Of a DNA stretch of 64,000 nt, positions 1 through 64,000 are shown one piece after another. The position numbers and the translations under genes are program-made. Under the pieces are notes generated by a model. It had not been told where the DNA came from and searched no databases. It saw nothing but the letters and a program-made list of their open reading frames with translations. The stretch is from an uncultured Methanosarcinales archaeon (GTDB lineage Archaea; Nanobdellota; Nanobdellia; Woesearchaeales; ARS49), in contig CAZJXP010000001.1 in the NCBI GenBank assembly GCA_964550175.1, forward strand, positions 322,774 to 386,773, in the 5' to 3' direction. Positions within the stretch are counted from its first letter, which is position 1. The number at the start of each line of letters is the position of its first letter.

Positions 1-1888
1 GCGCCAACATTGATGTCATCATCAGCGCTGTCGTAAGACAGGCTGAAGTTGAGGATGTTGTCCGTTCCCGCGCCGTTCTCGCCGTAGCCGTCCTCAGTCT
101 CTTCCGTCAAGGAAAAGATTCGGTCGTTGGTGAATCCAGTCAGGTTAGCGTTGCCCGCCATACCGGAAAGGATCAATCCGCCTTCGTCGTTCAAGCTCGT
201 TTCCGCAAGTTCTGATGTCGATTGCGAAATCGTGGTGAAGTCGAGGATCGCGGCCGTTGTGCCGGAACCCGTTCCACCTGAGCTGTTCGTCACAGTCAAG
301 ACGATTGAACCCGCGCCGGAGCCCAAGTCGATTGTTTGCGCGCCGAGCGGCAACAATGCGCTTGAGTTTGACGAGGTAAAGTCGTCTTCACTGGTGCTTC
401 CGTACGTGACGTCCTTCAGCGAGATCTTGCTGTCGGAGGTGTCGAAGTCCAAGATTTCGATCACGTGAGCTTCGCCGCCCGACGTGATGAGCAAGAACTG
501 AACACCTTCGCACTCGGTGATGGAGGTGACGAAGTCACAGTCCTGGCCTTCCAGCAAGAACCTGTCCTTCAAGTCGCTTCCAGTTCCGAGCACCATCAAG
601 TTGGAGTCGTTCAAGTGCCACTCGATCTTGACGTCCTTGCCATCGCTGTTCAAGAACTTCAAGGTCGCGGTGCTGCCCGAGGCTTCCAAGTCGATCGCTT
701 CCGTCTTTTCGGTGGACAAGCCATCGAAGTAGAACGTAAACGCGTCAAAGACCGGTTCGGTGAAGTGGTCTCCCTTTGCGAGGAAGATGTCGTCATCCGG
801 TTCGTACTGCATTTGTATCGCAGTGATGGAGTTGCCATCGCCCTGGATATCAACAGACGAGCCGTCGATTTCGACGCCGTTCAACTTGACTTCGTTTCCG
901 TCCTCGATTTCGAGTTCGGTCGCGCCCAAGTTGACTTCACAAACGTCGGTGTCCTTGCCTGCGCTGTGCACGACGATTGCGTCGGTCACACCGAGCTGGA
1001 TTCCGTTGACGGTCTTGGTCTGTCCGACATCAATCCATTGGATGGTGCCGTCGACGCTGATTCCACACTTGTCTTCGTCTTCGTTGACGTCAACGAGAAC
1101 GAACGTGTGCGAACCGCCCGAGATTTCACGGGTCAAGGGTTCGTCTTGTGACATCCATCGAGTCGTGTCGCCGGCCAACATCGTGATCTTGTCGATCGCG
1201 GTGTTCGTCGTACTGACAAACTTGGTTTCGGTGATGGTGTACTCCTTGCCCAAGATGCTGATCTTGGCCGTTTCGAAGTCTGCGTTGACGGTGGTCGCCG
1301 ACGTGTTGTCGTAGTCCACGTCATCGTTGAAATCGATGGTGTAGTTGTACATGTTTGCGTTGTCCGCGAAATACAAGTAGGCTCCGGCCATTTCAGCGTC
1401 GTCGTCATCTTGCGTGAAGATGAGCTGACCTGAGTTGCCGATAAACCTGACTTCCTGATCGTAGTCGACCTTGTTCTTGGTCGCGCCTTCGTCCTCGTCT
1501 AAGACGCCCTGAGCCAACAAGCTCGGCAAGTCGGTGTCATCAAGCGTCGTGTCTTGCACGAACTGGATGAATCGGTTGTAGCCGACGTGGGTTCCGGTCT
1601 TGTCAATCTTGACGCCCTTGTCAATGACTGAGACGCCGGTTGCGCCTGCGACTGCGGTCTTCTTGACCGCGGCTGCCTGCAGACCCGCTGCGAGTTCGAT
1701 CGAACCGACAACGTCAGATGTCTTTGCGAGCTCACCGACTACAATCGCTCCCTCGAAGACGCCGTCCTTGATGAACAGCGGCGACGGGTACTGCGACAAG
1801 TCTTGTGCAGCTGCGCCGAATATCGTTGCGCCAACCATGGCTAAGCCAGTGGTCAAGGCCACGATCTTCTTGGTATTTATTGCCTTCA
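1..1888 (-). CDS. Secreted surface (S-layer-like) protein, N-terminal >620 aa; gene continues past the window start
   Basis: Uninterrupted reverse-strand frame from ATG at 1886-1888 (MKAINTKKIVALTTGLAMVGATIFGAAAQ... signal peptide) to the window edge. T/D/G/S-rich, no catalytic motifs. Missed by the ORF track because it runs off the edge. Confidence 0.6.
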
Positions 1889-2378
1889 TTCAAACACCTC
1901 CGTGTTTTTGCTGTATTAGTGGTATTAAATCGCAGTCGGGTTTCCCCGTTAGGCGTATTTAATCCTCGTGTAAAGAACCCACACTTTCAAAAGTATGGAT
2001 TCCTCTCTAGTGTTCGTTGGGAAAGCTCTTCCAACTGAACTTAATGGTACTTTTTTGGATGGTTTATAAGATTTTCGCAAATGGAGATGAGTCAAAATGA
2101 CGGTTTTGGTTAATACGGGCTATAAACGTGTTTTACGCAAGGTATAATGAGCTGTCACTTTCGAATGGTATGGACCTGAAGTCTTGATTTCGGGTCACAA
2201 GGATAGTCAATTCTTCGTTACATTATATAGAGTCGTTTTGGTTAAGAACTTAACGAATCTAAACGGGGCGGTAAAAAAGTTAGGTAAGAACAGCTGACCA
2301 GCCCCCAGCAATAGCTTACCCCGGCCGTTATTGTCTCGTAAGGCTTAAAAGGAGCATAACCACAGCAAGACTATCCCT

Positions 2379-2461
2379 GCAGGGATACCGAAGTGGTCAA
2401 ACGGGCGCGGCTTAGGACCGCGTGGTCTAGGCCTTCGCAGGTTCGAATCCTGCTCCCTGCA
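2379..2461 (+). tRNA. tRNA-Leu (anticodon TAG), type II with long variable arm
   Basis: Acceptor stem GCAGGGA/TCCCTGC, anticodon loop CTTAGGA, T-arm GCAGGTTCGAATCCTGC, discriminator A. Confidence 0.8.
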
Positions 2462-2644
2462 CTTAATTTTGACATCTAGCTTCAGCTCTACTTCCACTAC
2501 GTCCAATATCACCAGCACTCAAACGCTGGGCAAAGAACGTGCTGGGACGGGCGATCTTTGTCGCAGAAAACGTGGCAAAAATGAAGGTGACATACAATTC
2601 TATCGACGGCAGAAAGTATTAGAACATATAGTTTCTAATATATA

Positions 2645-2884
2645 TTATATGCTGGCATAATCGTGATGGTCGTCCAACCACAAATGCGCGATTTCTTCAA
2701 GGCGGTGCACTTGCGCCTCAAGAGCGCGAAAGTATCTCATATGGTCAGAATTCAACGGATTGAACAATTCAGGATGCTCGGCAAGCTGTTTTGCCAAATC
2801 TCCCGCGGCAATCAGCTCCAGGACGCTTTGGCCGTTCAGCTGGTCAGCAGCGAGGTCGCCATAAAACGATTCGTGAGAAACCAT
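2645..2884 (-). CDS. Hypothetical small acidic protein (79 aa), possibly co-transcribed with L37e and LSm
   Basis: ORF on the same strand, immediately downstream of L37e. An antisense ORF (2663..2887 +) is an alternative, so the strand call is uncertain. Confidence 0.3.
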   Translation of the reverse strand: MVSHESFYGDLAADQLNGQSVLELIAAGDLAKQLAEHPELFNPLNSDHMRYFRALEAQVHRLEEIAHLWLDDHHDYASI

Positions 2885-2891
2885 TGAAGAA

Positions 2892-3092
2892 CTACTTCGT
2901 TTCCGCGCGCTTGTGCTTCGGATAGGTCTTGTTCAGCGTATTCCACTTGTAGCTTCGCTTCTTGGCCGTCTTGCCGAAGCCGCAGCTTGAACACGCCTTG
3001 TTTCGGGTGTGGTAGGAGTGCTTTCCGCAACGGCGGCACATGATGTGCGAGTGGCCCTTGCTTCTCTTTCCGTGCGAATACGTTCCTTTCAT
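2892..3092 (-). CDS. rpl37e: Ribosomal protein L37e
   Basis: 66 aa with a C4 zinc ribbon (CRRCG...CSSCG), highly basic; classic archaeal Sm-L37e gene pair. Confidence 0.85.
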
Positions 3093-3093
3093 G

Positions 3094-3354
3094 TTAGTTT
3101 GACGGGGAGATCAAGATGATGTTGTCGCCGCGGAGGAAAACCGTTCCGAGCTTGCGCTTCATAACACCGTTTTCCATTTCCTCAGCCTGGTCCAAGACCA
3201 CGTTGATGTGGATGTCGAACGCGTTCAAGATGCCGACATATTGCTTTCCGCCCTTGGCTTCAACAATGACCTTCTTCTTGCGCGCCTTGTTCAACGCGTC
3301 AAGCGGTCGGCTTTGAGATTCAAACGTTCTTCCTTCATCCATCATATTAATCAC
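3094..3354 (-). CDS. Sm-like (LSm) archaeal protein
   Basis: 86 aa with Sm1/Sm2 fold motifs (GxLxxFDxHMNVVL ... RGDNI), adjacent to L37e. Confidence 0.8.
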
Positions 3355-3448
3355 CCAAAATGGTTAATGGACTGATTTCCTAAAGGGAGCTATTTAAATG
3401 TTTGTGTCGCAGGATAACTTATAATAGTGGCAGGTAAATGCAGTTACT

Positions 3449-3697
3449 ATGGCAACCGGAATGGAAGGCATCCTTATGGGCGTGGCGTGGCTTAACCTGT
3501 TCATCCTGGCGCTTGGCCTGATATTCTTCATTACCGCGATTTTAGGCGTCGTCTTCTGGATTGTGATGATTATTGATTGCGTCAAACGGACGTTCAAGAA
3601 TGACAACGAGAAAATAGCCTGGATCCTGATACTGGTATTCTTGCACGCGCTCGGGGCGGCAATCTATTACTTCGTGGTCAAGAGAAAGGCTAAGTAA
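3449..3697 (+). CDS. Small 2-TM membrane protein (PLD-nuclease N-terminal-like family)
   Basis: 82 aa, two hydrophobic helices, W..IL..FLH..GAAIYYFVVKRK C-terminus. Confidence 0.5.
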   Translation: MATGMEGILMGVAWLNLFILALGLIFFITAILGVVFWIVMIIDCVKRTFKNDNEKIAWILILVFLHALGAAIYYFVVKRKAK

Positions 3698-5330
3698 AGT
3701 TCGTCCGGATGTGCTTCATCGCGTAATCGGCGTCGCCGCGGACCTTTTTTCGCGGGTTGAAGATGCCTTTCTTGTCAAAAATGTCCTTCGTCTGGTTGAA
3801 CAACTGCACGACCTTTTTACCATACATCTGCTCCAAAAACGTCGTTCGCACCAAGCCATCATTATGTTCGGCGGTTGTCGAGCCTTTGAACGCGAGCACC
3901 AAATCGTAGACCTTCTTGCTCACGATCGGGATGAGCTTCCGCTGAGCGGGCTTTTCGAGGTTCATCAAAGGAATGATGTGGAAGTTGCCGTCCCCCGGGT
4001 GGCCGGCAATAGTGTAAAGCAAATCGTACTGGTCAAGGATTTCCTTCAGCTTTGGCAGGAATTCGGGCAAAAACTCGGGCCGGACGATGAAGTCGTCGAT
4101 GAACGGAGCGGTGTGCTTATCCTTGATCTTGTGGCGCAACAGGTTGAAGCTCTCTCTCCTGATGACCCAGAACTCGCGCTCCTCGTCTTCTGAGGCCGTG
4201 ATTCTTGTTCGGACATTGAACGGCTTGATGGCCTGGAGGGTTTCGAACATTCTTGCTTCGATTTCTGCATCGGAGTTGCCGCAGAACTCCGCCATCAAAA
4301 CGAGCTTCGGCATGCCGCCCGTGAGCAGAATCCAGCCTTCCGGAAGCAAATGCCACATCATCGCAAGGATGTGCTTCGGCTTCAGGATTCGGACAAGGTC
4401 GGGGAAGAACTTCATTCCGAGACGCAACGTGTTGTCATCGTAGGACTCGAAGCTGTCCGGCCCGTGCTTCATCACTTCAACGACTAAACTTCCGAGCAGG
4501 TGCATCTCGCGCTCCTTCAGGAAAATGACTAGCATCTTCGATTTTGATTTCACCGGGACCAATCCGAACGTGATTTCGGTCAGCAGGCCAAGAGTTCCTT
4601 GCGAGCCGACGATGAGTTTCGGCAGGTCGAACGTCTGGCCGTCCCAGACATTCCAAAGATAGTAGCCGGCCGAGTTCTTGGATACATTCGGCTTGGCCTG
4701 TTGCAGCAATGCTTGGTTGGTGCTTATGAGCTTGAAGAGTTTGCGGTAAAGGTCGCCTTCGAACCCTTTTTCCTTCAGTTTTTTTTCCAATGCGGACCCT
4801 GAGAGCGGACGAATGGTGTGCTCGTTCCCGTCGCTGAGCACCATCTTGACTTCCTTGACGTAGCGCTCGGTCTTGCCGTACTTCGGGGTCTTTTCGCCGC
4901 CGGAGTTGTTCGAAACCATCCCGCCTACAGTGCACAGCTCTCTTGACGCGGGGTAGGACGGGAGGATGAGCCCTTTCTTTCTCGTTTCCTTATCAAAGTC
5001 GCGGTAGAAGACGCCCGGCTCGGTGATTGCAAAGTCCTTGCCGATCTGCTTGATGTGATTGAAGTTCCGGTAATGAACGACGACGGACTCCGTCAACGGG
5101 CCGCCGGTCATGTCGGTTCCTCCGCTACGTGCGGTCAAAGAAACGTTGTGCTTTGAGGCGAGCGCAACGAGAACCTTGATGTCCGCGACGTCCTTCGGGA
5201 AGACGACGACCTTGGGTTTGAGCTCGAAGATGCTCGCGTCGTGGCTGCACTCGGTCAGAATAGTAGGATCAACAGAAATCTCGCCCTTGAAACGAGACTT
5301 CAATTCAGCGATAAAACGGTCAATCATCAA
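3690..5330 (-). CDS. FAD-linked oxidase (D-lactate dehydrogenase / alkyl-DHAP synthase-like, FAD-binding PCMH type)
   Basis: 546 aa with an N-terminal FAD-binding domain (GGTDMTGG, GTLGLLTEITFGLVP) and a C-terminal FAD-oxidase_C-like region. Confidence 0.75.
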   Translation of the reverse strand: MMIDRFIAELKSRFKGEISVDPTILTECSHDASIFELKPKVVVFPKDVADIKVLVALASKHNVSLTARSGGTDMTGGPLTESVVVHYRNFNHIKQIGKDFAITEPGVFYRDFDKETRKKGLILPSYPASRELCTVGGMVSNNSGGEKTPKYGKTERYVKEVKMVLSDGNEHTIRPLSGSALEKKLKEKGFEGDLYRKLFKLISTNQALLQQAKPNVSKNSAGYYLWNVWDGQTFDLPKLIVGSQGTLGLLTEITFGLVPVKSKSKMLVIFLKEREMHLLGSLVVEVMKHGPDSFESYDDNTLRLGMKFFPDLVRILKPKHILAMMWHLLPEGWILLTGGMPKLVLMAEFCGNSDAEIEARMFETLQAIKPFNVRTRITASEDEEREFWVIRRESFNLLRHKIKDKHTAPFIDDFIVRPEFLPEFLPKLKEILDQYDLLYTIAGHPGDGNFHIIPLMNLEKPAQRKLIPIVSKKVYDLVLAFKGSTTAEHNDGLVRTTFLEQMYGKKVVQLFNQTKDIFDKKGIFNPRKKVRGDADYAMKHIRTNFT

Positions 5331-5421
5331 TCCTCCTTTTTGATTCTCACTTGATTAGGAGTTTAAATAGGTTCCGAGAGGGAAGTTTGGGGTTGCCTTT
5401 CGCGTTGCTCTCCTGCACACA

Positions 5422-5522
5422 CTTTTTACCGGCACGATTTGTTTCGTTCGCTCGATCAAGAATACGAAAATGCCTTAACGCGACTTCAAATCGGGGCGGT
5501 AAAGAGTTCGGGCGGTAAAAAG
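5422..5522. repeat. Intergenic palindromic element copy (CTTTTTACCGG... / ...GGCGGTAAAAAG)
   Basis: Left TIR CTTTTTACCGGCACGATTTG, right end TCGGGGCGGTAAAGAGTTCGGGCGGTAAAAAG. Confidence 0.7.
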
Positions 5523-5527
5523 GTAAC

Positions 5528-6277
5528 TTACTGAGAAATACTGATTCCCGCATCGCGCACGGACTTAATCGCGGGCTCGCGCATCGCTAACGGCAGGCTG
5601 GCGAGCAAACAAGCAATTCCGTCGCCGAGCATCTCCTTCGCGTGAGTTGCCAAGAAATTTGGAACTTCCGACTGCTTAAGGAACGTGCACTGCTTGAACA
5701 CATCAGGCGTCATGAGCTTGCCGAACTGCTCCTTAGTCATGTTGATCTTCACGACGAAGTCGAACATGCAGCTGTGGTCGTGCGCGGTCTCCGTGTGGAC
5801 GGCGGTTAATCGAATTTCGATGTTGTCCTTGAAATTGAAGTCGCGCACGAGCTTGTCGCGGACCGAGCGTTCGAGCGCGAGAACTCCGTTGTCGACGTGG
5901 ACGAACCCGGAGAACGAGGCGTCGAGCATGCCCGCGTGAGTTGCTTGTTCGGGCCGTTTTCGGATGATGGTGACGTCGTCCTTCAACAGAATTACGCCGC
6001 CGATGGCCGAGATTTTCATCCCTTCCGGCATCGCGGCATAGGTCTTGAACTCGGTCGGCTGGAACTTGAACGCGGTCTTGTCGTATTCGATGAACGTTCC
6101 TAATCCGTTCGGCTTCGAGAACATCTTCGGATTCTTGTCGACTTTTATTTTCCATTCCTTGTCGATGTGGTCGCGCTGCGCCTTCGTCAAAGTCGAGGCG
6201 TAATCCTTGCCTTCGACGACGGTCTTTACTGAGAGCAATGAAACGGACGACTTCGGCAGATAGATGAACGTTATCAT
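5528..6277 (-). CDS. Hypothetical protein (249 aa)
   Basis: Long ORF with good coding character; no motif I can name. Confidence 0.5.
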   Translation of the reverse strand: MITFIYLPKSSVSLLSVKTVVEGKDYASTLTKAQRDHIDKEWKIKVDKNPKMFSKPNGLGTFIEYDKTAFKFQPTEFKTYAAMPEGMKISAIGGVILLKDDVTIIRKRPEQATHAGMLDASFSGFVHVDNGVLALERSVRDKLVRDFNFKDNIEIRLTAVHTETAHDHSCMFDFVVKINMTKEQFGKLMTPDVFKQCTFLKQSEVPNFLATHAKEMLGDGIACLLASLPLAMREPAIKSVRDAGISISQ

Positions 6278-6278
6278 G

Positions 6279-7964
6279 TCACAGCCCCAAGCTTTCGATC
6301 AACAGATTCGCGTCGAACTTCTTCAGGTCGTCGTAGTTCTGGCCCGTGCCGAGATACAAAATTGGTTTTTTCGTGACGTAACTGACGCTGATTGCCGCGC
6401 CGCCCTTTTCGTCGATGTCCGCCTTGCTGAGGATGATGCCGTTGATGCCGACGGCTTCGTCGAACTGCTGCGCTTGTTGAACGCAGTCGTTGCCCGTGAT
6501 GGATTCGCCGATGAACAGAATCAAGTCAGGCTTCGCGACGCGGACAATCTTCTTCATCTCGTCGATGAGGTTGATGTTGGAGTGCAATCGTCCGGCCGTG
6601 TCGATGAGGACGACGTCCTTGTTCGCGGCTTCGGCGTGCTTGATGGCGTCGAACGCGACGGCGGCCGGGTCGGAACCGTAATCGTGCTTGATTAATTTGA
6701 GATTGAGCTTGTCGGCGTGCGTTTGCAATTGGTCGATTGCGGCCGCTCGGAACGTGTCGGCCGCGGCCATGACGACGCCGAGCTTCTCGTTCTGCAGCAT
6801 ATGCGCGAATTTGGCGATGGTTGTCGTCTTTCCGGAGCCGTTGATGCCGACAAAGCAGATGACGTACGGCTTCTTAGCTTTGATGTTCGCGAACAAATCA
6901 ATCTGCTCGACGTCGAACAATGAGCTTAATGACTGTTTCAATGTTGAAAGGATCGTTGATTCAATGCTGCCGCGCGGGATGGGCTGGTCGACGAGAACGG
7001 TTTTCAAGTCGACCTTTATCTTTTCGATGACTTCCACCGCGACGTTGTTTTCAAGCAGCGCGACCTCGACGTCCCAGAACAAATCCTCGAACTGCTGCTC
7101 GGAGATTTTCTTTGTCGTGACGGCCTGCTTCAGTTTCGCGAAGAATCCTTTCTTTTCTTCCGGCTTTTCGATAGGTTTGACCGGGATCGGTCGCGAGCGC
7201 TCGACAGGAATGTAGCGTTTCTCAGGCTTTGCCGGCTGCGCTTTGCTCTCCCCGGCAGATTTTGTCGCGTCAGGAGTATCATATTTCGGCTCTTGCTCGA
7301 CGACCTGAACATCCTTGATTCGCTCCAAAACTTTTTTCGGCTCGTAGTCCTCGGGCTCGCCTTTCTTTTCTTTTTCCTTCTTAGGCTCGGCGGGCTCGAT
7401 CGGCTCGAACAACTGCTCGATCTGCGGGCGCTCGTCCTCGATGTGGTCGTGGATCTTGATTTTTCGTAACGGTGAGCCTTCGACTTCGATTTCCGATTCT
7501 TCGATGACGACGTCCTCGACTTGCTCGGGCTCGGGAATCGGCTCCTTCTTTTCTTCCGCGACCTCTTCCGGCTTGACGAACTTTTCCTTCAACCGCTTGA
7601 AGAAACCTTTTTTCTCTGGTTGGATCGTGATGGATGGCGGAGAATTTTCTGACGGCTCACTGCTAATATCAGGCGGGGTTTCAACGGCAGGGGACTCCGA
7701 GTCACTCTTTACCGGCACGCTTTGTTCCGTCGTTTCAGCAGTTTCGTCAGTCGAGTCTTCAACCTCTGATGAACTTCCGATCGGGGCGGCAAAAAGTTCT
7801 GATGGGGTTTCAACGGCAGGGGATTCGGCGGGCTCTTCTTCCGGCTCAGAAATCTCGAGCGGCTCTTCCGAGGATTCTACCACTTCCTCCTTCGCGGTCT
7901 CTTCCGCCTTCTTAGAAAACGAGGATAATGCGCCCTTCAGTTTGTCCTTCAAGAATTTGAACAT
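6279..7964 (-). CDS. ftsY: Signal recognition particle receptor FtsY with a long acidic low-complexity N-terminal extension
   Basis: C-terminal NG domain with GINGSGKTTT, DTAGR and SKADIDEKGG motifs; N-terminal ~260 aa is E/P/S-rich. Confidence 0.9.
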   Translation of the reverse strand: MFKFLKDKLKGALSSFSKKAEETAKEEVVESSEEPLEISEPEEEPAESPAVETPSELFAAPIGSSSEVEDSTDETAETTEQSVPVKSDSESPAVETPPDISSEPSENSPPSITIQPEKKGFFKRLKEKFVKPEEVAEEKKEPIPEPEQVEDVVIEESEIEVEGSPLRKIKIHDHIEDERPQIEQLFEPIEPAEPKKEKEKKGEPEDYEPKKVLERIKDVQVVEQEPKYDTPDATKSAGESKAQPAKPEKRYIPVERSRPIPVKPIEKPEEKKGFFAKLKQAVTTKKISEQQFEDLFWDVEVALLENNVAVEVIEKIKVDLKTVLVDQPIPRGSIESTILSTLKQSLSSLFDVEQIDLFANIKAKKPYVICFVGINGSGKTTTIAKFAHMLQNEKLGVVMAAADTFRAAAIDQLQTHADKLNLKLIKHDYGSDPAAVAFDAIKHAEAANKDVVLIDTAGRLHSNINLIDEMKKIVRVAKPDLILFIGESITGNDCVQQAQQFDEAVGINGIILSKADIDEKGGAAISVSYVTKKPILYLGTGQNYDDLKKFDANLLIESLGL

Positions 7965-7965
7965 C

Positions 7966-8385
7966 TTACTTCACGAGCGCGTGGAGCTCTTTCTCGGTGG
8001 TTTGCGCGATGTCGGTCAATTCCTTCAGTTGAACTGCTAGTTGTTGCTGCACCTTTCGCAGCTCTTCGGATTGGGTGACTAATAATCGTTTCACGTCGGG
8101 AATTCCCTTCGCGACGTTCACGTGGCTGCCGACGTTGACCAACAATTCCTTCGTGCTTTGAATATGGGCTTTGACAAATATGCCGTTCGCGACGGGAACA
8201 AGGATTTCGGTGCCATCCTTGACGGTGCTTAATTCGTCAAGGCTTTGATTCGTGTCGTCGACGCCCTCGACCTGGGCTTCCAGCTGCTGCAACTGCTCCT
8301 GCATCTGCTGCATCTTCTGGCCGAGCATCTGCAGCTCCATGTACTTCTTGGTGGCTGCCTGTTCCAACTGTTCGGTTTCGCTCAT
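7966..8385 (-). CDS. pfdA: Prefoldin alpha subunit
   Basis: Coiled-coil / beta-hairpin / coiled-coil architecture, immediately upstream of ftsY as in many archaea. Start chosen at the internal Met (MSETEQLEQ); the track's ORF extends further upstream. Confidence 0.7.
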   Translation of the reverse strand: MSETEQLEQAATKKYMELQMLGQKMQQMQEQLQQLEAQVEGVDDTNQSLDELSTVKDGTEILVPVANGIFVKAHIQSTKELLVNVGSHVNVAKGIPDVKRLLVTQSEELRKVQQQLAVQLKELTDIAQTTEKELHALVK

Positions 8386-8774
8386 GAGAGTTTCTTCAGC
8401 AAATTCTTGACAAACGCTTCGTATTTCTTCTGCGTCAATAGGAATGAAAGGTCGCTGTCGGGCTCGCGCAAGTCCCGTTCGCTGGCGAGGTGCTTCCATT
8501 CGCGCGTCACGACTAATTTCAAATATTGCTTCTCGTCCTTGGTTAATGCCATAGAGGATTATTCAAAGAATGCTATATAAACGTATCGTGAGATGATAGT
8601 TAGTTGGCGAGTTTCTTTTTACAAACAGGACGAAGTCCTGTTGTACACGAGGACTCTGTCCTCGTTGTACCGGCACATTTTGACGCGTTTCGGCCATAAT
8701 TGAATTTCTAATTGAGCCAACGAAACAAAACTGCAAGGGTGCAACGTGCGGGAAAAAGCAAACGCTCAGAATAC

Positions 8775-9539
8775 TTATTTCACTTCGGCTTTGACTTCAG
8801 GTTTGTCCGACTTCAACCTGATTGAGAAATCATCAAAAGCCTGCTGCTGCTCCAAATCAAGCTTTCTCGACGTGCCCAAGTGCAGCAGTGGAACGAACGT
8901 GTACATCTTGGCGTCGCGCGACGGGTTTTCGGGCAGCAGCTGCGAGAACTTGACGTTCGACTTCCGGTTGAGGATGAACCATTCACGGATGGACTTGTAG
9001 ACCTGCTTGATTGCGAGCGTGATATCGAGCTTTTTTAGTGGAACAATCAACCGTCCCTCGGGACTGTCCAATCTGATTAATCGTCGATGCTTGACTTCCA
9101 ACGCCTTCTCCAGCGCGCGAACGAGGTCGAACACGGACACCTTTCGCTTTCTCGGCTGCGGAGATCTTGGAATCAGTTTGAGCATTTCTTCCGGCGCGAG
9201 GATTCTCGCCTTGTGGAGCTCCCCTTCTAATTCGGTGTAAAACTGGTCCTCAGTCATGTCCGCTGATGCTAGGAGTCGGTCGAACTCGTTCAAGTCCTCG
9301 CCGATCAAACGCTTTGATTTCATTTTCAAAAGCATGGCGGCAGCGAGAAGAATCTTTCCGGAAACCTGAAGATCATGCTGCTCCTTCAACTCATGGATTT
9401 TCGCGATGTACTTCTGTGTGAGCACGCTCAAGTCGACGTCCCAGGGGTCCATCTGCTCGGATTTGATCAAGTCCTGGATGAGCTGCTTCCACGTGAGCTC
9501 GTTCTGCTCAACGACAATCTGAAATATCTTCTCGTGCAT
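8775..9539 (-). CDS. scpA: Segregation and condensation protein A (kleisin ScpA)
   Basis: ScpA-like N-terminal region and winged-helix C-terminus; start taken at MHEKIFQIV. Confidence 0.6.
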   Translation of the reverse strand: MHEKIFQIVVEQNELTWKQLIQDLIKSEQMDPWDVDLSVLTQKYIAKIHELKEQHDLQVSGKILLAAAMLLKMKSKRLIGEDLNEFDRLLASADMTEDQFYTELEGELHKARILAPEEMLKLIPRSPQPRKRKVSVFDLVRALEKALEVKHRRLIRLDSPEGRLIVPLKKLDITLAIKQVYKSIREWFILNRKSNVKFSQLLPENPSRDAKMYTFVPLLHLGTSRKLDLEQQQAFDDFSIRLKSDKPEVKAEVK

Positions 9540-9620
9540 GAAGGTGCAATCATTTCCGAGATATATAAAACCGACGCACTCGGAAAGGCTTATAAAAGCG
9601 GAAAAATACAATTTCTCAGC

Positions 9621-9692
9621 GGGCGCGTAGTTTAGTGGCTATAACGCGGCTTTTACACAGCTGAGGTCGCAGGTTCGAATCCTGCCGCGCCC
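9621..9692 (+). tRNA. tRNA-Val (anticodon TAC)
   Basis: Acceptor GGGCGCG/CGCGCCC, anticodon loop TTTACAC, T-arm GCAGGTTCGAATCCTGC. Confidence 0.8.
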
Positions 9693-9694
9693 AT

Positions 9695-10105
9695 ATGAAC
9701 GCCACGGAGCAGGCCAAAGACATCCTCGCCAGCCAGCGGGCTTGCGTGCTCGCTACTTCTTCGCTTGACGGCAAGCCCGAAGCCGCGACGATTTACTTCG
9801 CCGAAGAAGGATTCAACCTATACTTCGAGACGTTCGCGACCTACCGAAAGTACGCGAATTTAACCGCAAATCCCCGCGCGAGCGTCGTGGTGAACAACCC
9901 TCCGTTGACGCTGCAGATGGACGGCACCGTGCACCAATTATCCGGGGCGGACACCGAGCACGCCAAAAAGAGACTGATGGAGAAGCGACGGAAGACCAAG
10001 AAGTATGACGAAAAATTCATCTTCTTCAAATTCATGCCGACGCGTGTGCATGTCATGACCAAGGCCGAATGGCCGCCGACGTTCGAGACGATACTTGGGA
10101 AATAG
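9695..10105 (+). CDS. Pyridoxamine 5'-phosphate oxidase-like FMN-binding split-barrel protein
   Basis: 136 aa with a PNPOx-like N-terminal pattern (ACVLATSSLDGKPEAATIYFA). Confidence 0.6.
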   Translation: MNATEQAKDILASQRACVLATSSLDGKPEAATIYFAEEGFNLYFETFATYRKYANLTANPRASVVVNNPPLTLQMDGTVHQLSGADTEHAKKRLMEKRRKTKKYDEKFIFFKFMPTRVHVMTKAEWPPTFETILGK

Positions 10106-10336
10106 TTTTGCGTTTTCTCATCATCGCTACCCCTGGCCGTTATTGATTTAGTGGCTCTCTTTTTATTAGACTTATTGCCTAAACTCTACAAAATGGGGCG
10201 GTAAAAAGTTTTGTAAAGCACAAAGATAACGCAGAAAAATAAAGTGGACCCGGACAGACATACACCGAACGAGTTCGGTGAGCCTGTACGGGTCCGTTGG
10301 TTACGTGTCCGAACTTGCATCCGAACATCGTTTCTA

Positions 10337-10467
10337 TGGACCCGGACAGATTTGAACTGTCGACCGGTGGTGTGCCTAGGTTAGCCTACCTGTGCAGACG
10401 TGAGTCTGCGTTGTGATGAGCAGCGCCATATAAGACCACTGCTCTAGCCGGACTGAGCTACGGGTCC
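10337..10467 (-). tRNA. tRNA-Ile-like (anticodon TAT) with a 56-nt intron at canonical position 37/38
   Basis: Reverse complement gives acceptor GGACCCG/CGGGTCC, D-arm GCTCAGTCCGGCTAGAGC, anticodon stem GTGGT...ACCAC interrupted by an insert after CTTATA, T-arm GACAGTTCAAATCTGTC. Confidence 0.7.
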
Positions 10468-10547
10468 GGGCTAGATTCGGTTGTTGCTCTTTTAAAGGTT
10501 TGTGATGCAATTCGTTAGTTCCAATTCCTGCGCCGCTGGTTCGTCCT

Positions 10548-10618
10548 TGCAGATTTTGCGTTTGTGTGAGGTCGTCGATAATCCATACCGACACTCGACC
10601 AATCGGGGCGGTAAAAAG
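10548..10618. repeat. Intergenic palindromic element copy (CAGATTTTG ... CCAATCGGGGCGGTAAAAAG subtype)
   Basis: Near-identical over about 70 nt to the copy at 59432..59500. Confidence 0.7.
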
Positions 10619-10757
10619 TTTGGCAAGGACGAGAGAGCGTGACAAAAAATCATTTATTCATCAGATATCTTTAAATACGGCTGATTAGCACTTTCCAGTA
10701 TTCGCGCTCACCGAACAACCATTCGGTGGCGCACGAGCCTGCTTCGGCAGTCTCTTT

Positions 10758-10828
10758 GCGCTTGTGGTCTAATGGTAGAATACGACCTTGCCAAGGTTGT
10801 GATGCGGGTTCGATTCCCGCCGAGCGCA
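10758..10828 (+). tRNA. tRNA-Gly (anticodon GCC)
   Basis: GCGCTTGTGGTCTAATGGTAGAATACGACCTTGCCAAGGTTG...GGGTTCGATTCCCGCCGAGCGCA. Confidence 0.85.
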
Positions 10829-10860
10829 CTTTCGCGAAAAAGTCAGTAAAAGAAATCATT

Positions 10861-10935
10861 GCTCCTGTCGTCTAGACCGGTCAAGGATGGAGCCCTTTCG
10901 AGGCTCTGACACGGGTTCAAATCCCGTCGGGAGCA
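10861..10935 (+). tRNA. tRNA-Glu (anticodon TTC)
   Basis: Acceptor GCTCCTG/CGGGAGC, anticodon loop CTTTCGA, T-arm ACGGGTTCAAATCCCGT. Confidence 0.8.
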
Positions 10936-10938
10936 CTT

Positions 10939-11439
10939 ATGGCCGAGCACGTCATCTTAGTGGATCCTCACGACAAGGAAATCGGCACTTCTGAGAAATT
11001 GCAGGCGCACAAAGATGGCAAATTGCACCGCGCGTTCTCCATTTTCGTCTTCAACAAAAACGGCGAGATGCTGATTCAGCGTCGCGCGCTGACGAAGTAC
11101 CATTGTGGGGGGTTGTGGGCAAACACTTGTTGTGGACATCCTCGGCCGGGCGAGAAACTGGATGCGGCCGCGCACCGACGCATCAAGGAAGAATTAGGGT
11201 TCGACTGCCCGATGCGCGAACAATTGCACTACACGTACAAAACGTCGTTTGAAAACGGATTAACTGAACACGAATATCTGCACGTTTTCGTCGGGCAGTT
11301 CGACGGCACGCCGAAATTAAACGCGGAAGAAGTTTCCGAAATCAAGTGGGTTTCCGTCGATGAAATCAAGCAGGAACTCAAACAGCATCCGAAGCACTAC
11401 GCGTTCTGGTTCCACGAAAGCATGCAACGATTATTCTAG
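10939..11439 (+). CDS. idi: Isopentenyl-diphosphate delta-isomerase, type 1 (NUDIX fold)
   Basis: 166 aa; HRAFS, conserved Cys (NTCCGHP) and E-rich NUDIX-like segment typical of IDI-1. Confidence 0.75.
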   Translation: MAEHVILVDPHDKEIGTSEKLQAHKDGKLHRAFSIFVFNKNGEMLIQRRALTKYHCGGLWANTCCGHPRPGEKLDAAAHRRIKEELGFDCPMREQLHYTYKTSFENGLTEHEYLHVFVGQFDGTPKLNAEEVSEIKWVSVDEIKQELKQHPKHYAFWFHESMQRLF

Positions 11440-12062
11440 CAGCAGAAGCAGCTTCGCTCGTCATACACTTCAGGGAAGTTCATGTACCAGTCGTAATCGC
11501 AGTCCGCGGTCTCGGTGCGCAAGACCGACTCAGAGTTCGCGCCGATGATGTGCGACTCGACTTCCCAACGGACTGTCATGGCGCCGGTGCATTTGAACCC
11601 CCTGTTACCGCAGGCCGTGTCGCACGAGCCCGACGTGATGGTCGTCGATGAGCACGGCTGGTTCATCCGGTTTTCTAAAACGTCAATTCGGCCCTGCATG
11701 TCGTTGACGGTGCCGATGAGATCATCGATGGCCGCCTGTTGGTCCGCACAGCAGCCGCTCGACGTGTCCGTTGAGGTTGTATCCTCAGGCGTGTCGCTCG
11801 TTTCAATCTCGCCGAAAATTTCCGTGAAAAACCGGTTCCAGAATCCCGGCTTGATGTCGACAGTCGTTTCCAGCTTCGCAGACTCGGGCGGATTGACCGT
11901 CGACGCGCCGAGCTTCGAGGAGCTCGCCACCGCGCCCGTTAACAGATTAGATGAATGCTTGACGACCCAGCCGTCGTGAAAAGGAGAAGATGACACCGCG
12001 ATTGCGGCCGCCAACAAGATGGCGACGACGATGATGGGCGTATGGTTCGGTTTCATCAGCAA
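11436..12062 (-). CDS. Secreted cysteine-rich protein (paralog 1)
   Basis: Signal peptide IIVVAILLAAAIAVSSSPFHDGW, about 12 Cys, C-terminal CFCC; paralog of the next gene. True start may be 6 nt in (MKPNH). Confidence 0.6.
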   Translation of the reverse strand: MLMKPNHTPIIVVAILLAAAIAVSSSPFHDGWVVKHSSNLLTGAVASSSKLGASTVNPPESAKLETTVDIKPGFWNRFFTEIFGEIETSDTPEDTTSTDTSSGCCADQQAAIDDLIGTVNDMQGRIDVLENRMNQPCSSTTITSGSCDTACGNRGFKCTGAMTVRWEVESHIIGANSESVLRTETADCDYDWYMNFPEVYDERSCFCC

Positions 12063-12454
12063 CAGACGCAGTCGCGCACGAGGATTCTGTCACCCGGAGT
12101 GCCGAAGACGCACGAAGGTTTTGATTCATCGCCGCAGTTGCTCGTTCCGCACGAGAAACCCCACTTGTTGTTCCGGCTCACGTCTCGTATCGACGCGCCG
12201 CTGCACTGCAGGCCTTTTATTCCGCAGGAATAATCGCAGTCGCCGTACTGAGAAAGCACGCTTCGGCAGGCGCTCGGACGGTCATTGACCGCCAAACCGG
12301 TGATGGTCTCAACCGAGTTCGGCTTCTCCGCGTCGCGCAAAATCATGGAGGAGGAATACTTGACGCTCCAGCCGTCGTGGATAGGCGAGGACGAGACCGC
12401 TATCGCAACGGCCAAGAAAAACATCAATCCTACGAATCCATGCTGCGACTTCAT
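12056..12454 (-). CDS. Secreted cysteine-rich protein (paralog 2)
   Basis: Signal peptide FFLAVAIAVSSSPIHDGW, about 12 Cys, C-terminal CVCC; shares N- and C-terminal motifs with the previous gene. Confidence 0.6.
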   Translation of the reverse strand: MKSQHGFVGLMFFLAVAIAVSSSPIHDGWSVKYSSSMILRDAEKPNSVETITGLAVNDRPSACRSVLSQYGDCDYSCGIKGLQCSGASIRDVSRNNKWGFSCGTSNCGDESKPSCVFGTPGDRILVRDCVCC

Positions 12455-12684
12455 CGAACACCTCTTTATAGTTAGTGTTGGTTATTTCGCATATAAAAAG
12501 GCTCTGGTTGAACGTTTACTTTGACGACGATACCACAAAATCGGCAAGGGACAGCGTGTCGGGAAAAGTAACGACGTGCAGTTGATTTGGCGGACTGCAA
12601 GTCCGCCGCGTCTCGTTGCACCTCCAGATGGTGCACGTCATCTGAGCGGAAGCTTTATAAAAGACCCATCGTGAGCAACAAACC

Positions 12685-12792
12685 ATGAAACGAGGCTCAC
12701 GCCGCTGGAAGAAGAAACAGCAAATGCGATGGAAGTGGCAGCGTAAGCGAATGAAGAAAGAGAAGCGAAAGCGAGCCGCTCGCACCGCCTAA
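12685..12792 (+). CDS. rpl41e: Ribosomal protein L41e (35 aa, unannotated because under 60 aa)
   Basis: MKRGSRRWKKKQQMRWKWQRKRMKKEKRKRAARTA, an extremely basic K/R/W peptide matching the L41e pattern. Confidence 0.5.
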   Translation: MKRGSRRWKKKQQMRWKWQRKRMKKEKRKRAARTA

Positions 12793-13172
12793 TGGGCCTC
12801 TTTGATTTTTTTAACCGTTCTACGACAATTTCTTTCGTTTTGAACTCGCCTGATTTGGTCCGTTGCGCCCAGTGCATTCAGATCACGTTGCAGCAGGCCG
12901 ACGACAAAATCGCGAACGTCGGGCCGCTGCGCAAGGAGGATTACGTCTCGATCGGGTCGAGCATTCTGGTCTGTGCGAAGGAATATTCCGGGTTGCCGTC
13001 GGAAAAACCCGCGGTCGTTTCGGTCAAATTGCACGACGCGAAGCTGATTTCGATAGCGCGCGGCGTGAAGCAATTCCTCGAAGCGGCAGACGTTGACAAG
13101 CGACCCGCCGTCAGCGCGCAACGGACGCTGAAGTTGTTGGGCAACGCGCTGATGCGCGAATTCAGGCAATAA
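12792..13172 (+). CDS. Hypothetical protein (126 aa)
   Basis: GC3-rich ORF; the opposite-strand ORF is Arg-rich and less protein-like. Confidence 0.4.
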   Translation: MGLFDFFNRSTTISFVLNSPDLVRCAQCIQITLQQADDKIANVGPLRKEDYVSIGSSILVCAKEYSGLPSEKPAVVSVKLHDAKLISIARGVKQFLEAADVDKRPAVSAQRTLKLLGNALMREFRQ

Positions 13173-13216
13173 CGAAATATATTTATATCATTACAGTCTT
13201 TGTAACACAAAACCCC

Positions 13217-13747
13217 ATGGACGCCCTCTTCGTTAAAACCGTAATCGGCTGGCTCGTGTTGTTATTGCAAATCCTGATCATGTTCTCACTGTTTTCTTTG
13301 TTCATTCCGTCGATACGGAAATCGCGCGCATTCGCCTTGCTCAAGAAAAACGCACTTTTGATCTCATTCCTGATTGCCCTCACCTCAATGCTCGGCAGCC
13401 TGTTCTTCTCGGAAATCCTGGGCTGGGAGCCGTGCGTGCTGTGCTGGTACCAGCGCATCGTGCTCTATCCGCTCGTGTTCATCTTCGGAACGGCGCTGCT
13501 GCGCAAAAAAACGGACTCGTTCACGTATGCGATTCCTTTGGCAATTGTCGGGCTGTTCATCGCCGCGTACCATTTCATCATCCAACTACTGGCAAAATTC
13601 GGAACGGAAGTCGCGTGTTCAACGAACGGAGTCCCGTGCAACGTCTCACCGACGTGGATGTTCGGCTACGTGACGATCCCACTCATGGCATTCACCGCGT
13701 TTACCGCAATCCTTTTATTCGCTTGGATGCACGGAACAAAAGAATGA
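13217..13747 (+). CDS. Disulfide bond formation protein B-like (DsbB/BdbC family) membrane oxidoreductase
   Basis: Four TM helices, PCVLCWYQR motif and a second Cys pair (CSTNGVPC). Confidence 0.75.
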   Translation: MDALFVKTVIGWLVLLLQILIMFSLFSLFIPSIRKSRAFALLKKNALLISFLIALTSMLGSLFFSEILGWEPCVLCWYQRIVLYPLVFIFGTALLRKKTDSFTYAIPLAIVGLFIAAYHFIIQLLAKFGTEVACSTNGVPCNVSPTWMFGYVTIPLMAFTAFTAILLFAWMHGTKE

Positions 13748-14088
13748 AAACGATCACGTTGTTCGGACTTTTTGCGCTGCTTCTTTTTGTCGTCGGATGC
13801 GCGCCCAACCACGACGTGCTGGCGGACTGCTTGTCCGCGAACGGGGTGAAATTCTACGGCGCATTCTGGTGCCCGCATTGCGAGGCGCAAAAGGAATTAT
13901 TCGGATCTTCCGTAGACCGATTGCCGTACATCGAGTGTTCGCTGCCGGACAAATCCGCGCAGACTCAAGTGTGCGTCGACGCGAACGTCGAAAGCTATCC
14001 GACGTGGGAGTTTGCCGACGGAACGCGACTGACCGGCGAACAGCCGCTCGATAGACTGGCGATAAAAGCGGGTTGCGCTGTTGAGTGA
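13744..14088 (+). CDS. Secreted thioredoxin-fold (DsbA-like) protein with CPHC active site
   Basis: Lipoprotein-type signal (LLLFVVGCA), FWCPHC motif; ATG overlaps the dsbB-like stop (ATGA). Confidence 0.7.
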   Translation: MKTITLFGLFALLLFVVGCAPNHDVLADCLSANGVKFYGAFWCPHCEAQKELFGSSVDRLPYIECSLPDKSAQTQVCVDANVESYPTWEFADGTRLTGEQPLDRLAIKAGCAVE

Positions 14089-14700
14089 TTTTTCTACGAC
14101 CGCACTAGCGACGCTACAAAAATAGCCGGTAAAAAGTCAACGTGCGAAGAAGCTGTAACGAAATAAATGCGACCTGCCGTTGCGGCGGTTGGCGGGCGCA
14201 GCCCCGGCCAGCAATGCCGCCAAAAACACGACTTTTTCTGCCATTTTACCCCCTTTAAATACCTCGACGATACCTTTATATACAACCTACTAGGTTCTTC
14301 AGCTATTCCCTTCACGACGAAGGGAATCTTTGATCAACACCAACAGTTCTGTCCATCACCAACCTCGGTTGGAAGGCGGTATTTCCCCGCTGCGAGACGA
14401 ATGTCAGCGAACTCACAACATCAGATGTTGTGCGCTCATATTCATGAATGCGCATCGCTACAGATGCGCACGATGAACGAACAACCAAACTGTCAATTCT
14501 AGAGAGTTTTATAGTGATGCTTCGAGATTAAGCTCGAACGTATTTTTGACACGGATACTTTTTCGAAAGGAAAATTATCGTGCGAAAACAGCAATGTTTT
14601 TCGTGTCAAAAACGATACTTGCGACCAAAATAAAAAGTTAATGAACGCGGCCTCGACAGCAATGTCGAGATGTTCATAGCTTGCAATTAGACGAAACGTC

Positions 14701-16171
<1,471 letters not shown>

Positions 16172-16292
16172 TTTCTTTTTTTCAATAAAATGAAAAACTG
16201 AATAATCATGTTGATATTGACACCGAGTAACATCGGTCATGGGAAAATTTATTTTTCCATGAGTTTGGTTGTTCGATTTTTTTCATACTCCG

Positions 16293-16364
16293 GGGCTCGT
16301 AGCTCAACGGTAGAGCGCTCCCTTTGCAAGGGAGAGGCTCCGGGTTCAAATCCCGGCGAGTCCA
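16293..16364 (+). tRNA. tRNA-Ala (anticodon TGC) in the 16S-23S spacer
   Basis: GGGCTCGTAGCTCAACGGTAGAGC...CTTTGCAAG...GGTTCAAATCCCGGCGAGTCCA with the G3:U70 identity pair. Confidence 0.9.
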
Positions 16365-16500
16365 TGTTTTGATTTGGAAAACGAATCACATTCGAATCCA
16401 GAATCGACACATGGACGAGACGGTGCAGGAGAACGCGCAAGCGTTCGACTCGCACCGGCGAGTCCGGAATCACAAGAAAAAACGTACTGCGACGATACGA

Positions 16501-16560
16501 CAAAATCTGCAGGGGAAAAGCAAAGCTGGGGAACCAGAAACTTTTTACCGGCACGTTTGG
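16501..16560. repeat. Palindromic element fragments inside the 16S-23S spacer
   Basis: CAAAATCTGCAGGGGAAAAGCAAAG followed by CTTTTTACCGGCACGTTTGG, about 140 nt downstream of tRNA-Ala. Confidence 0.6.
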
Positions 16561-16829
16561 AAGTTCGTTCGTCAGAAACGTAGTCACAAAGTTCACAGGA
16601 AATCATCAAGCTCATTGGTTCATAACGATGGGAAACGCTCGGCGGCTGTATTGCGTCGATCGATTGGTTAAGGAAATGAGTATGACAAATTTAATGGGTG
16701 ACCGTTGTTCACAACGGTCACGCGGAACAACAGGTTCCGTGATGTCTTCACTCTCATTTTGATGCGACCGTGCATGAGGCCTATATTGCATAAGATAGGG
16801 AAATCGACTTGAAAGAAAGTCAAATTAAC

Positions 16830-19800
16830 TTATATGGTGGAGGACTTGGTTCTCGACGCCGATGAAGGACGTGGCAAGCTGCGATAAGCTTCGGCGACCC
16901 GCACGCAGGGGTTGACCCGGAGATCTCCGAATAGGACTTCCTTTTAAGACCGCAAGGTCGGGGAACGGGGGGAATTGAAACGTCTTAGTACCCCCAGGAA
17001 AAGAAACCAATAGGGATACGGTGAGTAAGAGCGACTGAAAACCGCATACGACAAACCGAATCTTGCATTGAAAGATGCAAGGCATGTGGTGTGATAAGGA
17101 CTTTCATTTAGGCTACGCTCGATACGACAAAGTCGCCTGGAACGGCGCGCCAGAGAGGGTGATAGCCCCGTCGTCAGTGTTGAGAGAGCTGAGAAAGTAT
17201 CCTGAGTACTGTCCCTCGGAAATGGGGCAGGAAGATGGGAGGCATCTACTTCCAATCGTAAACACGTCGAGAGTCCGATAGCGTACAAGTACCGTGAGGG
17301 AAAGTTGAAAAGAACCCGTGACAGGGAGTTCAAAGAGCCTGAAACCATATAAGGATAGTCCTCTAATGCTTCAAGGAGTGTTAGAGTCCGTTGCGAATAA
17401 TGTGCCAGGGAGTGCCGGGGATGTGGCGAGGGTAAGCAGATCATCTGCGGACCCGTAGCGAAAGCGACACGCACGCAGGTAACAAGGTGCGCGGTATGAA
17501 AGTGCCGGAAGTCACATCATGGCAACCCGAAACCACTCGATCTAATCCTGAGCAAGATGAAGCGGGGGTAAAACCCCGTGGAGGTCTGAAGAGGTTCTGG
17601 ATGCATCCGTTCTTCTGACTTGGGATTAGGGGTGAAAAGCCAATCGAGAGTGGTGATAGCTGGTTCCTTCCGAAATTGGCCATAGTCAAGCCTCAAGCGA
17701 GATGGCGTTCGCTGTAGAGTCACAGATTGGGGGCTTAGGCTTCGAAAGAGGTCGGCCCTTTGTCTAACTCCGAATACGAGCGCGTCGTAGACCTTGGGAG
17801 TCGGGGCGTCGGCGTAAGGTTGATGTCCAAGAGGGGAACAACCCAGACATACATTAAGGTCCCTAAGTACCAATTAAGTGTGAAAGGCGAAAGGTTGTTC
17901 ATTGCCACAGACAGCGAGGAGGTAGGCTTAGAAGCAGCCACCCTTTAAAAAGTGCGTAACAGCTCACTCGTCAAGGCAATGAGTACCTACAATGGACGGG
18001 GCTAAATTGGTCACCGATATGTATGGCATCTCAAAAGGATGCGGTAGGAAGGCGTTCGGTGCGCGTAGAACGTGGCTTGAAAGGGCCACGGGAGCGCTTC
18101 GAAATGAGAATCCTGGCGTGAGTAGGATCATAGTGCTGTGAGAATCAGCATCGCTGAAAGGGCAAGGGTTTCTAGACACTGTCGATCAGTCTAGAGTTAG
18201 TCGGTCTTAACTGCGACCCCCACTGGGTCGTGTGAGGAAAAGGCAACAGGTTAATATTCCTGTACCATGTGTGTATGTGCGGCAACGCAAGCGTCATTAC
18301 CGACGCTTCGGGGTCAGTCGACACGAACTGTCGTTCGTGCTAAAGAAGATACAACCGAGGAGTATCGTCATGATGAGAATCGGTTGAACACTCTGAATGG
18401 TTCCGCTTTGCGGAATTCGGCCTATCCCTGGAGCCCGTGAAAAGGGAAAGACGAAAAATCACATATGTCCGTACCCAGAACCAGCACTGGTGCCCCTAGG
18501 TGAGAAGCCTCAAGTGTGAAGGAGACAACCCGGGCGAGGGAACTCGGCCAATTGGTCCCGTGCCTTCGGTAGAAGGGATCCCTGCGGCCGTGTGCATATG
18601 CATGGCGGCGGCAGGGCGCAGAGACCAGGGGTTCCCGACTGTTTAACAAAAACACAACTTCGTGCGAAGCTGAAAAGCTGTGTATACGAGGTGACGTCTG
18701 CCCAGTGCAGGTATCCGAATACCCTTTTCAAGGGGTTAAAGGACCTGTAAACGGCGGAAGTAACTATAACTTTCTTAAGGTGGCATTTACGACTGCCTTA
18801 GTGGGGTGTGAGACCCCTTCGATTGATTCACGCGCGCCGTGAACGACGAAAAAATCTGGCTATATGCTGGAACATCTGTTGCTGTTTTCGAATTTTAAAA
18901 CGAAAACAGCGTCAACGCAAGTTGATATCCGGTTGCATTGGTAACGGTGCAAACGCAGACAATCAGCAGGAAAGGCCGAGGCGACTTTTCGGAGTGTAAT
19001 AACTCCGAAGCGAAGCTTCGGAATCCTCAGAGACTGCATGCCAAGACAGCATTTTATGGAGAGCTCATCACTCACCGACATCAGCAATGATGGAAATGTT
19101 GAAGATACAGTCCGAGCTTAACAGCGATGTTAAGAACGTGACAGAAATGATCATGTCGTCAAGCAATTGACGTAACAAAAATGAGCGAAATGCCTTGTCA
19201 TTTGATTGGTGACGTGCATGAAGGGCGCAACGAGGTCCCCACTGTCCCCGCCCGGAATCCTCTGAAACCCCCTTCTGGTGCAAAGGCCAGAGAAGTCCAG
19301 TAGGAAGTGAAGACCCCGTGAAACTTTACTGTAGTCTGTCGCTGTGACGTGGAGATCATTGCATAGGGTATGCAGGAGCCGTTATGCGGAAACTTTCGGG
19401 TTTCCGATAGGCACCGATGTAACACTGCACTCTGATTTCCGCGCCGCTCACCCGATTGGGGACACCGATTGACGGACAGTTCGGCTGGGGTGGCACGCCG
19501 ATGAAAACATATCATCGGCGCCCAAAGGTTGGCTCAGACGGGTCAGAAATCCGTCGTAGCGTGCAAGGGCATAAGCCAGCCTGATTGGAATCCGATCAAG
19601 AACGATTCCAAACGCGAAAGCGTGGCCTAGCGAACCTCACTGCGCCTCTTGATGAGGCCGTGGGATGACCGAAAAGTTACTCCGGGGATAACAGAGTTGT
19701 CGCGCCTGAGAGTTCACATCGACGGCGCGGCTTGCTACATCGACGTCGGCTCTTCCTCTCCTAGGTGTGCAGTAGCATCTAAGGGTACGGGAGTTCACCG

Positions 19801-20105
19801 GTTAAAAGGGATCGTTAGCTGGGTTCACAACGCTGTGAGGCAGTTGGTATACGATCCACTGGACTTGCATAAACTTCTGAGGGGAAGGAAGACATAGTAC
19901 GAGAGGAACTGTCTTTCGTGGCCTCTAGTCTACCGGTTATCTGACAAGGTATTATGCCGGGCAGCCACGCCATATGGGATAAACACTGAAAGCATCTAAG
20001 TGTGAAACCCACCTCGAAAAGAGAAGAAAGGACGCTCATAGAAGATGAGTTCGATGGAAACGGGGTGTACGTGTTTAGGTAACGAGACACTCAGCCTGCG
20101 TTCCC
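16830..20105 (+). rRNA. rrl: 23S ribosomal RNA, interrupted by a ~402-nt intron
   Basis: GATGAAGGACGTGGCAAGCTGCGATAAGC near the 5' end; conserved GTAACTATAAC, CCCCACTGTCCC and GACCCCGTGAAACTTTACTG blocks; GAAAGCATCTAAG near the 3' end. End coordinates approximate (+/-20 nt). Confidence 0.9.
18782..19183 (+). other. Intron within 23S rRNA, between CTTAAGGT and AGCGAAAT (domain IV)
   Basis: The universally contiguous CTTAAGGT|AGCGAAATTCCTTGTC is split by ~402 nt with no 23S similarity. No LAGLIDADG-like ORF inside (only 63-75 aa junk ORFs). Confidence 0.75.
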
Positions 20106-20338
20106 CAAAAGTCCGTTATTACTTTATTTTATGTTTTGTAGGATGATCATTCAGGCAACTTTATGATCAATGCGCCTTCGGCGCTCTCATGCACGGTCGT
20201 TTCTTTTTTTTATTCTAGTTTTATTTCATTTTCAATGGATTCAGCGTGAGCTGGATTCTGAAAAATCATTTTTGAATGGAGCTAGCGAGAGCCATATTAT
20301 GACTGAACAGTTAATGAAAAAGCAATAAATAGAGTTAA

Positions 20339-21130
20339 TTAATTACTAGGAATAATTATTGTTCCAGAAATATCTCCTTTTTTGATTTCTTCAGAACTTA
20401 TAAGCATCACACGTTTATTTGTTTCAGTTAAGAAACTTTGACATTTATTAATAAGCTCGGTTGTTTTTGCTAACAAATCAGCATTTTGAGATTGAACTAC
20501 ATTCAAATCAAGATATTGCAATTCTGCTAATGTTATTCGACTATCATGTCTATCTTTATTCATGAACAAAGAAACCACTTCGTGCGTATGTCCAAAATCA
20601 TCATATTCTACATGTTTAAATTTAAACAAGGATGGTTTTGTGTTTATCATCCCCATGATTTTAAATTTTGCAAAGTTAAATATTTGTTTAGCATTTTCTT
20701 TTAGCAACGGGTCTTCCGATTTAATATGTTTAATGGCTCTAAACCAACCCCCCTCATACTGACAAACTGGGTCAATTTGAGTTATTACTGTATTGGGAGT
20801 TAGAGTTAATTCATCTGCTTTCAAAAATAAGCAACATAAGGAAGAGCAGCAATGAACTGGCACGTATACTTGAAAGGAGGATAGATTTTCTCTCAATATG
20901 TACGCCATAATAATTGCTGTTTTAAAATCGCCACCCTCACCATGAAGTATGACCGTTAAATTTTTACTAATGCTTGACTGCATAAAATCCATAAGCCATA
21001 TTTCATCATTTTCTTGGATTTCCTTATGATGAGCATAAATTAAAAAAATAAATTCGCGACCAAGGATTAACTTTATTTCTGCCTTAACTGAATAAATTTC
21101 TTTATTCAATAAGTCTAATTTATCTTGCAT
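20339..21130 (-). CDS. ClpP/S49-fold (crotonase-like peptidase fold) protein in the AT-rich island
   Basis: Segment LHGEGGDFKTAIIMAYIL...VYVPVHCCSSLCCLFLKAD...TPNTVITQIDPV parallels ClpP INSPGG...MAASMG...PNS.IMIHQP. Cys-rich where ClpP has the catalytic Ser region. AT-rich codon usage. Confidence 0.4.
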   Translation of the reverse strand: MQDKLDLLNKEIYSVKAEIKLILGREFIFLIYAHHKEIQENDEIWLMDFMQSSISKNLTVILHGEGGDFKTAIIMAYILRENLSSFQVYVPVHCCSSLCCLFLKADELTLTPNTVITQIDPVCQYEGGWFRAIKHIKSEDPLLKENAKQIFNFAKFKIMGMINTKPSLFKFKHVEYDDFGHTHEVVSLFMNKDRHDSRITLAELQYLDLNVVQSQNADLLAKTTELINKCQSFLTETNKRVMLISSEEIKKGDISGTIIIPSN

Positions 21131-21285
21131 ATTAACCTAAACGTGTCACTACATATATATTTAATGCTGCATTACAAATGATATCTAAATAACATACAAT
21201 TAATATACAGGAAGCTTTATAAATCAATTAAACCGTATAAAGTCATAATAACAGACGTACCTATCGGCAGCTGTGGAGGTGCTAT

Positions 21286-21498
21286 ATGGGCAAACAAATA
21301 AATATTCGTCTTTCGGATAAAGCAGTGAAAGAATTAGAGGACTTAAGAACTCGATTAAATTTAAGTTCGATTTCTGATGTGATTCGTGGTAGCATAGCTC
21401 TTCAAAAATTCATTGAAGATGAAAAAAGTAAGAATAAAGAAATTGTTCTAAAAGATAAACGAACTAACAAAGAACAAGTTATTGTAACCCTTAGGTAA
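21286..21498 (+). CDS. Small ribbon-helix-helix-like DNA-binding protein (70 aa)
   Basis: N-terminal beta-strand/helix pattern INIRLSDKAVKELEDLRTRL typical of RHH (CopG/Arc). Confidence 0.4.
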   Translation: MGKQINIRLSDKAVKELEDLRTRLNLSSISDVIRGSIALQKFIEDEKSKNKEIVLKDKRTNKEQVIVTLR

Positions 21499-21503
21499 AC
21501 CTA

Positions 21504-21767
21504 ATGCCAAAAGAAGAGTTTATTGAAATTACGGAAATTACTGACGGAAAAAAAACGCAGCACAAGTATCCAAATTTTGAACCAGAATTAAGTGTGAAAC
21601 CTCAAACAACAAAATGGTTTTTTTACACATTTAATTGGATATCACTATTGTTCTGTTTAACTTTTATTATTTTGATATTTTTGGAAAAACCGTTGCCAGA
21701 ATACTTCATTGGATTTATAGGTTCCATAATCGGATATTTCATTGCAAAAAGACCATATGAACTATAA
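21504..21767 (+). CDS. Small 2-TM membrane protein (87 aa)
   Basis: Two hydrophobic helices; 5-nt gap after the RHH gene suggests an operon. Confidence 0.4.
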   Translation: MPKEEFIEITEITDGKKTQHKYPNFEPELSVKPQTTKWFFYTFNWISLLFCLTFIILIFLEKPLPEYFIGFIGSIIGYFIAKRPYEL

Positions 21768-21785
21768 TTTACGTACGAGTTATCT

Positions 21786-22313
21786 ATGCAATTCAAGAAA
21801 AAGGGAATCATTCATGTTTCCATTCAAGATATCATGCTTGAAGACGGAACTACTATTGGCGTATTTGAAGGAAATCGTGGCGCGAATCCCGATCACGATA
21901 TTCTCATTAAATATCAAGAAAAAGCAAAGCGGTTACGCACGCCAAAACACGTTCATTGGGTTATTGACTTGCTAATTAAAAAACAGCATAACCCCGAACT
22001 AACGATTAAGTTCATGACTTATTTACGAAATATGTACGATCGTGTTGAAAAGTTCACCAGTAAAGAAGATAGAGCAAAATGTATTTTGAAAGAAACGACA
22101 AAAGTAAAATTAGCGCCATTTAAGGAGCTCGATAAGTATGGTGAGTATAAAGTAGAATTCGTTGGTCATCTTATTGAACTCATGATTAAGATGGAAAAGA
22201 ACACCCCGCCAGACAAACCTGCTCGCGTGTTCAGAGAATTAATTGATGCTATGATTCAAGAAAAAGACATATTTTCAATCGTGAGCAGAGCAACTCAAAT
22301 CGGCGGCCGTTAA
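21786..22313 (+). CDS. Hypothetical protein (175 aa), convergent and tail-overlapping with the Dam methyltransferase
   Basis: AT-rich ORF; stop overlaps the MTase stop region. Candidate partner of the MTase, which is speculation. Confidence 0.4.
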   Translation: MQFKKKGIIHVSIQDIMLEDGTTIGVFEGNRGANPDHDILIKYQEKAKRLRTPKHVHWVIDLLIKKQHNPELTIKFMTYLRNMYDRVEKFTSKEDRAKCILKETTKVKLAPFKELDKYGEYKVEFVGHLIELMIKMEKNTPPDKPARVFRELIDAMIQEKDIFSIVSRATQIGGR

Positions 22314-23197
22314 TAATTTGTCACAACAACTTCATTAATCAGTCCGCGACCGTCACTTCTGCAATTAATCATGCGTTTTGCCTGAACCGTATGAATATTG
22401 TATTTTGAGTAGAGTTCTCGAATAAACGTCGTGTCGCTATTGCTTAACATACAGAGAACGCCCTTTTTATCTAGCTTCTTGAAGACGTCAGCGAGTGCGA
22501 GCTGTTCCTTGTCAAGGAAGTCTCCTTTTGCATATTTTGTGAAGCTGGGTTTTCTGTCAAGCGGATAGTACGGCGGATCGAAATAGACGAAATCTCCTTT
22601 CTGACATTTATCAAGAACAACTTCAAAACTGCCCGTTGAGGTCTTAAATTGCTTCAATATCTTGTTTAATTCCTGAATATTGTCTTTTTGAATTATGTTT
22701 GGATTTTTGTACTTGCCACAGGGCACGTTAAATTGTCCTTTGCTATTGACACGGTGCAAACCGTTAAAACATGTTCTATTGAGATAAACAAAACGTGCGG
22801 CACGTTCTTCCTTTGATAACGTCTTCACATCAAGCGCACGTACTTTGTAAAAATGAGCTGCTGAATGCTTTTTCTTATGTTCTGTCAACAATTTTGTTAA
22901 ACGTGTAGGATTGTCACGAACAACTTCATATGTGTCAATAAGCTCAGAATTAACATCCGAGATGAACAGTTTCTTTTCCGGAAATTGTTTCGCTAGATGG
23001 AACGCGACAATTGCACTTCCTGCGAACGGCTCAAAGTAGTTGTTGAACGATTCGGGAAAGAGAGGAATAAACTGAGCAAGAAGCTGCCGTTTGCCACCTG
23101 CCCATTTTACAATGGTTGGCGCAGTGATAACTTCTTTAACGATCGCAGTTTGCAACGGAACACCCTCTTTAATGAAGGAAGATATTGCGAGCTGCAT
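22310..23197 (-). CDS. DNA adenine methyltransferase (Dam / D12 class N6-adenine MTase)
   Basis: Motif I FEPFAGSA and motif IV DPPY; overall Dam-like length and order. Confidence 0.85.
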   Translation of the reverse strand: MQLAISSFIKEGVPLQTAIVKEVITAPTIVKWAGGKRQLLAQFIPLFPESFNNYFEPFAGSAIVAFHLAKQFPEKKLFISDVNSELIDTYEVVRDNPTRLTKLLTEHKKKHSAAHFYKVRALDVKTLSKEERAARFVYLNRTCFNGLHRVNSKGQFNVPCGKYKNPNIIQKDNIQELNKILKQFKTSTGSFEVVLDKCQKGDFVYFDPPYYPLDRKPSFTKYAKGDFLDKEQLALADVFKKLDKKGVLCMLSNSDTTFIRELYSKYNIHTVQAKRMINCRSDGRGLINEVVVTNY

Positions 23198-23285
23198 ATT
23201 TTAAGCTTTGCATAAGTAGTTAAATTGGCTACGAGCCCATGTCCAGTGACAAACATTTTTAACTAACCTATAGATTATATAATCA

Positions 23286-23954
23286 ATGAGAAAAACACAA
23301 GAAAAGTTCCTCTTCTCCCCCTCCTCGCTGAACCTCCTCAAGGACTGCCCCCGTTGTTTCTGGTTGCAGTTCAACAAGGCCATCAAGCGTCCGGCAGGCA
23401 TCTTTCCATCATTACCATCAGGCATGGATCATGTTCTGAAGACTCATTTCGACCGGTACATCGGGAAAGGACTCCCATCTGAGTTGAAGAACCTTGAAGG
23501 GGTCGAACTGTTCAGCGACAAAGCCCAATTGGACCTCTGGCGGTCGAACTTCAAGGGAATACGCCTAGAAACGCCTGCGTACACGCTCCGTGGTGCGGTG
23601 GACAACCTGCTCGTGAAAGGAAAGAAACTCATTGTGCTTGATTACAAGACGCGCGGTTTCCCGCTGAAGGAAGACACGCATCACCATGCAGAAGATCAGA
23701 TGCACCTCTACAACTTTCTGCTGCGCAAGAACGGCCACGCGACCGAAGACTACTCCTATCTCCTATTCTACCATCCGAAGGAAGTGCTGGAAAACGGCGA
23801 TGTCGTCTTCAATAAGGATTTAATCAAAATTCCTGTGGACATCAAGCGTGCCAAAACCATCTTGAAAACAGCCGTGAAAACGTTAAAGGCAAAGTGTCCG
23901 AAGAAGTCTTGCGACTGGTGTCAATCACACACAAGTCGACCAAAACCAAAATAG
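23286..23954 (+). CDS. PD-(D/E)XK nuclease, Cas4-like (RecB-family) with Cys cluster
   Basis: N-terminal CPRCFW, central IVLDYKT (D-x-K) and C-terminal CPKKSCDWC, a Cas4-like Fe-S cysteine arrangement. Confidence 0.6.
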   Translation: MRKTQEKFLFSPSSLNLLKDCPRCFWLQFNKAIKRPAGIFPSLPSGMDHVLKTHFDRYIGKGLPSELKNLEGVELFSDKAQLDLWRSNFKGIRLETPAYTLRGAVDNLLVKGKKLIVLDYKTRGFPLKEDTHHHAEDQMHLYNFLLRKNGHATEDYSYLLFYHPKEVLENGDVVFNKDLIKIPVDIKRAKTILKTAVKTLKAKCPKKSCDWCQSHTSRPKPK

Positions 23955-24443
23955 CCCTGCTATTACCGAAAAGACTGCTACTGACAAAGCAGCTATCGTT
24001 GAAATTTTGATGTCTTTTGAAACGACAAACGTGATGCCCAGTACCGAAGCGCCGAATGCCCCTGCTAGAAGAAGAATACTTAAAATCGCACCGACAATTC
24101 CCATGGATGCGAATCCACCATACTGATTAGCTAATTTACAAAGTGCATCATCCTTTATGCAACGACCTTCAGAGCACGCATTTCCATTTTGAGCACAATC
24201 TTCATTTCGCACGCACGATTCTCCCTGTGCACTTTTCTGACAATGACCTGATCGACAGCTGCCAACGGCACAATCATACGTTGAAACGCATTCTTCAAAT
24301 TCATTACTTTTTGCACAGAAACCGCCTTCACAGCGACCTGAAAGACAATCAGTCGGAATTTCGCATGATGAATGAGCGCCGACTCGACCATCACAGCCGG
24401 CGAGCATCAGCAGCATAATCGGCAAAATCCACCAATATTTTTC
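23925..24443 (-). CDS. Cys-rich surface lipoprotein with C-terminal TM anchor
   Basis: Lipobox LLMLAGC; repeated C..DC..G.C..G.C modules (about 22 Cys); C-terminal hydrophobic helices. Confidence 0.55.
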   Translation of the reverse strand, partial: EKYWWILPIMLLMLAGCDGRVGAHSSCEIPTDCLSGRCEGGFCAKSNEFEECVSTYDCAVGSCRSGHCQKSAQGESCVRNEDCAQNGNACSEGRCIKDDALCKLANQYGGFASMGIVGAILSILLLAGAFGASVLGITFVVSKDIKISTIAALSVAVFSVIAGLFWFWSTCV

Positions 24444-24869
24444 CATGCCCATCCCGCGACGCACGGAATGCAATCCGTTAAAAGGGTTATGGACGCAAAG
24501 TACTTTGCCATATAAAAATTAAAGAAAGACAACCATTCATCTCGGCGCTTTCACCCTCCTCACCCTCATCTCAACGCAGGTGCAGAAGCGTTCAGGTTTG
24601 TTGCACATGACGCACAGCACGGGTCAGTCGCAGGTGATGCAGGTCATTCTTCCCGTGAGCAAGACACGCAGGCGATGGTTGATATTCTCGACGTGCTGCG
24701 TTCTTTATAACAACGCAAACTTAATTCCCGCAATTCTTCCGATTTTTCGGAAAAGTTTCCGGATTATCTTGAGAAACTCATATCAAGCCAAAATCATCCA
24801 CTTCACCTCATGGACTCCAAAGCCCAGAAAACCTTAAATATACATACCGTGTTAATACGGGATACATAC

Positions 24870-25124
24870 ATGGTGCAGGCAATCATAAACATCCCGGAAC
24901 ACACGAACCAGCTTCTGAACATCGTGAAAGCGAAGTACGGACTGAAGGACAAGTCTCAGGCCATCGAGAGAATGGCGGAAGAATACGAAGAAATCGTCCT
25001 CGAGAAGCCGTTCAAGCCCGCGATGCAGAAGAAGCTTGAACGCAGGCTCGCGGACATGAAGAAGGGCATACGCACGACGCGGATGACGCAGAAAGAAGCT
25101 TTGGAATACCTGAAGGGGTTGTGA
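24870..25124 (+). CDS. Antitoxin (small helical/RHH-like) of a RelE/ParE-type pair
   Basis: 85 aa, overlaps the downstream toxin by 4 nt (GTGA). Confidence 0.5.
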   Translation: MVQAIINIPEHTNQLLNIVKAKYGLKDKSQAIERMAEEYEEIVLEKPFKPAMQKKLERRLADMKKGIRTTRMTQKEALEYLKGL

Positions 25125-25375
25125 GCTATCATCTCGAATTCAGCGACGCTTACCAGCGGGACTTCAAGAAAATAAAGAAGAAAGACCCTGTCCGCGCGTC
25201 GCAGATCAAGCGGAAGCTTGAGGAGGTCGTTCTCGCGCCAGAACGATTCAAACCGCTTCGCAACATCTTAGCTGGATTCTATAGGCTCCATTTCGGAAGT
25301 TTCGTGTTAATATACTGCATAGAAGGGGATTGTGTGTACGTCGTTGGTATCGAACATCACGATGATGCTTACTAG
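25121..25375 (+). CDS. Type II toxin, RelE/ParE family
   Basis: 84 aa; C-terminal YRLHFGSFVLIYCIEGDCVYVVGIEHHDDAY matches the RelE/ParE Y-R-[IL]-R-x-G-x-Y-R-[IV]-I-Y...H-R-x-x-Y pattern. Confidence 0.7.
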   Translation: MSYHLEFSDAYQRDFKKIKKKDPVRASQIKRKLEEVVLAPERFKPLRNILAGFYRLHFGSFVLIYCIEGDCVYVVGIEHHDDAY

Positions 25376-25390
25376 TTTTCTGACTTCGAC

Positions 25391-25648
25391 TCACAACTGT
25401 CTATACTGAGAAACATGCACATCAATCTCGTCCAATTTCTTCTCGACAATCGTCACGTCCTGGTGCGTCTTCGGCGTTCGAGAAACCTCGGCGACATCGT
25501 GAATTAGAGAATCAACCAACTTCTGCAAGTGGAACTCCTCAAGCAATTTCTTCAGCTCGACCAATTTCGCCGTGACCAACAGAAACTTCCCCTTCTCAAG
25601 CGCGTTGCGAATCGACGCGATCAACGAGCTCACATCTTCAATCGTCAT
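25391..25648 (-). CDS. Hypothetical helical protein (85 aa), downstream member of an overlapping pair
   Basis: 4-nt overlap with the upstream ORF; possibly a second TA-like module. Confidence 0.35.
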   Translation of the reverse strand: MTIEDVSSLIASIRNALEKGKFLLVTAKLVELKKLLEEFHLQKLVDSLIHDVAEVSRTPKTHQDVTIVEKKLDEIDVHVSQYRQL

Positions 25649-26025
25649 AGGACCTTCACGGGCTTGCCGTAGATGGAGATGTAGCGTTCAACCAATTCGT
25701 TCGTCGGGGCGCGGATGACCGTCACCATCAATCCCCAGCCGAGATCGACCTTGTTCTCAATCGAGCACGCGCCGAGCTTGTACGCATTCATGGACCGGAT
25801 GCCCTGCTTCGTCTCCTCATTCAAATCCAGGCGCGACTTCAAGAGGCTGGCGTTCACATCAGCGCAGACATCCTCCAATAAGGCCATCGTTTCAATAAGC
25901 CGCTGCGTGTTGCCCTCAAGCTCCCGTTTGATCTCGTTCTGAAACCTGATTTCCATAACAACCACGGTGTGCGCAATCTTTAAAAAGGCTTCGACAAGCA
26001 TATTCCATATGACGCTCACGGTCAA
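25645..26025 (-). CDS. Hypothetical protein (126 aa), upstream member of an overlapping pair
   Basis: ORF with translational coupling to 25391..25648. Confidence 0.35.
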   Translation of the reverse strand: MTVSVIWNMLVEAFLKIAHTVVVMEIRFQNEIKRELEGNTQRLIETMALLEDVCADVNASLLKSRLDLNEETKQGIRSMNAYKLGACSIENKVDLGWGLMVTVIRAPTNELVERYISIYGKPVKVL

Positions 26026-26305
26026 AAAGCTCGACTACGCCGGCTACGACGGCGACTTCAGCGGCGGCTTCCTCGAAGCGCGGGTCATCACCACTGGACC
26101 GTTCGACCACTTCGTGCTTTTGAAGTACGACACGCATCCTGACCTGTTCGAGAGCCGAAGCCACTACAAAAAAATAGAATGCAAAGACAAGGACGACCTG
26201 CTGGACAAGTTCAAGCGCGCGTTCGGCGGCCACCAGTTCAAGAATTGGAAAGACACGGACGAAAACGCCGGATACTCAACGCAACAGCAGTATCTGTTCG
26301 CGTGA
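26009..26305 (+). CDS. Hypothetical protein (98 aa)
   Basis: Start taken at MTLTVKKLDY within the track's ORF 25967..26305. Confidence 0.35.
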   Translation: MTLTVKKLDYAGYDGDFSGGFLEARVITTGPFDHFVLLKYDTHPDLFESRSHYKKIECKDKDDLLDKFKRAFGGHQFKNWKDTDENAGYSTQQQYLFA

Positions 26306-26321
26306 CGCACTCCATTTCACA

Positions 26322-26407
26322 CTTTTTACCGGCGATATTAGAACCGTGAGCTCAATTATGATAACACTGATGGCTCTAAAGACGAAACAAAACGTGGCGG
26401 TAAAAAG
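26322..26407. repeat. Intergenic palindromic element copy
   Basis: CTTTTTACCGGCGATATTAG ... GTGGCGGTAAAAAG; ends 19 nt before the kae1 ATG. Confidence 0.7.
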
Positions 26408-26425
26408 CTTAGCGCAGGACAACTC

Positions 26426-27406
26426 ATGAAAATCAAAACCATTCTCGGCATTGAAAGCACCGCCCACACGTTCGGCGTCGGCATCATAACGTCCAAAGGA
26501 AAGATTCTCGCGAACGCGCGAGACATGTACAAGACCAATTCCGGCGGAATGATTCCCGGAGAAGTCGTCAAGCACCACGAGAAAGTAAAGCAAATAATTC
26601 TAAACCAAGCCTTGACCGAAGCCAAACTCACTATGGAAGACATAGACTTGATCAGCTTCTCAAGAGGTCCAGGCTTCACCGCAGGAATTCTAACCGTCGG
26701 AAGAACATTCGCGTTAGAACTCGCCGAACAACACTCCTTGCCATTAGTCGGCGTCAACCATAGCATGGCCCATTTAACGATCGGCGACTTGATCTGCAAA
26801 GCCAAAGACCCCGTCTACCTCTACGTCTCCGGCCCGAACACCCAAGTCATCGCGTACGCCGGAAAACGGATGCGCATCTTCGGCGAAACTCTCGACAACG
26901 GGCTAGGAAACATATTGGACAAATTCGCGAGAGACGCAAATTTAGGCTTCCCCGGCGGACCGAAAATAGAACAATTAGCCTTGAAATCAAACCATTTCAT
27001 CGAACTCCCCTACCGAGTAAAAGGCATGGACGTCAGTTTCGCGGGAATGCTCACCAACGCCCAACATCTTTTGGCAACCGGAACCAAGATCGAAGACCTC
27101 TGCTTCTCGATGCAAGAGACTTCCTTCGCGATGCTCGCCGAAGTCGCGGAAAGAGCGATGGCCCACTGCGACAAGAAAGAACTCCTATTAATCGGCGGCG
27201 TGGCAGCCAACAAACGCTTAGGAACCATGCTCGACCAGATGTGCAAGGCAAGAAAAGCCAAGTTCCACGCCGTGCCTTTAGCCTACTCGGGCGACCAAGG
27301 CGTCATGATAGCCTGGCAAGGATTCTTAGAATTCACGCACGGCAAAATCAGCACCGGAATCTTCCCGCACGAACGCGTCGATGAAATTGAAGTTACTTGG
27401 CGTTAA
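26426..27406 (+). CDS. kae1: tRNA N6-threonylcarbamoyladenosine synthase Kae1 (stand-alone, not fused to Bud32)
   Basis: GIESTAHT N-terminus, HSMAH metal-binding motif, ASKH-fold length of 326 aa. Confidence 0.9.
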   Translation: MKIKTILGIESTAHTFGVGIITSKGKILANARDMYKTNSGGMIPGEVVKHHEKVKQIILNQALTEAKLTMEDIDLISFSRGPGFTAGILTVGRTFALELAEQHSLPLVGVNHSMAHLTIGDLICKAKDPVYLYVSGPNTQVIAYAGKRMRIFGETLDNGLGNILDKFARDANLGFPGGPKIEQLALKSNHFIELPYRVKGMDVSFAGMLTNAQHLLATGTKIEDLCFSMQETSFAMLAEVAERAMAHCDKKELLLIGGVAANKRLGTMLDQMCKARKAKFHAVPLAYSGDQGVMIAWQGFLEFTHGKISTGIFPHERVDEIEVTWR

Positions 27407-27441
27407 TTAACTTTAAATAGCCCCCGCAAGGACTTCTCAGC

Positions 27442-28611
<1,170 letters not shown>

Positions 28612-28627
28612 ACACGCCTTTCACGTT

Positions 28628-28744
28628 TCTTTTTACCGCCCCGATTCGAACCGTTGGCTTGATAAGAATGAAACTCGACGCCGTAACGCTACTTCCAATC
28701 GTGCCGGTAAAAAGTGATGTAAAGACGCATTTGCCGGTAAAAAG
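28628..28744. repeat. Intergenic palindromic element copy with duplicated right end
   Basis: CTTTTTACCGCCCCGATTCG ... CCAATCGTGCCGGTAAAAAG ... GCCGGTAAAAAG. Confidence 0.7.
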
Positions 28745-28795
28745 TTCACTCTTCCCTTCCGAAACCTTTTTGAACCCCTTTTTTCTATCGAAATC

Positions 28796-29102
28796 CATGC
28801 CAACCGCATCCATCTGCGCACGAATCGGCGATCCCGCCATCGACGCATGCCGCAAAGCTCTCAAGGCCAGCGGCATCGACGCCGTCCTCAGCCCATACTA
28901 CGGCGACGCGAAAAGCCCGCAGTACAACGAAAACACGTTCCCCATCATCAACCACAACGGAAAGAGCTATTACGGCAAGAAAGGGCTGCAGGAACTCATC
29001 GAAACCTACAACAAGAAAATAGCCAACAGGCCCGAAACGAAAGTCATCTCTAGCATCCACGCGCCCAAAAAAGCAAATACGGAACCCTACAAGAATCTTT
29101 AA
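28796..29102 (+). CDS. Hypothetical protein (102 aa), possible thioredoxin/glutaredoxin-like
   Basis: ORF starting 50 nt downstream of a GCCGGTAAAAAG element; C..C pair near the N-terminus. Weak. Confidence 0.35.
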
Positions 29103-29111
29103 GAAAAATAA

Positions 29112-29327
29112 TTACTTCTTTTTCTTCGGCTTAGCGCCCATCGTCAAGTCGTGCGCCTTCTCGTACTTGGCTTCCGCGACCGGATCCAGCGGCTCGAACA
29201 CCAAACCGCAGTCCTTGCAGACGACCTGGTCGAGCTCCTTCGACTTCACGAGGTTGTCGCTCGCGCAGTCGGGGCACTCGTTGATTTCCGATATGTTCTT
29301 TATCATGGGGAATTTACTGCTTTGCAA
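29112..29327 (-). CDS. Small zinc-ribbon protein (TFIIB-type C4 ribbon)
   Basis: CPDCAS...CKDCG motif, 71 aa, Lys-rich C-terminus. Confidence 0.5.
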   Translation of the reverse strand: MQSSKFPMIKNISEINECPDCASDNLVKSKELDQVVCKDCGLVFEPLDPVAEAKYEKAHDLTMGAKPKKKK

Positions 29328-29392
29328 ACTTATAAAGATTGTGATTTAACGAAGAAGAGCATTTAAATAAAAATAAGGCACTCTGCAATAGT

Positions 29393-29773
29393 ATGGACTC
29401 TCTTCCCGCGGACCTGCGCAAGGCGTTGACCGCGAAAACGAAAACACAATGGGACGCGCTCACGGAAATCGCGCGGCGGGACTTCATCAGCTGGATAAAC
29501 GACGCCAAGCAGGCCGAAACCCGCGCGAGCCGGATAAAACGCGTGCCGTCGATGCTCGCGTCCGGGAAACGAAGACCGTGCTGCTTCGCCGTCGTTCCGA
29601 TGCATTTCTACAAGGCGCTCGGGACAAACCCGAAGGCGAAGGCGCAGTGGACGACGCTTACCGCGATGGAGAAGCGGGACTTCACCGACTGGGTCGACCA
29701 AGACAAGGAGTTACGTGATAAACGGGTTGAAGAAGCGTGTGCCAAGTTAGTTGCGAAAAAAAGAAATCCGTGA
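29393..29773 (+). CDS. YdeI/OmpD-associated family protein (DUF1801-like)
   Basis: LPADLRKAL...WDALTEIARRDFISWINDAKQAETRASRI pattern. Confidence 0.55.
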   Translation: MDSLPADLRKALTAKTKTQWDALTEIARRDFISWINDAKQAETRASRIKRVPSMLASGKRRPCCFAVVPMHFYKALGTNPKAKAQWTTLTAMEKRDFTDWVDQDKELRDKRVEEACAKLVAKKRNP

Positions 29774-29950
29774 ACGTTTGCTGACCCCTGCTACCTTTTT
29801 ACAATGAGGACCTGAGGTCCTCATGTACCACAGAACCTGCTGGATTCTGTTGGTACCGCCCTGATTTGTTTCGTTAGTGCATCAATTCTAATCACAATCG
29901 AGCTCGCACTACGACAAAATTTGCCGGTAAAAAGTCCACTCTACTCAGAA

Positions 29951-31825
29951 CTACTTGCCCTGCAACTTCTTCAAAATCTCTTCCTTGCCAGTCCAATCCA
30001 ATGCTTCCTTCAAGACTTGCAGAATCGTTTCGACCGGGATGATCTTGATCTTCGCCAGCCGCTCTTCAGACAAAACAATGTCCTGCATGTTCGACTTCGG
30101 CACGATGACGTTGGCGATGCCCGCGTCAATCGCGGCGTCAATCTTAGCCGAAACGCCGCCAATGGGCAAGACGTCGCCGCGAACAGACAATGACCCCGTC
30201 ATCGCGTACGTCTGCTTGATCGGGACTTCCTTCAGCGCGGAAATAATCGCGGTAGCGACCGCAATCGAAGCGGAATCCCCTTCAACTCCTTCATAGGTCT
30301 GCAAAAATTGAACGTAAATGTCGTGCGACTGCTTGATGTCCTCGCCGAAGAACTTTCTGACAATAGCGGTGACGTTCAGGATGGCTTCCTTCGCGATTTC
30401 GCCAAGCTTTCCGGTCGCGACGATGGCCTTCTGCTCCTTGCCTAAAGTCACTTCCGCTTCAATCGGCAAGATGATTCCCGACAATGCCGCGCCGGAACCA
30501 ATCACGGCCAACCCGTTGACTCGTCCGACTTTCTTTCCTTCCGTAACGATGACTTCATACTCCTTCTTGCGCTCGATGAACTTGTCCGCCATCTGCTGCT
30601 CCAACGGCTTCGCGACCTTCTTCGCGGCAAGGATGTGTTCCGGCTCAACGAGCTTCGAATTATTTTCGAGCGCGATGTCGCCGGCAGCTCTAATCAATCC
30701 GCCTAATTCCCTGAATCGCAACGTGAGATGGTCCTTTCGGTTCGCCATTCGTCGAGCGACTTGAATGATAACATCAACCGAAGCCTTTGAGAAGTGAGGG
30801 ATCTTCTTGTCCTTCGCGACTTCCTGCGCGATGAACAACGCAATCTTGTCGCGCGTCTCCTGTGTATCCGGAATCGTTTCCTTCATGAACACTTCGTAAC
30901 CATAGCCTCGGATTCGTGAACGTAATGCGGGGTGAAGGTGTTGAATCGTTTCGACGTTGCCGGCCGCAATCATGACGAAGTTGCACGGGACAGGTTCTGT
31001 TCTTACCATCGCGCCAGCCGAGCGCTCCGACTGTCCCGTGATTGCGTACTTCCCTTCCTGCAGCGCGGTCAAAAGCTCTTGCTGCGTCTGCGGCTCGAGC
31101 GTGGCTATTTCGTCCACGAACAGCACGCCCATGTTGGCCTTGTGGATCATTCCCGCGACGACTCGCTCGTGAGCCGGCGTGCCTAAACCGCCGGACTGGA
31201 ACGGGTCGTGCTGAACGTCGCCCAAAAGCGCGCCGGCGTGCGTTCCCGTCGCGTCCCAGAACGGGGCGTTCTTCTTGCCGAAATTGTCCACGATAACTTT
31301 CGGGACTTCGATACGGATTCCCATGCCGGGACGCTTGGCCATGTTCATGAAGAATGAAAAGCCCGCGAGGAAAATCATGCCGCCGAGGAAAAAGGCAGCG
31401 AACATGATGTCGCTGTTGTAGTAGGAACGCGCCCACCAGGGGAGCACTAATGATAGGATGAGAATGATAATCAACAGCCAGTTCTGGCCCTTGAAGAGGT
31501 TGCTCGACTGCGCGCGGGCCTGCTGCACCAAGACGCGCCCTTGACCGGCCGGAACGGTGCGGATGATGGGCTGGTTCTCGTCATTCGCGTTCGGAAACGC
31601 GATGATGTCGACTAACTTTTCTTTTGGAAGCAATTCCGCAAGCGCGAGACCGAGCATCGACTTTCCCGTGCCGGGCTCGCCGATGAGAAGAACGTGACGT
31701 CGCTGCTGCGCGGCCTTCTTGATGATTTCGACGGCGTCCTCCTGCCCGATAACCTGGTCTATAATTGACTCAGAAACCTTCAGGTCAGCGGTCGACGTGT
31801 ACGCTTTTGCTTTTGATTTTACCAT
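29951..31825 (-). CDS. lonB: Archaeal membrane-bound Lon protease (LonB)
   Basis: AAA+ Walker A GEPGTGKS, two TM helices inserted in the ATPase domain, C-terminal Lon protease domain with the catalytic Ser region (MTGSLSVRG) and Lys. Confidence 0.9.
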
Positions 31826-31911
31826 AAACCCCGTCAGAATTACTCTCGGGATGATTTATAAAGGTTATGCATGGGGCAGTCGTGCAAAAATATTATTACT
31901 GGTGCAACTCA

Positions 31912-32754
31912 CTATCGTCCGCTCTTCCTCGCGCCTAAAGCGGTTACTTTCGCCAATTTCCCGTTCTTATAGCCAAAGCATAATTCGCCGAACTCGCAGT
32001 TCCTGCACCACTTCGTGTCCTTGGTCTTGGGGTAGTCCATGATATCCTCGGACTCAGTGCCCTTGTGGATTAACGCGATTTCTCGTTTCGCCATCTCCAA
32101 AAGGTCGTGGTCGACGTTGATGAACTGCGCGTTGTCCTTCAAAAAGAATATGCCGACCTGCTTCGGCAGCACGCCGTGCGTCTCGTGGTACAAAAGGGAA
32201 TAAATCGCCAACTGCAACCGATACTCAGGCGTGATGATAGCCTCCTTTGAGGTCTTGTAGTCCATGATTCTGACGCCGTCAGCGGCGTGCTCGATCGCGT
32301 CGATGAATCCGCGCACGGAATGGATCTCGGAGCTGTACTGTTTCTCTCGGATGGGCGTCAATTCCTTGAACGCGGTCGCAAAATCATTCGGGTTCTGCTC
32401 AATGCGAACAACAAAGTGGTTCAGCCAGTTGAACAGCATCACTAAGGTTTCTTCGAGATAGAAATTTAATTCTCGCTCGCTCAAGTCAAGCTTGTCCAGC
32501 TCGGGCTTCGCGGCCGTCCAGTACTTGACCAGCAATTGCGGGATGGCTGACTGCAGCTTGTCCTTGCAGTTTTCCTTCGTTATTCCTGTGATGTCCTGAT
32601 TGTAGAAGTGCTCCAAGACCGAGTGCGCGATGTTGCCCCGCACCATGTGAATCGAGGGCAATAACTGAAATCCCTTGTTGTAGATGTAGAAATACTTCCG
32701 ATTGCACTGCCGGAACATATTGATGCTGGATGGACTCTGCACCCTTTTTGCCAT
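31912..32754 (-). CDS. Cas4-like / RecB-family PD-(D/E)XK exonuclease (DUF83) with C-terminal Cys cluster
   Basis: N-terminal Cys (FRQCNRKYFY), central nuclease core, C-terminal CRNCEFGELC. Confidence 0.6.
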   Translation of the reverse strand: MAKRVQSPSSINMFRQCNRKYFYIYNKGFQLLPSIHMVRGNIAHSVLEHFYNQDITGITKENCKDKLQSAIPQLLVKYWTAAKPELDKLDLSERELNFYLEETLVMLFNWLNHFVVRIEQNPNDFATAFKELTPIREKQYSSEIHSVRGFIDAIEHAADGVRIMDYKTSKEAIITPEYRLQLAIYSLLYHETHGVLPKQVGIFFLKDNAQFINVDHDLLEMAKREIALIHKGTESEDIMDYPKTKDTKWCRNCEFGELCFGYKNGKLAKVTALGARKSGR

Positions 32755-32806
32755 AAACGGAAGACTTCGCGTGGCCTTTATATGGATTTAGGTTGCAAAT
32801 GTCCAG

Positions 32807-33135
32807 TCAAGAATGCTCATTTTCAACGAATGGCTCGAGTAGCTCGTGCGCGTTGCGCTCCAGATGCGCCTTCAATTCAGGCTGGTTATACGCATACGAA
32901 TCCGGAATGTTGAGCGTCACGATGCGCTTCTGCAAATACTGCTTCGGAAACCGTCTCGAAAGCTCAATGCGTTGCTCGTCGTCCATCACGACAACAATAT
33001 CTGCCCACTGCAGCTGCTCAAGATGCACCTGGTTGTTGTACAGCCCGGCTGACTTCGTCTCAAACCTATCTTTGAATAATTCTTCCGCCGTCTTGCTTCT
33101 GTGCTTGTTTTGGTTGCAGATGAAGAGGACGCGCA
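32807..33135 (-). CDS. Low-molecular-weight phosphatase / ArsC-like protein
   Basis: MRVLFICNQNKHRS P-loop (C-x5-R-S); start taken at this Met rather than the upstream ORF start. Confidence 0.6.
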
Positions 33136-33253
33136 TACCTGATAGATTGCTTTTCAATATAAATGGGTTCCGAAAAAATCCGGAAATCTTCCGGAATTTC
33201 CGTGGTTTTTCCGGTTTTTCTTGAGAAACACATTTTAAACGAAAAATGCTGTT

Positions 33254-33541
33254 TTGCGTATGCACGAAACCACCCTCCTCAAGCTCGCATTGACCTGCAC
33301 GCTCCTAGGATTGCCGCTGATATTCATCACGTCAAGCTTCGTGCACGTGAAAGAAACCGTTGAGTATGAAACGATTGAGGGAACGATAGCCGAGGTTAAC
33401 GTCACGAATGAGACGACACTTGTTTTGACGAATACTCTGACTATTCCCGACGCTCTTGATGTAACAATCGGAGGACACGCGACCGCGAAAGGTAACTGGC
33501 AGAACAACACGTTCGTCGTGAAATCGTTGAAGGTCGACTGA
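33254..33541 (+). CDS. Small secreted/membrane protein (95 aa)
   Basis: N-terminal hydrophobic helix; stop abuts the start of the downstream transporter-like gene. Confidence 0.4.
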   Translation: MRMHETTLLKLALTCTLLGLPLIFITSSFVHVKETVEYETIEGTIAEVNVTNETTLVLTNTLTIPDALDVTIGGHATAKGNWQNNTFVVKSLKVD

Positions 33542-34707
33542 TGCTCGCAATCATCCTCGGAACGCTCGCGGGCGTTGTCACCGGACTTACTCCCGGGCTG
33601 CACATCAACCTCGCGACCGTCATCCTCCTGTCGTTACCGTTGCCGTACTCGCCGTTGACGTTAGCCACCTTTATTCTTTCTATGGCAATCACGCATACGT
33701 TCCTCGACGCGCTGCCAAGCATCTATTTGAGCGCGCCGAACGCCGACACGGCGCTGCTGCCGACAAAACTATTACTGGACGGTAAAGGGCACGAGGCCGT
33801 GCGATTAACGACGCAAGGGAGTTTGCTTTGCTTGATTCTTGGCATCGCGTTAACCCCTGTGTTGATCGTCGTGTTTCCAAAAGTCAACTTCGCGCTGCAC
33901 GGAATATTAGGGTGGATACTCTTGGGAATTGTGCTGTACTTGCTTCTGCGCGAACGCGATTTGAACAAACTTTTCTGGGGCATTGTGACGTTTGTTTTTG
34001 CAGGCATTCTCGGACTCATCGTGCTGAACACCAAGATGAATGAACCATTACTGCCGTTGTTGTCCGGCCTGTTCGGCGCGAGCGGGATGCTGATGAATCT
34101 ATTTTCAATAACTGAGGTGCCGAAGCAAGAAGTCACGGACCAACTGCATCCGAACGCGCAAGAAACTGTCGAAGCAACTGCCTTGGGCACGTTCGCGGGC
34201 GTCTTCATCGCGCTGTTTCCCGGATTAGGGCCGTCTCAAGCCGCGAGCTTGACCGGATTCAGAAGCCCGTTGGGAAGCTTAGTGCAGATGGGCGGCATCA
34301 ACACGGTGAACATGCTGACCAGCCTAGTCACAATGATGACCCTACATACTGCAAGAAACGGCGCGATGGTCGGGATGCTGTCGGTGCTAGGAATGCTCGA
34401 CGGGAAAACTCTCGCGTTCTTTCTTTCTGTTTCTTTAACGGTGGCCGGAATCGCGACTTTGCTGACCTTGTTCTTATCCCGATTCTTTGCGCAACTGGTC
34501 TCTTGCGTCAACGAGAAGGCTTTAACGCTGTTCGTGCTCGGGGTTATCGTTACGCTCGTGTCTCTTTTCTCCGGCTGGTTCGGACTGTTGATTTTGTTTG
34601 TCGCGGCTTCAATCGGGCTGATTCCGCAACTCACGAACACGGCGAAAAGCAACTCGATGGCGTGCATTTTGGTGCCGGTGATATTGTTTTTACTTGGCTG
34701 GCGCTGA
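33541..34707 (+). CDS. Polytopic membrane protein, TctA/DUF112-like
   Basis: About 10 TM helices with the G..TG.TPGLH signature near the N-terminus. Confidence 0.5.
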   Translation: MLAIILGTLAGVVTGLTPGLHINLATVILLSLPLPYSPLTLATFILSMAITHTFLDALPSIYLSAPNADTALLPTKLLLDGKGHEAVRLTTQGSLLCLILGIALTPVLIVVFPKVNFALHGILGWILLGIVLYLLLRERDLNKLFWGIVTFVFAGILGLIVLNTKMNEPLLPLLSGLFGASGMLMNLFSITEVPKQEVTDQLHPNAQETVEATALGTFAGVFIALFPGLGPSQAASLTGFRSPLGSLVQMGGINTVNMLTSLVTMMTLHTARNGAMVGMLSVLGMLDGKTLAFFLSVSLTVAGIATLLTLFLSRFFAQLVSCVNEKALTLFVLGVIVTLVSLFSGWFGLLILFVAASIGLIPQLTNTAKSNSMACILVPVILFLLGWR

Positions 34708-34717
34708 GTCTCGTGGC

Positions 34718-34800
34718 CTTTTTACCGCCCCGATTGGTTGAGTGTCGGCATTAATTATCAACGACCTCACGCAAACTCAAAATCTACGCAGAAAAGCAAC
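34718..34800. repeat. Intergenic palindromic element copy (right end degenerate)
   Basis: CTTTTTACCGCCCCGATTGG ... CTCAAAATCTACGCAGAAAAGCAACG. Confidence 0.6.
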
Positions 34801-34831
34801 GTGAAGGAAAAAGGCAACTAAAGAAAACTAT

Positions 34832-35257
34832 CTACTTCAACCAAGCCGGAAGGATCGGGGCGATGAACGGGTACAGGTACGGCGAGAAGCCGGACAATAC
34901 GCCAATCACGATGCTGTGCGTCCAAGTTTCACCCAGACCAGCCGAGGACATGGATGAGCTCTTCAAGGCAGCAGAAACGCCGTGCACCTTGATGGCCATG
35001 ATGATAGACACCGCGATTCGGATGCCCAACACACTCCCTAAAACAGGAACGTTCGCCAACGCGGGAAACAACCCCAGAACGAACGGAACATTGAACGAGA
35101 TGAACGTGCCAGCGATGGCAAAAATCAAGGCGTGAACGCCATGCCCCAAACGGTGCTGCGGAACGGCCACATCGCGGTGGACGAGAATCATTTCATAGAT
35201 GCCGATGATAGCTCCGAAAAGAATAGACGGAATGACGATAAGCGCGGTTGTTGCCAT
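34832..35257 (-). CDS. Membrane protein (141 aa, 4 TM)
   Basis: Hydrophobic ORF. Confidence 0.45.
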   Translation of the reverse strand: MATTALIVIPSILFGAIIGIYEMILVHRDVAVPQHRLGHGVHALIFAIAGTFISFNVPFVLGLFPALANVPVLGSVLGIRIAVSIIMAIKVHGVSAALKSSSMSSAGLGETWTHSIVIGVLSGFSPYLYPFIAPILPAWLK

Positions 35258-35368
35258 GTGACCTCTTTGCTGAAATAGATTAGCTCATCGGTGTATTTAA
35301 AGGTTACGGGGGCAAGAAAGCTTTATATATTGTCAGATGCGTAAGACTGTAGAAAAATAGGTGAATAC

Positions 35369-36544
35369 GTGAATATCAAAAAGATTCTCCCCTTGCTCGT
35401 TTTGTTCTCCTTATTCGCGTTGCCCGCGGCGGCGCAGACCTTCGGTCCGGTCGCAGACCTGTTTGGCAACATACAGGAGCTTATCGGTTCGGGCCTTGAC
35501 GGCATCTCCGCGAATCCAGCCATCTGGATGAAGATTATCTTTATCCTCTTGTTGTTCATTGTACTATACAATCTTGCGTTCAAGGCGTTCATGAAGGACG
35601 CGAACAAAGGAAGCAAAATATTCTTCTCAATGATTGTCGCTGTCGCGATGGTCGCCCCCATCCCGAACGCGCTCGCTGAAGGCATCTTCAATAGCTTGGG
35701 GCTCGTCGGCGGCGTAATCGTGCTTCTGCCTGTTCTGGGAATCATGATCATGACTCACAAGATGACCTCAGGAATATCACTTGGCAATAAATGGGGAAAT
35801 AGTAATGACCATCTCCCCGGACGAGGCATGTACTTCCTTGCATTCGGCATCTGGATGCTCACGCTCACGTTCTACATCAACGGCATCGCGCTTCAAGTCG
35901 ACAGTCCGCTCGTAAAATCGGTTTCAGCGTATCTCAGCTTGCTTGCCCTCGGCTACTTGTGCTATTACGGCTACAAGATGATTCTTCCGACATCTACAAG
36001 CGGAGACGAACTGCAAAAGACGCTTACGCCGGATGACTCGGTTAACAAGTTCATTCCGGGCACACAAGCGCACAAAAACGCTTCGAATGAGCGTCAAAAC
36101 GCAGAAATAATCGCGCTAAAAAAAGTCATTCCTACTGCAATAGCCCGATTGCCTCATATCCAACACGCAATACTTGAACTCACCGCGCAAGCCTACAACC
36201 GAACAAAGAAAGATAAGAAAGCAAACCTGCACAATGACGCAGTCATCCAAGAACGCAATTTTGTCGGAGTCCAAGCGACGGTAAAAGACTTCATCAAGTA
36301 CCTTGTCGAAATCAGGCAATTCCAGACGGGATTGAACTATCTTGACCCGCGCGCACTTGCGGGATTCAACAAAGATATTACTTTGGCGCAAAACATTCTG
36401 AAGGTAGAGTACAAAGCACTGATTGACCCTCAAGATGAGGCAAACTGGGCAAACATGTTGCATTTGCTTTTTGCCGAGAGAAACGGTCGAATCACGGTTG
36501 CACTTACTCTCTTCCAGGCAGCACTTGCAAAGATTACCCCTTAA
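35369..36544 (+). CDS. Signal-peptide-bearing polytopic membrane protein with ~190-aa C-terminal soluble domain
   Basis: Signal sequence LLVLFSLFALPAAAQ, 5-6 TM helices, helical C-terminal region. Confidence 0.55.
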   Translation: MNIKKILPLLVLFSLFALPAAAQTFGPVADLFGNIQELIGSGLDGISANPAIWMKIIFILLLFIVLYNLAFKAFMKDANKGSKIFFSMIVAVAMVAPIPNALAEGIFNSLGLVGGVIVLLPVLGIMIMTHKMTSGISLGNKWGNSNDHLPGRGMYFLAFGIWMLTLTFYINGIALQVDSPLVKSVSAYLSLLALGYLCYYGYKMILPTSTSGDELQKTLTPDDSVNKFIPGTQAHKNASNERQNAEIIALKKVIPTAIARLPHIQHAILELTAQAYNRTKKDKKANLHNDAVIQERNFVGVQATVKDFIKYLVEIRQFQTGLNYLDPRALAGFNKDITLAQNILKVEYKALIDPQDEANWANMLHLLFAERNGRITVALTLFQAALAKITP

Positions 36545-38257
36545 TTAAGAACAGTTATCGAATATCTTCTGGTTTCGGGCAATGGCTCGCTTTTTAGCCG
36601 ATTCAGCCGAGAAATAGCTGAAGAACCCATTTCCGTTATTAGACACAGTAGCTTGTGCAACTGGAGCAACCGTCGCATTCCGCTTCTGGAACTCGACTTC
36701 GTTTCGCGCGTGGTCGTTCAAGACGGCTTCAAGTCCCTTGACTTTGGCTTCGAGCGACTTGACTTCCTTGGACTTGCCGATGCCAAAGAGGCTCTTGATG
36801 CCTGAGACTGCCTTCGAAATGTAGCTTGAGTTGATTTCAGCGTCCTTGGACTTGAGTTCAGCATTCATATTTTCGATGATGGCTGCCTGTTCGCCCGCCT
36901 TTGCGGCGCGTTCCATCCATTGCGCCTTCGCGAACTGGTAGTTGGATTCCTGAGACTTGCTGTGCGCGAATTCCATTTCGTGCGCCAAGCCAGAGGCATC
37001 AATCAAGTGTCGCAACACAATCGCCTGCTCGGCGAACGGCTTTGAATGGTCATACACAAACCCATAATCCTTGCCCATGACCGTCAAGCAATCAATGAAG
37101 TTCTGTCGCTCAGCATGTCGTCCGCGGATGAGGTTCTTCATGCGCTGATTCGTGTCAAGCATACGGAGGTTGCCGTTAAGCAAGTTGTCGCGCTGCTCTT
37201 TCAAATCGGCATTCGTGCCCTTGAGCTGCGCGTTGGCGTTCAACGATGAGTCAAACGCTGAGATGAGGAGTTGGATTGCGTCTTCAGGCGAGTGGACTAT
37301 GCTTTCCGCGCTTTGCGAGGCGCGAGGAAGACCCTGGTCGTAACGCGTGCCTTTGTCGTCCTTCCATAACAGACCTGAGCGGTCAAGCGCCGCGCGGGCG
37401 TCAGTAACCAATGCTTGAGCCTGGGCGTCATACTGCTGGAGCTTGCCTGTCGCAGCAGTTAATTCGGCCGTCTTCTGGCTGAGGTCGTCTTCTGCTTTGG
37501 CCTTGCCCATCGCAATTTCCATCGCCTTCGCTTCCTGGTCCGAGCTGTCCTTGAGCAAGTCCTGGCGATTGAACGCCAATCGGCTGAGCATCTTATCATA
37601 AGTGATGACTTCATCCTTATTGATGAGTCGCTGCTCTTCCATGTACTTGCGCAGCTTGTTGTAGCGTGCAGTGCCGTTGGTTTCAACCGTCTTAGGTTCA
37701 GCTTGATCGATTGCGGCGTAGCTTCGGAGCGCTTCAATCTTGTCCATAAGATTGTCGGATTCGCCTTGGAGGACGTCGACAGAATCACTCCATTTCTGGA
37801 GCGCGTTAATATGAGAACGGGTGACTTTCTTGTTTTCCTTGGTCAATTCGTCGATGGTGGATTTCGCTTCAATCTCATTGTCCACTATTTCACCCATCAA
37901 TTGGTGGCTGTAAGTAATGAGATTGCTGCAAGCGTCGTCAAGCTCAAGCAATTGGCCAGTCATCTCGAGACCAGTAACAACCGCAATATCATAATCTATG
38001 ATAGGAACATACGCCTTCTTTGATTGAGAACGAACATACTTTCCGGAAAGAGAAATGCCGGCGTCGTACGCGACGTTGAGATCTTCACCCGCAACTTCAA
38101 GTTCAGCTCGAACGCCACGGAGTTCTTTTCGAACGACTTTGAGCGTTTCCCGAGTGCCGTCGTACTTCTTCTCGACGTTGTCCAAGGCGCCCTTCAAGAG
38201 CTCATGCGCGGCGACAATCTTGTGGTCCGCCTTTCGAATGTAATCATTCTTTTTCAT
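36545..38257 (-). CDS. Large alpha-helical coiled-coil protein (570 aa)
   Basis: Heptad-rich, charged, no enzymatic motifs; stop codon directly abuts the stop of 35369..36544 (TTAATTAA). Confidence 0.55.
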   Translation of the reverse strand: MKKNDYIRKADHKIVAAHELLKGALDNVEKKYDGTRETLKVVRKELRGVRAELEVAGEDLNVAYDAGISLSGKYVRSQSKKAYVPIIDYDIAVVTGLEMTGQLLELDDACSNLITYSHQLMGEIVDNEIEAKSTIDELTKENKKVTRSHINALQKWSDSVDVLQGESDNLMDKIEALRSYAAIDQAEPKTVETNGTARYNKLRKYMEEQRLINKDEVITYDKMLSRLAFNRQDLLKDSSDQEAKAMEIAMGKAKAEDDLSQKTAELTAATGKLQQYDAQAQALVTDARAALDRSGLLWKDDKGTRYDQGLPRASQSAESIVHSPEDAIQLLISAFDSSLNANAQLKGTNADLKEQRDNLLNGNLRMLDTNQRMKNLIRGRHAERQNFIDCLTVMGKDYGFVYDHSKPFAEQAIVLRHLIDASGLAHEMEFAHSKSQESNYQFAKAQWMERAAKAGEQAAIIENMNAELKSKDAEINSSYISKAVSGIKSLFGIGKSKEVKSLEAKVKGLEAVLNDHARNEVEFQKRNATVAPVAQATVSNNGNGFFSYFSAESAKKRAIARNQKIFDNCS

Positions 38258-38388
38258 CTTAGGTTTAGTTTGTTCAGGGTCCTATATAAGCCTTTCTGTT
38301 ATGATGTTACTTCGTAGTGACTACAATACAACCAAATCGCAAGGTATATAAGCAAAGGGGCGTATGCAAAGTAAGCAAAAAAGAGACC

Positions 38389-39090
38389 ATGGAACTATCC
38401 CAGAAGCCCAAGAATGTAACAGTCATAGCAGGTTTTCCCGGCTTCGGACTTGTCGGCACTGTGGCAACTGGTTTTCTCGTCGACCATCTGGACGCCGAAC
38501 GCATCGGAAACCACTGGTTCGAGGAGCTGCCCGCGACTATCGCGCTGCACGACGGCAAAATCGTCGATCCCGTCGGCATCTACTACTCCAAGAAATACAA
38601 TCTCGTCATCGTCCACAGCATCGCGAATGCTACTGGCGTCGAATGGCTAGCTTCTGATTTAGTATTGCAAGTGTGCAAGGAACTTAGCGCGAAGGAACTG
38701 ATAGCGATCGAAGGCGTCGGCAGCCAACGCATGGAGCTGCAGCGCGCGTTTTACTTCTCTACCGACGGTAAAAATGAGAAAGCGTTAGCGAAAATCGGCG
38801 TCGAGCCCTTGAAGGAAGGCATCATCGTCGGCGTCACGAGCTCACTTTTGCTCAAAGCGAAACTACCAATCACTTGTTTGTTCTCTGAAACTCATACGAA
38901 TCTGCCGGACTCCAAGTCAGCCGCGAAAGTGGTTGAAGTCTTGGACAAGTATCTTGGCTTAAACGTTGACTATCTGCCACTCCTGCAGCAGGCAGCCGAG
39001 TTCGAAGCAAAGGTCAAGACCATCCTTCAAAGCCAGGCCAAGACCCAAACGGACTCCGAAACCAAGAAGAATTTGAACTACATCACGTAA
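38389..39090 (+). CDS. Proteasome assembly chaperone family protein (PAC2/PbaA-like)
   Basis: VIAGFPGFGLVGTVATGFLV N-terminal signature of the archaeal PAC2 family. Confidence 0.7.
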   Translation: MELSQKPKNVTVIAGFPGFGLVGTVATGFLVDHLDAERIGNHWFEELPATIALHDGKIVDPVGIYYSKKYNLVIVHSIANATGVEWLASDLVLQVCKELSAKELIAIEGVGSQRMELQRAFYFSTDGKNEKALAKIGVEPLKEGIIVGVTSSLLLKAKLPITCLFSETHTNLPDSKSAAKVVEVLDKYLGLNVDYLPLLQQAAEFEAKVKTILQSQAKTQTDSETKKNLNYIT

Positions 39091-39270
39091 TTCTGGCATT
39101 ATGCTCACTTTTAGCCTTGTTTGATACTTGATGATGGTTTGTTCTGAGGGTTAATTCTCCCTTTTTTCGACCTTTGAGCTAGTGCCTAATGGGAATAGTT
39201 GAGTTTGAGACTGGTTGGCTACCTGATAGCTCACAATTCTAGCTCACCCAAGCAAGTCTGCCCAAGCCAA

Positions 39271-39365
39271 CTCTTTACCGCCACGATTGGACGCGTTCGG
39301 GCATCGACCGTTTTTGTGATCCAGCCAACTGCTCAAAATCTGCCGGGGACGACGGCAAAAATGAC
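39271..39365. repeat. Intergenic palindromic element copy (right end degenerate)
   Basis: CTCTTTACCGCCACGATTGG ... CTCAAAATCTGCCGGGGACGACGGCAAAAATG. Confidence 0.6.
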
Positions 39366-40510
39366 GAACAGGCGACTGCGACCTCCCCAAACTGCCCTTC
39401 GGCACCCAAAAACTCACTCACAAACTCCCCCTCGAATGCGCCGTTACCTTGCAAAATCAAACGAACTCTCACTTTTTGCCTTCAAATGATTTATTTTAAA
39501 TATGCAAGGTAATTACTCGAGCATGCCTTGAATAACTAGAATATCGAGGTTCAACAAGATAAATAACAATAGTTATTTTCTGTCCATTAGTTTAGACTTA
39601 CTCATTATCAGATAGTTATTTTAAAAACTATTTCTTATGCAACAATAATTCTTTTAAATGAATTTGTCACTAAAAATTAGGTAGCAAAGTCAATCAATTT
39701 TGTTCTTCAATTGCGAATTTTGAAATGCAATTGAGTGAATTGTCGATTTTCTCGCCTGATTGAGCGCGGATCAAAAATGACCTCAATTGCACCAAAACAA
39801 GGGTTCAATTAATGACTTTTTTCCTGACGCTAGCGCGCGAAAACAGTCCAAAAATAGACCGCACAACGCGCCTAAAACCTCTTGCGCGCGAGTTTTCAAC
39901 CGGCCGCGATAAACCCTCAAACAAACAAAAATCTCGCGTGAAATCGCCCCTGTTTTCGCCATAAAAACCGCAAAACTATCGTCGTAACCATTGAAACCAA
40001 CCCCATTTTCAAACCTGTCAGCGATAATCCCGAATTTTCTTCATTTGTGCGAATAAATGGATCTTTTCGTGTGGCAGCAGGCTTCGGCGCGACGACCCCC
40101 GTGACCTCGTCTGCAGGGATTAAGGAGGAAAGTCCGGCAGAATGGCGACTGGGACGGGATTTGGCACGACCGGACGGGTTTCGCGCGAACACGACAGTTT
40201 AGGGGTTTGTCAAAAGTGTCGGCAAAATCCCGACGACACGAATTGAGCCCCTCAATGCCACCAAAACCAATCATCCAGCCTAGTGTGGCCCTGGTGTTTG
40301 TACCTTTTACGCAAAAAAGTGGCTAGAATCGGCTGTAAACGCGTCGCGTGAAGGACTTGGATTGATGGTTACCCCCCATTTGCGCACCTGCGCAATAACT
40401 TCTGCATTTTGATTAAAACTTTTAATTCGGATGTAACCCCCGAAACCTGTCAGGGATTGTTCCGAAAGGTTTAAATCACACCGCATGCATCCAAAATCAG
40501 CAAAAAACAG

Positions 40511-41023
40511 GTGACCATCGTGAAAATCCAGCTTGAACACGCCGAATCTCTCCCTGACGCAAGTGTCGAAGAGCTCGCAAAAACGCTTCTTGCTCGATTC
40601 GGACTGCTGCCACGCAAGAAAGACGGCTCGGCCGCAATGCACAAACTGCTACTCGAACTCTACGAACGCAAGAAGGTCGCGAACCGGGACCGGAAACCCG
40701 AATCTGCCGTGATTCCCGTCGAGCTCATGGGACACCTGGCCGGCATCAAGCGCCAAACGATGTACGAGTATCTGCACCGCTGGCTTGACCTTTCCATTCT
40801 CAAAAAGACTTCCTTCGTCGCGGACGGCAAAGTCGTGATTGGGTATGAGCTGAACGGCGCGAATCTTGAAGGAGCTTTTAGGAAAGCAGAAACCTCAATC
40901 CGCAACCACCTCGAAACGAGCCTAAAACTCGTCGACACGCTGCAGAACGAAGTCAAGAAGGACAAGCTCAGGCAAGGGTTCAAGGAAACTGCTGAGACGC
41001 CCGCAATCCCCCCATCTCCGTAA
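40511..41023 (+). CDS. Winged-helix DNA-binding protein with C-terminal helix (170 aa)
   Basis: wHTH segment LAGIKRQTMYEYLHRWLDLSILKK...VIGYELN. Confidence 0.5.
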   Translation: MTIVKIQLEHAESLPDASVEELAKTLLARFGLLPRKKDGSAAMHKLLLELYERKKVANRDRKPESAVIPVELMGHLAGIKRQTMYEYLHRWLDLSILKKTSFVADGKVVIGYELNGANLEGAFRKAETSIRNHLETSLKLVDTLQNEVKKDKLRQGFKETAETPAIPPSP

Positions 41024-41138
41024 ACCTTTTTACCGGCACGTTTGGTTCCGTTTCGGCCTCAATTCTAATGACGATAAAGCCAACGCGACAAAATCTGCCG
41101 GGGAACGGAGAAACCAGGGAAGAAATGGCGGTAAAAAG
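41015..41138. repeat. Intergenic palindromic element copy
   Basis: CTTTTTACCGGCACGTTTGG ... CAAAATCTGCCGGGGAACGG ... GGCGGTAAAAAG. Confidence 0.7.
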
Positions 41139-41153
41139 CCAACGAAAATTCAG

Positions 41154-41705
41154 TTAAGCACTATGCTGATCCCAGTAGGTAAGCTTGGTGTCCAGTTTGA
41201 CGATATTTTGCTTCGCCTGAGCTTGGCGGAACTGCTTGTCCAGGCCCAAAAACGCGTTGCCGCTGGAGTACTTTTTCTCGACCGGAACTCCCTTCGAAAT
41301 CAATGCCGTGATGGAGCGTGAAACGATCTCAACGGACGTCGTCAATTTGCGCGCCAATTGGTGGTACGTGACGAACGGCGTCGTCTCGGTGAGCGTGTAG
41401 AGCGCGAAGAAGGCTTCTTTTTCCGGGCCGGTCAGCGGCTGGACCTTGAATTCCGGCATCACTTCCGCAGGCTTTCCGTGGCGGACGAGCATCGTCAGCT
41501 CATCCAGCCGTTCCTGCAGCTTGTCGAGCCGCGAATTCAGCTGGTTCAGGAGCTCGAAATTCGACTCGATTTCGCTCGTGTTTTCATTCAGCGCGGAACG
41601 GTGGTCGTCAAGCTGGTCCTGGATGCTCAAAAACGTCTTGTCAAGATCTTGTCGAAGGTCATCGTGCTCGCGACGGAACAATGTTTGCTGTCCCTCATTT
41701 TCCAC
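41154..41705 (-). CDS. Coiled-coil plus C-terminal wHTH regulator (paralog A)
   Basis: N-terminal coiled coil, C-terminal TTPFVTYHQLARKL...SRSITALISKGV HTH. Confidence 0.5.
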   Translation of the reverse strand: MENEGQQTLFRREHDDLRQDLDKTFLSIQDQLDDHRSALNENTSEIESNFELLNQLNSRLDKLQERLDELTMLVRHGKPAEVMPEFKVQPLTGPEKEAFFALYTLTETTPFVTYHQLARKLTTSVEIVSRSITALISKGVPVEKKYSSGNAFLGLDKQFRQAQAKQNIVKLDTKLTYWDQHSA

Positions 41706-41776
41706 TGATTACCACCCAACGATTTTGTGATTTTGAGTCGCTCTTAAGCTGATTTCGATACTGCAACAGCGAGGTT

Positions 41777-42529
41777 TCAGCGCTCATGTCGCACCTTTTT
41801 CGCACGGGCGCCGCCCCACAAATACCGCTTTTCCTTGCCCTCATCAACGACCGTGATGTCCTGGGTTCCTTCGATTTCCTCAAGCAACCGGTAGAAGCTG
41901 CTCTTCGAGCACAGGCCCTGCTCGTGCACGATGCTTTCGCGCAACGCGACGCCGGAAACCTGACCATGCATTCGAATGAGATTGAAGATGCTTTCCTTGA
42001 TCAAATCTTTGCTATTTCTGACTGCCATTTTGATGACTTTTTCTTGCAGCGCGGAGCCCATTTCCGGCGGCGTCCTGAGACTGCTGGGAATGACAGTTTG
42101 TCGACGGACATTCCCAAGTTCTGAGACCTGGGAATGAAGCTGTTTGAGCTGCGCGAACACGTCAATTTGCTGCGTTTCGATCGCGGACATTTGCGGCGCG
42201 ATCCTGCCGAGCGCATCAATGCGATGCTCGATCTCGCGCACGCGCTCAAGCACCGGTTCGACCGAATAATGCGCATCAACCAAGGCCTTCACGTCCTCTT
42301 TCGTGAGCCGCGGAAGCGAAGAAATCACGTGCGATTGGTCGTCCAACTCGCGCTGCAGGCGCTGGTTCTCCGCCGCAAGGTAATTCACCCATTGCGACAG
42401 CAGGCCCATGTCCTCTTTTGCCGACGAGAAGGACGTCCTTACGTTCTCCTCGACCTGGCGGATCTCCTCTTTTGTGGCCAAGCCAAACATGCGGTTGGCA
42501 ATCGCCAACCCATTTAAAAACCTTTTCAT
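41777..42529 (-). CDS. Coiled-coil plus C-terminal wHTH regulator (paralog B), preceded by an operator-like repeat array
   Basis: Same architecture as 41154..41705; start codon sits directly downstream of the TCCCAGGAC repeat cluster. Confidence 0.5.
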   Translation of the reverse strand: MKRFLNGLAIANRMFGLATKEEIRQVEENVRTSFSSAKEDMGLLSQWVNYLAAENQRLQRELDDQSHVISSLPRLTKEDVKALVDAHYSVEPVLERVREIEHRIDALGRIAPQMSAIETQQIDVFAQLKQLHSQVSELGNVRRQTVIPSSLRTPPEMGSALQEKVIKMAVRNSKDLIKESIFNLIRMHGQVSGVALRESIVHEQGLCSKSSFYRLLEEIEGTQDITVVDEGKEKRYLWGGARAKKVRHER

Positions 42530-42680
42530 TCCCTGGGATGGTCCCAGGACATTCCCAGGACCGTCCCAGGACTATGCTGGGAATGAGCACAAGCTAAAAC
42601 GAGTGTAAAATACATTTAAACGTGATTCTCATTCCCAATTGGGACGGTCTCAGGACCATCCCAGGACTATCCTGGGACTA
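42528..42680. promoter_or_regulatory. Operator-like array of about 8 YCCCAGGAC / GTCCTGGGR sites symmetrically flanking an AT-rich TATA-like spacer, immediately upstream of the 41777..42529 wHTH gene
   Basis: TCCCTGGGA, TCCCAGGAC x3, CTGGGAATGAG | spacer TAAAATACATTTAAAC | CTCATTCCCA, TCTCAGGACC, ATCCCAGGAC, ATCCTGGGAC. Confidence 0.6.
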
Positions 42681-43261
42681 TAGTGAAAGGAAATATATAA
42701 ATAGTAGTTGCGACAAACAACCGAATTAGTTCAGGATCAAGCGGATCCGGAACGGCCAAAATCGTTGGTTTTTAGGTTCCCCCCGGTTCCTGAAAATCAG
42801 CAAAAGGTGGCTAAAACAGGCAAAACTCCTGGTGCCTACCAACGCCAGGAAAAAGAGCCAAAATCAAGCGAAATCAGCCGGGTTGTGAGCAAAATCAAAT
42901 AGCTGCCACGAATTCCGGCAAAAGAGCAGAAAGCAAGGGAAAAAGAGGGTGAAAAGTGATTCGTGCGAGGGATTGTGAAGGAATACCCATAGCCAGTAGA
43001 GTATGCCATAATCCCTCCCCGTAGAGCAAAAAGTGAGAGTTCAGAAGGTGGTTTTTGAGCCTTCATCCCAGGAGATCCCGGGAAAGAGTGAGGCTCAAAC
43101 CCCCTTTGAACTGCAGAAGCCACCCTGTGAGCCAGAGTGAGCCCTGCAAGGACCCGTCAGAAGGCTGAAACAATGCCAAACCAAGGGCGTTGTGAAGCAA
43201 AAGTGAGCGTGAGACTGTGAAAGAGCAAGCTTTATTAGGCACTAGTCGGAAGCAGGGTTGA

Positions 43262-43954
43262 ATGGCCCCTGGACACACCACCCGCTTCTATATAGAGACG
43301 CTTCCGACCGAAGGCATCGTCAAGATGCCCAAGGAAGCGTCGCGACACGCGAAAGCCTTGCGCCTGAAGGACGGAGACCTCATCCAAGTGTTCGATGGCA
43401 CGACCGAGTACACCGCAAGGCTGCTCACGAACCACGAACTCGAGATAGTGGCTAAAAGTGAGCACACGAGCCATTCTGGTGCCCAAGTCACCCTCGCAAT
43501 AGCTTTTCCCAAAGGACCACGAGTGGACTGGCTCGTTGAAAAGGCAACCGAGCTTGGCGTGCACGAGATTATCCCTCTTATTACGAAACGCACCGTCGTG
43601 AACCCGCGCGACACGAAAGTCGAACGACTGCAAAAGCTCGCGATCACGGCGTGCGAGCAATGCGGACGCAGCACGATTCCCAAGATCTCGCTGCCCATTG
43701 CCGTCGACAAACTCCTCGCGCGAACGAACGAGTTCGATGCCTGCTTTGTTGCGGATGGATCCGGAAACAAACTCTCACTTTCAAAATCCGCAAAGAAAAT
43801 CCTCGCCCTCATCGGACCCGAAGGCGGATTCTCCGACGAGGAAATCACAAAAGCAAAGAGTACTGGCTGCCACATAATCTCACTTGGAACAACGACGCTT
43901 CGCACCGAGACTGCTGGACTCACGATACTGGCCCAGCTCAACGCACTCCTATGA
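43262..43954 (+). CDS. rsmE: 16S rRNA (uracil-N3)-methyltransferase RsmE
   Basis: PUA-like N-terminus, SPOUT C-terminus with IGPEGGFS motif. Confidence 0.8.
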   Translation: MAPGHTTRFYIETLPTEGIVKMPKEASRHAKALRLKDGDLIQVFDGTTEYTARLLTNHELEIVAKSEHTSHSGAQVTLAIAFPKGPRVDWLVEKATELGVHEIIPLITKRTVVNPRDTKVERLQKLAITACEQCGRSTIPKISLPIAVDKLLARTNEFDACFVADGSGNKLSLSKSAKKILALIGPEGGFSDEEITKAKSTGCHIISLGTTTLRTETAGLTILAQLNALL

Positions 43955-43959
43955 TCAAC

Positions 43960-44042
43960 CTTTTTACCGGCAATATTGGTAGCGTCGTTACGTCCGTTAC
44001 TATCACGACGACAACGCGACGTCCAATCGGGGCGGTAAAAAG
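43960..44042. repeat. Intergenic palindromic element copy (most symmetric: 20-bp terminal inverted repeats)
   Basis: CTTTTTACCGGCAATATTGG ... CCAATCGGGGCGGTAAAAAG. Confidence 0.75.
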
Positions 44043-44123
44043 CTTTCCTGGCAACTATCAACGGGTGCCTAAAACCATAACGCTTTTAAATGACTCAAGA
44101 ACAACCGAACAAGGTGGTATGAA

Positions 44124-44405
44124 ATGGTACTAAACGTGAAGATTCTCGACGAGAAGAAGAACAAGATATCCTTCGAAATCGAAGGCGACTCGCACACACT
44201 TTCTGCTGCGCTGACCAAGGAACTCTGGAACGACAAGAGCGTCAAGGCAGCCGGCTACAACGTGGACCACCCCCTTCTGGGCAAACCCACGTTCACGGTC
44301 GAAACCGACGGCGAAGACCCCAAGAAGGTCGTTTCCGCAGCCGCGAAACGACTGGCCAAAGCCGCTGAAAAGCTCAGCGAACAGGCATCCAAGGAACTCA
44401 AGTAA
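44124..44405 (+). CDS. rpoL: DNA-directed RNA polymerase subunit L (Rpb11 homolog)
   Basis: 93 aa; FEIEGDSHTLSAAL...YNVDHPLL pattern. Confidence 0.8.
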   Translation: MVLNVKILDEKKNKISFEIEGDSHTLSAALTKELWNDKSVKAAGYNVDHPLLGKPTFTVETDGEDPKKVVSAAAKRLAKAAEKLSEQASKELK

Positions 44406-44411
44406 ACGCCC

Positions 44412-44915
44412 GTGGCATTCGTCCGCGTCAAGACCATCAAGGGCAACCGCTACGCTTACCTGGTTGAAAACACCTGGCAGACGCGCGGCTCACGCCAAGT
44501 GGTCAAAGGCTATCTCGGCAAGGTGTTGAAACCTGATGCTCAGCCGTTCGGCACGCCGCCCGACATTTCTACGCTATCCTATGCTGACGCGGTCACGACC
44601 TTGGCTTCTTGGACGTTGGACAACCACGGATTCTCGCACGCGGACGGGAAACACACGAAAGACACGGTGACGGTCCACGTGCACGATAAGCAAATCCTGC
44701 ACAAATCCAAATCCGCCGTTCTTGAACTGAACGAAGGCTATCTCTGCAATCATACTTTGACGAATTTACTGAACTTCGTCGGCGAAGGCTCCCGCGAAGA
44801 AGAAGTCGGCAAACGCCTGGCAAACACGCTCTTGGAAGCCGGCATTTCTGTCCCGCAAGACACGTTCGTCGCGCTGTTTCACAAAATCTATAAACCGCTT
44901 CCGGAGCAAAACTAA
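44412..44915 (+). CDS. Hypothetical protein (167 aa)
   Basis: ORF between rpoL and uppS in the same orientation. Confidence 0.4.
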   Translation: MAFVRVKTIKGNRYAYLVENTWQTRGSRQVVKGYLGKVLKPDAQPFGTPPDISTLSYADAVTTLASWTLDNHGFSHADGKHTKDTVTVHVHDKQILHKSKSAVLELNEGYLCNHTLTNLLNFVGEGSREEEVGKRLANTLLEAGISVPQDTFVALFHKIYKPLPEQN

Positions 44916-44916
44916 G

Positions 44917-45636
44917 ATGCAACCGACCACCAGCAACGTGCCGAAACACATCGGCATCATCATGGACGGCAACCGACGCTTCGCGAAAAAGCTCATGCTC
45001 AAGCCATGGAAAGGCCACGAATGGGGCGCGAAAAAAGTCAAGGACGTGCTCCAATGGTGCAACGAGCTCGGCATCAAAGAAATCACACTCTACGCGTTCT
45101 CGATTGAGAACTTCAGCCGACCGAAAGAGGAATTTGACTACCTCATGACGCTGTTCTTGAAGGAATTCACCGAACTTCATTCGAAAAAGAACCTCGCGCA
45201 GCTCAAGAAGGACGGCGTCAAAATCAACTTCCTGGGCCGCATCGAAATGTTCCCGAAGAACGTGCAAGATGCGATGAACCAAATTATGAAATCAACCCAA
45301 AGCAACGGTCCTAACTTGGTGAATTTCGCGATGGCCTACGGCGGACGCGCGGAAATCATCGACGCGACCAAGAAAGTCGCAGCCTTAGTTAAGGCAGGCA
45401 AGCTCGACATCGACAAGATTAACGAATCCATGTTCCAAAAACAGCTGTACACTGAATCCGAGCCTGATTTGATTATCCGAACCTCAGGCGAACAGCGCAC
45501 GTCAGGATTCTTATTGTGGCAAGGGTCGTACGCAGAACTGTACTTCTCTGACAAGAACTGGCCTGATTTCGAGAAGAAAGACCTCGAGAAAGCGCTTGAA
45601 ACGTACCAGAACCGCGAGCGGAGGTTCGGGAAATGA
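44917..45636 (+). CDS. uppS: cis-prenyltransferase (undecaprenyl/dehydrodolichyl diphosphate synthase)
   Basis: HIGIIMDGNRRFA N-terminal motif and overall UPPS family pattern. Confidence 0.9.
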   Translation: MQPTTSNVPKHIGIIMDGNRRFAKKLMLKPWKGHEWGAKKVKDVLQWCNELGIKEITLYAFSIENFSRPKEEFDYLMTLFLKEFTELHSKKNLAQLKKDGVKINFLGRIEMFPKNVQDAMNQIMKSTQSNGPNLVNFAMAYGGRAEIIDATKKVAALVKAGKLDIDKINESMFQKQLYTESEPDLIIRTSGEQRTSGFLLWQGSYAELYFSDKNWPDFEKKDLEKALETYQNRERRFGK

Positions 45637-45938
45637 CGAACACACAACCGAGCGAATGGCGACAACTCCACAGCAAGCAAGCAAGCCGTTCGATGTATTT
45701 CGGCGGGGCGATGAGCGGCATCGGAGTCGGCTTCCTCGCAAGCGCCGGTCTGAAACTCAAGGAACAAAAAGAACTAGAAGCAAACTCTTCAACGCTCGAA
45801 ACGACCATCAAGGACTGCCAAACGCTCGCTATCGGATACGGCTTCACCGGAGCTTCTTTCCTCATCGCCGGCCTGCTTAGCTACTACATCGGACGACACT
45901 TTTTCACACTCGACAAAAAGGGGTATTTCGGCAAATGA
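45633..45938 (+). CDS. Small Gly-rich 2-TM hairpin protein 1 (101 aa)
   Basis: Overlaps the uppS stop by 4 nt; two Gly/Ala-rich hydrophobic segments. Confidence 0.5.
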   Translation: MTNTQPSEWRQLHSKQASRSMYFGGAMSGIGVGFLASAGLKLKEQKELEANSSTLETTIKDCQTLAIGYGFTGASFLIAGLLSYYIGRHFFTLDKKGYFGK

Positions 45939-46198
45939 CCATCAATGAAAAAGTAGACGGAGTGCAAACCGCGCGACCGTTCCGAATCGCAGCAGACTCA
46001 GCGGCATTAGCCACCATCAGCGGATCACTTTCCGCATTCTGTTATTCCCGCATAGACAGCGAAACGCGCCCGGTCCGAAAAGTCGGCTATCATATTGAAG
46101 GAGCCGGCTTCGGCATCTTCGCGGCATTACTCGGCGCGCAAGCCGTAAGCCTCTTATACCGAGGGGTTCGGCAGGCCTATCGTAAGGTGAATGAATGA
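45935..46198 (+). CDS. Small Gly-rich 2-TM hairpin protein 2 (87 aa)
   Basis: 4-nt overlap with the previous gene; same architecture. Confidence 0.5.
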   Translation: MTINEKVDGVQTARPFRIAADSAALATISGSLSAFCYSRIDSETRPVRKVGYHIEGAGFGIFAALLGAQAVSLLYRGVRQAYRKVNE

Positions 46199-47022
46199 CA
46201 AAATTCGATGGCATAGACTCAATCGACGACGCGTTCGCGAACGACAACAGCGACCCGAACGAAACGAAGACCTGGCAGATGCCGGCGGAAGACCCCGTCA
46301 TAGAAAACGCGAAGCTCACGTACGAGAACGAAATCCTCAAGAAAACCAACGACTCGCTCAACAATCAATACACAATCCTCGAGCAAGTCGCAAACGAAAT
46401 TGTCACAGAACGCGACGCCGCGCGCAGCGAACTGGTCAAAACCTACGCCATCCCTCAATCAAAGAACTGGTTCGCGCTCGGAACAATAGCGGGCGCGTTC
46501 GCGCTCGGACTGTACGCACTCAGAACGATGGACCCCATCGCGGTCTACGCCTCGATGACGCTCGCCGGACTCGGAGTCGGGATTGGAATCACAAAGCCGG
46601 GAACGGACAAGAAACCCACGCCTAAATTCATTGACCCGCACACTCATGCACGAGACCAATCCAACGATGTATCGCGCGACCTTGAACGATCAACATACGC
46701 GGTATGGAATGAACGACAAAAGGAAAATCATGATAATGTGCGCCTAGAAAAAATAGCCATGCCGAACATAATTCAGGATCACCACGCAGCCTACCCTTCA
46801 CCTATGGAAGTCTACGGAAAAAAACTTGATCACCACTGCAGCTGGTGCCACAAGCCGGATTGCACTGATAAGGACCACAAACGCGGATACATTAGTTTGA
46901 ACGAAGAAGCAACGCCCGCCCGCCGGGCTCGCCGCCCGAAGCAAACCTCTGAAGAAAAGAAAGGGCTTCGAGAGCACCCGGACGAATGCATGTGCAAGAT
47001 GTGCGCCTGGATGAAATCCTAA
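46195..47022 (+). CDS. Coiled-coil, 2-TM hairpin and C-terminal Cys/His-rich (zinc-finger-like) protein 3 (275 aa)
   Basis: 4-nt overlap with the previous gene; HHCSWCHKPDC...ECMCKMCAW C-terminus. Confidence 0.5.
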   Translation: MTKFDGIDSIDDAFANDNSDPNETKTWQMPAEDPVIENAKLTYENEILKKTNDSLNNQYTILEQVANEIVTERDAARSELVKTYAIPQSKNWFALGTIAGAFALGLYALRTMDPIAVYASMTLAGLGVGIGITKPGTDKKPTPKFIDPHTHARDQSNDVSRDLERSTYAVWNERQKENHDNVRLEKIAMPNIIQDHHAAYPSPMEVYGKKLDHHCSWCHKPDCTDKDHKRGYISLNEEATPARRARRPKQTSEEKKGLREHPDECMCKMCAWMKS

Positions 47023-47297
47023 TGACCAACCAACACGACATCGAAGAGCGAATCGCGCGGTACGGTGGCTATGCTTCCGCGTTCGTAGCAGGCGGACTTG
47101 CTTGTCGAAGCGTCGCCGTGTACAATTACGCAATGGAATTGCCTCCGTCTAAAGAGGCGGGAAACGCCGCGCTTACCAGCTACCTTGAGCTCACAGGAGC
47201 ATTGTTCCTCGTTGGCCTGAGCTATGCGCTGTTCCGTTCTGCGAAAGAATCACGCAAATTCTCACTTGAACAGGACGCGTCGCAGAAAATCCGATGA
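47022..47297 (+). CDS. Small Gly-rich 2-TM hairpin protein 4 (91 aa)
   Basis: Start MTNQHD overlapping the stop of protein 3; same architecture. Confidence 0.45.
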   Translation: MTNQHDIEERIARYGGYASAFVAGGLACRSVAVYNYAMELPPSKEAGNAALTSYLELTGALFLVGLSYALFRSAKESRKFSLEQDASQKIR

Positions 47298-47668
47298 ACC
47301 AAAGCTTTCTTCCCGAATGGGACCCTTCTCCGTACCCTTCGTTTGAAGATTTAGTGCAAGAAAGTAAAGTCATCAACAAAGAATGGGACGCAGCGGAAAA
47401 GATTGCCGAAACCCGTCTGAACTCACTACTTTTACCCGGCATCGGCTACGTCAGCTCGTTAGCGCTTGCGGTCAACTACGGCATCCCCTCGGGAAATCCT
47501 GCCTTGATGACGCTCAGCATTGCCGCAAGCATCTTCTCTACGGGAGTTTTACAACATTATGCCCGCTCATTCCTGCGCGCGGACGCCGAAAGAAAAATCA
47601 AAAAAGCGCAATGGCATAATTCAATCGATGAGATAGACTACTGCTTCGAAAGAATAAATAAAGAATAA
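47294..47668 (+). CDS. Small Gly-rich 2-TM hairpin protein 5 (124 aa)
   Basis: 4-nt overlap with the previous gene; same architecture. Confidence 0.5.
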   Translation: MNQSFLPEWDPSPYPSFEDLVQESKVINKEWDAAEKIAETRLNSLLLPGIGYVSSLALAVNYGIPSGNPALMTLSIAASIFSTGVLQHYARSFLRADAERKIKKAQWHNSIDEIDYCFERINKE

Positions 47669-47677
47669 AAAAGAGTC

Positions 47678-48244
47678 TTAGCCGAGCCACCGACGTTCTA
47701 AACGGCGAACCATCTTCTCGTAGTGCACTAAAGCAGCCTCATTGCGGCCGCCTTCAACTAGTCTTAAAGACTGCCGAATATCCCGATCATACAGTTTCTC
47801 GAACACGCTCCGGGGATTGCGCGCCTTACCATAGATTGCGGCAATCACCCGAGGCGCGGTCTTGTAGTACGCCCTGACGAGTCCGCTTCCACCAGGGACT
47901 TCTTGGAGGATATAGGAATCACGGAACGCTCGCAGTGTTTCCAACTCAAGACAGTTATCCTGACGTCCCTTAGCGCCAACACAAGCAGTTGTTAAGAAGC
48001 ACCAACTACTTGAGCCGCTATCGCTCGAACTCTCCGGAATTTCGCCGTTCTTGTATGCGTGATAGCCTTCTTCTCTTGCCTGCTCTTCAGGACTATCCTT
48101 GCACGGAACAATTGTGTTCGCAGCACCATTGAGTAAATCACTAATGAAGTGACCAAATCCATCACCCGGCTTTTCGTTTTTTGCCTCTTCAACTCCATCA
48201 TTGAACGCCTTTCGCTGGTTGTAATCATCTGTTAGCCGTCCCAT
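47678..48244 (-). CDS. Hypothetical protein (about 188 aa)
   Basis: Start taken at MGRLTDDY; the upstream part of the track's ORF is Cys/Gly junk overlapping the trmB leader. Confidence 0.4.
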   Translation of the reverse strand: MGRLTDDYNQRKAFNDGVEEAKNEKPGDGFGHFISDLLNGAANTIVPCKDSPEEQAREEGYHAYKNGEIPESSSDSGSSSWCFLTTACVGAKGRQDNCLELETLRAFRDSYILQEVPGGSGLVRAYYKTAPRVIAAIYGKARNPRSVFEKLYDRDIRQSLRLVEGGRNEAALVHYEKMVRRLERRWLG

Positions 48245-48354
48245 TGGCAATCCTCCGCCGCATCCGCAGCAACAGAAACAGAGGCAAAAACCTATTTCTA
48301 TTTTCGTTGTGGGAAATCCACAACAATAATAAGCAAGAAGCGCATTGCAACCGC

Positions 48355-49095
48355 ATGCACCACGGACTCGCAGCCTACGGACTGACTGAAAAAGAGTCAA
48401 AAGTCTATCTCGCGCTCCTAGAGCTAGGCACGACAACCGCAACGAGAATCTCCCAAGTCACGCACCTGAACCGCACGACCCTCTACGATATTCTCGGCGG
48501 ACTCACGGAAAAAGGAATCGTGAGCCGAGTCAAGCAAGGGCAAGTCACTCATTTCGCGGCGGCGTCACCAAAACGATTATTGGACCAGATGGAAGAACGC
48601 GCACGCACATTCCAAGAATCACTCACGGAATTAAGCACGCGCCAGAACAGCCTCGGGCCGAAGCCGAGTATTGAACTCTATGAAGGCAGCCAGGGCGTGA
48701 ACGCCATTTATAAGCACCTGTTGAGCCTCGGAAAACCCATCTATGGCTATGGTTCGTTTGAGATTATCGAGCATGCGGCCAGACATCACACGCGTGACTA
48801 CCGCAAGCAGCGCGTCGCGAAAAAGATCCACACGGAAGTAATCACTGACTCAACTGTAACGTACCTTCCCTCATGGAAAGACGCGAACTACCGCAAATAC
48901 ACCAAAATCTATCTTGATCCATCCATGAAAACTATGCCCGTGTGGACATACATCGTCGGAACCACGGTTGCAGTCATTTCCTGCAGCAAAAGCCTACTCT
49001 TCGGATTTCTCATGAATGACCTAGGCCTGGCGAAGAAGGAACTGGCCGTGTTCGAACGGCTGAAAGCGGACGCGACGCTGTTCCATAAGATTTAA
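48355..49095 (+). CDS. TrmB-family HTH transcriptional regulator
   Basis: N-terminal YGLTEKESKVYLALLELGTTTATRISQVTHLNRTTLYDILGGLTEKGIV wHTH. Confidence 0.7.
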   Translation: MHHGLAAYGLTEKESKVYLALLELGTTTATRISQVTHLNRTTLYDILGGLTEKGIVSRVKQGQVTHFAAASPKRLLDQMEERARTFQESLTELSTRQNSLGPKPSIELYEGSQGVNAIYKHLLSLGKPIYGYGSFEIIEHAARHHTRDYRKQRVAKKIHTEVITDSTVTYLPSWKDANYRKYTKIYLDPSMKTMPVWTYIVGTTVAVISCSKSLLFGFLMNDLGLAKKELAVFERLKADATLFHKI

Positions 49096-49131
49096 AAACC
49101 CATTTTTCAGCGTTTCTCATGGGGAAACCAT

Positions 49132-49680
49132 ATGGAAATACTCGGCGTTATGCACGATGATACTCATCCTGATTTTAAAACGACAATCAACTATCTCGAT
49201 GCGCACTTGACGAAATCATCCATTGTGGCGCTTGAAGGCGCGGATTTGACTGTGTCCGACCTGCTCCACTCGCCAAGAAAATATCCTAATGATCCGTTTT
49301 TTGCATTTTTCAGCAAAATCGCCGTACATACCCATAATTACGGCGCACGCGCCATCGTCGTGGACGACCCGGTTGCGAGACAGGAAGAAAGCGAGCTTGA
49401 ACAATTTCTTTGTCAATATGAGGGTTTGACTGCTGAACAGTGGAATGCCAAATACACCGCTGCCGTCAAACGAAGCATTGCAATGTATCAGCAAGCGAAA
49501 CAACATCGCGCAACCCATTTAATTATCGGCGGAATGCACGCCTACGATATCAAACGAATCTTTTCCGTACCGGTCACGCATTTTACCCCGAGGGAATTCG
49601 ACTCCCGGGACCAAATTGAAACCCGCAGCAAGGCAATCAGCAAATTCCAGCGCGAATATGCATCAGGCAGTAAGGTTTAA
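49132..49680 (+). CDS. Hypothetical protein (182 aa)
   Basis: ORF with good coding character. Confidence 0.45.
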   Translation: MEILGVMHDDTHPDFKTTINYLDAHLTKSSIVALEGADLTVSDLLHSPRKYPNDPFFAFFSKIAVHTHNYGARAIVVDDPVARQEESELEQFLCQYEGLTAEQWNAKYTAAVKRSIAMYQQAKQHRATHLIIGGMHAYDIKRIFSVPVTHFTPREFDSRDQIETRSKAISKFQREYASGSKV

Positions 49681-49743
49681 ATACCCCCTCTTGACCCCAA
49701 GAGTAGTTCCCGAATACTACACAGCGTGTAGGAGGGCTAAATC

Positions 49744-50649
49744 ATGGAAAAACAAGATTTCAAAGTCGCATTGGACTTCCTCAAATCGGTTTCTGAGAAG
49801 AAGAAGTTCGTCCAAAGCATCGACCTCATCATCAACCTGAAGAACCTCAATCTCAAGCAGAACGACCAGCAGCTCGATTTGTTCGTCCAGTTGCCGCACG
49901 GACGCGGCAAGAAGACCAAGATCGCCTGCTTCTGCGGTCCCGAGCTCGCGGCAAACGCGAAGCAGAACTGCGACCTAGCCATTACCACTGACGAATTCCC
50001 GCGCTACGACAAGAAAAAGGTCAAGATGGTCGCGAACGAATACGACTTCTTCCTCGCGCAGGCGAACATCATGCCGGAAGTCGCAAAAGTGTTCGGTCGC
50101 GTTCTTGGACCGCGCAACAAGATGCCAAACCCGAAGGCCGGAGCAGTCGTCCCGCCGTCGGCGAACATCAAGGCCCTCGTCGAAAAGTTCGCGAAGACCG
50201 TCCGAATGTCCGCCAAGACCCAGATGAACACCAAGGCGCTCATCGGCAAGGAAAGCCAGCCCGAGCAGGAAATCCTGGACAACGCGTTCTTCCTCTACGA
50301 CTCCGTCCGAAAGGCATTGCCGCAGGAAACCAACAACATCAAGAGCGTACTCCTCAAACTCACCATGAGCAAACCCGTCCCCGTCGGCATGACGCCGGAC
50401 GAAATCAAGAAGCTCTGGGACGAAGGCGCGAAGCGAGCGGAAGAAGGAAAGGCGAAAGCCTCCCAAGTCCGCGCGCGAACGGCCGAAAAGCAAGCGCGAC
50501 GAACCGAGCACGACACGAAGAAGGACGCGAAACCGAAGAAGGACGAAGTCATCGACCCGAACGCGCCGCGAAAGCCCATCGAACGTGAAGTCTGGGAAAC
50601 CGACCTCGACAAGCCGCGAAGAGCGCGACCGAAGAAGAGGGAATTCTGA
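49744..50649 (+). CDS. rpl1: Ribosomal protein L1 with ~85-aa K/R/E-rich C-terminal extension
   Basis: L1 core motifs (GRGKK, GPRNKMPNP); C-terminal charged tail. Confidence 0.85.
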   Translation: MEKQDFKVALDFLKSVSEKKKFVQSIDLIINLKNLNLKQNDQQLDLFVQLPHGRGKKTKIACFCGPELAANAKQNCDLAITTDEFPRYDKKKVKMVANEYDFFLAQANIMPEVAKVFGRVLGPRNKMPNPKAGAVVPPSANIKALVEKFAKTVRMSAKTQMNTKALIGKESQPEQEILDNAFFLYDSVRKALPQETNNIKSVLLKLTMSKPVPVGMTPDEIKKLWDEGAKRAEEGKAKASQVRARTAEKQARRTEHDTKKDAKPKKDEVIDPNAPRKPIEREVWETDLDKPRRARPKKREF

Positions 50650-51620
50650 TGGCAAAGCCGAAAGCCCACGTCGCGGAATCCAAGAAAGTCCTCGTCAAGA
50701 AGCTTGAGCACTTGCTCGAGAAATCCCCGATCATCGGCATCGTCAACATGGAAGGATTGCCTTCCTCACAATTGGGCGCATTGAAGAAGGGACTCCGAGG
50801 TAAGGCCGACCTCTTCATGGCAAAACGCCGATTGATCACCATCGCATTCGAAAACGCGAAAGTCAAGGTCCCGAAGCTCGAGACCCTAATCCCGCACCTG
50901 AAGGGCATGCCGGCCTTGCTGTTCACCAAGGACAACCCCTTCGCGCTCTACAAGTTCCTCAAGAAATCCAAGTCTCCCGCGCCCGCAAAGGCAGGCCAGG
51001 AATCCCCGCGAGACATCACCATCCCCGCAGGACCGACGCCGTTCGCGCCGGGACCCGTCATTTCAGAATTGGCAGCCATCGGCATCAAGGCCGGCGTCGA
51101 GAACGGCAAGGTCGCCGTCCGTCAAGATTCATTAGTCATCAAGCAAGGAGAGAAGTTCAGCGGTCCGCTTGCCTCAATGCTCTCGCGCTTGGGCATCGAA
51201 CCGATGGAAATCGGCCTTAACGTCGTCGCGGTCTTCGAGAAAGGCATCATCTACGACCGAAGCGTCTTGGACGTCGACGAAACCGTCTTCATGGCAAACC
51301 TTATGACGGCAGCGTCAGAAGCGTTCAACCTCTCCGTCGAAGCAGAAATCCTCACGGACGACAACAAAGAACTCATCATCGGCATGGCATTCCTCGGCGC
51401 GAAGTCATTGGCACGCGAATCAAAGTTCCTTGCCGACGCCATCGCGGAAGAAATCCTCGAACAAGGCGAACGCGAAGCCCGCTCGCTCGCGGCCGAAACG
51501 AAGTCCGAAGTCTCGCACGAACGCCACACGGCGGCCGCGCAGCACCCGAACGACGCTCAAACTCACAAACAGGCCGAGCAAATGCTCGGTGACCTGAAAC
51601 AGAAAGGAACCTTACGGTAA
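50649..51620 (+). CDS. rplP0: Ribosomal protein L10 / P0
   Basis: Classic L1-L10-L12 order; P0 N-terminal domain. Confidence 0.85.
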
Positions 51621-51634
51621 TTGGAGGAAACAAC

Positions 51635-51943
51635 ATGGAGTACATCTACGCGGCACTGCTCATCCACAAAGCAGGCCAGAAAGTCGACGAAGCCAACGTG
51701 ACCAAAGTCCTGCACGCAGCGGGAGTCAAGGTAAACGAAGCCCGAGTCAAGGCCCTTGTCGCGGCCCTTGAAGGCGTCAACATCGAGGAAGCTGTCAAGA
51801 AGGCAGCGGTCGCTCCTGTTGCAGCCGCTCCGGCACACGCCGAGCACAAGGCTGAAGGCAAGAAGGAAGAAAAGAAGTCCGCCGAAGACGAAAAGAAGAG
51901 CGAAGAAGCGGCAGCAGCCGGTTTGAGCGCTCTGTTCGGATAA
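51635..51943 (+). CDS. rpl12: Ribosomal stalk protein L12 / P1
   Basis: [15 protein letters not shown]-terminus, Ala-rich hinge, acidic C-terminus ending GLSALFG. Confidence 0.85.
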
Positions 51944-51998
51944 GTACCTCCTTTTGTTTTTTTTCCCTTTTTCGGGAACCAAAAGAGGAGTTGCATAA

Positions 51999-52883
51999 TT
52001 GACAACGGATGAAAAAACTCAACTTACCAAGCAAGCCGATGAATTGCTTCATCAGATAAAGGCTTTGCGGAAGACATTGCACGAGTTGAACGACCAAAAA
52101 GAGAAATTGTTCGACCAGCGCAACGCCGTCGGCAAAGAGATTTCTGAATTAATCAAGAACGTCAAAGGCATCCGCTCTGAACGCGATTCGCTTACTTCAA
52201 CAGTCAAACTTTCGAAGGAAGAACGAGAAAAATTGACGTCCGACATCAAGGCGCTCACGGCCGAAGTCAAGAAGCTCACGGAAGAGAAAGATTTAGCAAT
52301 CAAGAAGTCCGGCATCACGGACGACCCACGATTCTTACGCCACGAATTCGAGCGACTGAACTACAAGCTCGAAACCGAGGCCATCAGCTTCGAGAAAGAG
52401 ACCAAGATGATGAAAGTCATCAAGGACATCAAGAAGAAATTGGATGCGGCCAAAGGCATCAGCGTTGTCGTCGACAAACTCCGAGCAGCATCACGCGAAC
52501 TCGACAGAATGAAGTCCATCGCGCAATCAGCGCACACCAAAGTAACCTCCGCGGCTCACGCTTCCCAAGAAAAGCACACCGGAATGATCGAAGTCTCGCA
52601 CAAGATCGACCTGCTGAAAGCGAAGGAAGACGAATTCAACAAGCAGATCGCCGCGAAGAAGGCCGAAATGCAGCCCATCGGCGACGAACTCGACAAGAAG
52701 TCGGCGCAGTTGAACGAACTGAACGACAAATTGGGCTTCGCCCGCGAAGAAGGCAAGAAGCAGAAGGAAGACAGCCAGAAGAAGCAGATCCACGACAAGG
52801 CAGAGGAAGTCCGCGCGAAGTTAATGCGCGGCGAAACCTTGACGACGGAAGACATCTTAGTGTTGCAAGGCGCAGATAAATAA
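51999..52883 (+). CDS. Coiled-coil protein (294 aa)
   Basis: Continuous heptad-rich K/E sequence. Confidence 0.5.
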   Translation: MTTDEKTQLTKQADELLHQIKALRKTLHELNDQKEKLFDQRNAVGKEISELIKNVKGIRSERDSLTSTVKLSKEEREKLTSDIKALTAEVKKLTEEKDLAIKKSGITDDPRFLRHEFERLNYKLETEAISFEKETKMMKVIKDIKKKLDAAKGISVVVDKLRAASRELDRMKSIAQSAHTKVTSAAHASQEKHTGMIEVSHKIDLLKAKEDEFNKQIAAKKAEMQPIGDELDKKSAQLNELNDKLGFAREEGKKQKEDSQKKQIHDKAEEVRAKLMRGETLTTEDILVLQGADK

Positions 52884-52921
52884 GTCATAGCCTTTTTATT
52901 TAGACAAACGCTACAATTTCT

Positions 52922-53209
52922 ATGTCACTCAAGGTTGATTTGGATTTAATGGACACCTTCTCCCCGGATGACCTAGAACGCATTCTCAAAGATGTCCACG
53001 CCATCACCGAAAGCCCGTTCGGCAAGAATTTCTATCCTGCTGGAGCCGTCATGCGCGTCGGCATCGACAAGAAACCTGATGGACGCATCGACTACCAAGT
53101 CACCATCCACAGCCTGCCTCCTAGCCAAACGGGCAGCTACAAGATAAAGTCGTATACCTACCAGTCAACGCCGGCAAAACCGTTACACGGCCATCTCAAT
53201 CGGGCGTAA
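52922..53209 (+). CDS. Hypothetical protein (95 aa)
   Basis: ORF. Confidence 0.4.
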   Translation: MSLKVDLDLMDTFSPDDLERILKDVHAITESPFGKNFYPAGAVMRVGIDKKPDGRIDYQVTIHSLPPSQTGSYKIKSYTYQSTPAKPLHGHLNRA

Positions 53210-53234
53210 AATATCTACGTTTACGTTGCTCCCC

Positions 53235-53311
53235 CCGGCAGATTTTGAGTCGTTAGTTATATCGTAAATAAAATTCTGAACGTAACGACGTCCAAACATG
53301 CCGGTAAAAAG
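53235..53311. repeat. Intergenic palindromic element copy (inverted orientation relative to most others)
   Basis: CCGGCAGATTTTGAG ... CGTAACGACG ... CCAAACATGCCGGTAAAAAG. Confidence 0.7.
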
Positions 53312-53312
53312 T

Positions 53313-53591
53313 TTACGGCTGACTTCCTACTTTCGGACACACGCCTTCCGTCCAAGAAGCCACGTTTTCGTCCTTGCAGGCCTCGCACTTATTGTTGAAG
53401 TTCTGCGCGCACGGATACGCAAAACATTGAATCTTCTCAGAATACCAGCCACAGACTTGGTTGTACTCCGAAGGACAGACCGAAACCAAACGGTCAGCGT
53501 CCGTGCAGTTGGCCTGTTTGATTTCAGGCGGAGCACTACACGCGGCTAAGAAAAGAACGCAAAAAAGAAGCGGAATTCTCACAGGCAGCAT
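53313..53591 (-). CDS. Cys-rich secreted lipoprotein (92 aa, 10 Cys)
   Basis: Start at MLPVRIPLLFCVLFLAACS (lipobox); mature part is Cys-rich. Confidence 0.5.
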   Translation of the reverse strand: MLPVRIPLLFCVLFLAACSAPPEIKQANCTDADRLVSVCPSEYNQVCGWYSEKIQCFAYPCAQNFNNKCEACKDENVASWTEGVCPKVGSQP

Positions 53592-53854
53592 TTGCCCGAG
53601 TGCTGGCCGACCAGCACGAACGCGACCGCGATCATAACTGTGCTTAAAGCGCTCACGGTGAGACCATCCAGCGTGCCCAATTGCACGAGCGTGAACAAGA
53701 CCGAAGAGACGATGAACAGCAAGAACGCCCACATCAGCAAGACCGCGCTCTTCGCCTTCGTGAGGTAATACAGCCCGATAAGCGCCGCGACCAAGTGCAC
53801 GATTATCCAAACAAGACTAGGAACCGAACTGAACCATCCTGCGCCGAATGCCAT
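53579..53854 (-). CDS. Small membrane protein (91 aa, 3 TM)
   Basis: Hydrophobic ORF overlapping the start of the downstream lipoprotein. Confidence 0.45.
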   Translation of the reverse strand: MAFGAGWFSSVPSLVWIIVHLVAALIGLYYLTKAKSAVLLMWAFLLFIVSSVLFTLVQLGTLDGLTVSALSTVMIAVAFVLVGQHSGKCCL

Positions 53855-53938
53855 ATGACACCTCTTTTGATACTTGTGCTGAGAGCTCTCCGTATTTAAA
53901 GATTATGAGAAATAAAAAAATAAAAAAGAATAATTAAT

Positions 53939-54421
53939 TTATTCGGTTACGACTGCCTTGGTCGGAATAACCATCTGGACTGACTTCTCGTCAGACCAAT
54001 AGTCCATGCCGCCAATAGATGCGTGCGCTCGGACGTAGACCGTGACAAGCTCGCCCATCGCAAAGCTAGTCTCGAATCCCTTAGTCGCGTCGCCAGTGAA
54101 CTGCATCTTCGGAGACGTGCTCTGGTAGGTCAGCGCAGTCGGAGCAACAACATCCGCATTTGAGACGGTGCTGTAATGAACCGCTGACTGCGTTACCATA
54201 TCGGCGCCGTTGACTTTCCAGGAGATGACAATCGGCTTACCGATTGCGACTTCCATCGGCACATTTACGAACTCGACGCTCGGAGAGGCCATAACCTCAA
54301 CTGGGGCTGGCGCAGGGGCCGGAGCCGGGGCAGGCGAAGGAGACGGAGCAGGAGCACTTGAGCAGCCTGCAACGACAACCAGCGCTGCGACCAAAATAAA
54401 CCATAACATGTTTCGCTTCAT
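53939..54421 (-). CDS. Secreted lipoprotein with Pro-Ala repeat linker
   Basis: Signal VVAGCSS followed by SPSPAPAPAPAPAPVEV, then a beta-rich domain. Confidence 0.5.
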   Translation of the reverse strand: MKRNMLWFILVAALVVVAGCSSAPAPSPSPAPAPAPAPAPVEVMASPSVEFVNVPMEVAIGKPIVISWKVNGADMVTQSAVHYSTVSNADVVAPTALTYQSTSPKMQFTGDATKGFETSFAMGELVTVYVRAHASIGGMDYWSDEKSVQMVIPTKAVVTE

Positions 54422-54531
54422 GGGATCACCTTTTATGATTCATTTTGTCTATTCACAAGTGTATATAAAGATTACGAATAGTAAAATGAAACACTGTCGG
54501 GATAATATAGAAATATAAGGTCAAAAAAGAA

Positions 54532-54756
54532 TTACTCAACTTTCTTCGCGTGGTACTCGACGTACCCACACTTGCCGCAAACAACACGGTCCTTATGGGC
54601 GCCAAGGAAGAATCCAGGGCCGCACTTCGGGCAATGCTTGTTCTTGCGGTGGACGGAATCGCCCTTCTTCTCGAAGAGGTCCCACACACCTGCCAACGGT
54701 CCCTTCTTGACGGGAGCCGCGGCTGCCTTCTTTTCCGGTTTTTTTGCGTCTGCCAT
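54532..54756 (-). CDS. rps27ae: Ribosomal protein S27ae
   Basis: CPKCG...CGKCG zinc ribbon, 74 aa. Confidence 0.85.
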
Positions 54757-55053
54757 TTAACTTGCCGCCGGGGCTGCGCCAGCAGCCGCCTTTACCTTGA
54801 TCTTCGGTTCAATCTTGTCCTTCTGTTCCTTGGACGCGTAGACGTACGCCTTGATGACCGCGTGGGTCGAGCCAAAGCCGCCCTTGATCTGCTTGACCAC
54901 GACCGCGTCCTCGGACGCGGAGAGCTTGGTCGCGATAGCCTTTGCGACTTCGACGTTGCTCGGCGTCGCCTTCGTGAACGAGACGTGCGCCAAAATTTCC
55001 TTGCGAAGCAGCATAGGATTCTCTTTCTGTTCCTTGATTGTGAGTTCCATTAC
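54757..55053 (-). CDS. rps24e: Ribosomal protein S24e
   Basis: MELTIKEQKENPMLLRKEI...; the track's ORF is extended upstream, trimmed here to this Met. Confidence 0.8.
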   Translation of the reverse strand, partial: VMELTIKEQKENPMLLRKEILAHVSFTKATPSNVEVAKAIATKLSASEDAVVVKQIKGGFGSTHAVIKAYVYASKEQKDKIEPKIKVKAAAGAAPAAS

Positions 55054-55238
55054 GTCACCTTGATTGCATATTCTGCCGCCTTCGTGATGCCGACTTTCTT
55101 CGCGACATCGCTCTTCTCGGCGTCCATGATCGTCATCCTTCCTTTCCAGTTCTGCACGAGCTGGGAGCCCTTGCAGACGGGGCATTCGTGTCCGTCGACC
55201 AATGCCTTACACTTTTTGCATGCTTGTTTCTTGCTCAT
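55050..55238 (-). CDS. spt4: Transcription elongation factor Spt4 (RNA polymerase subunit E'')
   Basis: 62 aa with CKKC...CPVC zinc ribbon; sits between rpoE' and S24e as in other archaea. Confidence 0.8.
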   Translation of the reverse strand: MSKKQACKKCKALVDGHECPVCKGSQLVQNWKGRMTIMDAEKSDVAKKVGITKAAEYAIKVT

Positions 55239-55846
55239 TTCTTCTCCTTCTTCTTGTCTTCCTTCTTCTCTTCCTTGACTTCCGCCTTTGCGGGAGCCTT
55301 GTTCTCGGCTTCAATCCACTCGAGCTTTCCTAAGCCAACTTGACGCATCGTCAAGCCAATCTTCGGGTTCAGCGGATCCTTGAATGAAACTGCGATGACT
55401 CTTGCGCGACATTCGTCGCCGACCTTCAATGCGCGCTTCGAATCCTTGCCCGTCAGGACTTTCTCCTTGGCGAACGAAACGAAGTCGTCCATCGTCTGGC
55501 TGACGTGGATCATGCCGTCTATCGGGCCCATCGTGAGGAATGCACCGAAATCGGCGATATCCTTGATTCTGCCCGGGATGACCTCGTGCATTTCCGGCTT
55601 GAACGTGATTAAGTTGAAGGTGGTCTCGTAGTACGCCGCGCCGTCGCCGGGGATGATGATGCCCTCGTTGACGCTCTCGACGTTCAATACATCGATGACG
55701 AATCCGATATCCTCATCGATGAAACCGCCGTACTTCTCTCTGACGGCCTTGATAACTGCTTCGTTGACGTCGTTCACGAAGTGCTTCGGAGCGACGCGAA
55801 TATGGTCCTTGAGTTGGGTTTTGTAAAACATGTTGGTGTCCATCAA
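55235..55846 (-). CDS. rpoE: DNA-directed RNA polymerase subunit E' (Rpb7 homolog)
   Basis: N-terminal RNP domain and C-terminal S1 domain. Confidence 0.85.
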   Translation of the reverse strand: MMDTNMFYKTQLKDHIRVAPKHFVNDVNEAVIKAVREKYGGFIDEDIGFVIDVLNVESVNEGIIIPGDGAAYYETTFNLITFKPEMHEVIPGRIKDIADFGAFLTMGPIDGMIHVSQTMDDFVSFAKEKVLTGKDSKRALKVGDECRARVIAVSFKDPLNPKIGLTMRQVGLGKLEWIEAENKAPAKAEVKEEKKEDKKKEKK

Positions 55847-55940
55847 TGCCGGCGGGGTTACAGAACCCCCAGCATCTCACAGACAGACTTCCTGAAGACC
55901 CCTTTATAAAGGTTTCCCTGACGACGCAGTTCCTTGTGAC

Positions 55941-56040
55941 CTTTTTACCGCCACGTTTGGTACCGTCGTTACGCGTACGATTCTAACTACGGTACGAACT
56001 CAAAATCTGCCGGTGCGAACCAACGTGCGGAGAAAAGCAA
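55941..56040. repeat. Intergenic palindromic element copy (right end degenerate)
   Basis: CTTTTTACCGCCACGTTTGG ... GTCGTTACG ... CTCAAAATCTGCCGGTGCGAACC. Confidence 0.65.
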
Positions 56041-56044
56041 ACTA

Positions 56045-56440
56045 CTAACTCAATCCACGTTCAATAAGACTCAAATAACCCTTTTCTCTGATTACAATAA
56101 CACCGATTCCGGCTGATTTTAACCGTTGTTTCAAGCGCTGGTCCTGGGTCGCGACGATGTCTTTTTTTGTGGCGGTCGAGACGAGCAAGTCGTCGACATG
56201 CCCTCCTTTCGTTTTCAACGTGATAATGTCCTTGTTGGATGCCAATATCAGAAGCGCGATGCTGCCGAGCTCCTTCTTCTTGCCGCCCAAGGCCTGGAAC
56301 TTCTTCAGCTCGTCAAAGACCCGGTCCAACACGACGATATCATACGCAAAATCGCAAATGCGACGGATCTCTCCGAACAGGTCGACTTTCCACCTCACGG
56401 TATCCAGAATCAAGTTGGTGTCGAGGAATACGCGTCGCAT
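56045..56440 (-). CDS. PIN-domain protein
   Basis: N-terminal VFLDTN acidic motif; 131 aa. Confidence 0.6.
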   Translation of the reverse strand: MRRVFLDTNLILDTVRWKVDLFGEIRRICDFAYDIVVLDRVFDELKKFQALGGKKKELGSIALLILASNKDIITLKTKGGHVDDLLVSTATKKDIVATQDQRLKQRLKSAGIGVIVIREKGYLSLIERGLS

Positions 56441-56463
56441 ACGGCAATTAACTCATGAGAGTA

Positions 56464-57468
56464 TTAATGGGTTTTGCTCGCCAACGCGAGCAGCTGGCTG
56501 CCGAGCAAAAAGGCAACCAAGTACGGGACGATGACGGCGAATAGCGGGATGACCCCGATGAGCAGCAACAACGCAGCCGTGTCCGCGCCTCTTTGTCCGG
56601 CAAGCGCAAGATGGGCGCGCTCGGCGAACGACATAGGGACGGAAAACCAGACGAGGAACCGGATGACAACCGAAATGCACAACAGCAACAACGCGACCAA
56701 CAAGATTTGCCAGGTCAGCGAGACCATGCCGAGCAACAGGCACGCCAAGACAAGCAACGACTTAAACGGCCCCTGGTCGAGACGATGGTGCTCCGCAATG
56801 ATCGCGTTGCTGACGAACATTCCAAGGACAATGACTGCGATGACGCCCGAGCCGTTCAACGCGGCGGCGAGCAAGTAAGTAACAATCGCGGCAAACGCAA
56901 ACCCGAGATAACGATGGTGCACGTTGCCATGGCGGATGATTCTCAGCACCATGATTCCGATCAACACCCCCGTGCCGATGCCGGTGAGCCACGGAATGAC
57001 GATATCCGAGATTCCTGAAACGGCATCAAGCGGACGCAAACTGGTCAACAAGAACACGATGACAATGGCGAGCAACGACGTGAACCGGCTTTCGTGGCCG
57101 AGCAGTTCATTCGAGAATGATTGAACGCTCGCCAATGCGATACCGGCGATGACGGAAAAGAACAGGTCGAACCCGACAATGTGCAATCCCCAGCCCAACG
57201 CGGCGGCATGGAGAATTAATGAGCATGCCGAAACGCGCAACGCCTTGAACGCGGTCGTGTCTAAGTGCGCGAACCGCATCCGGCTATTGTCGAACAACAC
57301 TAATGCTAAGGTGATGCTCGCGACCACCATTCTAACGTTATCGGGCACGCTGATGCCGAAGAAGAACAATGCGAGACCGGCAAGCAGCCCCATCAACACG
57401 CCGTGGCGCGAGAACGAAAGCGCTATCGCGACAACAATCACGATGGCTATGCTCCAAACTTGGTCCAC
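56464..57468 (-). CDS. Polytopic membrane protein (about 10 TM), possible transporter
   Basis: Hydrophobic 334-aa ORF. Confidence 0.5.
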   Translation of the reverse strand: MDQVWSIAIVIVVAIALSFSRHGVLMGLLAGLALFFFGISVPDNVRMVVASITLALVLFDNSRMRFAHLDTTAFKALRVSACSLILHAAALGWGLHIVGFDLFFSVIAGIALASVQSFSNELLGHESRFTSLLAIVIVFLLTSLRPLDAVSGISDIVIPWLTGIGTGVLIGIMVLRIIRHGNVHHRYLGFAFAAIVTYLLAAALNGSGVIAVIVLGMFVSNAIIAEHHRLDQGPFKSLLVLACLLLGMVSLTWQILLVALLLLCISVVIRFLVWFSVPMSFAERAHLALAGQRGADTAALLLLIGVIPLFAVIVPYLVAFLLGSQLLALASKTH

Positions 57469-57542
57469 GCATCACCTCTTTCTTGAAACAGTCGCGTTGC
57501 GGTATAAAAACATTTTTATATGGCGCTCGGGTCAAGTCAACC

Positions 57543-58778
57543 ATGAAGATTCCCGCGATTCTTAAGCAAGCCCTTTCTGAAATCTCGCCCAACAAGGAAG
57601 ACCACTGGGTCGTCAAGGACGTCAACGCCTTTCTTAATCGACTGAAGCTCGAGCTGAAGTCGCGCAAAATCAACGCAAAACCGATTCTTGGTGGCAGCTT
57701 CGCGAAAGACACCTGGCTCAAGGGAGACTACGACGTCGACGTGTTCGTGGCTTTCGATATGAAGCACAAGGACGATGCCCTCAGCGATTTGCTCGCGAAA
57801 GCGTTAAAGCCGTGGAAAACCGAACGCGTGCACGGCTCGCGCGACTACTTCCAAATCCACGGCAAGATCAACTACGAAATCATCCCGGTGTTGGCGATCA
57901 AGACCGCGAAGCAGGCGCAGAACGTCACAGACTTTTCGCCGAAGCACGTCGCGTGGGTCAACACCAAAGGAAAGAAGTTCAAGGGAGATATTCGATTGTT
58001 CAAAAAGTTCTGCAAAGCCCAACGCATGTACGGCGCGGAAAGCTACATCCGAGGCTATTCAGGACACGTGGTCGACATCCTCGTCATCTACTTCAAGGGA
58101 TTCCTTCCGTTGCTGAAAGCAGCCTCGAAATGGGACGCGAAAGCGAAAATCGTGTTGGACTACAACAACTCATTCAAGGGACAGGCGCTGTTCAAATTGA
58201 ACGAAAGCAAAATCCAAGGGCCGCTCGTGGTGGTCGACCCGGTCCAGCCGGACCGCAACGCGGCCGCCGCCTTGGTGCAAGAACATTTCGAGGCGTTGAT
58301 TCATGCTGCAAAAGATTTCCTCAAGAAGCCGTCCATCGACTTCTTCATCGAAGAGACCGAGTCTGACGCCGACTTGAAGAAGCAAGGGGCGTTGATTATG
58401 CACGCGACGACCATCAAGGAAAAGGAAGATATCGCCGGCGTCAAGATGGTCAAGGCGTTCCAGTACATCACGCAGCAATTGATCGACAACGACTTCACCG
58501 TCATGAGCGACTGGCAGTGGGACAAGAAGTCACACGCCGTCTACTGGTTCCGCACGAAAGAAAAGACGCTTCCGGCAACGATGCTCCGCCGCGGGCCGCC
58601 GACCGACATTCCCAAAGCGGTTGCGATCTTCAAGAAGAAGTACAAAACTACAAAGACCGTCAAAGGACGGCTGGTCGCGAACGTCAAGCGCGAATTCCGA
58701 ACGCCTCTTGAGGTCATCAAGCACGCGATGAAATCGGATTACCTGAAAGACAAACTCGTCGCGCTCAAACTCGCATGA
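57543..58778 (+). CDS. cca: CCA-adding tRNA nucleotidyltransferase, archaeal class I
   Basis: GGSFAKDTWLKGDYDVDVFV nucleotidyltransferase motif; start at MKIPAIL rather than the track's upstream ORF start. Confidence 0.85.
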   Translation: MKIPAILKQALSEISPNKEDHWVVKDVNAFLNRLKLELKSRKINAKPILGGSFAKDTWLKGDYDVDVFVAFDMKHKDDALSDLLAKALKPWKTERVHGSRDYFQIHGKINYEIIPVLAIKTAKQAQNVTDFSPKHVAWVNTKGKKFKGDIRLFKKFCKAQRMYGAESYIRGYSGHVVDILVIYFKGFLPLLKAASKWDAKAKIVLDYNNSFKGQALFKLNESKIQGPLVVVDPVQPDRNAAAALVQEHFEALIHAAKDFLKKPSIDFFIEETESDADLKKQGALIMHATTIKEKEDIAGVKMVKAFQYITQQLIDNDFTVMSDWQWDKKSHAVYWFRTKEKTLPATMLRRGPPTDIPKAVAIFKKKYKTTKTVKGRLVANVKREFRTPLEVIKHAMKSDYLKDKLVALKLA

Positions 58779-59404
58779 ACCTTCTCAATTTCATATTGCA
58801 TTTAGATACGTCGCTGGACGCGTTGATATCTCAGTTCGGCATCGGGATTTACGTCATTCTCTTCATCGTTATGTTTTGCGAAACCGGGCTTGTTGTCACG
58901 CCGTTCTTGCCCGGCGATTCTTTGTTGTTTGCGGCCGGAGCGTTCGCGGCGCGCGGGACGATGAGCTTTTGGATATTGTTTATCACATTGACGATCGCGG
59001 CAATACTTGGGGACACGGTCAATTACTGGATTGGGCACAAACTCGGAGCAAAAGTGTTCACGCGCGAAACCGGATTCTTCAACAAGGAGCACCTGACCAA
59101 GACGCACGCGTTCTACGAGAAATACGGGCCGAAGGCGATCGTGCTCGGCAGATTCATCCCGATAATCAGAACGTTCGCGCCGTTTGTGGCGGGCGTCGGA
59201 AAGATGGCGTATCCAACGTTCGTTTTCTACAACATCACCGGCGCAATACTCTGGGTCGGACTGGCGCTCGGCGCGGGGTATTTGTTCGGAAACATTCCGG
59301 TCGTGAAGGACAACTTCACGTTGGTCATCCTCGCGATTATCGGGATTTCTCTGTTACCGGTGATTTGGGAAGCTTATTCGCACAGGAAGAAGAAAATAAG
59401 TTAA
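58775..59404 (+). CDS. DedA-family membrane protein
   Basis: GLVVTPFLPGDSLLFAAGAF motif. Confidence 0.75.
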   Translation: MNLLNFILHLDTSLDALISQFGIGIYVILFIVMFCETGLVVTPFLPGDSLLFAAGAFAARGTMSFWILFITLTIAAILGDTVNYWIGHKLGAKVFTRETGFFNKEHLTKTHAFYEKYGPKAIVLGRFIPIIRTFAPFVAGVGKMAYPTFVFYNITGAILWVGLALGAGYLFGNIPVVKDNFTLVILAIIGISLLPVIWEAYSHRKKKIS

Positions 59405-59431
59405 GATTTTTCCCAAGCCGTTCTTCCTGCG

Positions 59432-59500
59432 CAGATTTTGAGTTAGCGTTAGGTCGTCGATAATTAACGCCGACACTCGACCAATCGGGCCGGTAAAAAG
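59432..59500. repeat. Intergenic palindromic element copy (CAGATTTTGAG ... CCAATCGGGCCGGTAAAAAG subtype)
   Basis: Paralog of the 10548..10618 copy. Confidence 0.7.
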
Positions 59501-59565
59501 TTTAACGACGAACCACTAGCTTCTAGCACCATAATCGTTTTAATCATTCGATTTGTTCTTCCTTC

Positions 59566-60567
59566 ATGGACGCGGGAACCTTCAAGGAAATCAATGCGAA
59601 GATAACTCCTGATGCTTCTGTTCCGACCAGCATCATTCTCGGAAAAGAAGGCTATGTTGCGGTTCCGCTAGGAATTGAACATTTCCACGCAATAACTCCC
59701 GCAGAAAAGATGCTTGCGTTCGTCGACTCCGGGAACGCGGAATTGGCGAAAGGAGCGAACTTTTCGCTGCAGTTCATCCGCACCTGCGCGGTCATCAAGG
59801 GCAAGGCTGCAATTCATCGCGAACACACCTGTCTTGTTCAAGCGTCACGAAAAGACGGCAAGCTCGGCTATTCGATTGAGCTTTTCGGCACCAGCAAGAA
59901 TCTCCCCTTCATCGATTTGTACGACCAATCGCTCGCGCTCGGATCAAACCGCGTCGAACCCGCAAGAGTTGCGGAATTAGTCCGAACCTTGCTCGAACTC
60001 CAATTAGCCACTGACATCATCAAAGACCTGCCGAACAACAGTTTCCTTGTTCGCGACGGAAGCTTGGAAGCCCACACGATCCATGAACAAAATGCGCTCC
60101 GAGCGCTGTACGAAGCGGCCCGATTGCAGGGCGTCACGATTGCCGGACTGAGCAAAACGAGCACGCTTTTGACTGACACGGGCCACGCGGCCGTGCCGTT
60201 CATCGCGCATTTGGCGCCGCAAGGACGCTGGGCCTATCACCCGATTGCGACCAGCAACCGACCGGAACACCAGGCGATTGTCTGCATCGCGAAACTGCAC
60301 GAGCGTAGCACGCATTCCTTTCGAATTGACGTGTTCGACCAGAATGCTCCGTTTGTGGACGAATTACTCTCAGCATTGGCGTTCGAAAGCCAAGACGCGG
60401 CGTTCTTGGGCTATCCGTACGGATTGACTGAAGTCGACCGCTACGCCAAAGTGCGGGAAGAAGAGCGAGCGTATTTGCGCATGCGCGCTGAAGCCGCGTT
60501 AGGACACTCATTGCAAGACGCCGAGAGAGCGATTGACGCCCACGATAGGCTGAATGAAGCCGTTTAG
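59566..60567 (+). CDS. NurA-like nuclease domain protein (tentative)
   Basis: LVRDGSL motif and size about 330 aa; weak. Confidence 0.35.
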   Translation: MDAGTFKEINAKITPDASVPTSIILGKEGYVAVPLGIEHFHAITPAEKMLAFVDSGNAELAKGANFSLQFIRTCAVIKGKAAIHREHTCLVQASRKDGKLGYSIELFGTSKNLPFIDLYDQSLALGSNRVEPARVAELVRTLLELQLATDIIKDLPNNSFLVRDGSLEAHTIHEQNALRALYEAARLQGVTIAGLSKTSTLLTDTGHAAVPFIAHLAPQGRWAYHPIATSNRPEHQAIVCIAKLHERSTHSFRIDVFDQNAPFVDELLSALAFESQDAAFLGYPYGLTEVDRYAKVREEERAYLRMRAEAALGHSLQDAERAIDAHDRLNEAV

Positions 60568-60656
60568 CATTTTCTAGTAGTGATAAACCCTTTTATAGCA
60601 TCCGCCGTAAAGGTCTGCCATACGTTCCTACAAGGAACAAACGGAGGAGTATCATT

Positions 60657-60980
60657 ATGGATGCAAAAATCGGACATTGGGCATTCATTGTGGGCATCTT
60701 GCTTGCGATCATCGCAGGGCTTGTCCCGCAATTGCAGACCTCAACCATTACCTGGATTCTCGTAATCTTGGGACTCGTTGTCGGCTTGCTGAACATCAAC
60801 GCGAAGGAAACCACGGAGTTCCTCGTTGCAGTCATCGCATTGCTGATCGTCGGCAGCGCAGGAGCAATCCCGGCGCTCGGCGGCATCGTGTTGTCCATCT
60901 TGGCCAACATCGTCGCCTTGTCGGCACCGGCAGCCTTGATCGTCGCGTTGAAGGCGATCTACGCCTTAGCGGCTGAATAA
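60657..60980 (+). CDS. Small membrane protein (107 aa, 3-4 TM)
   Basis: Hydrophobic ORF. Confidence 0.5.
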   Translation: MDAKIGHWAFIVGILLAIIAGLVPQLQTSTITWILVILGLVVGLLNINAKETTEFLVAVIALLIVGSAGAIPALGGIVLSILANIVALSAPAALIVALKAIYALAAE

Positions 60981-61119
60981 ATACATTTTTTCTTAAATTT
61001 TTAATTTTTTGATGTTACTTGCGGCAGCGCTGGCCGGGGCTGCAGCCGAGCTGCGCCCGCCAGCAGCCGCACGGAAGGTCGCAACTCATCCGTTACCATC
61101 TTTCCGCTTCCTTGCAAAA

Positions 61120-61200
61120 CTTTTTACCGGCGAGATTGGACGTAGCGCAGTCAAAGTAAATCTGATTTCAAAATCATAACGCATAAAAAGGGGAACACGT
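61120..61200. repeat. Intergenic palindromic element copy (right end degenerate)
   Basis: CTTTTTACCGGCGAGATTGG followed by an A-rich degenerate tail. Confidence 0.55.
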
Positions 61201-61334
61201 CGCAGGAAAACGTGAAAAGCTACGACCGACGACCGGCAGAGTCAAGAAAACAGAAAATCCAGCACGACAAGGCGTTCGTGCGATGGATTCTCCTCGTCAT
61301 CGCGTTGGCATTCGCACTGAGCTTTCTGAGATAA

Positions 61335-61715
61335 TCATTCCCTGCCGTTGATTCGCGCCGCGCCGTCAGCGATGCGCTGGAAGAAGTCCTGCGGCGTCTG
61401 CTTCCCTTTGATGCACTTCTCAAGCCCGCTGTCAACATAGACGTTGATTTGCTTCTTGACATTGTGATAATCAAGCAAAGACCCCTGGGCTACGGCAGCA
61501 GCATACCTTTGAAGCTCGCGGTCTTCTTTTGCTTTGCTCAAGATAACAATGGCCGCGAATACACGGACATCCTTGGCCTGGGCAAGCTGGTCATCCGTGA
61601 ACCGCTTCAGCATCGGAACAAGCACTTCGGCCCGACCGTAAAGTCCCTTGCGGGAAGGCAGTCCCTCAAGAAGCTCCGCAATATTCGGAATAATCTCAGT
61701 CTCATGCCCATCCAT
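61335..61715 (-). CDS. Hypothetical helical protein (126 aa)
   Basis: ORF. Confidence 0.4.
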   Translation of the reverse strand: MDGHETEIIPNIAELLEGLPSRKGLYGRAEVLVPMLKRFTDDQLAQAKDVRVFAAIVILSKAKEDRELQRYAAAVAQGSLLDYHNVKKQINVYVDSGLEKCIKGKQTPQDFFQRIADGAARINGRE

Positions 61716-61797
61716 GCAGGAATTATTCCTGAATCCTTCTTAAATATTTCCCTCGCAACCTTTAAATACCGATAAACCCGTTTTCAGTCTGAAAAAG

Positions 61798-64000
61798 ATG
61801 GTGGCCCGCGACAACAAGTTCGTTCTCTGGTTCGATGAGCTCGCTATTGAAGACATTCCGTTGGTGGGCGGCAAGAACGCGTCATTAGGTGAAATGTACC
61901 GGTTGCTCACGCCCAAAGGCGTCCGCATCCCGAACGGGTTCGCAATCACGGCGCACGCGTACCGATACCTTCTCGAAAAAGCGAACCTCGGGCCGGCCAT
62001 CAAAGCCATCCTCAAAGACTTGAACGTCAAGGACATGCGCAACCTGGCCGAACGCGGACAGAAAATCCGCGAACTCATCCACCACGCCGAATTCCCGGAA
62101 GAGCTGAAATCAATCATTTCCGACTCCTACCACGCGCTGTGCAAAGACTACGGGCCGAACACGGACGTGGCGGTCCGCTCGTCCGCGACAGCCGAAGACT
62201 TGCCTGACGCCAGTTTTGCGGGCCAGCAAGAGACATTCCTCAACATCCGCGGAACTGAAGACTTGTTGGAAGCCTGCCGAAAATGCTTCGCCTCACTGTT
62301 CACCAATCGGGCCATCGCCTACCGCGTCGAAAAGAAATTCGACCACTTTAAAGTCGCCCTGAGCATCGGCGTGCAAAAAATGGTGCGCTCAGACATGGCA
62401 TGCTCGGGCGTCATGTTCACCGTGGACACGGAAACCGGATTCAAGGACGTCGTGTTCGTAACCGCGAGCTACGGGCTCGGCGAGAACATCGTCCAAGGGG
62501 CCGTCAACCCGGACGAATACTTCGTGCACAAGCCGACGCTCAAAGATGGATTTAAGCCGATTGTGAAAAAATCTCTTGGCGAAAAGACCATCAAGATGAT
62601 TTACACCGAAGAGGGCACGAAGACGACGAAGAACGTGCCCGTAGCGATTGGAGATAGACGAAAGTTCTGTTTGAACGACGAAGAAATTCTGTTACTTGCC
62701 AACTGGGGCTGCATCATCGAAGACCACTACACCCACAAGAAAGGGCACTGGAGCCCAATGGACATCGAATGGGCGAAGGACGGACGCACAAATCAATTAT
62801 TCATCGTGCAAGCCCGACCGGAGACCATCCAAAGCAGACGCAATCAAAGCATCATCGAAGAATACCGGCTCAAAGGAAAAGGGACTGTGCTGTGCCAAGG
62901 AAAGAGCGTCGGCAGCAAAATCGCTGCTGGAACGGCTCAAGTCTTGCACGAAGCCAAAGACATCCGGCATTTTACTCCTGGCGATGTACTTGTCACGGAA
63001 ATGACCGACCCTGACTGGGTGCCCATCATGCGCGTCGCGAAAGCAATCGTGACGAACCGAGGCGGAAGAACGTGCCATGCGGCCATCGTTTCGCGCGAGC
63101 TTGGAATTCCTTGCGTGGTCGGCACAAACGACGCTACAGAGCGAATAAAGTCAGGACAAAAAGTCACCGTGAGCTGCGCCGAAGGAGAGGACGGACGGGT
63201 TTATTCTGGACTGATTCCGTTCGAAAAGAAAGTCATCGACGCCAGCAAACTAGCCAAGCCCAAAACAAAAATCATGATGAACGTCGGCAACCCGGACGAG
63301 GCGTTCAACCTCAGCTTCATCCCGAACGACGGCGTCGGGCTGGCGAGAATGGAGTTCATCATCATCAACAACATCCGCGTACATCCGATGGCGCTCATCC
63401 ATTTCAACAAGCTCACCGATGAAAAAGTCAAATCAGAAATCGAAGAGATAACGCGCGGCTACAAGAACAAGCCCGACTTCTTCGTGGACAAGCTCGCTGA
63501 GGGAATCGCCACCATCGGCGCGGCGTTCTACCCTAAAGATGTCATCGTCAGAATGAGCGACTTCAAGACGAACGAATACGCCGGCTTGATCGGCGGCACG
63601 CAGTTCGAGCCGAAGGAAGAGAACCCGATGATTGGCTGGCGAGGGGCGTCACGCTACTACAAAGAGGGCTACCAAGAAGGATTCGCGTTAGAATGCACAG
63701 CTATCAAGAAAGTCCGCGACGAGATGGGACTCACCAATGTCAAGGTCATGATTCCCTTTTGCCGCACGATCAAGGAAGGAAAGAACGTCTTGAATGTCAT
63801 GAGCTCCCACGGATTGGTGCGGCACAAGAATGGGCTGCAGGTGTACGTCATGTGCGAAATCCCGGCAAACGTAATTTTGGCGGAACAGTTCGGCGAAATC
63901 TTCGACGGATTCAGCATCGGCTCGAACGATTTAACGCAACTTACTTTAGGGGTTGACCGCGACTCGGCGTTAGTGGCGGACGTCTACGACGAACGCAACG
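61798..64000 (+). CDS. ppsA: Phosphoenolpyruvate synthase (PEP synthase), N-terminal ~730 aa; continues beyond the window end
   Basis: DIPLVGGKNASLGEM and TAEDLPDASFAGQQETF motifs; phosphohistidine region RGGRTCHAAIVSRELGIPCVVG. Missed by the ORF track because it is open at the edge. Confidence 0.9.
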   Translation, partial: MVARDNKFVLWFDELAIEDIPLVGGKNASLGEMYRLLTPKGVRIPNGFAITAHAYRYLLEKANLGPAIKAILKDLNVKDMRNLAERGQKIRELIHHAEFPEELKSIISDSYHALCKDYGPNTDVAVRSSATAEDLPDASFAGQQETFLNIRGTEDLLEACRKCFASLFTNRAIAYRVEKKFDHFKVALSIGVQKMVRSDMACSGVMFTVDTETGFKDVVFVTASYGLGENIVQGAVNPDEYFVHKPTLKDGFKPIVKKSLGEKTIKMIYTEEGTKTTKNVPVAIGDRRKFCLNDEEILLLANWGCIIEDHYTHKKGHWSPMDIEWAKDGRTNQLFIVQARPETIQSRRNQSIIEEYRLKGKGTVLCQGKSVGSKIAAGTAQVLHEAKDIRHFTPGDVLVTEMTDPDWVPIMRVAKAIVTNRGGRTCHAAIVSRELGIPCVVGTNDATERIKSGQKVTVSCAEGEDGRVYSGLIPFEKKVIDASKLAKPKTKIMMNVGNPDEAFNLSFIPNDGVGLARMEFIIINNIRVHPMALIHFNKLTDEKVKSEIEEITRGYKNKPDFFVDKLAEGIATIGAAFYPKDVIVRMSDFKTNEYAGLIGGTQFEPKEENPMIGWRGASRYYKEGYQEGFALECTAIKKVRDEMGLTNVKVMIPFCRTIKEGKNVLNVMSSHGLVRHKNGLQVYVMCEIPANVILAEQFGEIFDGFSIGSNDLTQLTLGVDRDSALVADVYDERN

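Follow-up and report, generated by a model that had tools for sequence, protein, structure and literature searches.

The AT-rich stretch that separates the gene for 23S rRNA from a Cas4-like gene reads as an insertion of foreign low-GC DNA of ∼3.16 kb, in which two independent modules lie side by side. Module A would be a two-gene GATC modification/restriction-like unit, made of a DpnM-like Dam methyltransferase and a convergent gene for a 175-aa protein, here called X. Module B is likely a toxin–antitoxin (TA)-like cassette of a ClpP-fold protease, a ribbon-helix-helix (RHH) protein and a small membrane protein (2TM). The insertion and these readings of both modules, taken jointly, are the best explanation that we can offer, and we put the chance that they hold together at about even. 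The recipient is a Woesearchaeota-like DPANN archaeon of 52% GC, and the Kae1 protein of the 64-kb stretch that was analysed (the window) matches Woesearchaeota at 63–69% identity. All comparative data on both modules come from metagenome assemblies.

GC in the island (20129–23285, 3157 nt) is 0.29–0.42, compared with about 0.50–0.55 in the flanks. Along the window, the profile falls from ∼0.47–0.57 over the rRNA genes and the left flank to 0.285–0.37 at ∼20200–22000, lies at 0.36–0.43 up to ∼23000 and then returns to 0.45–0.52. In 1-kb bins, the island accounts for the three lowest values of the window (0.343, 0.312 and 0.380), the next-lowest being 0.418 at 39001–40000. The sharp drop that an earlier note on this DNA had described between the 23S 3′-end and the Cas4-like gene is thus evident in profile and bins alike; for the flanks, its figure of 55–58% is nearer 50–55%. 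Codon usage of the island genes is AT-rich, as had been claimed, with GC3 of 0.20–0.40 against 0.59–0.80 in 13 of the 14 flanking genes. A low GC3, 0.36, is also seen in the flanking gene p182 (23925–24473). The five genes of the note (263, 70, 87, 175 and 295 aa) were all recovered, three of them in module B (20339–21767) and X and Dam tail to tail in module A (21786–23197), where the overlap of the two stops that it had reported amounts to 4 nt shared in the stop region. A 52-aa ORF at 20170–20328 is probably spurious. The Cas4-like gene, with GC3 of 0.63, is a host gene. Coordinates are collected in Table 1.

Table 1. Features of the island and its borders (window coordinates)
Feature	Position	Strand	Evidence and remarks
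23S rRNA	16813–20128	+	Rfam RF02540, 2466 bits; archaeal; left boundary marker, outside the island
Group I intron-like insertion in 23S, 399 nt	18785–19183		RF00028, 52.1 bits; limits from alignment to the 23S of L136
Left junction	20129–20338		23S trailer with GC hairpin (GCGCCTTCGGCGC), T-run, AT-rich spacer; read from sequence
SDH-type ClpP-fold serine protease, divergent subfamily, 263 aa	20339–21130	-	Candidate triad Ser96, Asp120, His195
Divergent promoter region, protease/RHH	21131–21285		TATA-like boxes at either side; GGAGGT precedes the RHH start; sequence
RHH DNA-binding protein, 70 aa	21286–21498	+	PF01402; conserved ∼30-aa C-terminal tail
Small membrane protein (2TM), 87 aa	21504–21767	+	Hydropathy, alignment A3
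X, 175 aa	21786–22313	+	Family without characterised member; starts 18 nt past the 2TM stop
Dam-family (D12 class) N6-adenine DNA methyltransferase, 295 aa	22310–23197	-	TIGR00571, PF02086, PADLOC, PDB
Right junction	23198–23285		88-nt spacer, Dam start to Cas4-like start; sequence
Cas4-like PD-(D/E)XK protein	23286–23954	+	PF12705 1.2e-10, phrog_31195 5e-40; right boundary marker

Comparison with related genomes, which the earlier note had suggested, gave an empty site: in a distant relative (L136/L137) the Cas4-like gene follows the 23S gene, in 16S–23S order, after 109 nt instead of 3157 nt, and we therefore regard the island as an insertion. The 23S trailer of L136 likewise closes with a T-run. 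Together with the foreign GC3, the empty site upholds the horizontal acquisition that the note had proposed. A native region, whose low GC is local composition and which the short-spacer relative lost by deletion, would be compatible with the low GC3 of p182 and with the fact that the empty site is known from one independent lineage only (16S 83% identical). We consider such an origin very improbable, as the GC3 of the island genes lies 0.2–0.6 from that of 13/14 neighbours, both modules are patchy and occur in unrelated genomic contexts across phyla, and X–methyltransferase modules have GC systematically under that of their hosts where the hosts are GC-rich.

The note had further treated the island as a single unit and possibly as a degraded integrated element, i.e. 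what is left, after decay, of one mobile element (virus, plasmid or other) on which all five genes arrived together. Neither idea fared well. The cassette of module B occurs without X or Dam in L002–L007 and L098–L100, and L102 has a distant protease with an RHH protein and no recognisable 2TM homologue; X–methyltransferase pairs without the cassette are found at about 90 loci, and no locus besides the window holds both modules. GC also differs between the two (0.29–0.31 versus 0.37–0.40). Profile searches found no integrase, transposase or capsid gene in the island and, as the note had said, no match to a known restriction-endonuclease model. Direct or inverted repeats at the flanks, for which it had proposed a search, are limited to imperfect, chance-sized matches of 12–24 nt (13–21 nt for direct repeats), with no att repeats. 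X as a gene of mobile elements was rejected because it has no match in phage, plasmid and IMG/VR collections. Thus a single element is improbable, even though the foreign stretch is unbroken and adjoins the rRNA operon, mobile elements often carry RHH regulators and methyltransferases, and the 263-aa protein weakly resembles phage families (phrog_11747, 4e-11; a ClpP-related head-maturation protease, 0.0027).

In module A, the Dam-type call of the earlier note was borne out by matches to TIGR00571 (2.2e-84) and PF02086 (2.9e-64), along with PADLOC MTase_II (9e-95). The best PDB match is 2dpm (M.DpnII 1, the DpnM of the DpnII system; 1.6e-68), and the island enzyme is predicted to methylate GATC. 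Homologues of X form >700 clusters and were found in 335 species genomes, mostly DPANN. Beside them are methyltransferases, either D12/Dam (DpnM-like) or DpnA-like (PF01555), as a rule in tail-to-tail order and 0–30 nt apart, and among intact copies with sequence on both sides, a full-length GATC-type methyltransferase lies within 1.5 kb in 46 of 48. Hence the pairing of the methyltransferase with the 175-aa protein, one of the options in the note, is kept across dozens of genomes. Copies of X without a methyltransferase, all from metagenome-assembled genomes, have a clipped C-terminus in five out of five cases, and next to three of them the methyl-dependent DpnI takes the place of the methyltransferase. 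Each of these three stops just past ‘MEKN(TP)’, without the final two helices, in a reading frame that is otherwise intact; they are nevertheless read as clipped, and X as a DpnD-like partner of DpnI was rejected. At ∼80% of loci, X and one methyltransferase form a compact convergent pair, with no other gene downstream of X. Four bacterial loci place X within a Dam-DpnA-X-DpnII operon, and at a few archaeal loci X lies directly upstream of other candidate nucleases, e.g. Y2 with a DIDLIW...SIEVK motif.

The module resembles DpnII-type systems (dpnMAB of S. pneumoniae, encoding DpnM, DpnA and DpnII) in that its methyltransferase is closest to DpnM, X is accompanied elsewhere by DpnM-like or DpnA-like enzymes, and some bacterial loci are literally dpnM-dpnA-X-dpnB. 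The replacement of the methyltransferase by DpnI beside X recalls pneumococcus, where DpnI and DpnII are alternative systems (PMC3812788). In contrast to these systems, the partner in the window is unrelated to DpnII or to any Pfam or PDB entry, and the island has no DpnII-family gene.

Searches with X gave no match in Pfam, PADLOC, NCBIfam or PDB; no known nuclease fold or motif (PD-(D/E)XK, HNH, GIY-YIG, PLD, half-pipe) was detected, and 28 members searched against HTH families gave no match. Homology to DpnII was rejected at an hhalign probability of 0.1. The family has invariant charged residues (D38, R51, K54, H55, H57, D61, K65, E137 and K138), all present in the window copy, which suggests an enzyme; the predicted architecture, a small N-terminal beta domain with a helical bundle, would suit a DNA-binding protein too. 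Identity is about 75% for X versus about 50% for its methyltransferase, and X is under strong purifying selection, stronger than that on the methyltransferase, with synonymous sites saturated. Recent transfer was discarded as the cause of this conservation because four-fold degenerate sites are near saturation (0.39 versus 0.33 expected). X and Dam showed no correlated evolution (r −0.02). GATC has an observed/expected ratio of 0.49 in the window and of 0.59 across X loci; as depletion is equally strong (0.52) in 64 DPANN loci chosen without regard to X, it does not discriminate and was dropped as evidence of restriction by X.

We propose that X is the methylation-sensitive partner of Dam, most likely as a restriction endonuclease of type II whose family and fold are undescribed or, in the same scheme, as another toxin acting on unmethylated GATC DNA, and that intact X would be kept only where a GATC methyltransferase is present. 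We give a new family of restriction endonucleases, or a methylation-sensitive toxin of another kind, about even odds, and the label ‘defence or addiction’ given to the island by the earlier note is plausible for this pair. Like a type II restriction–modification (R-M) system, module A combines a D12-class methyltransferase that has GATC-type relatives, itself of putative specificity, with a conserved neighbouring partner that appears not to be tolerated alone, to judge from the clipped copies in metagenome-assembled genomes; the nuclease fold of such a partner was not detected in X. The nuclease reading is weakened by the conservation of X above that of the methyltransferase, which is atypical of restriction enzymes. 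Against it, moreover, the Dam-DpnA-X-DpnII operons already hold a restriction enzyme.

These same operons, in which X stands beside an intact DpnII, make an accessory role conceivable. X would then be no nuclease but a methylation-dependent accessory to GATC methyltransferases that uses the m6A mark as reader, regulator, or repair or replication factor, somewhat in the manner of SeqA, MutH or a controller protein, and most X–methyltransferase pairs would be orphan Dam systems with a partner, not R-M systems. Such a role could also account for the position of X upstream of other candidate nucleases, the undetected nuclease fold and the very strong selection, and archaeal Dam-like GATC methyltransferases are frequently persistent orphans (PMC10609329). 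We nevertheless hold it to be rather doubtful. Lone compact X–methyltransferase pairs in unrelated contexts, some of them transposase-flanked, behave as a selfish R-M unit, a harmless reader should outlast loss of the methyltransferase for a while, contrary to the clipping of every such copy, and the numerous invariant Asp, His, Glu and Lys residues look catalytic. The controller (C) proteins of R-M systems are small HTH proteins encoded just ahead of the R gene and transcribed together with it; in the four bacterial loci X has a fitting position upstream of DpnII, but it lacks an HTH and is roughly double a controller protein in size. It is unlikely, though worth stating, that X is no classical restriction enzyme but founds a previously unrecognised class of effectors that depend on GATC methylation, with a new fold and a slower rate of evolution than that of universal proteins such as Kae1, while the cassette of module B could, separately, be a TA module that carries a ClpP-like protease of its own into organisms without ClpP.

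For the proposed methylation-sensitive partner, promoters offer a further link to GATC. In 11 of 35 X promoters a GATC adjoins the TATA box at −35/−36, compared with 4.5% expected (p 2e-7), and in these genomes transcription of X is therefore probably coupled to methylation state. The CfrBI R-M system is reported to be controlled by a single recognition site in a shared promoter region (bioRxiv 10.64898/2025.12.04.692298), and the two are alike in that the recognition site lies within the core promoter of X at about a third of loci. Unlike CfrBI, X promoters are of the archaeal BRE/TATA type, and an effect of methylation on them is a candidate only. The window copy has lost the GATC–TATA promoter found in other genomes, so that X would have to be transcribed by read-through from the upstream RHH operon.

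Module B appears to be a self-contained three-gene cassette, with a soluble protease bearing an intact Ser-Asp-His set and divergent from the RHH and membrane genes. The ClpP fold that the earlier note had assigned to the 263-aa protein is supported by PF01972 (3.5e-5) and NF047768 (1e-7), which fall below the family cut-offs (23.4 versus 31.3 bits and 31.6 versus 250, respectively), and by a predicted structure of ClpP/crotonase fold; 10 of 50 relatives match PF01972 at E ≤1e-3, the best at 8e-19. A Cys-rich motif in place of the catalytic Ser, as the note had it, is not what the family has: Ser96 (HCC-S-SLCC) is retained and invariant, and D120 and H195 are ≥90% conserved in 50 sequences. 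The alignment places these residues in the order Ser, Asp, His along the sequence, which concerns order only and which we take to be that of the catalytic residues in the SDH-type PF01972 family. The window protein shares this order with SDH-type ClpP-like proteinases (PF01972 and NF047768; more distantly SppA and NfeD/1510-N) and differs from them in its Cys-rich active-site strand and in that a divergent RHH gene accompanies its family in every case and a gene for a small membrane protein in most. It belongs to this cassette and is not linked to the methyltransferase, a pairing that the note had considered. With 91 representatives among 1.84 billion, the family is a small one; a scan of species genomes with its close-family pattern found nothing, and the literature was uninformative on the function of PF01972/DUF114.

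The RHH call likewise held, PF01402 (RHH_1) matching residues 5–38 at 22.5 bits over a cut-off of 20.5. The protein is 66–69% identical in L002 and L007, its homologues adjoin distant protease relatives in L098, L099 and L102, and the protease–RHH spacers of L002, L098 and L099 have the layout of the window. The 87-aa protein, 49–55% identical among homologues, has one strong TM segment, a second, Gly-rich hydrophobic segment and a conserved C-terminal AKRPYEL. Judging by how its genes are ordered, by the RHH domain and by the variety of its genomic contexts, module B is most likely TA-like: the RHH protein would autoregulate the divergent promoters, and the dedicated protease would remove it or process the membrane protein, the putative effector. 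The cassette had no match in PADLOC. Type II TA modules pair a known toxin family with a DNA-binding antitoxin; here the RHH protein is present, no toxin family matched either the 2TM protein or the protease, and the only fit to a TA module is the cassette-like distribution. Repressors paired with a dedicated protease include ImmR/ImmA and CapH/CapP, and omega-epsilon-zeta is a three-component TA system. The cassette resembles these in its small DNA-binding protein beside a dedicated protease and in its compact, patchy occurrence in varied contexts. Unlike the repressor–protease pairs, its protease is a ClpP-fold Ser enzyme, not a Zn metalloprotease, and its regulator is RHH, not HTH; unlike both kinds of system, its third gene encodes a membrane protein and it is known from genes alone.

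The locus is a clear case, insertion versus empty site, of genes passing from DPANN genomes of low GC into those of high GC. The protease cassette, a rare and cleanly delimited three-gene unit, could reveal the role of SDH-type ClpP-fold proteases, and the GATC motif in X promoters makes it possible to test whether transcription from an archaeal TATA/BRE promoter is coupled to methylation. X is widespread in DPANN and other uncultured lineages, where restriction genes are seldom recognised. If X is a nuclease, it would be a new restriction-endonuclease family, probably of new fold, for GATC, which is among the most used recognition sites, and many apparent orphan Dam methyltransferases would be reclassed as complete systems. 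If X belongs to a new effector class, many ‘orphan’ Dam/DpnA-like methyltransferases of DPANN, Methanoperedens and CPR bacteria would belong to an epigenetic system of two components. Should X be no nuclease, it would be a partner of GATC methylation under very strong conservation and of uncharacterised chemistry, which would be more interesting still.

Directly past the 23S rRNA gene, GC content falls from ∼0.5 to 0.29-0.37 (20200-22000), stays at 0.36-0.43 until 23000 and goes back up after ∼23200, the sole drop of such depth in the 64-kb window; milder dips to 0.415-0.445 at 14200-14800, upstream of the 16S rRNA gene, and to 0.418 at 39001-40000 were also seen. GC at third codon positions (GC3) is 0.20-0.40 in the five island genes versus 0.59-0.80 in 13 of 14 neighbours. 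GC profile, ORF positions and GC3 all agree with the sharp fall and the five genes of AT-rich codon usage described in the earlier note, and this contrast stands, but the flanking GC, which it put at 55-58%, measures nearer 50-55%. The window is archaeal DNA, and its host is a relatively GC-rich DPANN archaeon, because the product of the neighbouring Kae1 gene is most similar to proteins of Candidatus Woesearchaeota (63-69% identical; metagenomic matches up to 80%).

Relatives of the locus were sought in metagenomes using the Cas4-like protein encoded at the right boundary of the island as query. In two metagenome loci, L136 and L137, whose 16S rRNA is 83% identical to that of the window, the 16S-23S operon is followed by the Cas4-like gene after just 109 nt, compared with 3157 nt in the window. 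These loci represent the empty site and the island is therefore an insertion, with the main caveat that the empty site comes from one independent, distant relative lineage only. Together with the foreign GC3, the empty site supports the horizontal acquisition proposed in the earlier note. The proposal of one island, or one degraded integrated element, finds no support, and the island consists of two modules: X (the 175-aa protein) and Dam are absent from all other loci with the cassette of the 263-aa protein, the cassette is absent from all ∼90 loci with X, GC differs between the two modules (0.29-0.31 versus 0.37-0.40), profile searches of the window found no integrase or transposase gene and a repeat search found no meaningful flanking repeats.

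Coordinates of the features in the window and in the metagenome loci compared with it
Feature	Sequence	Position (strand)	Remark
16S rRNA	window	14704-16171	Rfam
tRNA-Ala	window	16293-16364	Rfam
23S rRNA	window	16813-20128	Rfam
23S insertion	window	18785-19183	399 nt, relative to L136 23S
Group I intron match	window	18772-19134	RF00028, 52.1 bits, cut-off 50
105-aa ORF	window	19198-19515 (-)	overlaps exon beside insertion
tRNA match	window	10337-10467 (-)	131 nt, Rfam
182-aa Cys-rich gene	window	23925-24473 (-)	
104-aa ORF, then 84-aa ParE-family gene	window	24810-25375 (+)	
23S rRNA	L136	2958-5867	
Cas4-like gene	L136	5977-6657	
Extra genes between ParE gene and Kae1	L104	424-10000	∼9 kb
DpnI-family gene in methyltransferase's place	L057	3474-4686	PF06044 + PF17726, with shortened X
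DpnI-family gene in methyltransferase's place	L063	4938-6180	PF06044 + PF17726, with shortened X
DpnI-family gene in methyltransferase's place	L069	3663-4939	PF06044 + PF17726, with shortened X
Family Y1	L008	5448-6011	
Family Y1	L047	5494-6045	
Family Y1	L055	5543-6124	
Family Y1	L077, L034, L037		
Family Y2	L030	5515-6051	
Family Y2	L064	5467-6045	
Family Y2	L045	1628-2155	

The insertion inside the 23S gene overlaps a group I intron match, and no ORF of at least 40 aa starts inside it; archaeal rRNA seldom contains introns of group I. The neighbouring 105-aa ORF lies over exon sequence, as many spurious rRNA ORFs do. The 131-nt tRNA match, absent from the ARAGORN output, is probably an intron-containing archaeal tRNA. 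On the other side of the island, a gene for a Cys-rich protein with a hydrophobic region at its C-terminus shares 30 nt with the 3′ end of the Cas4-like gene; its GC3 is just 0.36, unlike its neighbours, no homologue was found in related loci, and the gene could be a further foreign one or evolve rapidly. The 104-aa ORF and the ParE-family toxin gene (PF05016 in the annotation of locus L001) are likely a toxin-antitoxin pair, which is kept beside the Cas4-like gene in relative L104. Since L104, whose Kae1 is 80% identical, carries extra genes between ParE and Kae1, this neighbourhood is a variable region.

The Dam protein of the island is a standard D12-class methyltransferase, most similar to DpnM from the DpnII system, and its pairing with X, raised in the earlier note, proved to be conserved. 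X homologues of 172-197 aa form >700 clusters at 73-83% identity, and relatives occur in 335 species-level genomes, mostly DPANN, with other hosts among Methanoperedens and other Methanosarcinales, Bathyarchaeota, Hadarchaeota and Patescibacteria; at 33-39% identity they extend to gut Bacilli/Mollicutes, Hydrogenothermaceae and others. Of 45 genes that lie right next to X and converge on it, 22 encode a D12/Dam methyltransferase, 16 a DpnA-like one (PF01555) and 3 the methyl-dependent enzyme DpnI. In species genomes where X has 1 kb or more of sequence on both sides, a full-length methyltransferase of the GATC type lies no more than 1.5 kb away from 46 of 48 intact copies, and all five X genes lacking a methyltransferase are shortened at the C-terminus, three after ‘...MEKN(TP)’, where DpnI abuts tail to tail, and two after ‘...ARVF(R/K)E’. 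The DpnI-family loci of three Woesearchaeota genomes look like the archaeal equivalent of the alternative DpnI and DpnII systems of pneumococci. Bacterial X loci have the order Dam-DpnA-X-DpnII, which is the pneumococcal DpnII operon dpnMAB (PMC3812788) with X inserted. Two further families of small, uncharacterised proteins, Y1 and Y2, recur beside X and neither has a Pfam match; by eye, a ‘DIDLIW...SIEVK’ pattern in Y2 resembles the PD-(D/E)XK nuclease motif.

We give about an even chance that X is a new family of restriction endonucleases or methylation-sensitive toxins. A restriction-like role is suggested because X forms a compact convergent pair with a methyltransferase in unrelated contexts, some of them transposase-flanked, exchanges partners between two methyltransferase families whose specificity is presumed to be the same, is not found intact where a methyltransferase is lacking, and has invariant Asp, His, Glu, Lys and Arg residues (D38, R51, K54, H55, H57, D61, K65, E137 and K138). 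The X-Dam pair would work like a DpnII-type GATC restriction-modification unit, yet X has no known nuclease fold: its confidently predicted structure (pLDDT 88.7, pTM 0.85) consists of a five-stranded N-terminal beta domain and a helical bundle and has no PDB match, and searches including Pfam, PADLOC and NCBIfam gave no profile match. Homology of X to DpnII was considered and rejected, the two being unrelated by profile comparison.

Against a nuclease, X is also found alongside DpnII and, at a handful of archaeal loci, alongside other small candidate nucleases, and it is more conserved than its partner, which would be unusual for a restriction enzyme (∼75% identity among DPANN phyla versus ∼50% for Dam). 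Synonymous sites of X are saturated (0.39 versus 0.33 expected) and its divergence does not correlate with that of the partner, so this conservation stems from purifying selection over a long time and not from recent spread. Such features would suit a methylation-dependent accessory factor, which we consider the less likely of the two readings.

Outside the window, the TATA box of X promoters lies ∼25-32 nt upstream of the ATG, and in 11 of 35 X loci it is directly preceded by a GATC (4.5% expected, p 2e-7), at the BRE position and with a peak at -35/-36 from the ATG. The motif GATC(T/A/C)NTTTAAAT is conserved in promoters at X loci L019, L021, L022, L027, L030, L033, L043, L046 and others. 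This points independently to GATC as the relevant site and suggests, at the level of sequence, that X expression may be coupled to methylation; methylation-coupled control is reported for CfrBI (bioRxiv 10.64898/2025.12.04.692298). X of the window starts 18 nt past the stop of the upstream membrane-protein gene and is without a GATC-TATA promoter. GATC depletion cannot be traced to X: it is strong (153 sites in the window versus 319 ± 15 in shuffles) but lineage-wide, GATC being depleted more than any other 4-base palindrome in DPANN generally (observed/expected 0.52 in 64 metagenome loci, L108-L172), with low values for GGCC, GTAC and CTAG as well.

The other module encodes the 263-aa protein, for which a search of 5.8 billion proteins found just three close relatives and an exhaustive one of 1.84 billion gave 91 cluster representatives. 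Its profile matches make it a diverged relative of the SDH-type ClpP-like proteases: it matches NF047768 (1e-7) and, under the cut-off, PF01972 (3.5e-5), which 10 of 50 family members match (best 8e-19). These matches and a ClpP-like predicted structure support the ClpP fold named in the earlier note; the Cys-rich stretch that it places at the catalytic Ser region does not replace the nucleophile, as the cysteines flank it in HCC-S-SLCC and Ser96 is retained. In the 50-sequence alignment Ser96 is invariant, with conservation of 90% or more at Asp120 and His195. The protease is probably active, because the Ser-Asp-His set is kept in the family order, which we take from the Pfam description to be the defining feature of PF01972.

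Wherever context is visible, a ∼70-aa RHH gene is divergent from the protease gene, usually followed by a small membrane-protein gene. This holds from proteases 46-53% identical to that of the window (L002-L007) through 37% (L098) and 28% (L099/L100) to 22%, where the contig with P0151 shows gene sizes and order only, no DNA, and L102 has the RHH gene and no recognisable membrane-protein homologue. The flanks vary at every locus (isocitrate dehydrogenase, a ribosomal protein operon, PRPP synthase, TFIIB). The RHH protein scores above the Pfam cut-off and is more conserved than the other two (66-69%), and the divergent protease/RHH spacers, 155 nt long in the window, have TATA-like boxes on either side. 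A compact unit that contains an autoregulator and moves between contexts suggests a toxin-antitoxin-like system, in which the protease would target either the RHH protein or the membrane protein; for the membrane protein as target there are parallels among the structural neighbours of the protease, SppA, described as a signal-peptide peptidase, and NfeD, described as a stomatin-specific membrane protease. No PADLOC model matches the cassette and nothing informative on the function of PF01972-type proteases or the cassette was found in the literature; the module represents a diverged offshoot of a known protease family, set in a conserved three-gene arrangement that we did not find described.

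The most valuable result, beyond the emphasis of the earlier note, is that its 175-aa ‘hypothetical’ is a conserved, uncharacterised partner of GATC methyltransferases. In a survey of archaeal restriction-modification, type II restriction genes were hard to recognise and Dam-like GATC methyltransferases often appeared orphan (PMC10609329). X may account for part of this picture.

Follow-up and report, generated by a model that had tools for sequence, protein, structure and literature searches.

Oriented sequence boxes flank a conserved set of three DNA-binding-protein genes in Woesearchaeota

The presence of a perfect inverted repeat on either side of three genes raises the question of whether they belong to a mobile element, a replication origin or a regulatory region of the chromosome. 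The repeat lies in a stretch of 64,000 nucleotides (the window), which is part of a Woesearchaeota (DPANN archaea) chromosome: GCAAAAAGTGAGAGTTC occurs on the plus strand at 43026-43042 and its exact reverse complement at 39463-39479, as the first-pass annotation had reported, and no further copies were found in the window at up to three mismatches. The claim that such a pair is very unlikely by chance was overstated. When the window was simulated 300 times with an order-2 Markov model and non-overlapping perfect 17-nt inverted repeats were counted, 50 of the 300 simulated windows (17%) had at least one. The real window has 10 perfect inverted repeats of at least 17 nt, 8 of which derive from dispersed intergenic repeat families. 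Taken alone, the 17-nt pair is weak evidence. Its core word, AAAAGTGAG, occurs seven times in the window, every time inside 38848-43781, so that the pair is simply the best-matching one of a local motif family.

Every related genome that spans the segment has it, with its two gene-free stretches, in an unchanged place and orientation. The layout, shared by at least 16 related genomes, starts with PAC2, minus-strand copies of a short box (box A, AAAAGTGAGAGTT, of which both arms of the repeat are copies) and an AT-rich tract of 250-300 bp; it goes on with p170, p183, p250 and TGGGAC operator arrays, and ends with plus-strand copies of box A, rsmE or another methyltransferase gene, and rpoL. Between the two gaps, p170 reads rightwards and p183 and p250 leftwards; beyond the second gap, the rsmE or MTS methyltransferase gene and rpoL both read rightwards. 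Full synteny is seen in the window and in the related loci L004, L005, L032 and L038-L048, and synteny minus p170 in L011, L012, L016, L022 and L030. The orientation of the cassette relative to PAC2 and rpoL is identical in 16 out of 16 genomes. This locus is fixed in the chromosome and is a putative control region, in which oriented boxes flank the same three genes in many Woesearchaeota.

This conservation across genomes is why we regard the inverted repeat as real. A chance match in A-rich non-coding DNA would agree with the frequency of such repeats in the simulations, but genomes with as little as 41-81% identity between their PAC2 proteins have the same box at the same two places and in the same orientations, which rules out this explanation; we give it a negligible probability. 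The arms are the two copies of box A nearest to the putative promoters, both near the lineage consensus GGCAAAAAGTGAGAGTTC. Left and right copies of one genome are alike at 10.2 of 20 positions, against 9.6 of 20 between genomes (p = 0.04). The arms fit the lineage consensus rather than a recent duplication, with a likeness within genomes that is only marginally higher.

On the left side, the arm itself (A1-left, 39463-39479, minus strand) points to PAC2, and its minus-strand homologues adjoin the AT-rich tract in 16 genomes. A second copy (A2-left, 39102-39116, minus strand, GGCTAAAAGTGAGCA) lies 14 nt past the PAC2 stop codon. Between the two is box B-left (39182-39189, minus strand, TTAGGCAC), which has the same placement in relatives. 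A box A-like copy within PAC2 (38833-38852, minus strand) is specific to the window, being absent from PAC2 of L004, L005 and L032, and probably reflects the coding sequence for SSLLL. On the right side, the arm (A1-right, 43026-43042, plus strand) is followed by A2-right (43196-43215, plus strand) and, on the sense strand of rsmE (43262-43954, plus strand, encoding a PUA domain and a PF04452 methyltransferase domain), by A3 (43450-43464). A2-left and A3 form a nested pair matching at 15/15 positions, and the PAC2-internal copy and A2-right another, matching at 17/20. The third, partial copy mentioned by the first-pass annotation does exist in rsmE on the minus strand, at 43769-43781 rather than 43761-43771.

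The copies of box A are strongly polarised. Within 1.8 kb to the right of p250, the 16 genomes have 65 plus-strand copies and 1 minus-strand copy; on the left side they have 32 minus-strand and 10 plus-strand copies, and in the genomes examined in detail most of these plus-strand copies are on that side of the AT-rich tract which faces p170. The three-gene cassette has no copy in 27.9 kb and the remaining sequence 7 copies in 203 kb (16 genomes each), the box being about 40-70-fold rarer outside the flanking regions. There is a single cluster per locus, as judged from the 64-kb window and from the 10-20 kb of available flank at about 40 loci. The spacers between boxes vary in both sequence and length. 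Inside rsmE, the sites of the boxes are not homologous and fall in two reading frames, the same position encoding K-S-E in the clade of the window and E-K-V-R in L038 and L048; selection thus acts on the nucleotides, not on the amino acids. Clusters also adjoin PAC2 at loci lacking p170, p183 and p250 within 10 kb (L006, L009, L013-L015, L017-L020, L027, L028 and L035). In L009 and L017 the order is a TATA element, 16 nt, box A, 13 nt and the ATG.

The three genes encode proteins with predicted DNA-binding folds. The first, p170 (40511-41023, plus strand), probably starts at the GTG at 40520, with a Shine-Dalgarno sequence GGTGA at 40510-40514; in L001 a gene of 167 aa is called. Its AF2 model (pLDDT 89.7) has a winged-helix domain and a long C-terminal helix (residues 119-160), and its best Foldseek matches are MarR, the winged helix of TFE-alpha and Lrs14/AbfR2 (E about 4e-3). 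It has at least 400 homologues, of which the 120 listed share 65-89% identity, making it far more conserved than typical accessory regulators. The second, p183 (41154-41705, minus strand), has an N-terminal coiled coil and a C-terminal HTH; it matches HTH_11 at E = 6e-5 (23.2 bits, under the 25-bit cutoff), and the HTH of GerE, DtxR and Lrs14 in profile searches with E of 0.01-0.1. Its neighbourhood to p250 is conserved. The third, p250 (41777-42529, minus strand), is modelled (AF2, pLDDT 78.8) as two long helices and a C-terminal winged helix, matches generic winged-helix folds in Foldseek (e.g., cullin WHB, Fur, BlaI), and has at least 199 homologues which, where named, are mostly from Woesearchaeota. 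Searches of Pfam and NCBIfam gave no HTH-family matches for p170 or p250, and for p250 only sub-threshold matches of coiled-coil type; the models nevertheless identify both as winged-helix proteins. The proposed paralogy of p183 and p250 is not detectable (BLASTP E = 1; hhalign probability 0.9%), even if both are built alike, with helices first and an HTH or winged helix at the C-terminus.

The terminal inverted repeats of IS, MITE or invertible elements likewise form a perfect inverted pair bounding a few kilobases, so the segment might be the remnant of such an element. Some Woesearchaeota loci have XerA-like or integrase-like genes between the minus- and plus-strand boxes (L011, L014-L016, L018, L019, L027 and L035), and L011 carries a full inverted site, AACTCTCACTTTT-CTTA-AAAAAGTGAGGGTT. 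Yet all 16 genomes that span the locus agree in its position and orientation, an inverted cassette being found in none of them, and the arms match the lineage consensus, not specifically each other. No recombinase, transposase or integrase domains were identified in the three ORFs with Pfam and NCBIfam, and a target-site duplication is likewise missing: the sequences just outside the arms (atcaaac and agaaggt) contain no direct repeat. The proteins are lineage-wide, one of them at the high identity given above for p170, and no viral, plasmid or phage relatives emerged from the checks that were run: p170 and p250 against IMG/VR, p170 against PLSDB and p250 against GenBank phages (the last two being single checks). 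We rejected this explanation, which is very improbable given the fixed synteny and orientation and the lack of a recombinase, of a target duplication and of such relatives. The first-pass annotation had made its own version of it, an integrated plasmid or virus-like remnant, depend on the segment not being conserved in place among relatives, and it is syntenic in every genome that covers it.

The non-coding DNA has its own conserved anatomy. As the first-pass annotation had noted, there is no credible ORF between the PAC2 stop (39090) and p170, and the AT-rich tract (39480-39780) is real: its GC content goes down to 0.22, with values of 0.22-0.29 at about 39490-39700. The position of this tract beside A1-left is conserved, its sequence is not. 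It is kept in 6 genomes with a GC content of 0.14-0.29 (0.14-0.25 in L004, L005, L038, L042 and L032, the last a genome of 56% GC). A TATA-like or palindrome-derived element (39493-39507, minus strand, TTGCATATTTAAAAT; TTTC(T/A)ATAT(A/T)GAAAAT in relatives) precedes the A-run of A1-left by 15 nt. On the other side, the A-run of A1-right is preceded at the same distance by the TATA-like GCCATAAT (43005-43012, plus strand), a spacing kept in L004, L005 and L032. In the GC-richer genomes, a TATA-like hexamer is found 15-17 nt upstream of the first box A on both sides, with an AT peak at -30 to -16. The predicted core promoter of rsmE (43226-43245, plus strand, AAGCTTTA-TTAGGCAC-TAG) combines a TATA-like element with box B. 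It is invariant in four genomes. As the ATG follows after about 28 nt, the mRNA is probably leaderless.

Two sets of operator-like repeats are associated with the protein genes. The conserved non-coding block upstream of p170 (40010-40510, plus strand) contains five boxes of the form G(T/C)C(A/G)GGGAT(A/T)(A/T)T in the same orientation (40016-40034, 40112-40125, 40152-40165, 40217-40235 and 40448-40466), the first and last of which abut TATA-like elements. It also includes a T-run (40303-40308) and the p170 TATA box TTTAAAT (40470-40476). The block is about 73% identical to those of L004 and L005, matches L032 in part, and is also found in L038 and L040. Upstream of p250, two clusters of TGGGA(C/A) repeats with about 11-bp phasing (42530-42682) flank an AT-rich promoter-like stretch. 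The operator-like array described earlier is thereby confirmed (TCCCAGGAC or TGGGAC at 42534-42586 and 42629-42681, with 11-nt spacing), and the same arrays are found in L004, L011, L012, L022, L030, L038, L040 and L042. These clusters resemble parC/ParR of plasmid R1 in their phasing and in their placement around a TATA-like promoter; in iteron-type arrays such geometry is typical of cooperative binding of an autoregulator to one face of the DNA, which by analogy may apply here. This locus differs from parC/ParR in being chromosomal, lineage-wide and devoid of an adjacent partition ATPase, and in having coiled-coil and winged-helix proteins instead of ribbon-helix-helix ones.

We tentatively favour, at a little under an even chance, a lineage-specific regulatory locus of the chromosome, whose outward-facing promoters would share an operator or initially transcribed box. 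The p170 gene and the p250-p183 pair, encoded between two long non-coding regions, would each be controlled through their own operator-like repeats: the G(T/C)C(A/G)GGGAT boxes that abut TATA elements upstream of p170, and the 11-bp-phased TGGGAC repeats to either side of the p250 promoter. Further out, again on both sides, putative outward-facing promoters would, judging from the spacing, produce transcripts that start at a shared box A of 13-17 nt or inside it. More sense-strand copies of this box lie downstream and reach into rsmE or into the methyltransferase gene that takes its place. The box at the start site and the downstream copies might be read by a winged-helix/coiled-coil protein encoded in the locus or by another sequence-specific factor. 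As a result, two units transcribed outward and away from each other would be regulated together: on the right an rRNA-methyltransferase operon, on the left a unit that is non-coding or varies by lineage.

This regulatory reading is consistent with the fixed synteny, the polarity counts and the nucleotide-level selection in rsmE, with the TATA-like context of box A, the conserved operator-like arrays and the winged-helix folds, and with a 17-mer that is close to the lineage consensus and not recently duplicated. Among the closest known systems are archaeal winged-helix regulators of the MarR/Lrs14 (AbfR2) type, with operators that overlap BRE/TATA or the start site: p170 has a winged helix and a long C-terminal helix of the dimerising type, its own promoter has TATA elements adjoined by repeated boxes, and box A sits just downstream of TATA, a common position for repressor binding in archaea. 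On the other hand, p170 belongs to no Pfam or NCBIfam family and its structural matches are only at the E-value given above. Box A, asymmetric, irregularly spaced, multi-copy, polar and reaching into coding sequence, differs from the operators of this family; its asymmetry and irregular spacing are unusual for dimeric MarR/Lrs14-like regulators. The left unit usually faces the 3' end of a convergent gene, with no obvious target, and clusters occur by PAC2 in genomes without the three genes within 10 kb. Also, DNA of about 20% GC over 250-300 bp exceeds the needs of a promoter, and the distance from palindrome to box A varies from 6 to 30 nt in AT-rich relatives.

Alternatively, box A might be a polar site acting at the level of DNA in a chromosome-maintenance locus. 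This could be a replication origin with ORB-like repeats and an AT-rich unwinding element, or a fork trap or centromere-like site at which the neighbouring winged-helix/coiled-coil proteins act. Winged-helix initiators or terminators are known from other organisms, such as WhiP at oriC3 of Sulfolobus and RTP in Bacillus. As in archaeal oriC (ORB/mini-ORB), short asymmetric repeats flip polarity across genomes at a position-conserved tract whose length and GC content suit an unwinding element, and in L038 minus- and plus-strand copies flank it directly. The cluster is the only one seen in the window and per related locus, and gene orientation diverges modestly around it (57% of left-flank coding sequence on the minus strand, 74% of right-flank on the plus strand). 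In the window, however, the nearest plus-strand copy is 3.5 kb from the tract, with three genes parting the two arms, and the repeats continue outward for 1 kb, into genes. Box A is also unlike the canonical ORB dyad TCCA...GGAAA. The cumulative GC skew does not turn at 39-43 kb, and the GC3 skew shows a side effect of -0.007 ± 0.018 (227 ORFs, 16 genomes), weak evidence as the flanks are short. The rRNA operon (14.7-20.1 kb) is transcribed toward the locus. Finally, neither the 64-kb window nor any of 43 loci has an Orc1/Cdc6 gene, which nearly all members of the phylum carry in a single copy (bioRxiv 10.64898/2026.05.13.725050). The origin-like region suggested at first thus fits in part of its anatomy, the oriented repeats that across genomes flip at the AT-rich tract, but its defining companions, Orc1/Cdc6 beside the repeats and a skew switch, were not found, and we regard a chromosome-maintenance site as rather improbable.

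Box A might instead act in transcripts, as AAAAGUGAG repeats that bind an RNA-binding factor or as a non-template-strand signal during elongation; the repeats would lie in the methyltransferase mRNA, within its leader and early coding sequence, and in a non-coding RNA made from the left promoter. Possible models are the Csr/Rsm-type mRNA leaders with their decoy sRNAs and, for elongation, the ops site. Box A is nearly always on the sense strand of local transcription (65:1 on the right), the left plus-strand copies being upstream of p170 on its own sense strand. Copies run into ORFs in any available frame, and one is often 13-20 nt before a start codon (L009, L017, L038, L011). Against this, the box has no conserved secondary-structure context, its spacers are variable, the neighbouring proteins have DNA-binding folds, and transcription of the left cluster is itself only predicted. 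Nor was any Rfam family matched: there were three non-significant matches in 39100-43400 (E of at least 1.6), none in 40000-40520 at E up to 10, and nothing at the gathering threshold in 9 related loci. No covariance model of a known ncRNA, RNase P RNA included, matched the locus. The p170 upstream block folds with RNAalifold at -16 kcal/mol over 284 columns, with double changes in 4 pairs only, and minimum free energy z-scores of +1.39 and +0.17 give no signal of stability. An RNA-level role is unlikely, if less so than one in chromosome maintenance. Among the three identities initially offered, the ncRNA-rich regulatory island came closest, given the conserved non-coding boxes, the promoters and the three DNA-binding proteins, though the searches and folding gave no sign of a structured ncRNA.

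One shared word is internal to the segment and does not mark its boundaries, as had been thought. AAAATCAGCAAAA does occur twice, at 42793-42805 in an A-rich spacer with AAAATCA-type words (42700-42990, plus strand), and at 40493-40505, where it forms the leader of p170, directly upstream of its GGTGA Shine-Dalgarno sequence.

The segment between PAC2 and rsmE had been delimited by a perfect 17-nt inverted pair, GCAAAAAGTGAGAGTTC at 43026-43042 and its exact reverse complement at 39463-39479. Both arms are present as described, and the window holds no third copy of this word when up to three mismatches are allowed. The pair is thus a real observation, but one that the first-pass annotation mis-weighted as very improbable by chance. 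We counted non-overlapping perfect 17-nt inverted pairs in 300 order-2 Markov simulations of the window, and 50 of these held such a pair, which makes the argument statistically weaker. The real window contains ten, eight of which come from dispersed intergenic repeat families, namely CTTTTTACCG(G/C)CNNG(A/T)TTGG (23 copies) and AAAATCTGCCGGGG. The first of these families explains most perfect inverted repeats of at least 17 nt in the window. For genome scans, the lesson is that a lone perfect inverted repeat does not count as evidence for mobility where the genome is rich in dispersed repeats between genes; the question was settled by comparative synteny.

The archaeal rRNA operon and the tRNAs of the window, the relatives of its PAC2 and p250 (nearly all labelled Woesearchaeota or Nanoarchaeota), and the exact p250 protein on a 969-kb NCBI contig together identify this DNA as chromosomal and from a DPANN archaeon. 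We compared 35 loci around PAC2 relatives and further loci around relatives of p250 and p170. In all contigs spanning the region the order is constant: PAC2(+), a gap of 1-2 kb, p170(+) (40511-41023 in the window), p183(-) (41154-41705), p250(-) (41777-42529), a gap of 0.6-1.4 kb, and a methyltransferase gene (rsmE, or a COG2263/MTS-type gene in other lineages), followed by rpoL, a gene for a conserved 167-aa protein, and uppS. More distant genomes keep p183, p250, the gap, and rpoL, and in these p170 is undetected at its usual place or integrase-like genes are inserted. Orientation is kept together with order, and the cassette is never inverted. The segment has no recombinase or transposase domain and its arms no target duplication; searches found no relatives of p170 or p250 in IMG/VR, of p170 in PLSDB, or of p250 among GenBank phages. 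The proposed remnant of a plasmid or virus-like element, for which the first-pass annotation had itself named synteny with relatives as the arbiter, is therefore refuted.

Some Woesearchaeota have rsmE (PF04452) in the slot between p250 and rpoL and others have the COG2263/MTS-type methyltransferase (PF05175), which looks like an in-place exchange. These genes lie at 43262-43954 in the window, at 6343-6975 in the related locus L011, and also in loci L012, L022, L029, L030, L037, L042, L045, and L047.

The two arms are the best copies of a conserved oriented box, AAAAGTGAG(A/T/G)GTT, which we call box A; in many genomes its promoter-proximal form is near GGCAAAAAGTGAGAGTTC. The core word AAAAGTGAG occurs seven times in 64 kb, always within 38848-43781, on the minus strand to the left and on the plus strand to the right. 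The one reversed exception, at 43769-43781, is the partial third copy that had been placed 10 nt too far left. Counts over 16 genomes, each oriented like the window, gave 65 plus and 1 minus copies on the right side (the first 1.8 kb past the p250 start), 32 minus and 10 plus copies in the PAC2-p170 gap, none in 27.9 kb of the p170-p183-p250 cassette, and 7 in the 203 kb of all remaining sequence. In the genomes examined in detail, most plus copies of the left gap fall on that side of an AT-rich tract which faces p170, and hence the polarity of box A flips at this tract. The tract had been noted from the window, where its GC content is indeed 0.22-0.29. Across genomes it spans 250-300 bp with a GC content of 0.14-0.25, even in a genome of 56% GC (L032), and is conserved in position and composition, not in sequence.

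Box A copies run into the first right-hand gene and are embedded on the sense strand in both methyltransferase types. Within rsmE they occupy several non-homologous positions and two reading frames, which indicates that the nucleotides are kept and not the amino acids; one and the same position reads K-S-E in the clade of the window and E-K-V-R in loci L038 and L048. The first left and first right boxes resemble each other within genomes only marginally more than between genomes. The perfect 17-mer thus reflects conservation of the consensus and not recent duplication or transposition, and concerted evolution or gene conversion between the arms was rejected on the same ground.

In the GC-richer genomes, a TATA-like hexamer precedes the first box A on each side by 15-17 nt; the corresponding elements of the window are GCCATAAT (43005-43012) and ATATTTAAAAT (39493-39503, minus strand). 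In the aggregated AT profile the peak falls at -30 to -16, and two related loci (L009 and L017) show a TATA element, 16 nt, box A, 13 nt, and an ATG ahead of a minus-strand gene. A companion element, box B (TTAGGCAC), is in the window part of AAGCTTTATTAGGCACTAG, the core promoter of rsmE, which is invariant and sits 28 nt ahead of the ATG; box B also lies between the two left box A copies. The TATA-like spacing, the AT peak, and the context of box B point to transcription units that face outward and start at box A. Box A is not a general promoter element, since no copy occurs at the window's remaining promoters, those of rRNA and ribosomal-protein genes among them. Mimicry of the 16S rRNA 3' end (the RsmE substrate region) by boxes A and B was also rejected, as local alignment scores fell within those of shuffled controls.

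The three winged-helix genes of the segment are surrounded by a non-coding architecture that is specific to the lineage and deeply conserved. Among the identities first listed for it, the mobile element falls, and a regulatory locus, with two outward promoters and downstream leaders that share box A, is the most economical explanation. Outward-facing transcription on both sides would start at box A, which would be common to both promoters and to their leaders and might be read either as DNA or as RNA. DPANN archaea, Woesearchaeota among them, have not been brought into culture, and to our knowledge almost nothing is known of their cis-regulatory DNA. The locus offers a concrete, testable system, comprising an oriented box of 13 nt whose strand polarity is near-absolute and which is under selection even within coding sequence, a positionally conserved AT-rich tract, and three unannotated winged-helix proteins always encoded beside rpoL and a gene for an rRNA methyltransferase. 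Box A, should it serve as an operator or as a leader element, would be the first lineage-wide regulon signal for Woesearchaeota.

Polar arrays of a 13-mer that flip at a conserved, unwinding-type AT tract also resemble oriC, and an origin-like region had been suggested. The locus could be a lineage-specific DNA-organising centre (an origin apart from orc1/cdc6, a fork trap, or a centromere-like site) at which p170, p183, and p250 read box A. The AT tract fits and the oriented repeats may, but the remaining evidence does not support this reading, which we consider unlikely. Searches of the window and of 43 loci found no Orc1/Cdc6-like ORF, although nearly all members of the phylum have Orc1/Cdc6, as a single copy (bioRxiv 10.64898/2026.05.13.725050). 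The cumulative GC skew shows no turn at the locus and continues straight across it. When GC3 and AT3 skew were regressed on gene strand and side (227 ORFs, 16 genomes), GC3 skew showed no side effect (-0.007 +/- 0.018) and AT3 skew a marginal one (0.041 +/- 0.017). The rRNA operon is transcribed toward the locus. The flanking genes diverge modestly, with 57% of left coding sequence on the minus and 74% of right coding sequence on the plus strand. Were box A a polar DNA site of an origin, terminator, or centromere, it would represent a new kind of archaeal chromosome-maintenance element.

The AF2 model of p170 (pLDDT 89.7) consists of a winged helix and a 40-residue C-terminal helix, and its structural matches are MarR-family proteins, the Lrs14-like AbfR2, and the wH domain of TFE-alpha (E about 4e-3). 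Its start is probably the GTG at 40520. p170 has at least 400 homologues, and the identity of the 120 listed to p170 is 65-89%, far higher than for PAC2 (41-81%) or p250 (about 30-73%) in comparable sets; it is conserved to the degree of core machinery. A likeness of its C-terminus to the RNAP alpha/Rpb11 dimerisation motif (E about 1) was treated as coincidence. p250 combines two long helices with a winged helix at its C-terminus, and p183 has a coiled coil and a weak HTH signal; the two had been called paralogues, which is unsupported, as they are not detectably paralogous.

The operator array described upstream of p250 was confirmed, with TGGGAC / TCCCAGGAC repeats at 11-nt spacing. The lineage as a whole conserves these TGGGA(C/A) repeats, which form two or three clusters with ~11-bp phasing about a TATA-like stretch and look like a cooperative autoregulatory operator. 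The word AAAATCAGCAAAA, said to be shared by the two boundaries, is present at 40493 and 42793, but the first copy is simply the leader of p170 and is followed by a GGTGA Shine-Dalgarno sequence.

The stretch from PAC2 to p170 has no credible ORF, as reported. Its block 40010-40510 is ~73% identical to loci L004 and L005, can be recognised in L038 and L040, and aligns with L032 at its ends only. The block carries five same-orientation boxes G(T/C)C(A/G)GGGAT(A/T)(A/T)T, the first and last adjoining TATA-like elements, and a T-run at 40303-40308. A ~245-nt transcript (about 40065-40308) is possible, and the block is without Rfam match, fold stability, or covariation support; the G(T/C)C(A/G)GGGAT boxes are read as putative protein-binding sites. 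RNase P RNA should exist in the lineage, since relatives encode the RNase P protein Rpr2 (L042 4200-4544). It was rejected here along with other known ncRNAs, because 521 nt of the gene-free stretch gave no Rfam match at E up to 10; nine related loci gave none either. The word GGAGGAAAGTCCGG at 40125-40138 is similar to the RNase P RNA motif CR-I, without a covariance-model match there.

An imperfect 22-nt hairpin (I12, 39726-39791) lies downstream of a conserved ATTTGTCAC-N5-TTAGGTAGCAAA element (39668-39690) on the right margin of the AT-rich tract; the region may hold a rightward promoter and a small RNA whose end would be the T6 run 39826-39832. Just past the PAC2 stop, 39107-39149(+) weakly matches the C/D-box sRNA family sR1 of Rfam (12.9 bits, E = 6), probably by chance. 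In locus L011, a ~125-nt GC-rich island within an AT-rich gap (2230-2355), whose ends form a stem and whose interior holds a long hairpin, is flanked by box A copies, has no Rfam match, and is a candidate ncRNA. Small ORFs in the gaps (after the first right box A and the left box B) are not conserved between relatives. A degraded COG2263 pseudogene in the right gap was rejected, as tblastn with the L011 methyltransferase found no match in the window at E up to 10.

In lineages where p170-p250 do not adjoin PAC2, an AT-rich stretch comes after minus-strand boxes A and B, along with a coiled-coil ORF of 60-66 aa similar to the N-terminus of p250, and a XerA-like tyrosine recombinase gene precedes a plus-strand box A (L018 10940-11140 and 12884-13720; L035 975-1160; also L019, L027, L014, and L015).

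The TTTTTACCG repeats (D2, I1, I6, I9) were rejected as part of the locus because they belong to an intergenic family that occurs genome-wide and has 23 members in the window. The CTTTTTACCG element (e.g., 41027-41046(+), 41118-41137(-), 43961-43980(+), 44022-44041(-), 26323(+)/26406(-), 28630(+)/28713(-)) usually starts 10-20 nt past a stop codon, with a T-run in sense orientation, often in convergent pairs 80-110 nt apart, and is probably a terminator or hairpin element. The word AAAATCTGCCGGGG(A) lies at 39333-39348(+) and 41083-41104(+), and as reverse complement at 7249-7270 and 53233-53249, with a 22-nt perfect inverted repeat between 7249 and 41083. Directly downstream of the rRNA operon, an AT-rich island (20000-23200; GC 0.31-0.38 vs ~0.52 for the window) with a Dam-like N6-adenine methyltransferase ORF (22310-23197(-)) and neighbouring ORFs is probably a horizontally acquired restriction-modification cassette. 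The 23S rRNA gene contains a group I intron (18772-19134; Rfam RF00028, 52 bits), and its LSU match spans 3316 nt vs 2987 nt for the model. A tRNA gene with a long intron lies at 10337-10467(-) (Rfam 54.5 bits) and was missed by ARAGORN.

Follow-up and report, generated by a model that had tools for sequence, protein, structure and literature searches.

Phased arrays of 11-bp units as candidate autoregulatory operators upstream of a predicted winged-helix gene in DPANN archaea

We analyzed a stretch of 64 kb (here called the window) in which ten 11-bp units with the core GTCC(CA/TG)GGA are found at 42530-42681. They form two arrays of five units upstream of a gene on the minus strand, referred to here as gene A, and they lie within an ORF-free region of 772 bp that is unusually long and conserved in position. 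Gene B follows gene A closely, is conserved beside it (it was found in 60 loci), and is probably cotranscribed with it. A third gene, gene C, is conserved in synteny together with gene B, and both carry HTH-like regions. On the other side of the arrays, the next gene is rsmE. The window comes from an archaeon and also contains an archaeal rRNA operon.

41777-42490, minus strand: gene A, 237 aa counted from the ATG at 42490, with predicted coiled coils and a C-terminal winged helix.
41154-41705, minus strand: gene B, 183 aa, 71 bp downstream of gene A, with a coiled coil and a weak HTH_11 match.

The product of gene A matched no Pfam, NCBIfam, or PHROG family, and it has no sequence relative among solved structures. 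In the search against PHROGs, where gene A gave nothing significant, gene B showed a weak O-like match (E = 0.0014), and BLASTP detected no paralogy between the two proteins. In the AF2 model of the gene A protein (mean pLDDT of 79.8), a disordered linker (127-146) connects two long helices of the coiled-coil type (residues 7-58 and 77-126) to a winged helix (147-225) with pLDDT above 90, which makes the product a predicted winged-helix protein and a putative DNA binder and multimerizer. A Foldseek search with this model retrieved generic winged-helix domains and nothing else, with no E value below 0.006; these weak matches included cullin WHB, BlaI/MecI, the archaeal virus proteins F93 and F-112, and TubR (E = 0.087). 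A ribbon-helix-helix binder, suggested by short palindromes repeated at every helical turn, was considered and discarded, as the model has neither the N-terminal strand nor an RHH fold. Across 56-67 homologs, down to 29% identity, the recognition helix LCSKSSFYRLLEEIE shows little or no variation, unlike the HTH regions encoded by the syntenic neighbors B and C, which are variable (that of gene B is not conserved in sequence). Those homologs of gene A that bear a name are labeled Woesearchaeota or Nanoarchaeota.

The repeats themselves are arranged as follows.

42530-42587, minus strand: proximal array, five 11-bp units, with orthologous arrays in relatives.
42588-42627, minus strand: inter-array spacer, 40 bp, 30% GC, with taaaatacatttaaac at 42607-22.
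42628-42681, minus strand: distal array, five units.

Read in the orientation of gene A, the proximal units are cattcccagca, tagtcctggga, cggtcctggga, atgtcctggga, and ccatcccaggga, the first being of the array-initial type CTCATTCCCA; the distal units are tagtcccagga, tagtcctggga, tggtcctgaga, ccgtcccaat, and tgggaatgag, the last of which is inverted and pairs with 42578-42587 as a 10-bp inverted repeat. On the plus strand, the left array runs from TCCCTGGGA (42530-42538) through three exact copies of TCCCAGGAC (42542-50, 42553-61, and 42564-72) to CTGGGAATG, with the word CTGGGAATGAG at 42577-87, and the right array is made of CTCATTCCCA (42628-37), ATTGGGAC, TCTCAGGAC (42648-56), TCCCAGGAC (42659-67), and TCCTGGGAC (42670-78). 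All the words that a first-pass annotation had listed are present where it had placed them. Its count of about eight sites has to be raised to ten (5 + 5), and its view that they are genuine, nonrandom repeats at the promoter of gene A is borne out.

Exact copies of TCCCAGGAC number four in the window, every one of them inside the arrays. Allowing one mismatch, there are 22 matches, while shuffled sequences contain 9.65 ± 3.07 and not one of 100 shuffles reached 22. Pairs of cores 11 bp apart were observed five times against an expectation of 0.32, always within the arrays, which are also the sole cluster of TCCCAG in the 64 kb. The annotation had named a generic genomic repeat as an alternative that would undo its interpretation, and this distribution speaks against it. 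It had also proposed a genome-wide motif scan for a regulon; in the 64 kb scanned, out of a contig of about 969 kb, and in the flanks of related loci, we found no further cluster of sites from which a regulon could be defined.

The two arrays had been described as symmetric, mirrored halves around a TATA-like spacer. The edges of the spacer do form a perfect 10-bp inverted repeat (TGGGAATGAG / CTCATTCCCA, arms 40 nt apart), and each unit is quasi-palindromic, GTCC-(CA/TG)-GGAC, so that its orientation can flip without a change of register. The two arrays are nevertheless related by a direct repeat of 42 nt with 81% identity at an offset of 106 bp, and promoter words recur in the same direction at nearly the same offset (102-103): CATTTAAA at 42511 and 42613, TTYTCATTCCC at 42523 and 42626. 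Because arrays and promoter words repeat directly at near-equal offsets, the array and its promoter are duplicated in tandem (P2, then P1) rather than mirrored. The apparent symmetry thus comes from quasi-palindromic units in a tandemly duplicated array and promoter, and in the family as a whole 82% of the cores are head to tail and co-oriented with gene A.

Three candidate promoters are interleaved with the arrays or adjoin them.

42521-42529, minus strand: BRE-like element of P1, purine-rich atgaaaagg; a 'cgaaat / gaaaag' element is conserved before the TATA box in 51 loci.
42511-42520, minus strand: TATA box of P1, TTTTTAAATG, 30 nt before the ATG at 42490.
42613-42620, minus strand: TATA box of P2, TTTAAATG, the second promoter copy, located in the spacer and recognized by the duplicated words.
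42683-42702, plus strand: P3, a divergent promoter with BRE gtgaaaggaa and TATA atatataaat, adjoining the distal array.

The ORF of gene A opens at an ATG at 42529, which both the ORF finder and the first-pass annotation took as the start codon. This ATG is in frame but lies within the BRE-like element of P1, and the first 13 codons of the ORF overlap the conserved promoter. Since M14 is the position at which 56 aligned homologs begin, with MF/MW-G..., the start at 42529 is probably wrong, and the true start of gene A is most likely the ATG at 42490. In gene orientation, the order is then array, atgaaaagg, TTTTTAAATG, 20 nt, and ATG(42490). In 40 of 51 related loci, the TATA box has its first base 29-32 nt ahead of the ATG, with a mode of 30. 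In archaeal promoters, the TATA box is centered near -26/-27, and therefore the distance found here has the geometry of a leaderless mRNA, implying that the gene A transcript would be leaderless from P1.

The TATA-like box of the spacer, in which the earlier description had placed the promoter, is conserved and oriented toward gene A, but the principal promoter is most likely P1, whose BRE and TATA (42511-42529) are located outside the spacer, between the proximal array and the ATG. The P2 box is kept as ATAAATG in the nearest relative (L001) and in two other loci (L002 and L010), and transcripts from P2 would be expected to start around 42586-42590, on the border of the proximal array. P3 points the other way, toward rsmE and not gene A, across 560 bp without an ORF. 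The same box, as CAAAAGG-TTTAAATAG-TAGTT, adjoins the outermost array in eight related loci (L001, L007, L015, L016, L025, L045, L060, and L063).

We compared the region with that of one genome (L001), the loci of seven homologous proteins, and 80 metagenome loci, from which a nonredundant set of 63 homologous loci with 30-64% protein identity to gene A was obtained. More than 60 other archaeal sequences of the DPANN type have the same arrangement in front of a relative of gene A, and the arrays can be recognized by eye in relatives of 57-64% and also of 34-40% identity. Over the 63 loci, the density of TCCCA/TGGGA in four 100-bp bins upstream was 1.05, 1.87, 4.49, and 3.89 per 100 bp, compared with about 0.15 elsewhere, so that the TCCCA core is enriched 10-30x within 400 bp upstream of gene A. 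Successive cores on the same strand were spaced by 11 bp 273 times; spacings of 10, 22, and 33 bp were counted 63, 37, and 30 times, respectively. The unit consensus across the family is W-Y-A-(G/T)-TCCCA-(A/G)-n, and arrays in relatives usually open with (C)TCATTCCCA. The flanks of the unit track the GC content of the genome (GTCCCAGGAC here, in a GC-richer lineage, and ATTCCCAAAT in AT-rich relatives), while the DNA core is invariant. A typical array has 3-5 exact cores, with two arrays in 31 of 61 loci and three in 10 of 61; relatives have up to 22-25 cores.

The register between arrays and promoters is conserved too. In 29 of 51 loci, 12-13 nt separate the end of the last core from the TATA box of P1, which places this end at the upstream edge of the BRE, and 11 of the 51 have an extra inverted unit (TGGGACT) between TATA and ATG. 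A TATA-like box between arrays was found in at least 20 of the 63 loci, typically 2-5 nt past one core and 25-27 nt short of the following one; the inter-array spacer is 17-33 bp in many relatives. A second, palindrome-like element, TTATCGWCGATAA / TTTCGTCT, lies between arrays in 37 of the 63 loci. The arrays are always directly upstream of gene A and are not found upstream of gene C. They are retained beside gene A in 26 of the 39 loci where no upstream rsmE homolog was detected; it is gene A and not rsmE that they go with.

The ORF-free DNA on the far side of the arrays has features of its own.

42703-43081, no strand assigned: ORF-free DNA past the arrays; its A/T tracts have a phasing of about 10.5-11.5 bp.
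43066-43083, plus strand: words at the tip of a hairpin, TCCCAGGA-GA-TCCCGGGA, with TCCCAGGAG at 43066-74.

The phasing of the A/T tracts was detected in the window alone (power of 0.359 against 0.145 in block shuffles, P of about 0.003) and in the 400 bp past the arrays of 56 loci (0.398 against 0.193 ± 0.012 in block shuffles), at periods of 10.25-11.5 bp. This DNA is probably intrinsically curved, and the phased tracts suggest a wrapped complex bigger than simple feedback needs. The hairpin near rsmE, in whose loop the first-pass annotation had noticed the array word, is real (43038-43112, -35.3 kcal/mol, z = -3.9) and does contain the word. Its two adjacent sites, about 390 bp from the arrays, are unlikely to have arisen by chance, such 8-mers being expected 2.5 times per window, but the TCCCAGGA-GA-TCCCGGGA pair is absent from L001, the nearest relative, and may be a lineage-specific auxiliary site. 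No known RNA family of Rfam was matched, at gathering or permissive thresholds, by 42450-43300, 39000-40600, or any of four related loci. An RNase P reading of GAGGAAAGTCCGG at 40125-40137 was also considered and rejected, as it had no Rfam match and no exact copy in relatives.

Considering that the same arrangement precedes relatives of gene A in so many sequences, the arrays are most likely the site through which this gene controls itself. We give a probability of roughly 0.6 to their being phased operator arrays for cooperative autoregulation by the gene A protein, and the proposal of a multimerizing, autoregulatory putative DNA binder made from the sequence at first sight has turned out to be the best reading, with arrays that follow gene A in 63 loci and a nearly invariant helix. 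The arrays, their phasing, their fixed register with the promoter, and their conservation with gene A are direct observations; the identity of the binder, its cooperativity, and the sign of the regulation are what we infer from them. Each 11-bp unit would take up a single winged helix of the gene A protein, and the 11-bp phasing would place all units on the same face of the DNA, head to tail. The long N-terminal coiled coils would then couple the subunits on the DNA, giving a multimer that is cooperative and probably bends the DNA. There is precedent for winged helices that bind head to tail in PhoB on pho boxes and TubR on tubC.

Such a multimer would meet the transcription machinery at several points. 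At P1, the last proximal unit extends as far as the upstream edge of the BRE, where occupancy of the array would touch TFB/TBP. At P2, which sits between the arrays with its start site on the first proximal unit, occupancy would cover both the BRE and the start site. The divergent transcript from P3, next to the distal array, may also respond. With arrays and promoters interleaved in this way, occupancy would determine how strongly genes A and B are transcribed as an operon, which amounts to autoregulation. We favor negative feedback on this operon, because P2 is sandwiched by arrays and because relatives have inverted units between the P1 TATA box and the start site. The sign of the regulation is uncertain, though, since the array of P1, at about -45 to -95, is in the position of an archaeal activator and not of a classical repressor.

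Gene B, gene C, or an unlinked factor might bind the arrays instead, which would make them regulatory without autoregulation. Genes B and C are syntenic with gene A and have HTH-like regions, and the second conserved element between the arrays indicates that more than one factor probably acts there. Nevertheless, the HTH helices of B and C vary whereas the TCCCA core is invariant, and the arrays always directly precede gene A, never gene C. In gene A, an invariant helix would match an invariant core of 5-7 bp, which suggests that it is the gene A protein that reads the units; as an invariant helix offers no covariation with the motif, the assignment to gene A over B, C, or an unlinked factor is made by parsimony. 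We consider binding by another factor unlikely.

The 10-25 sites in 2-4 arrays and the phased A/T tracts exceed what simple feedback needs and hint at an additional architectural role. Taken further, the arrays, the phased tracts, and the gene A protein could together form a large wrapped nucleoprotein landmark in the chromosomes of DPANN archaea of the Woesearchaeota type, a hitherto undescribed element (centromere-like, chromosome-organizing, or an initiator-independent origin) made from a protein family without known relatives, with autoregulation as its visible by-product; we regard this as rather improbable. The narrower idea of a centromere-like or architectural site, at which a wrapped or filamentous complex would serve chromosome segregation or organization and autoregulation would again be a by-product, draws on the plan of 5 + 5 11-bp units around a promoter-bearing spacer of about 40 bp, similar to the published parC layout. 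The 22-25 cores of some relatives, the phased A/T tracts in the flanking 400 bp, the single-copy locus with its conserved position, and the presence of TubR among the weak fold matches would fit as well. Against this, neither the cassette nor its neighborhood encodes a ParA, ParM, or TubZ-type NTPase, no homology of gene A to ParR, TubR, SegB, or AspA was detected, and transcription control alone accounts for the fixed BRE/TATA register. We regard such a site as improbable.

Iterons of a replication origin, with unwinding of the AT-rich spacer or neighboring DNA and gene A as the initiator, are much less credible still. Iteron-like phased repeats do lie beside AT-rich DNA in a position-conserved ORF-free region of 772 bp, and an unrelated high-GC phage contig (L100) has six ATCCCAGGA repeats at 11 bp within its replication-initiator gene, so that words of this kind can be origin iterons. 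The gene A protein, however, does not resemble that initiator (hhalign probability of 0.2%) or any replication family, and no Orc1/Cdc6 was found in the 64 kb when ORFs of at least 280 aa and those around the locus were scanned. The units are not ORB-like, being 11 bp long, tightly tandem, and 82% co-oriented; the spacer is a duplicated promoter that measures only 17-33 bp in relatives; and the cumulative GC skew of the window falls monotonically from 23 to 64 kb without an inflection at 42.6 kb. A link to viruses was examined as well and dropped: 24 two-unit stretches from viral contigs include a few real 11-bp iteron arrays, on high-GC contigs resembling those of bacterial phages, and none of the 24 has homology or linkage to gene A. 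Finally, although the word is simple and quasi-palindromic, a chance occurrence, a generic repeat, or a functionless remnant of a mobile element is barely conceivable for a cluster that is the only one in 64 kb, has counts that 0 of 100 shuffles attained, and keeps its core, phasing, and position over 63 loci at 30-64% protein identity.

Autoregulation by gene A, if correct, would bear on a group with tiny genomes and few recognizable regulators. To our knowledge, DPANN archaea lack genetic systems and the control of their transcription is almost uncharted; a full-text literature search found no description of the gene A family or of its motif. From sequence alone, it was possible to define a lineage-wide protein family without Pfam, NCBIfam, or PHROG matches, together with its probable DNA word (core TCCCA, 11-bp phasing), which can be used for scanning complete genomes. 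The comparison also provides a predicted promoter grammar for the host lineage, consisting of a BRE, a TATA box of the form TTTAAATA, 30 nt, and a leaderless ATG, and reveals a control region that is unusually elaborate, with 10-25 sites and tandem and divergent promoters. Should the complex prove architectural, resembling a centromere or an origin, archaea would have a chromosome element of a new kind.

Among known systems, archaeal oriC shares with this locus the repeats on either side of an AT-rich stretch and the long intergenic region, and the TCC-n-GGA dyad of the units is reminiscent of that of the ORB. It differs in several points: ORBs are 22-35 bp long (mini-ORBs from about 13), whereas the units here are of 11 bp and tightly phased, orc1/cdc6 is not adjacent, and there is no skew inflection. 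A close layout is that of ParR-parC from plasmid R1, a type II partition centromere and autoregulated promoter, with two arrays of five repeats of about 11 bp around a region of about 40 bp containing the operon promoter. As in ParR-parC, the site is directly upstream of the gene for its presumed binder, and cooperative, DNA-bending binding would be expected. ParR, in contrast, is a ribbon-helix-helix protein whose operon encodes the actin-like ATPase ParM, while the gene A locus has a coiled coil plus winged helix and no NTPase and is chromosomal and vertically conserved. In terms of type II/III partition sites in general, the repeat layout is found here (with typically 2-3 arrays of 3-5 units in relatives), but not a cytomotive NTPase or a homolog of ParR or TubR.

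In TubR-tubC, a type III partition system, and the pho boxes of PhoB/OmpR, winged helices are set head to tail on direct repeats of 11-12 bp with a conserved core of about 7 bp and a variable linker, in clustered arrays upstream of the regulated operon. The gene A arrays are similar, but the locus has no TubZ GTPase, receiver domain, Trans_reg_C match, or sequence homology to these proteins. A further parallel would be autoregulated archaeal factors such as Ss-LrpB, Lrs14, and MDR1, which have Lrp/AsnC, Lrs14, or metal-dependent folds and use 2-3 palindromic boxes of 13-17 bp. Like them, gene A has phased sites at or near the BRE, the TATA box, and the start of its own leaderless or short-leader gene, and the cooperative occupancy with DNA deformation known from these factors is proposed here likewise. 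It differs from them in its 10-25 mostly direct 11-bp units, its tandem promoters, and a protein without any Pfam match. Regulators whose own promoters carry phased operators or iterons are a familiar kind of system, and what appears to be undescribed is the protein family, its DNA word, the multiarray layout with tandem promoters, and its conservation across a DPANN lineage.

Database gene calls for the family of gene A, which codes for a protein with a coiled coil and a winged helix, make the proteins too long at the N terminus (two protein entries of the family, P0001 and P0006, are given as 250 aa and 264 aa), and the over-extended calls open inside the operator array or the BRE; the regions concerned are as follows:

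42488-42529, window, gene A
4001-4070, related locus L004, gene A family member

Since both the conserved TATA and the alignment of homologues place the start at an MF/MW residue, we consider this residue to be the start of the family. Farther upstream, between the arrays of 11-bp units, the spacers of AT-rich relatives hold a second conserved element, the palindrome-like TTATCGWCGATAA or TTTCGTCT, which is probably a site for another factor. It was found in 37 of the 63 loci (L007, L015, L027, L045, L060, and L078 among them) and is absent from the window.

The region between gene A and its upstream neighbor rsmE measures 564 to 988 bp (median, 762; 18 loci), which is very long given the compactness of these genomes. 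Beyond the arrays, the ORF-free stretch 42703-43081 and the equivalent 400 bp of 56 loci carry A/T tracts phased at ~10.5 to 11.5 bp, with a signal about twice the off-band and shuffle level. Downstream of P3, the divergent promoter that abuts the distal array and points away from gene A, the palindrome CGGATCCG is conserved in the window and in two related loci, and G-rich GGAACC/GGTTC palindromes lie nearby in the window and L001. The copies of CGGATCCG are located as follows:

42742-42749, window
about 4700, L001
about 3713, L002

Repeated words also flank the syntenic cassette formed by genes A, B, and C. There are six copies of CTCACTTTT in the window versus 0.74 expected, all of them confined to two regions, one on each side of the cassette and in opposite orientations, and exact TAGTGCCTAA is found once per side:

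38841-39476, plus strand, region with CTCACTTTT
39180, plus strand, exact TAGTGCCTAA
43029-43462, minus strand, region with CTCACTTTT
43235, minus strand, exact TAGTGCCTAA

Upstream of rsmE in the relatives, the modules AAAAGTGAGAGTTCA ... TTAGGCACYAG ... AAAAGTGAG recur. The loci named for these flanking words and modules are the window, L002, L004, L007, L015, L045, and L060.

The stretch 39460-40510 lacks a long ORF, and its positional counterparts in L001, L002, L004, L010, and L011 share 60 to 65% identity with it over 0.5 to 1 kb; the alignment contains blocks of invariant bases and no 3-nt periodicity. At 40125-40137 there is an RNase P CR-I-like word, GAGGAAAGTCCGG, of which no exact copy was found in the relatives, and an Rfam search of the stretch gave no match. 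RNAalifold found a weak consensus, with 16 compensated pairs, yet the covariation term was positive. The stretch may encode a structured RNA of a new kind, or it may be what is left of a decayed gene. An AT-rich segment of 300 bp at 39480-39800 holds direct repeats of the ATAGTTATTTT type as well as several inverted repeats (the enclosing kilobase has 41.8% GC).

Other features were observed elsewhere in the window:

10337-10467, minus strand, tRNA match, 131 nt for a 71-position model
18772-19134, group I intron inside the 23S rRNA gene, Rfam 52.1 bits (gathering threshold, 50)
20000-23000, low-GC island directly after the rRNA operon, 31 to 38% versus about 52% GC
22310-23197, D12-class N6-adenine DNA methyltransferase gene, within this island

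The length of the tRNA match suggests that this gene contains an intron. The LSU rRNA match covers 3,316 nt for a 2,987-nt model, and the low-GC stretch was possibly acquired.

Arrays of 11-bp iterons sharing the TCCCAGGA core also occur in high-GC viral contigs:

7049-7115, L100, six units within a gene that has a match to PHROGs for phage replication initiation (E = 1e-24)
13660-13700, L110
L090/L107 and L101, further viral contigs with such arrays

No homology was found between the L100 initiator and gene A; hence, we regard the viral arrays as convergent with those upstream of gene A.

Follow-up and report, generated by a model that had tools for sequence, protein, structure and literature searches.

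A family of palindromic repeats with oligo-T ends behind genes of an archaeal genome

Six nucleotides past the stop codon of a methyltransferase gene (43262-43954) starts an 83-bp palindrome (43960..44042) that recurs in one intergenic spacer after another. This raises the question of what such a sequence is: a selfish repeat, a promoter, a transcription terminator, or more than one of these. We studied it in a stretch of 64,000 nucleotides of DNA (hereafter, the window). The palindrome is a full copy of the repeat and reads CTTTTTACCGGCAATATTGG ... CCAATCGGGGCGGTAAAAAG, with CTTTTTACCGGC as the left end and GGCGGTAAAAAG as the right end; it is predicted to fold into a hairpin of -32.6 kcal/mol (z -4.5). 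The window holds an archaeal 16S-tRNA-Ala-23S unit, and its LonB and FtsY have their closest counterparts among Candidatus Woesearchaeota-labelled proteins (for LonB, at identities of up to about 77%). Judged from these sequences, the host appears to be a Woesearchaeota-like DPANN archaeon. The exact window proteins are also found on an NCBI contig and in three Logan assemblies; the five Logan contigs concerned, which come from three samples, match the window at 100% identity, and no presence/absence difference of any copy is seen among them.

The existence of a repeat family, as proposed in an earlier note on this DNA, is confirmed by the number of its ends. The end motif CTTTTTACCGSC, with at most one mismatch, has 26 matches in the 64-kb window (20 of them exact) versus 0.74 +/- 0.79 expected from 100 dinucleotide-preserving shuffles, none of which reaches 26. 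Repeat finding and the reading of each locus revealed a copy or a fragment at every position that the note had listed. An nhmmer search of the window, with a profile derived from the clear copies, recovers 15 full-length copies and about 6 fragments, which together make up 2.7% of its length. The copies are 75-145 bp in size and encode no consistent ORF. Fourteen out of 15 full copies are intergenic, the exception being a copy inside ftsY.

The element exists in two forms. The short form, of about 83-86 bp, consists of two inverted 20-bp ends around ~43 variable bases. In the long form, of 100-115 bp, 10-25 extra bases are found between an outer CTTTTT(A/C)CCGC-like end and an inner arm, CCCCGGCAGATTTTG. 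The sequence CTCAAAATCTGCCGG, previously taken for an internal block, is this second, inner arm of the long form and not an interior motif. The 20-bp terminal inverted repeats are imperfect, with CTTTTTACCGGCACGATTGG and CTTTTTACCGCCCCGATTGG matching at 18 out of 20 positions. All eight doubly terminated elements contain one CTTTTTACCGGCACGATTGG-type (GGC) and one CTTTTTACCGCCCCGATTGG-type (GCC) end, an outcome with a probability of 0.004 if the ends were independent. The two mismatches in the hairpin are thus the same in every case, and the element is polar. The two ends stand a constant distance of about 63 bp apart and are much better conserved between copies than what they enclose (pairwise identity of 82% for the ends versus 40% for the interiors). 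The older arm is CCGGCAG.TTTTG, with the arm pair CCGGCAGNTTTTG ... CAAAANCTGCCGG; the only palindrome within the arm is its CCGG core, and it has no GTAG or CGTC tag.

In single-sequence folds, whole elements form a single long imperfect hairpin (z -0.6 to -4.7), and the interiors alone show weak self-complementarity (mean z about -1.0). RNAalifold returned no consensus RNA structure from a MAFFT alignment of 15 copies, since the arms are out of register in that alignment. No Rfam family matches the elements at the gathering threshold anywhere in the window, nor at E <= 1 over positions 39000-44200, which include three copies. Target-site duplications were not found around the clean copies at 43960, 26322, 5422, 28629 and 41026; the sole flanking duplication is a 22-nt direct repeat around the ftsY copy.

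The distribution of the copies over the spacers is uneven. With all spacers of at least 30 nt counted on a gene map made from ORFs, Logan gene calls and Rfam, elements are present in 7 out of 10 convergent spacers, 10 out of 31 tandem spacers and 1 out of 15 divergent spacers. The difference is significant both between convergent and divergent spacers (Fisher p = 0.0017) and between all spacers with a gene 3' end and the divergent ones (Fisher p = 0.021). The earlier impression that the elements occur in all spacer classes alike is therefore not upheld.

Several copies are wedged between convergent genes. The long-form copy 41026..41138 fills the spacer between genes 40520-41023 (+) and 41154-41705 (-), with its T5 tracts 3 and 16 nt past the two stop codons. 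Another long-form copy, 34718..34815, lies between tctA (33541-34707) and gene 34832-35257 (minus strand). The full copy 29795..29934 separates an omdA-like gene (29393-29773) from lonB (29951-31825, minus strand), with T5 tracts 22 and 17 nt past the stops; its left end is split by a nested insert of ~50 nt (29804-29852). The full copy 53231..53311 lies between genes 52922-53209 (+) and 53579-53854 (-), and one more convergent spacer is occupied by 61120..61200, a copy whose left end is intact and whose right half is degenerate. The full copy 10130..10208 is found between gene 9695-10105 (+) and an intron-containing tRNA gene (10337-10467, -). The sole copy in a divergent spacer is the full element 10541..10618, located between two tRNA genes.

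The remaining full-length intergenic copies likewise keep close to gene ends. In the full copy 5422..5522, the right end is duplicated (5495-5506 and 5511-5522) and is separated by 6 nt from the stop codon of the minus-strand gene 5528-6277. The long-form copy 8615..8758 has a left end split by a nested 46-nt double-hairpin insert (8623-8668), and its right outer end, GGGAAAAAGC, is 17 nt from the stop of an scpA-like gene (8775-9539, minus strand). The full copy 26322..26407 starts 17 nt past the stop of gene 26009-26305, and the TAAAAAG of its right end is 19 nt away from the kae1/tsaD ATG at 26426. A full copy downstream of a PAC2 gene (38389-39090) is located at 39271..39350. The long-form copy 55941..56044 lies between tandem minus-strand genes, its outer end abutting the stop of gene 56045-56440, and the long-form copy 59404..59500 starts at the stop of gene 58775-59404, with its T5 tract 2 nt past the stop. 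The full copy 28629..28744 starts 18 nt past the stop of a malic-enzyme gene (27442-28611); it also has a duplicated right end (28703-28714 and 28733-28744) and is of reversed polarity, with the GCC-type end on the left. An ORF that begins inside this element (28632-29102) was considered, but no homologue supports the longer start, and the ATG at 28796 was therefore kept. The Zn-ribbon gene 29112-29306 lies on the other strand than mapped, which makes one more empty divergent spacer.

Fragments complete the set. A partial copy with one end, TTTTTTACCGCC, on the minus strand (2234..2277) lies 100 nt upstream of a tRNA-Leu gene. A solo end, GCCGGTAAAAAG (14110..14136), is found 31 nt before the ATG at 14167, and two halves (16487-16517 and 16541-16579, within 16487..16579) are located in the spacer between tRNA-Ala and 23S rRNA.

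One of the readings proposed in the earlier note was that of a bidirectional regulatory module, with a promoter and a terminator part. The distances given there from element ends to start codons (19, 52, 82 and 66 nt, and about 90 nt for two minus-strand genes) are correct, and over all copies this distance ranges from 19 to 140 nt. Canonical TATA boxes, on the other hand, are located 24-52 nt outside the elements, between element and gene start. For rpoL, the TATA box TTTTAAAT is at about 44084, about 42 nt past the element 43960..44042; for gene 59566, TTTTAATC is at about 59537, 37 nt past the element 59404..59500. An rpoE/Rpb7-like gene (55235-55843) has its TATA box, TTTATAAA, at about 55905, beyond the element 55941..56044, and the TATA box of the gene that starts at 5330 is TTTAAATA. 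Thus, the promoter half of the proposal does not stand as a general function, given the separate TATA boxes, the variable distances and the avoidance of divergent spacers: the element is not a general core promoter. TAAAAAG is found at a TATA-compatible distance only from kae1 (26426) and the gene at 14167. Since the element fills the 120-nt kae1 spacer, no other TATA-like sequence is available for kae1, and a few ends, this one included, may have come to serve as a TATA box. In an operon-splitting comparison, the genes upstream of kae1 in relatives were found not to be homologous.

The terminator half of the proposal fared better. At 13 element-adjacent gene ends, the C-T5-A of the element is the first T5 on the coding strand past the stop codon, at a distance of 2-22 nt and, in one case, 54 nt. 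None of these 13 gene ends has a native T5 between the stop and the element. Among element-free gene ends, 38-60% carry a native T5, and in 12 of them a native T5 or longer tract lies 0-21 nt past the stop. If the elements had landed blind to native tracts, 0 out of 13 versus the expected 38-60% would have a probability of about 0.002 to 7e-6. The native tracts GCCTTTTTAT, TGCTTTTTCA and CCATTTTTCA stand in a C-T5-A/C context, just as the element end does. Within 30 nt of a stop codon, the window contains 27 T5 tracts, and 12 of these come from elements. Oligo-U tracts are an established archaeal termination signal, acting with aCPSF1 (PMC8716108).

Other observations limit this reading. Genes do not avoid T5, with 34 sense-strand runs versus 25.8 +/- 4.5 after codon shuffling, and sense-strand T5 ends are present inside the essential ftsY and between tRNA-Ala and 23S rRNA. 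Thus, T5 alone is no strong terminator. T5 ends are mostly absent from the related repeat families of two other genomes (L155 and L152, see below), so that termination is not a conserved property of the wider family. Judged from the position of the tracts, termination at the element ends is plausible for this genome only and would be at most context-dependent.

The repeat has dispersed to unrelated sites. Copies 10544-10618, 34718-34793 and 59426-59500 are 85-88% identical over their full length and occupy unrelated loci, whereas every other pair of copies is 53-79% identical. The elements 10541..10618, 34718..34815 and 59404..59500 thus represent a young subfamily, within which the first is 85-86% identical to the copies at 34718 and 59426. 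Another line of evidence comes from ftsY (6279-7964, minus strand). The earlier note recorded a partial element in this gene; the copy is actually complete (7705..7796) and lies within the reading frame, in the acidic N-terminal linker. The N-terminus encoded upstream of it, MFKFLKDKLKGALSSFSKK, is nearly invariant across 12 FtsY orthologues, with one variable position, so that the assigned start codon (7964) is genuine. An in-frame unit of 129 nt (43 codons), with 22-nt direct repeats at 7675-7697 and 7804-7826, includes the copy, and 4 out of the 12 orthologues are gapped at this position. A half-element containing the CCCCGGCAGATTTTG arm (7248..7286) is found in another variable linker stretch of the same reading frame. 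The in-frame copy and the closely similar trio together point to insertion as the route of spread.

Rearranged ends are also found. Ends are duplicated at 5495 and 5511 and at 28703 and 28733, and inserts of 46-52 nt, each with two small hairpins, interrupt two ends exactly after CTTTTTAC. The possibility that these hairpins constitute a second family was rejected: only those at 8627 and 8650 match, and the rest of the matches are mostly in coding or rRNA sequences and chance-like. Two Logan contigs break off right at an element edge, at window position 28630. No transposase or integrase was detected among the 30 window ORFs searched against Pfam.

Related families, each with its own consensus ends, are present in four related genomes. 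In relatives with 82-84% identical LonB, the repeats are 70-85 bp long and have related arms. L155 contains four palindromic copies in 22 kb, with arms CCCAAGCAGGTTKGTAG ... CTACAAAACTGCCTGGGG, L152 contains three related palindromic copies, and related repeats are also carried by L154. The MAG GCA_964362535.1 has CTCAAAGACTACAGGGG-type arms. The consensus across the relatives and this MAG is ..GCAG.TTTG / CAAA.CTGC... Related repeats were found neither in 19.6 kb of L156 (a 77% relative) nor in 6 kb of L157 (an 86% relative). The probe CTTTTTACCGSCNCGNTTGG, which joins the terminal motif to the arm, gave single matches at chance level, 58 among the 185,579 species representatives of GTDB and 88 in metagenomes from JGI, in both cases never two per contig; the older arm CCGGCAG.TTTTG would be a better probe. 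A search of viral contigs for the paired-arm pattern yielded nothing. The chance-level matches of CTTTTTACCGSCNCGNTTGG indicate that this exact end is strain-specific, and the related arms in relatives indicate that the CCGGCAG.TTTTG arm is old in the clade, with the CTTTTTACCGSC outer end being peculiar to this genome.

The placement of the repeats in relatives resembles that in the window. All seven copies of L155 and L152 are in spacers with a gene 3' end, five of them convergent, and the copies of GCA_964362535.1 are likewise found in spacers with a gene 3' end. The tctA spacer, occupied here by 34718..34815, contains elements at the syntenic position in L152 and L155 too, and the PAC2 spacer, occupied here by 39271..39350, has an L152 element (2144-2228) at an equal relative position. 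By eye, the interiors of the copies at the tctA position show no obvious similarity between genomes. Since elements fill most 3' spacers, such shared positions may be a coincidence.

Taken together, we favour, with moderate confidence, the view that the family is a MITE/REP-like, non-autonomous and lineage-specific repeat that has likely been co-opted as a two-way terminator and is not a general promoter. The MITE/REP-like part of it, which the earlier note had put forward as its other reading, is borne out by the imperfect terminal inverted repeats, the variable interior, the 85-88% identical subfamily, the insertion in ftsY and the related families in relatives. According to this view, small non-coding imperfect palindromes, with inverted 20-bp ends and a variable, weakly self-complementary interior, would survive almost solely downstream of genes. 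There, each outer end would offer C-T5-A to incoming transcription, at the place where element-free genes have an oligo-T of their own. At present, the element would most likely act as a portable terminator or insulator of transcription in both directions, and single ends, such as that at kae1, may have been taken up secondarily as a TATA box. A possible, more tentative explanation is a purely selfish or neutral MITE-like repeat, in which T5 is incidental or serves transposase recognition and the 3' bias reflects the purging of insertions from promoter spacers. The imperfect inverted ends, the variable interior with its weak hairpin (mean z about -1.0), the in-frame ftsY copy, and the truncated, duplicated and nested ends all fit it, as do the tolerance of T5 in coding sequences and the related families without T5 ends. 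Selection against insertions in promoter regions can also yield a 3' bias, and bacterial REP sequences show the same kind of bias to gene 3' ends. What speaks against a purely neutral origin is the lack of native T5 before the element at all 13 gene ends, versus 38-60% elsewhere (p about 0.002 to 7e-6), an end motif that is nearly invariant next to interiors of 40% identity, and a C-T5-A context equal to that of the native post-stop tracts.

The other explanations have less in their favour. An archaeal counterpart of the REPIN-RAYT system, in which a single-copy domesticated HUH (Y1) transposase duplicates vertically inherited repeats at a low rate and their consensus coevolves with the host, seems quite improbable. 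The size of about 80-100 bp, the extragenic and palindromic nature, the conserved ends around a variable spacer, the fixed polarity and the lack of target-site duplications agree with it, and so do the large share of ends that match the master sequence (20 out of 26 exactly) and the separate consensus in each related genome, with sometimes equal relative positions (the tctA and PAC2 spacers). However, the arms are not ~14-bp hairpins and have no GTAG/CGTC tag, no Y1 transposase is found among the 30 window ORFs (Pfam), the shared tctA copies have no obvious interior similarity by eye, and REPINs have been reported as undetected in archaea (bioRxiv 10.1101/2021.07.10.451892). A bolder version, in which a vertically inherited archaeal REPIN-RAYT/BIME counterpart coevolves with its lineage and provides the streamlined genome with its standard terminator or insulator for both directions, the T5 ends having arisen in this lineage as an innovation that benefits the host, is in our view unlikely. 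Even less support can be given to a bidirectional promoter cassette with a BRE/TATA module firing outward at each end, which we consider very improbable. TAAAAAG does lie about 19-26 nt before the kae1 ATG in a 120-nt spacer otherwise filled by the element, a solo end precedes the ATG at 14167 by 31 nt, and TAAAAAG resembles the CTTAAAAG box upstream of tRNA-Leu. By contrast, elements occupy 1 out of 15 divergent spacers versus 7 out of 10 convergent ones, which need no promoter; separate TATA boxes are present at rpoL, 59566, 55846 and 5330; and the distances to start codons vary from 19 to 140 nt, while many ends face stop codons 2-22 nt away. Finally, it is likewise very improbable that the elements are protein-binding or chromosome-organising sites, or genes of structured small RNAs. 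Strongly conserved ends paired at a fixed ~63 bp and the stability of some whole-element hairpins (z down to -4.7) could be expected of these. Against them stand the lack of Rfam matches, even at E <= 1, the lack of a consensus RNA structure and the weak interior pairing; the elements show no sign of being bracketed by a promoter and a terminator, one copy lies in a reading frame and truncated copies exist.

If the favoured reading of a co-opted terminator holds and the ends do terminate transcription, the family would document a mobile palindromic cassette that supplies archaeal oligo-T terminators in both directions, taking the place of native ones at nearly half of those gene ends where a T5 lies at most 30 nt past the stop. 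DPANN archaea, to which the host appears to belong, possess small, streamlined genomes, yet about 3% of the stretch belongs to one family that fills most spacers behind genes. REP-like systems having been reported as undetected in archaea, this family offers a test case, and if the reading as a REPIN-like terminator proved true, no such system would have been described from Archaea before. The ftsY copy illustrates that an essential protein can take up such repeats. They can also break short-read assemblies, as in the two Logan contigs that end at an element edge, and lead ORF callers astray; as markers of strains they could be useful.

Comparison with known systems places the family close to several of them. 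Like REP, BIME and REPIN sequences, the elements are short, extragenic, palindromic and present in many copies, with conserved ends around a variable spacer and without target-site duplications; they are found downstream of genes and between convergent genes, and their consensus differs by lineage. Roles in termination and mRNA 3'-end stability have been proposed for REP and BIME sequences. The general layout of a REPIN, two inverted conserved arms around a variable spacer in an extragenic element of ~100 bp, is found here. The arm itself is different: REP arms are palindromes of ~14 bp, often with a GTAG or CGTC tag (10.1101/2021.07.10.451892, PMC3733652), and form a small hairpin, whereas the arm described here is a plain 20-bp inverted repeat. 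The host is also different, REPINs being so far undetected in archaea according to the same bioRxiv study (10.1101/2021.07.10.451892). In addition, the candidate stop signal is an oligo-T that precedes the hairpin, rather than a hairpin followed by a U tract.

With MITEs and the Correia elements (CREE/NEMIS), the family shares a non-coding nature, a length of about 100 bp, dispersed and mostly intergenic positions, and imperfect terminal inverted repeats. Correia elements can give neighbouring genes promoters and terminators. Unlike classical MITEs, the repeats lack a target-site duplication, and the Pfam search of 30 window ORFs revealed neither a transposase nor a parent insertion sequence. 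The PATE derived from IS200/IS605 lack terminal inverted repeats, have subterminal hairpins and insert 3' of a fixed tetra- or pentanucleotide, whereas here the ends are true inverted repeats and the fold is a single long hairpin. TTAC is found within CTTTTTAC, directly before the nested inserts, and is at most suggestive of an IS200/IS605-type target. Rickettsia palindromic elements (RPE) are also palindromes of ~100 bp and reside in frame in protein genes, in tolerant surface or linker regions; the element 7705-7796 and the fragment 7248-7286 in the acidic FtsY linker provide a parallel. The differences are that one gene is affected in the window, that nearly all copies are intergenic, and that lineage and sequence are unrelated.

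Among transcription signals, the elements resemble the archaeal oligo-T terminators used with aCPSF1/FttA (PMC8716108) in having a non-template T5 or longer tract shortly past the stop. They differ in that the candidate stop signal comes in both orientations, as part of a repeated palindromic cassette. Two ends, those at kae1 and 14167, fit the arrangement of an archaeal core promoter, with BRE/TATA ~26 nt before the start; the other ends do not. The family thus resembles REP/BIME/REPIN sequences, MITEs and, in its ftsY copy, RPE, yet departs from each in defining traits. A high MITE density has already been noted for one Woesearchaea genome, which at 105 MITEs/Mb was among the highest in archaea in a census of prokaryotic MITEs (PMC11602168).

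Two element halves occupy the spacer between tRNA-Ala and the 23S rRNA gene (16487-16579) and thus place a sense-strand CTTTTTACC within the presumed rRNA precursor. The archaeal 23S rRNA gene itself (16813-20128) is preceded by a TATA-like CTATATTG at ~16780. Judged from these signals, either the 23S rRNA would have its own promoter at that site, or else this run of five T would be an inefficient terminator. The Rfam match to the 23S rRNA is 3316 nt long, versus 2987 nt for the model, and contains a group I intron match at 18772-19134 (RF00028, 52.1 bits with a cut-off of 50). An intron is probable in a minus-strand tRNA of 131 nt at 10337-10467, which was found by Rfam (54.5 bits), though it was not called by ARAGORN.

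Element ends themselves carry two nested inserts of 46-52 nt (8623-8668 and 29804-29852). Each consists of two small hairpins with (T/G)GTAC at the end, and both follow exactly on the element-end CTTTTTAC, a shared position that hints at a second insertion unit, tiny and site-specific. Pattern search of the window revealed no additional clear copies. Element copies are absent from a low-GC island at about 20100-24500, where GC content is 0.33-0.43 versus about 0.52 in the rest of the window. The island codes for an N6-adenine DNA methyltransferase of the D12 class, on the minus strand at 22310-23197, and for a PD-(D/E)XK nuclease at 23286-23954, and is probably an acquired restriction-modification-like module.

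Among the protein-coding genes, ftsY (6279-7964) encodes an acidic, hypervariable and unusually long N-terminal region, in which the motif GFF.(K/R)LK occurs three times and large insertions and deletions distinguish the orthologues. The adjoining minus-strand genes at 11436-12056 and 12056-12454 have in common a 68-nt segment (11950-12017 versus 12351-12418, 76% identity) and are, by this resemblance, probably tandem paralogues.

A stretch of 730 bp (42530-43260) is devoid of genes and contains two blocks of TCCCAGGAC repeats with an 11-nt period, at 42536-42582 and 42642-42688, adjoined by a TATA-like sequence; it yielded no Rfam match. A longer one, ~1.2 kb without a called gene, lies 3' of the PAC2 gene (38389-39090) at 39350-40520. 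It may include an unrecognised RNA gene, and nothing in it was matched by Rfam at E <= 1. A similar stretch without genes (512-1775) adjoins the PAC2 gene of the relative L156.

Comparison with the same relative also bears on a 66-nt repeat, present in two copies that are 73% identical (24728-24793 and 33180-33245) and rich in TTCCGGAAA-type palindromes. L156 has a comparable TTTCCCGGAAAGTTTCCGGAA pair at 7870-7898 and 8648-8676, and the sites of both types may represent operators of a conserved regulator.
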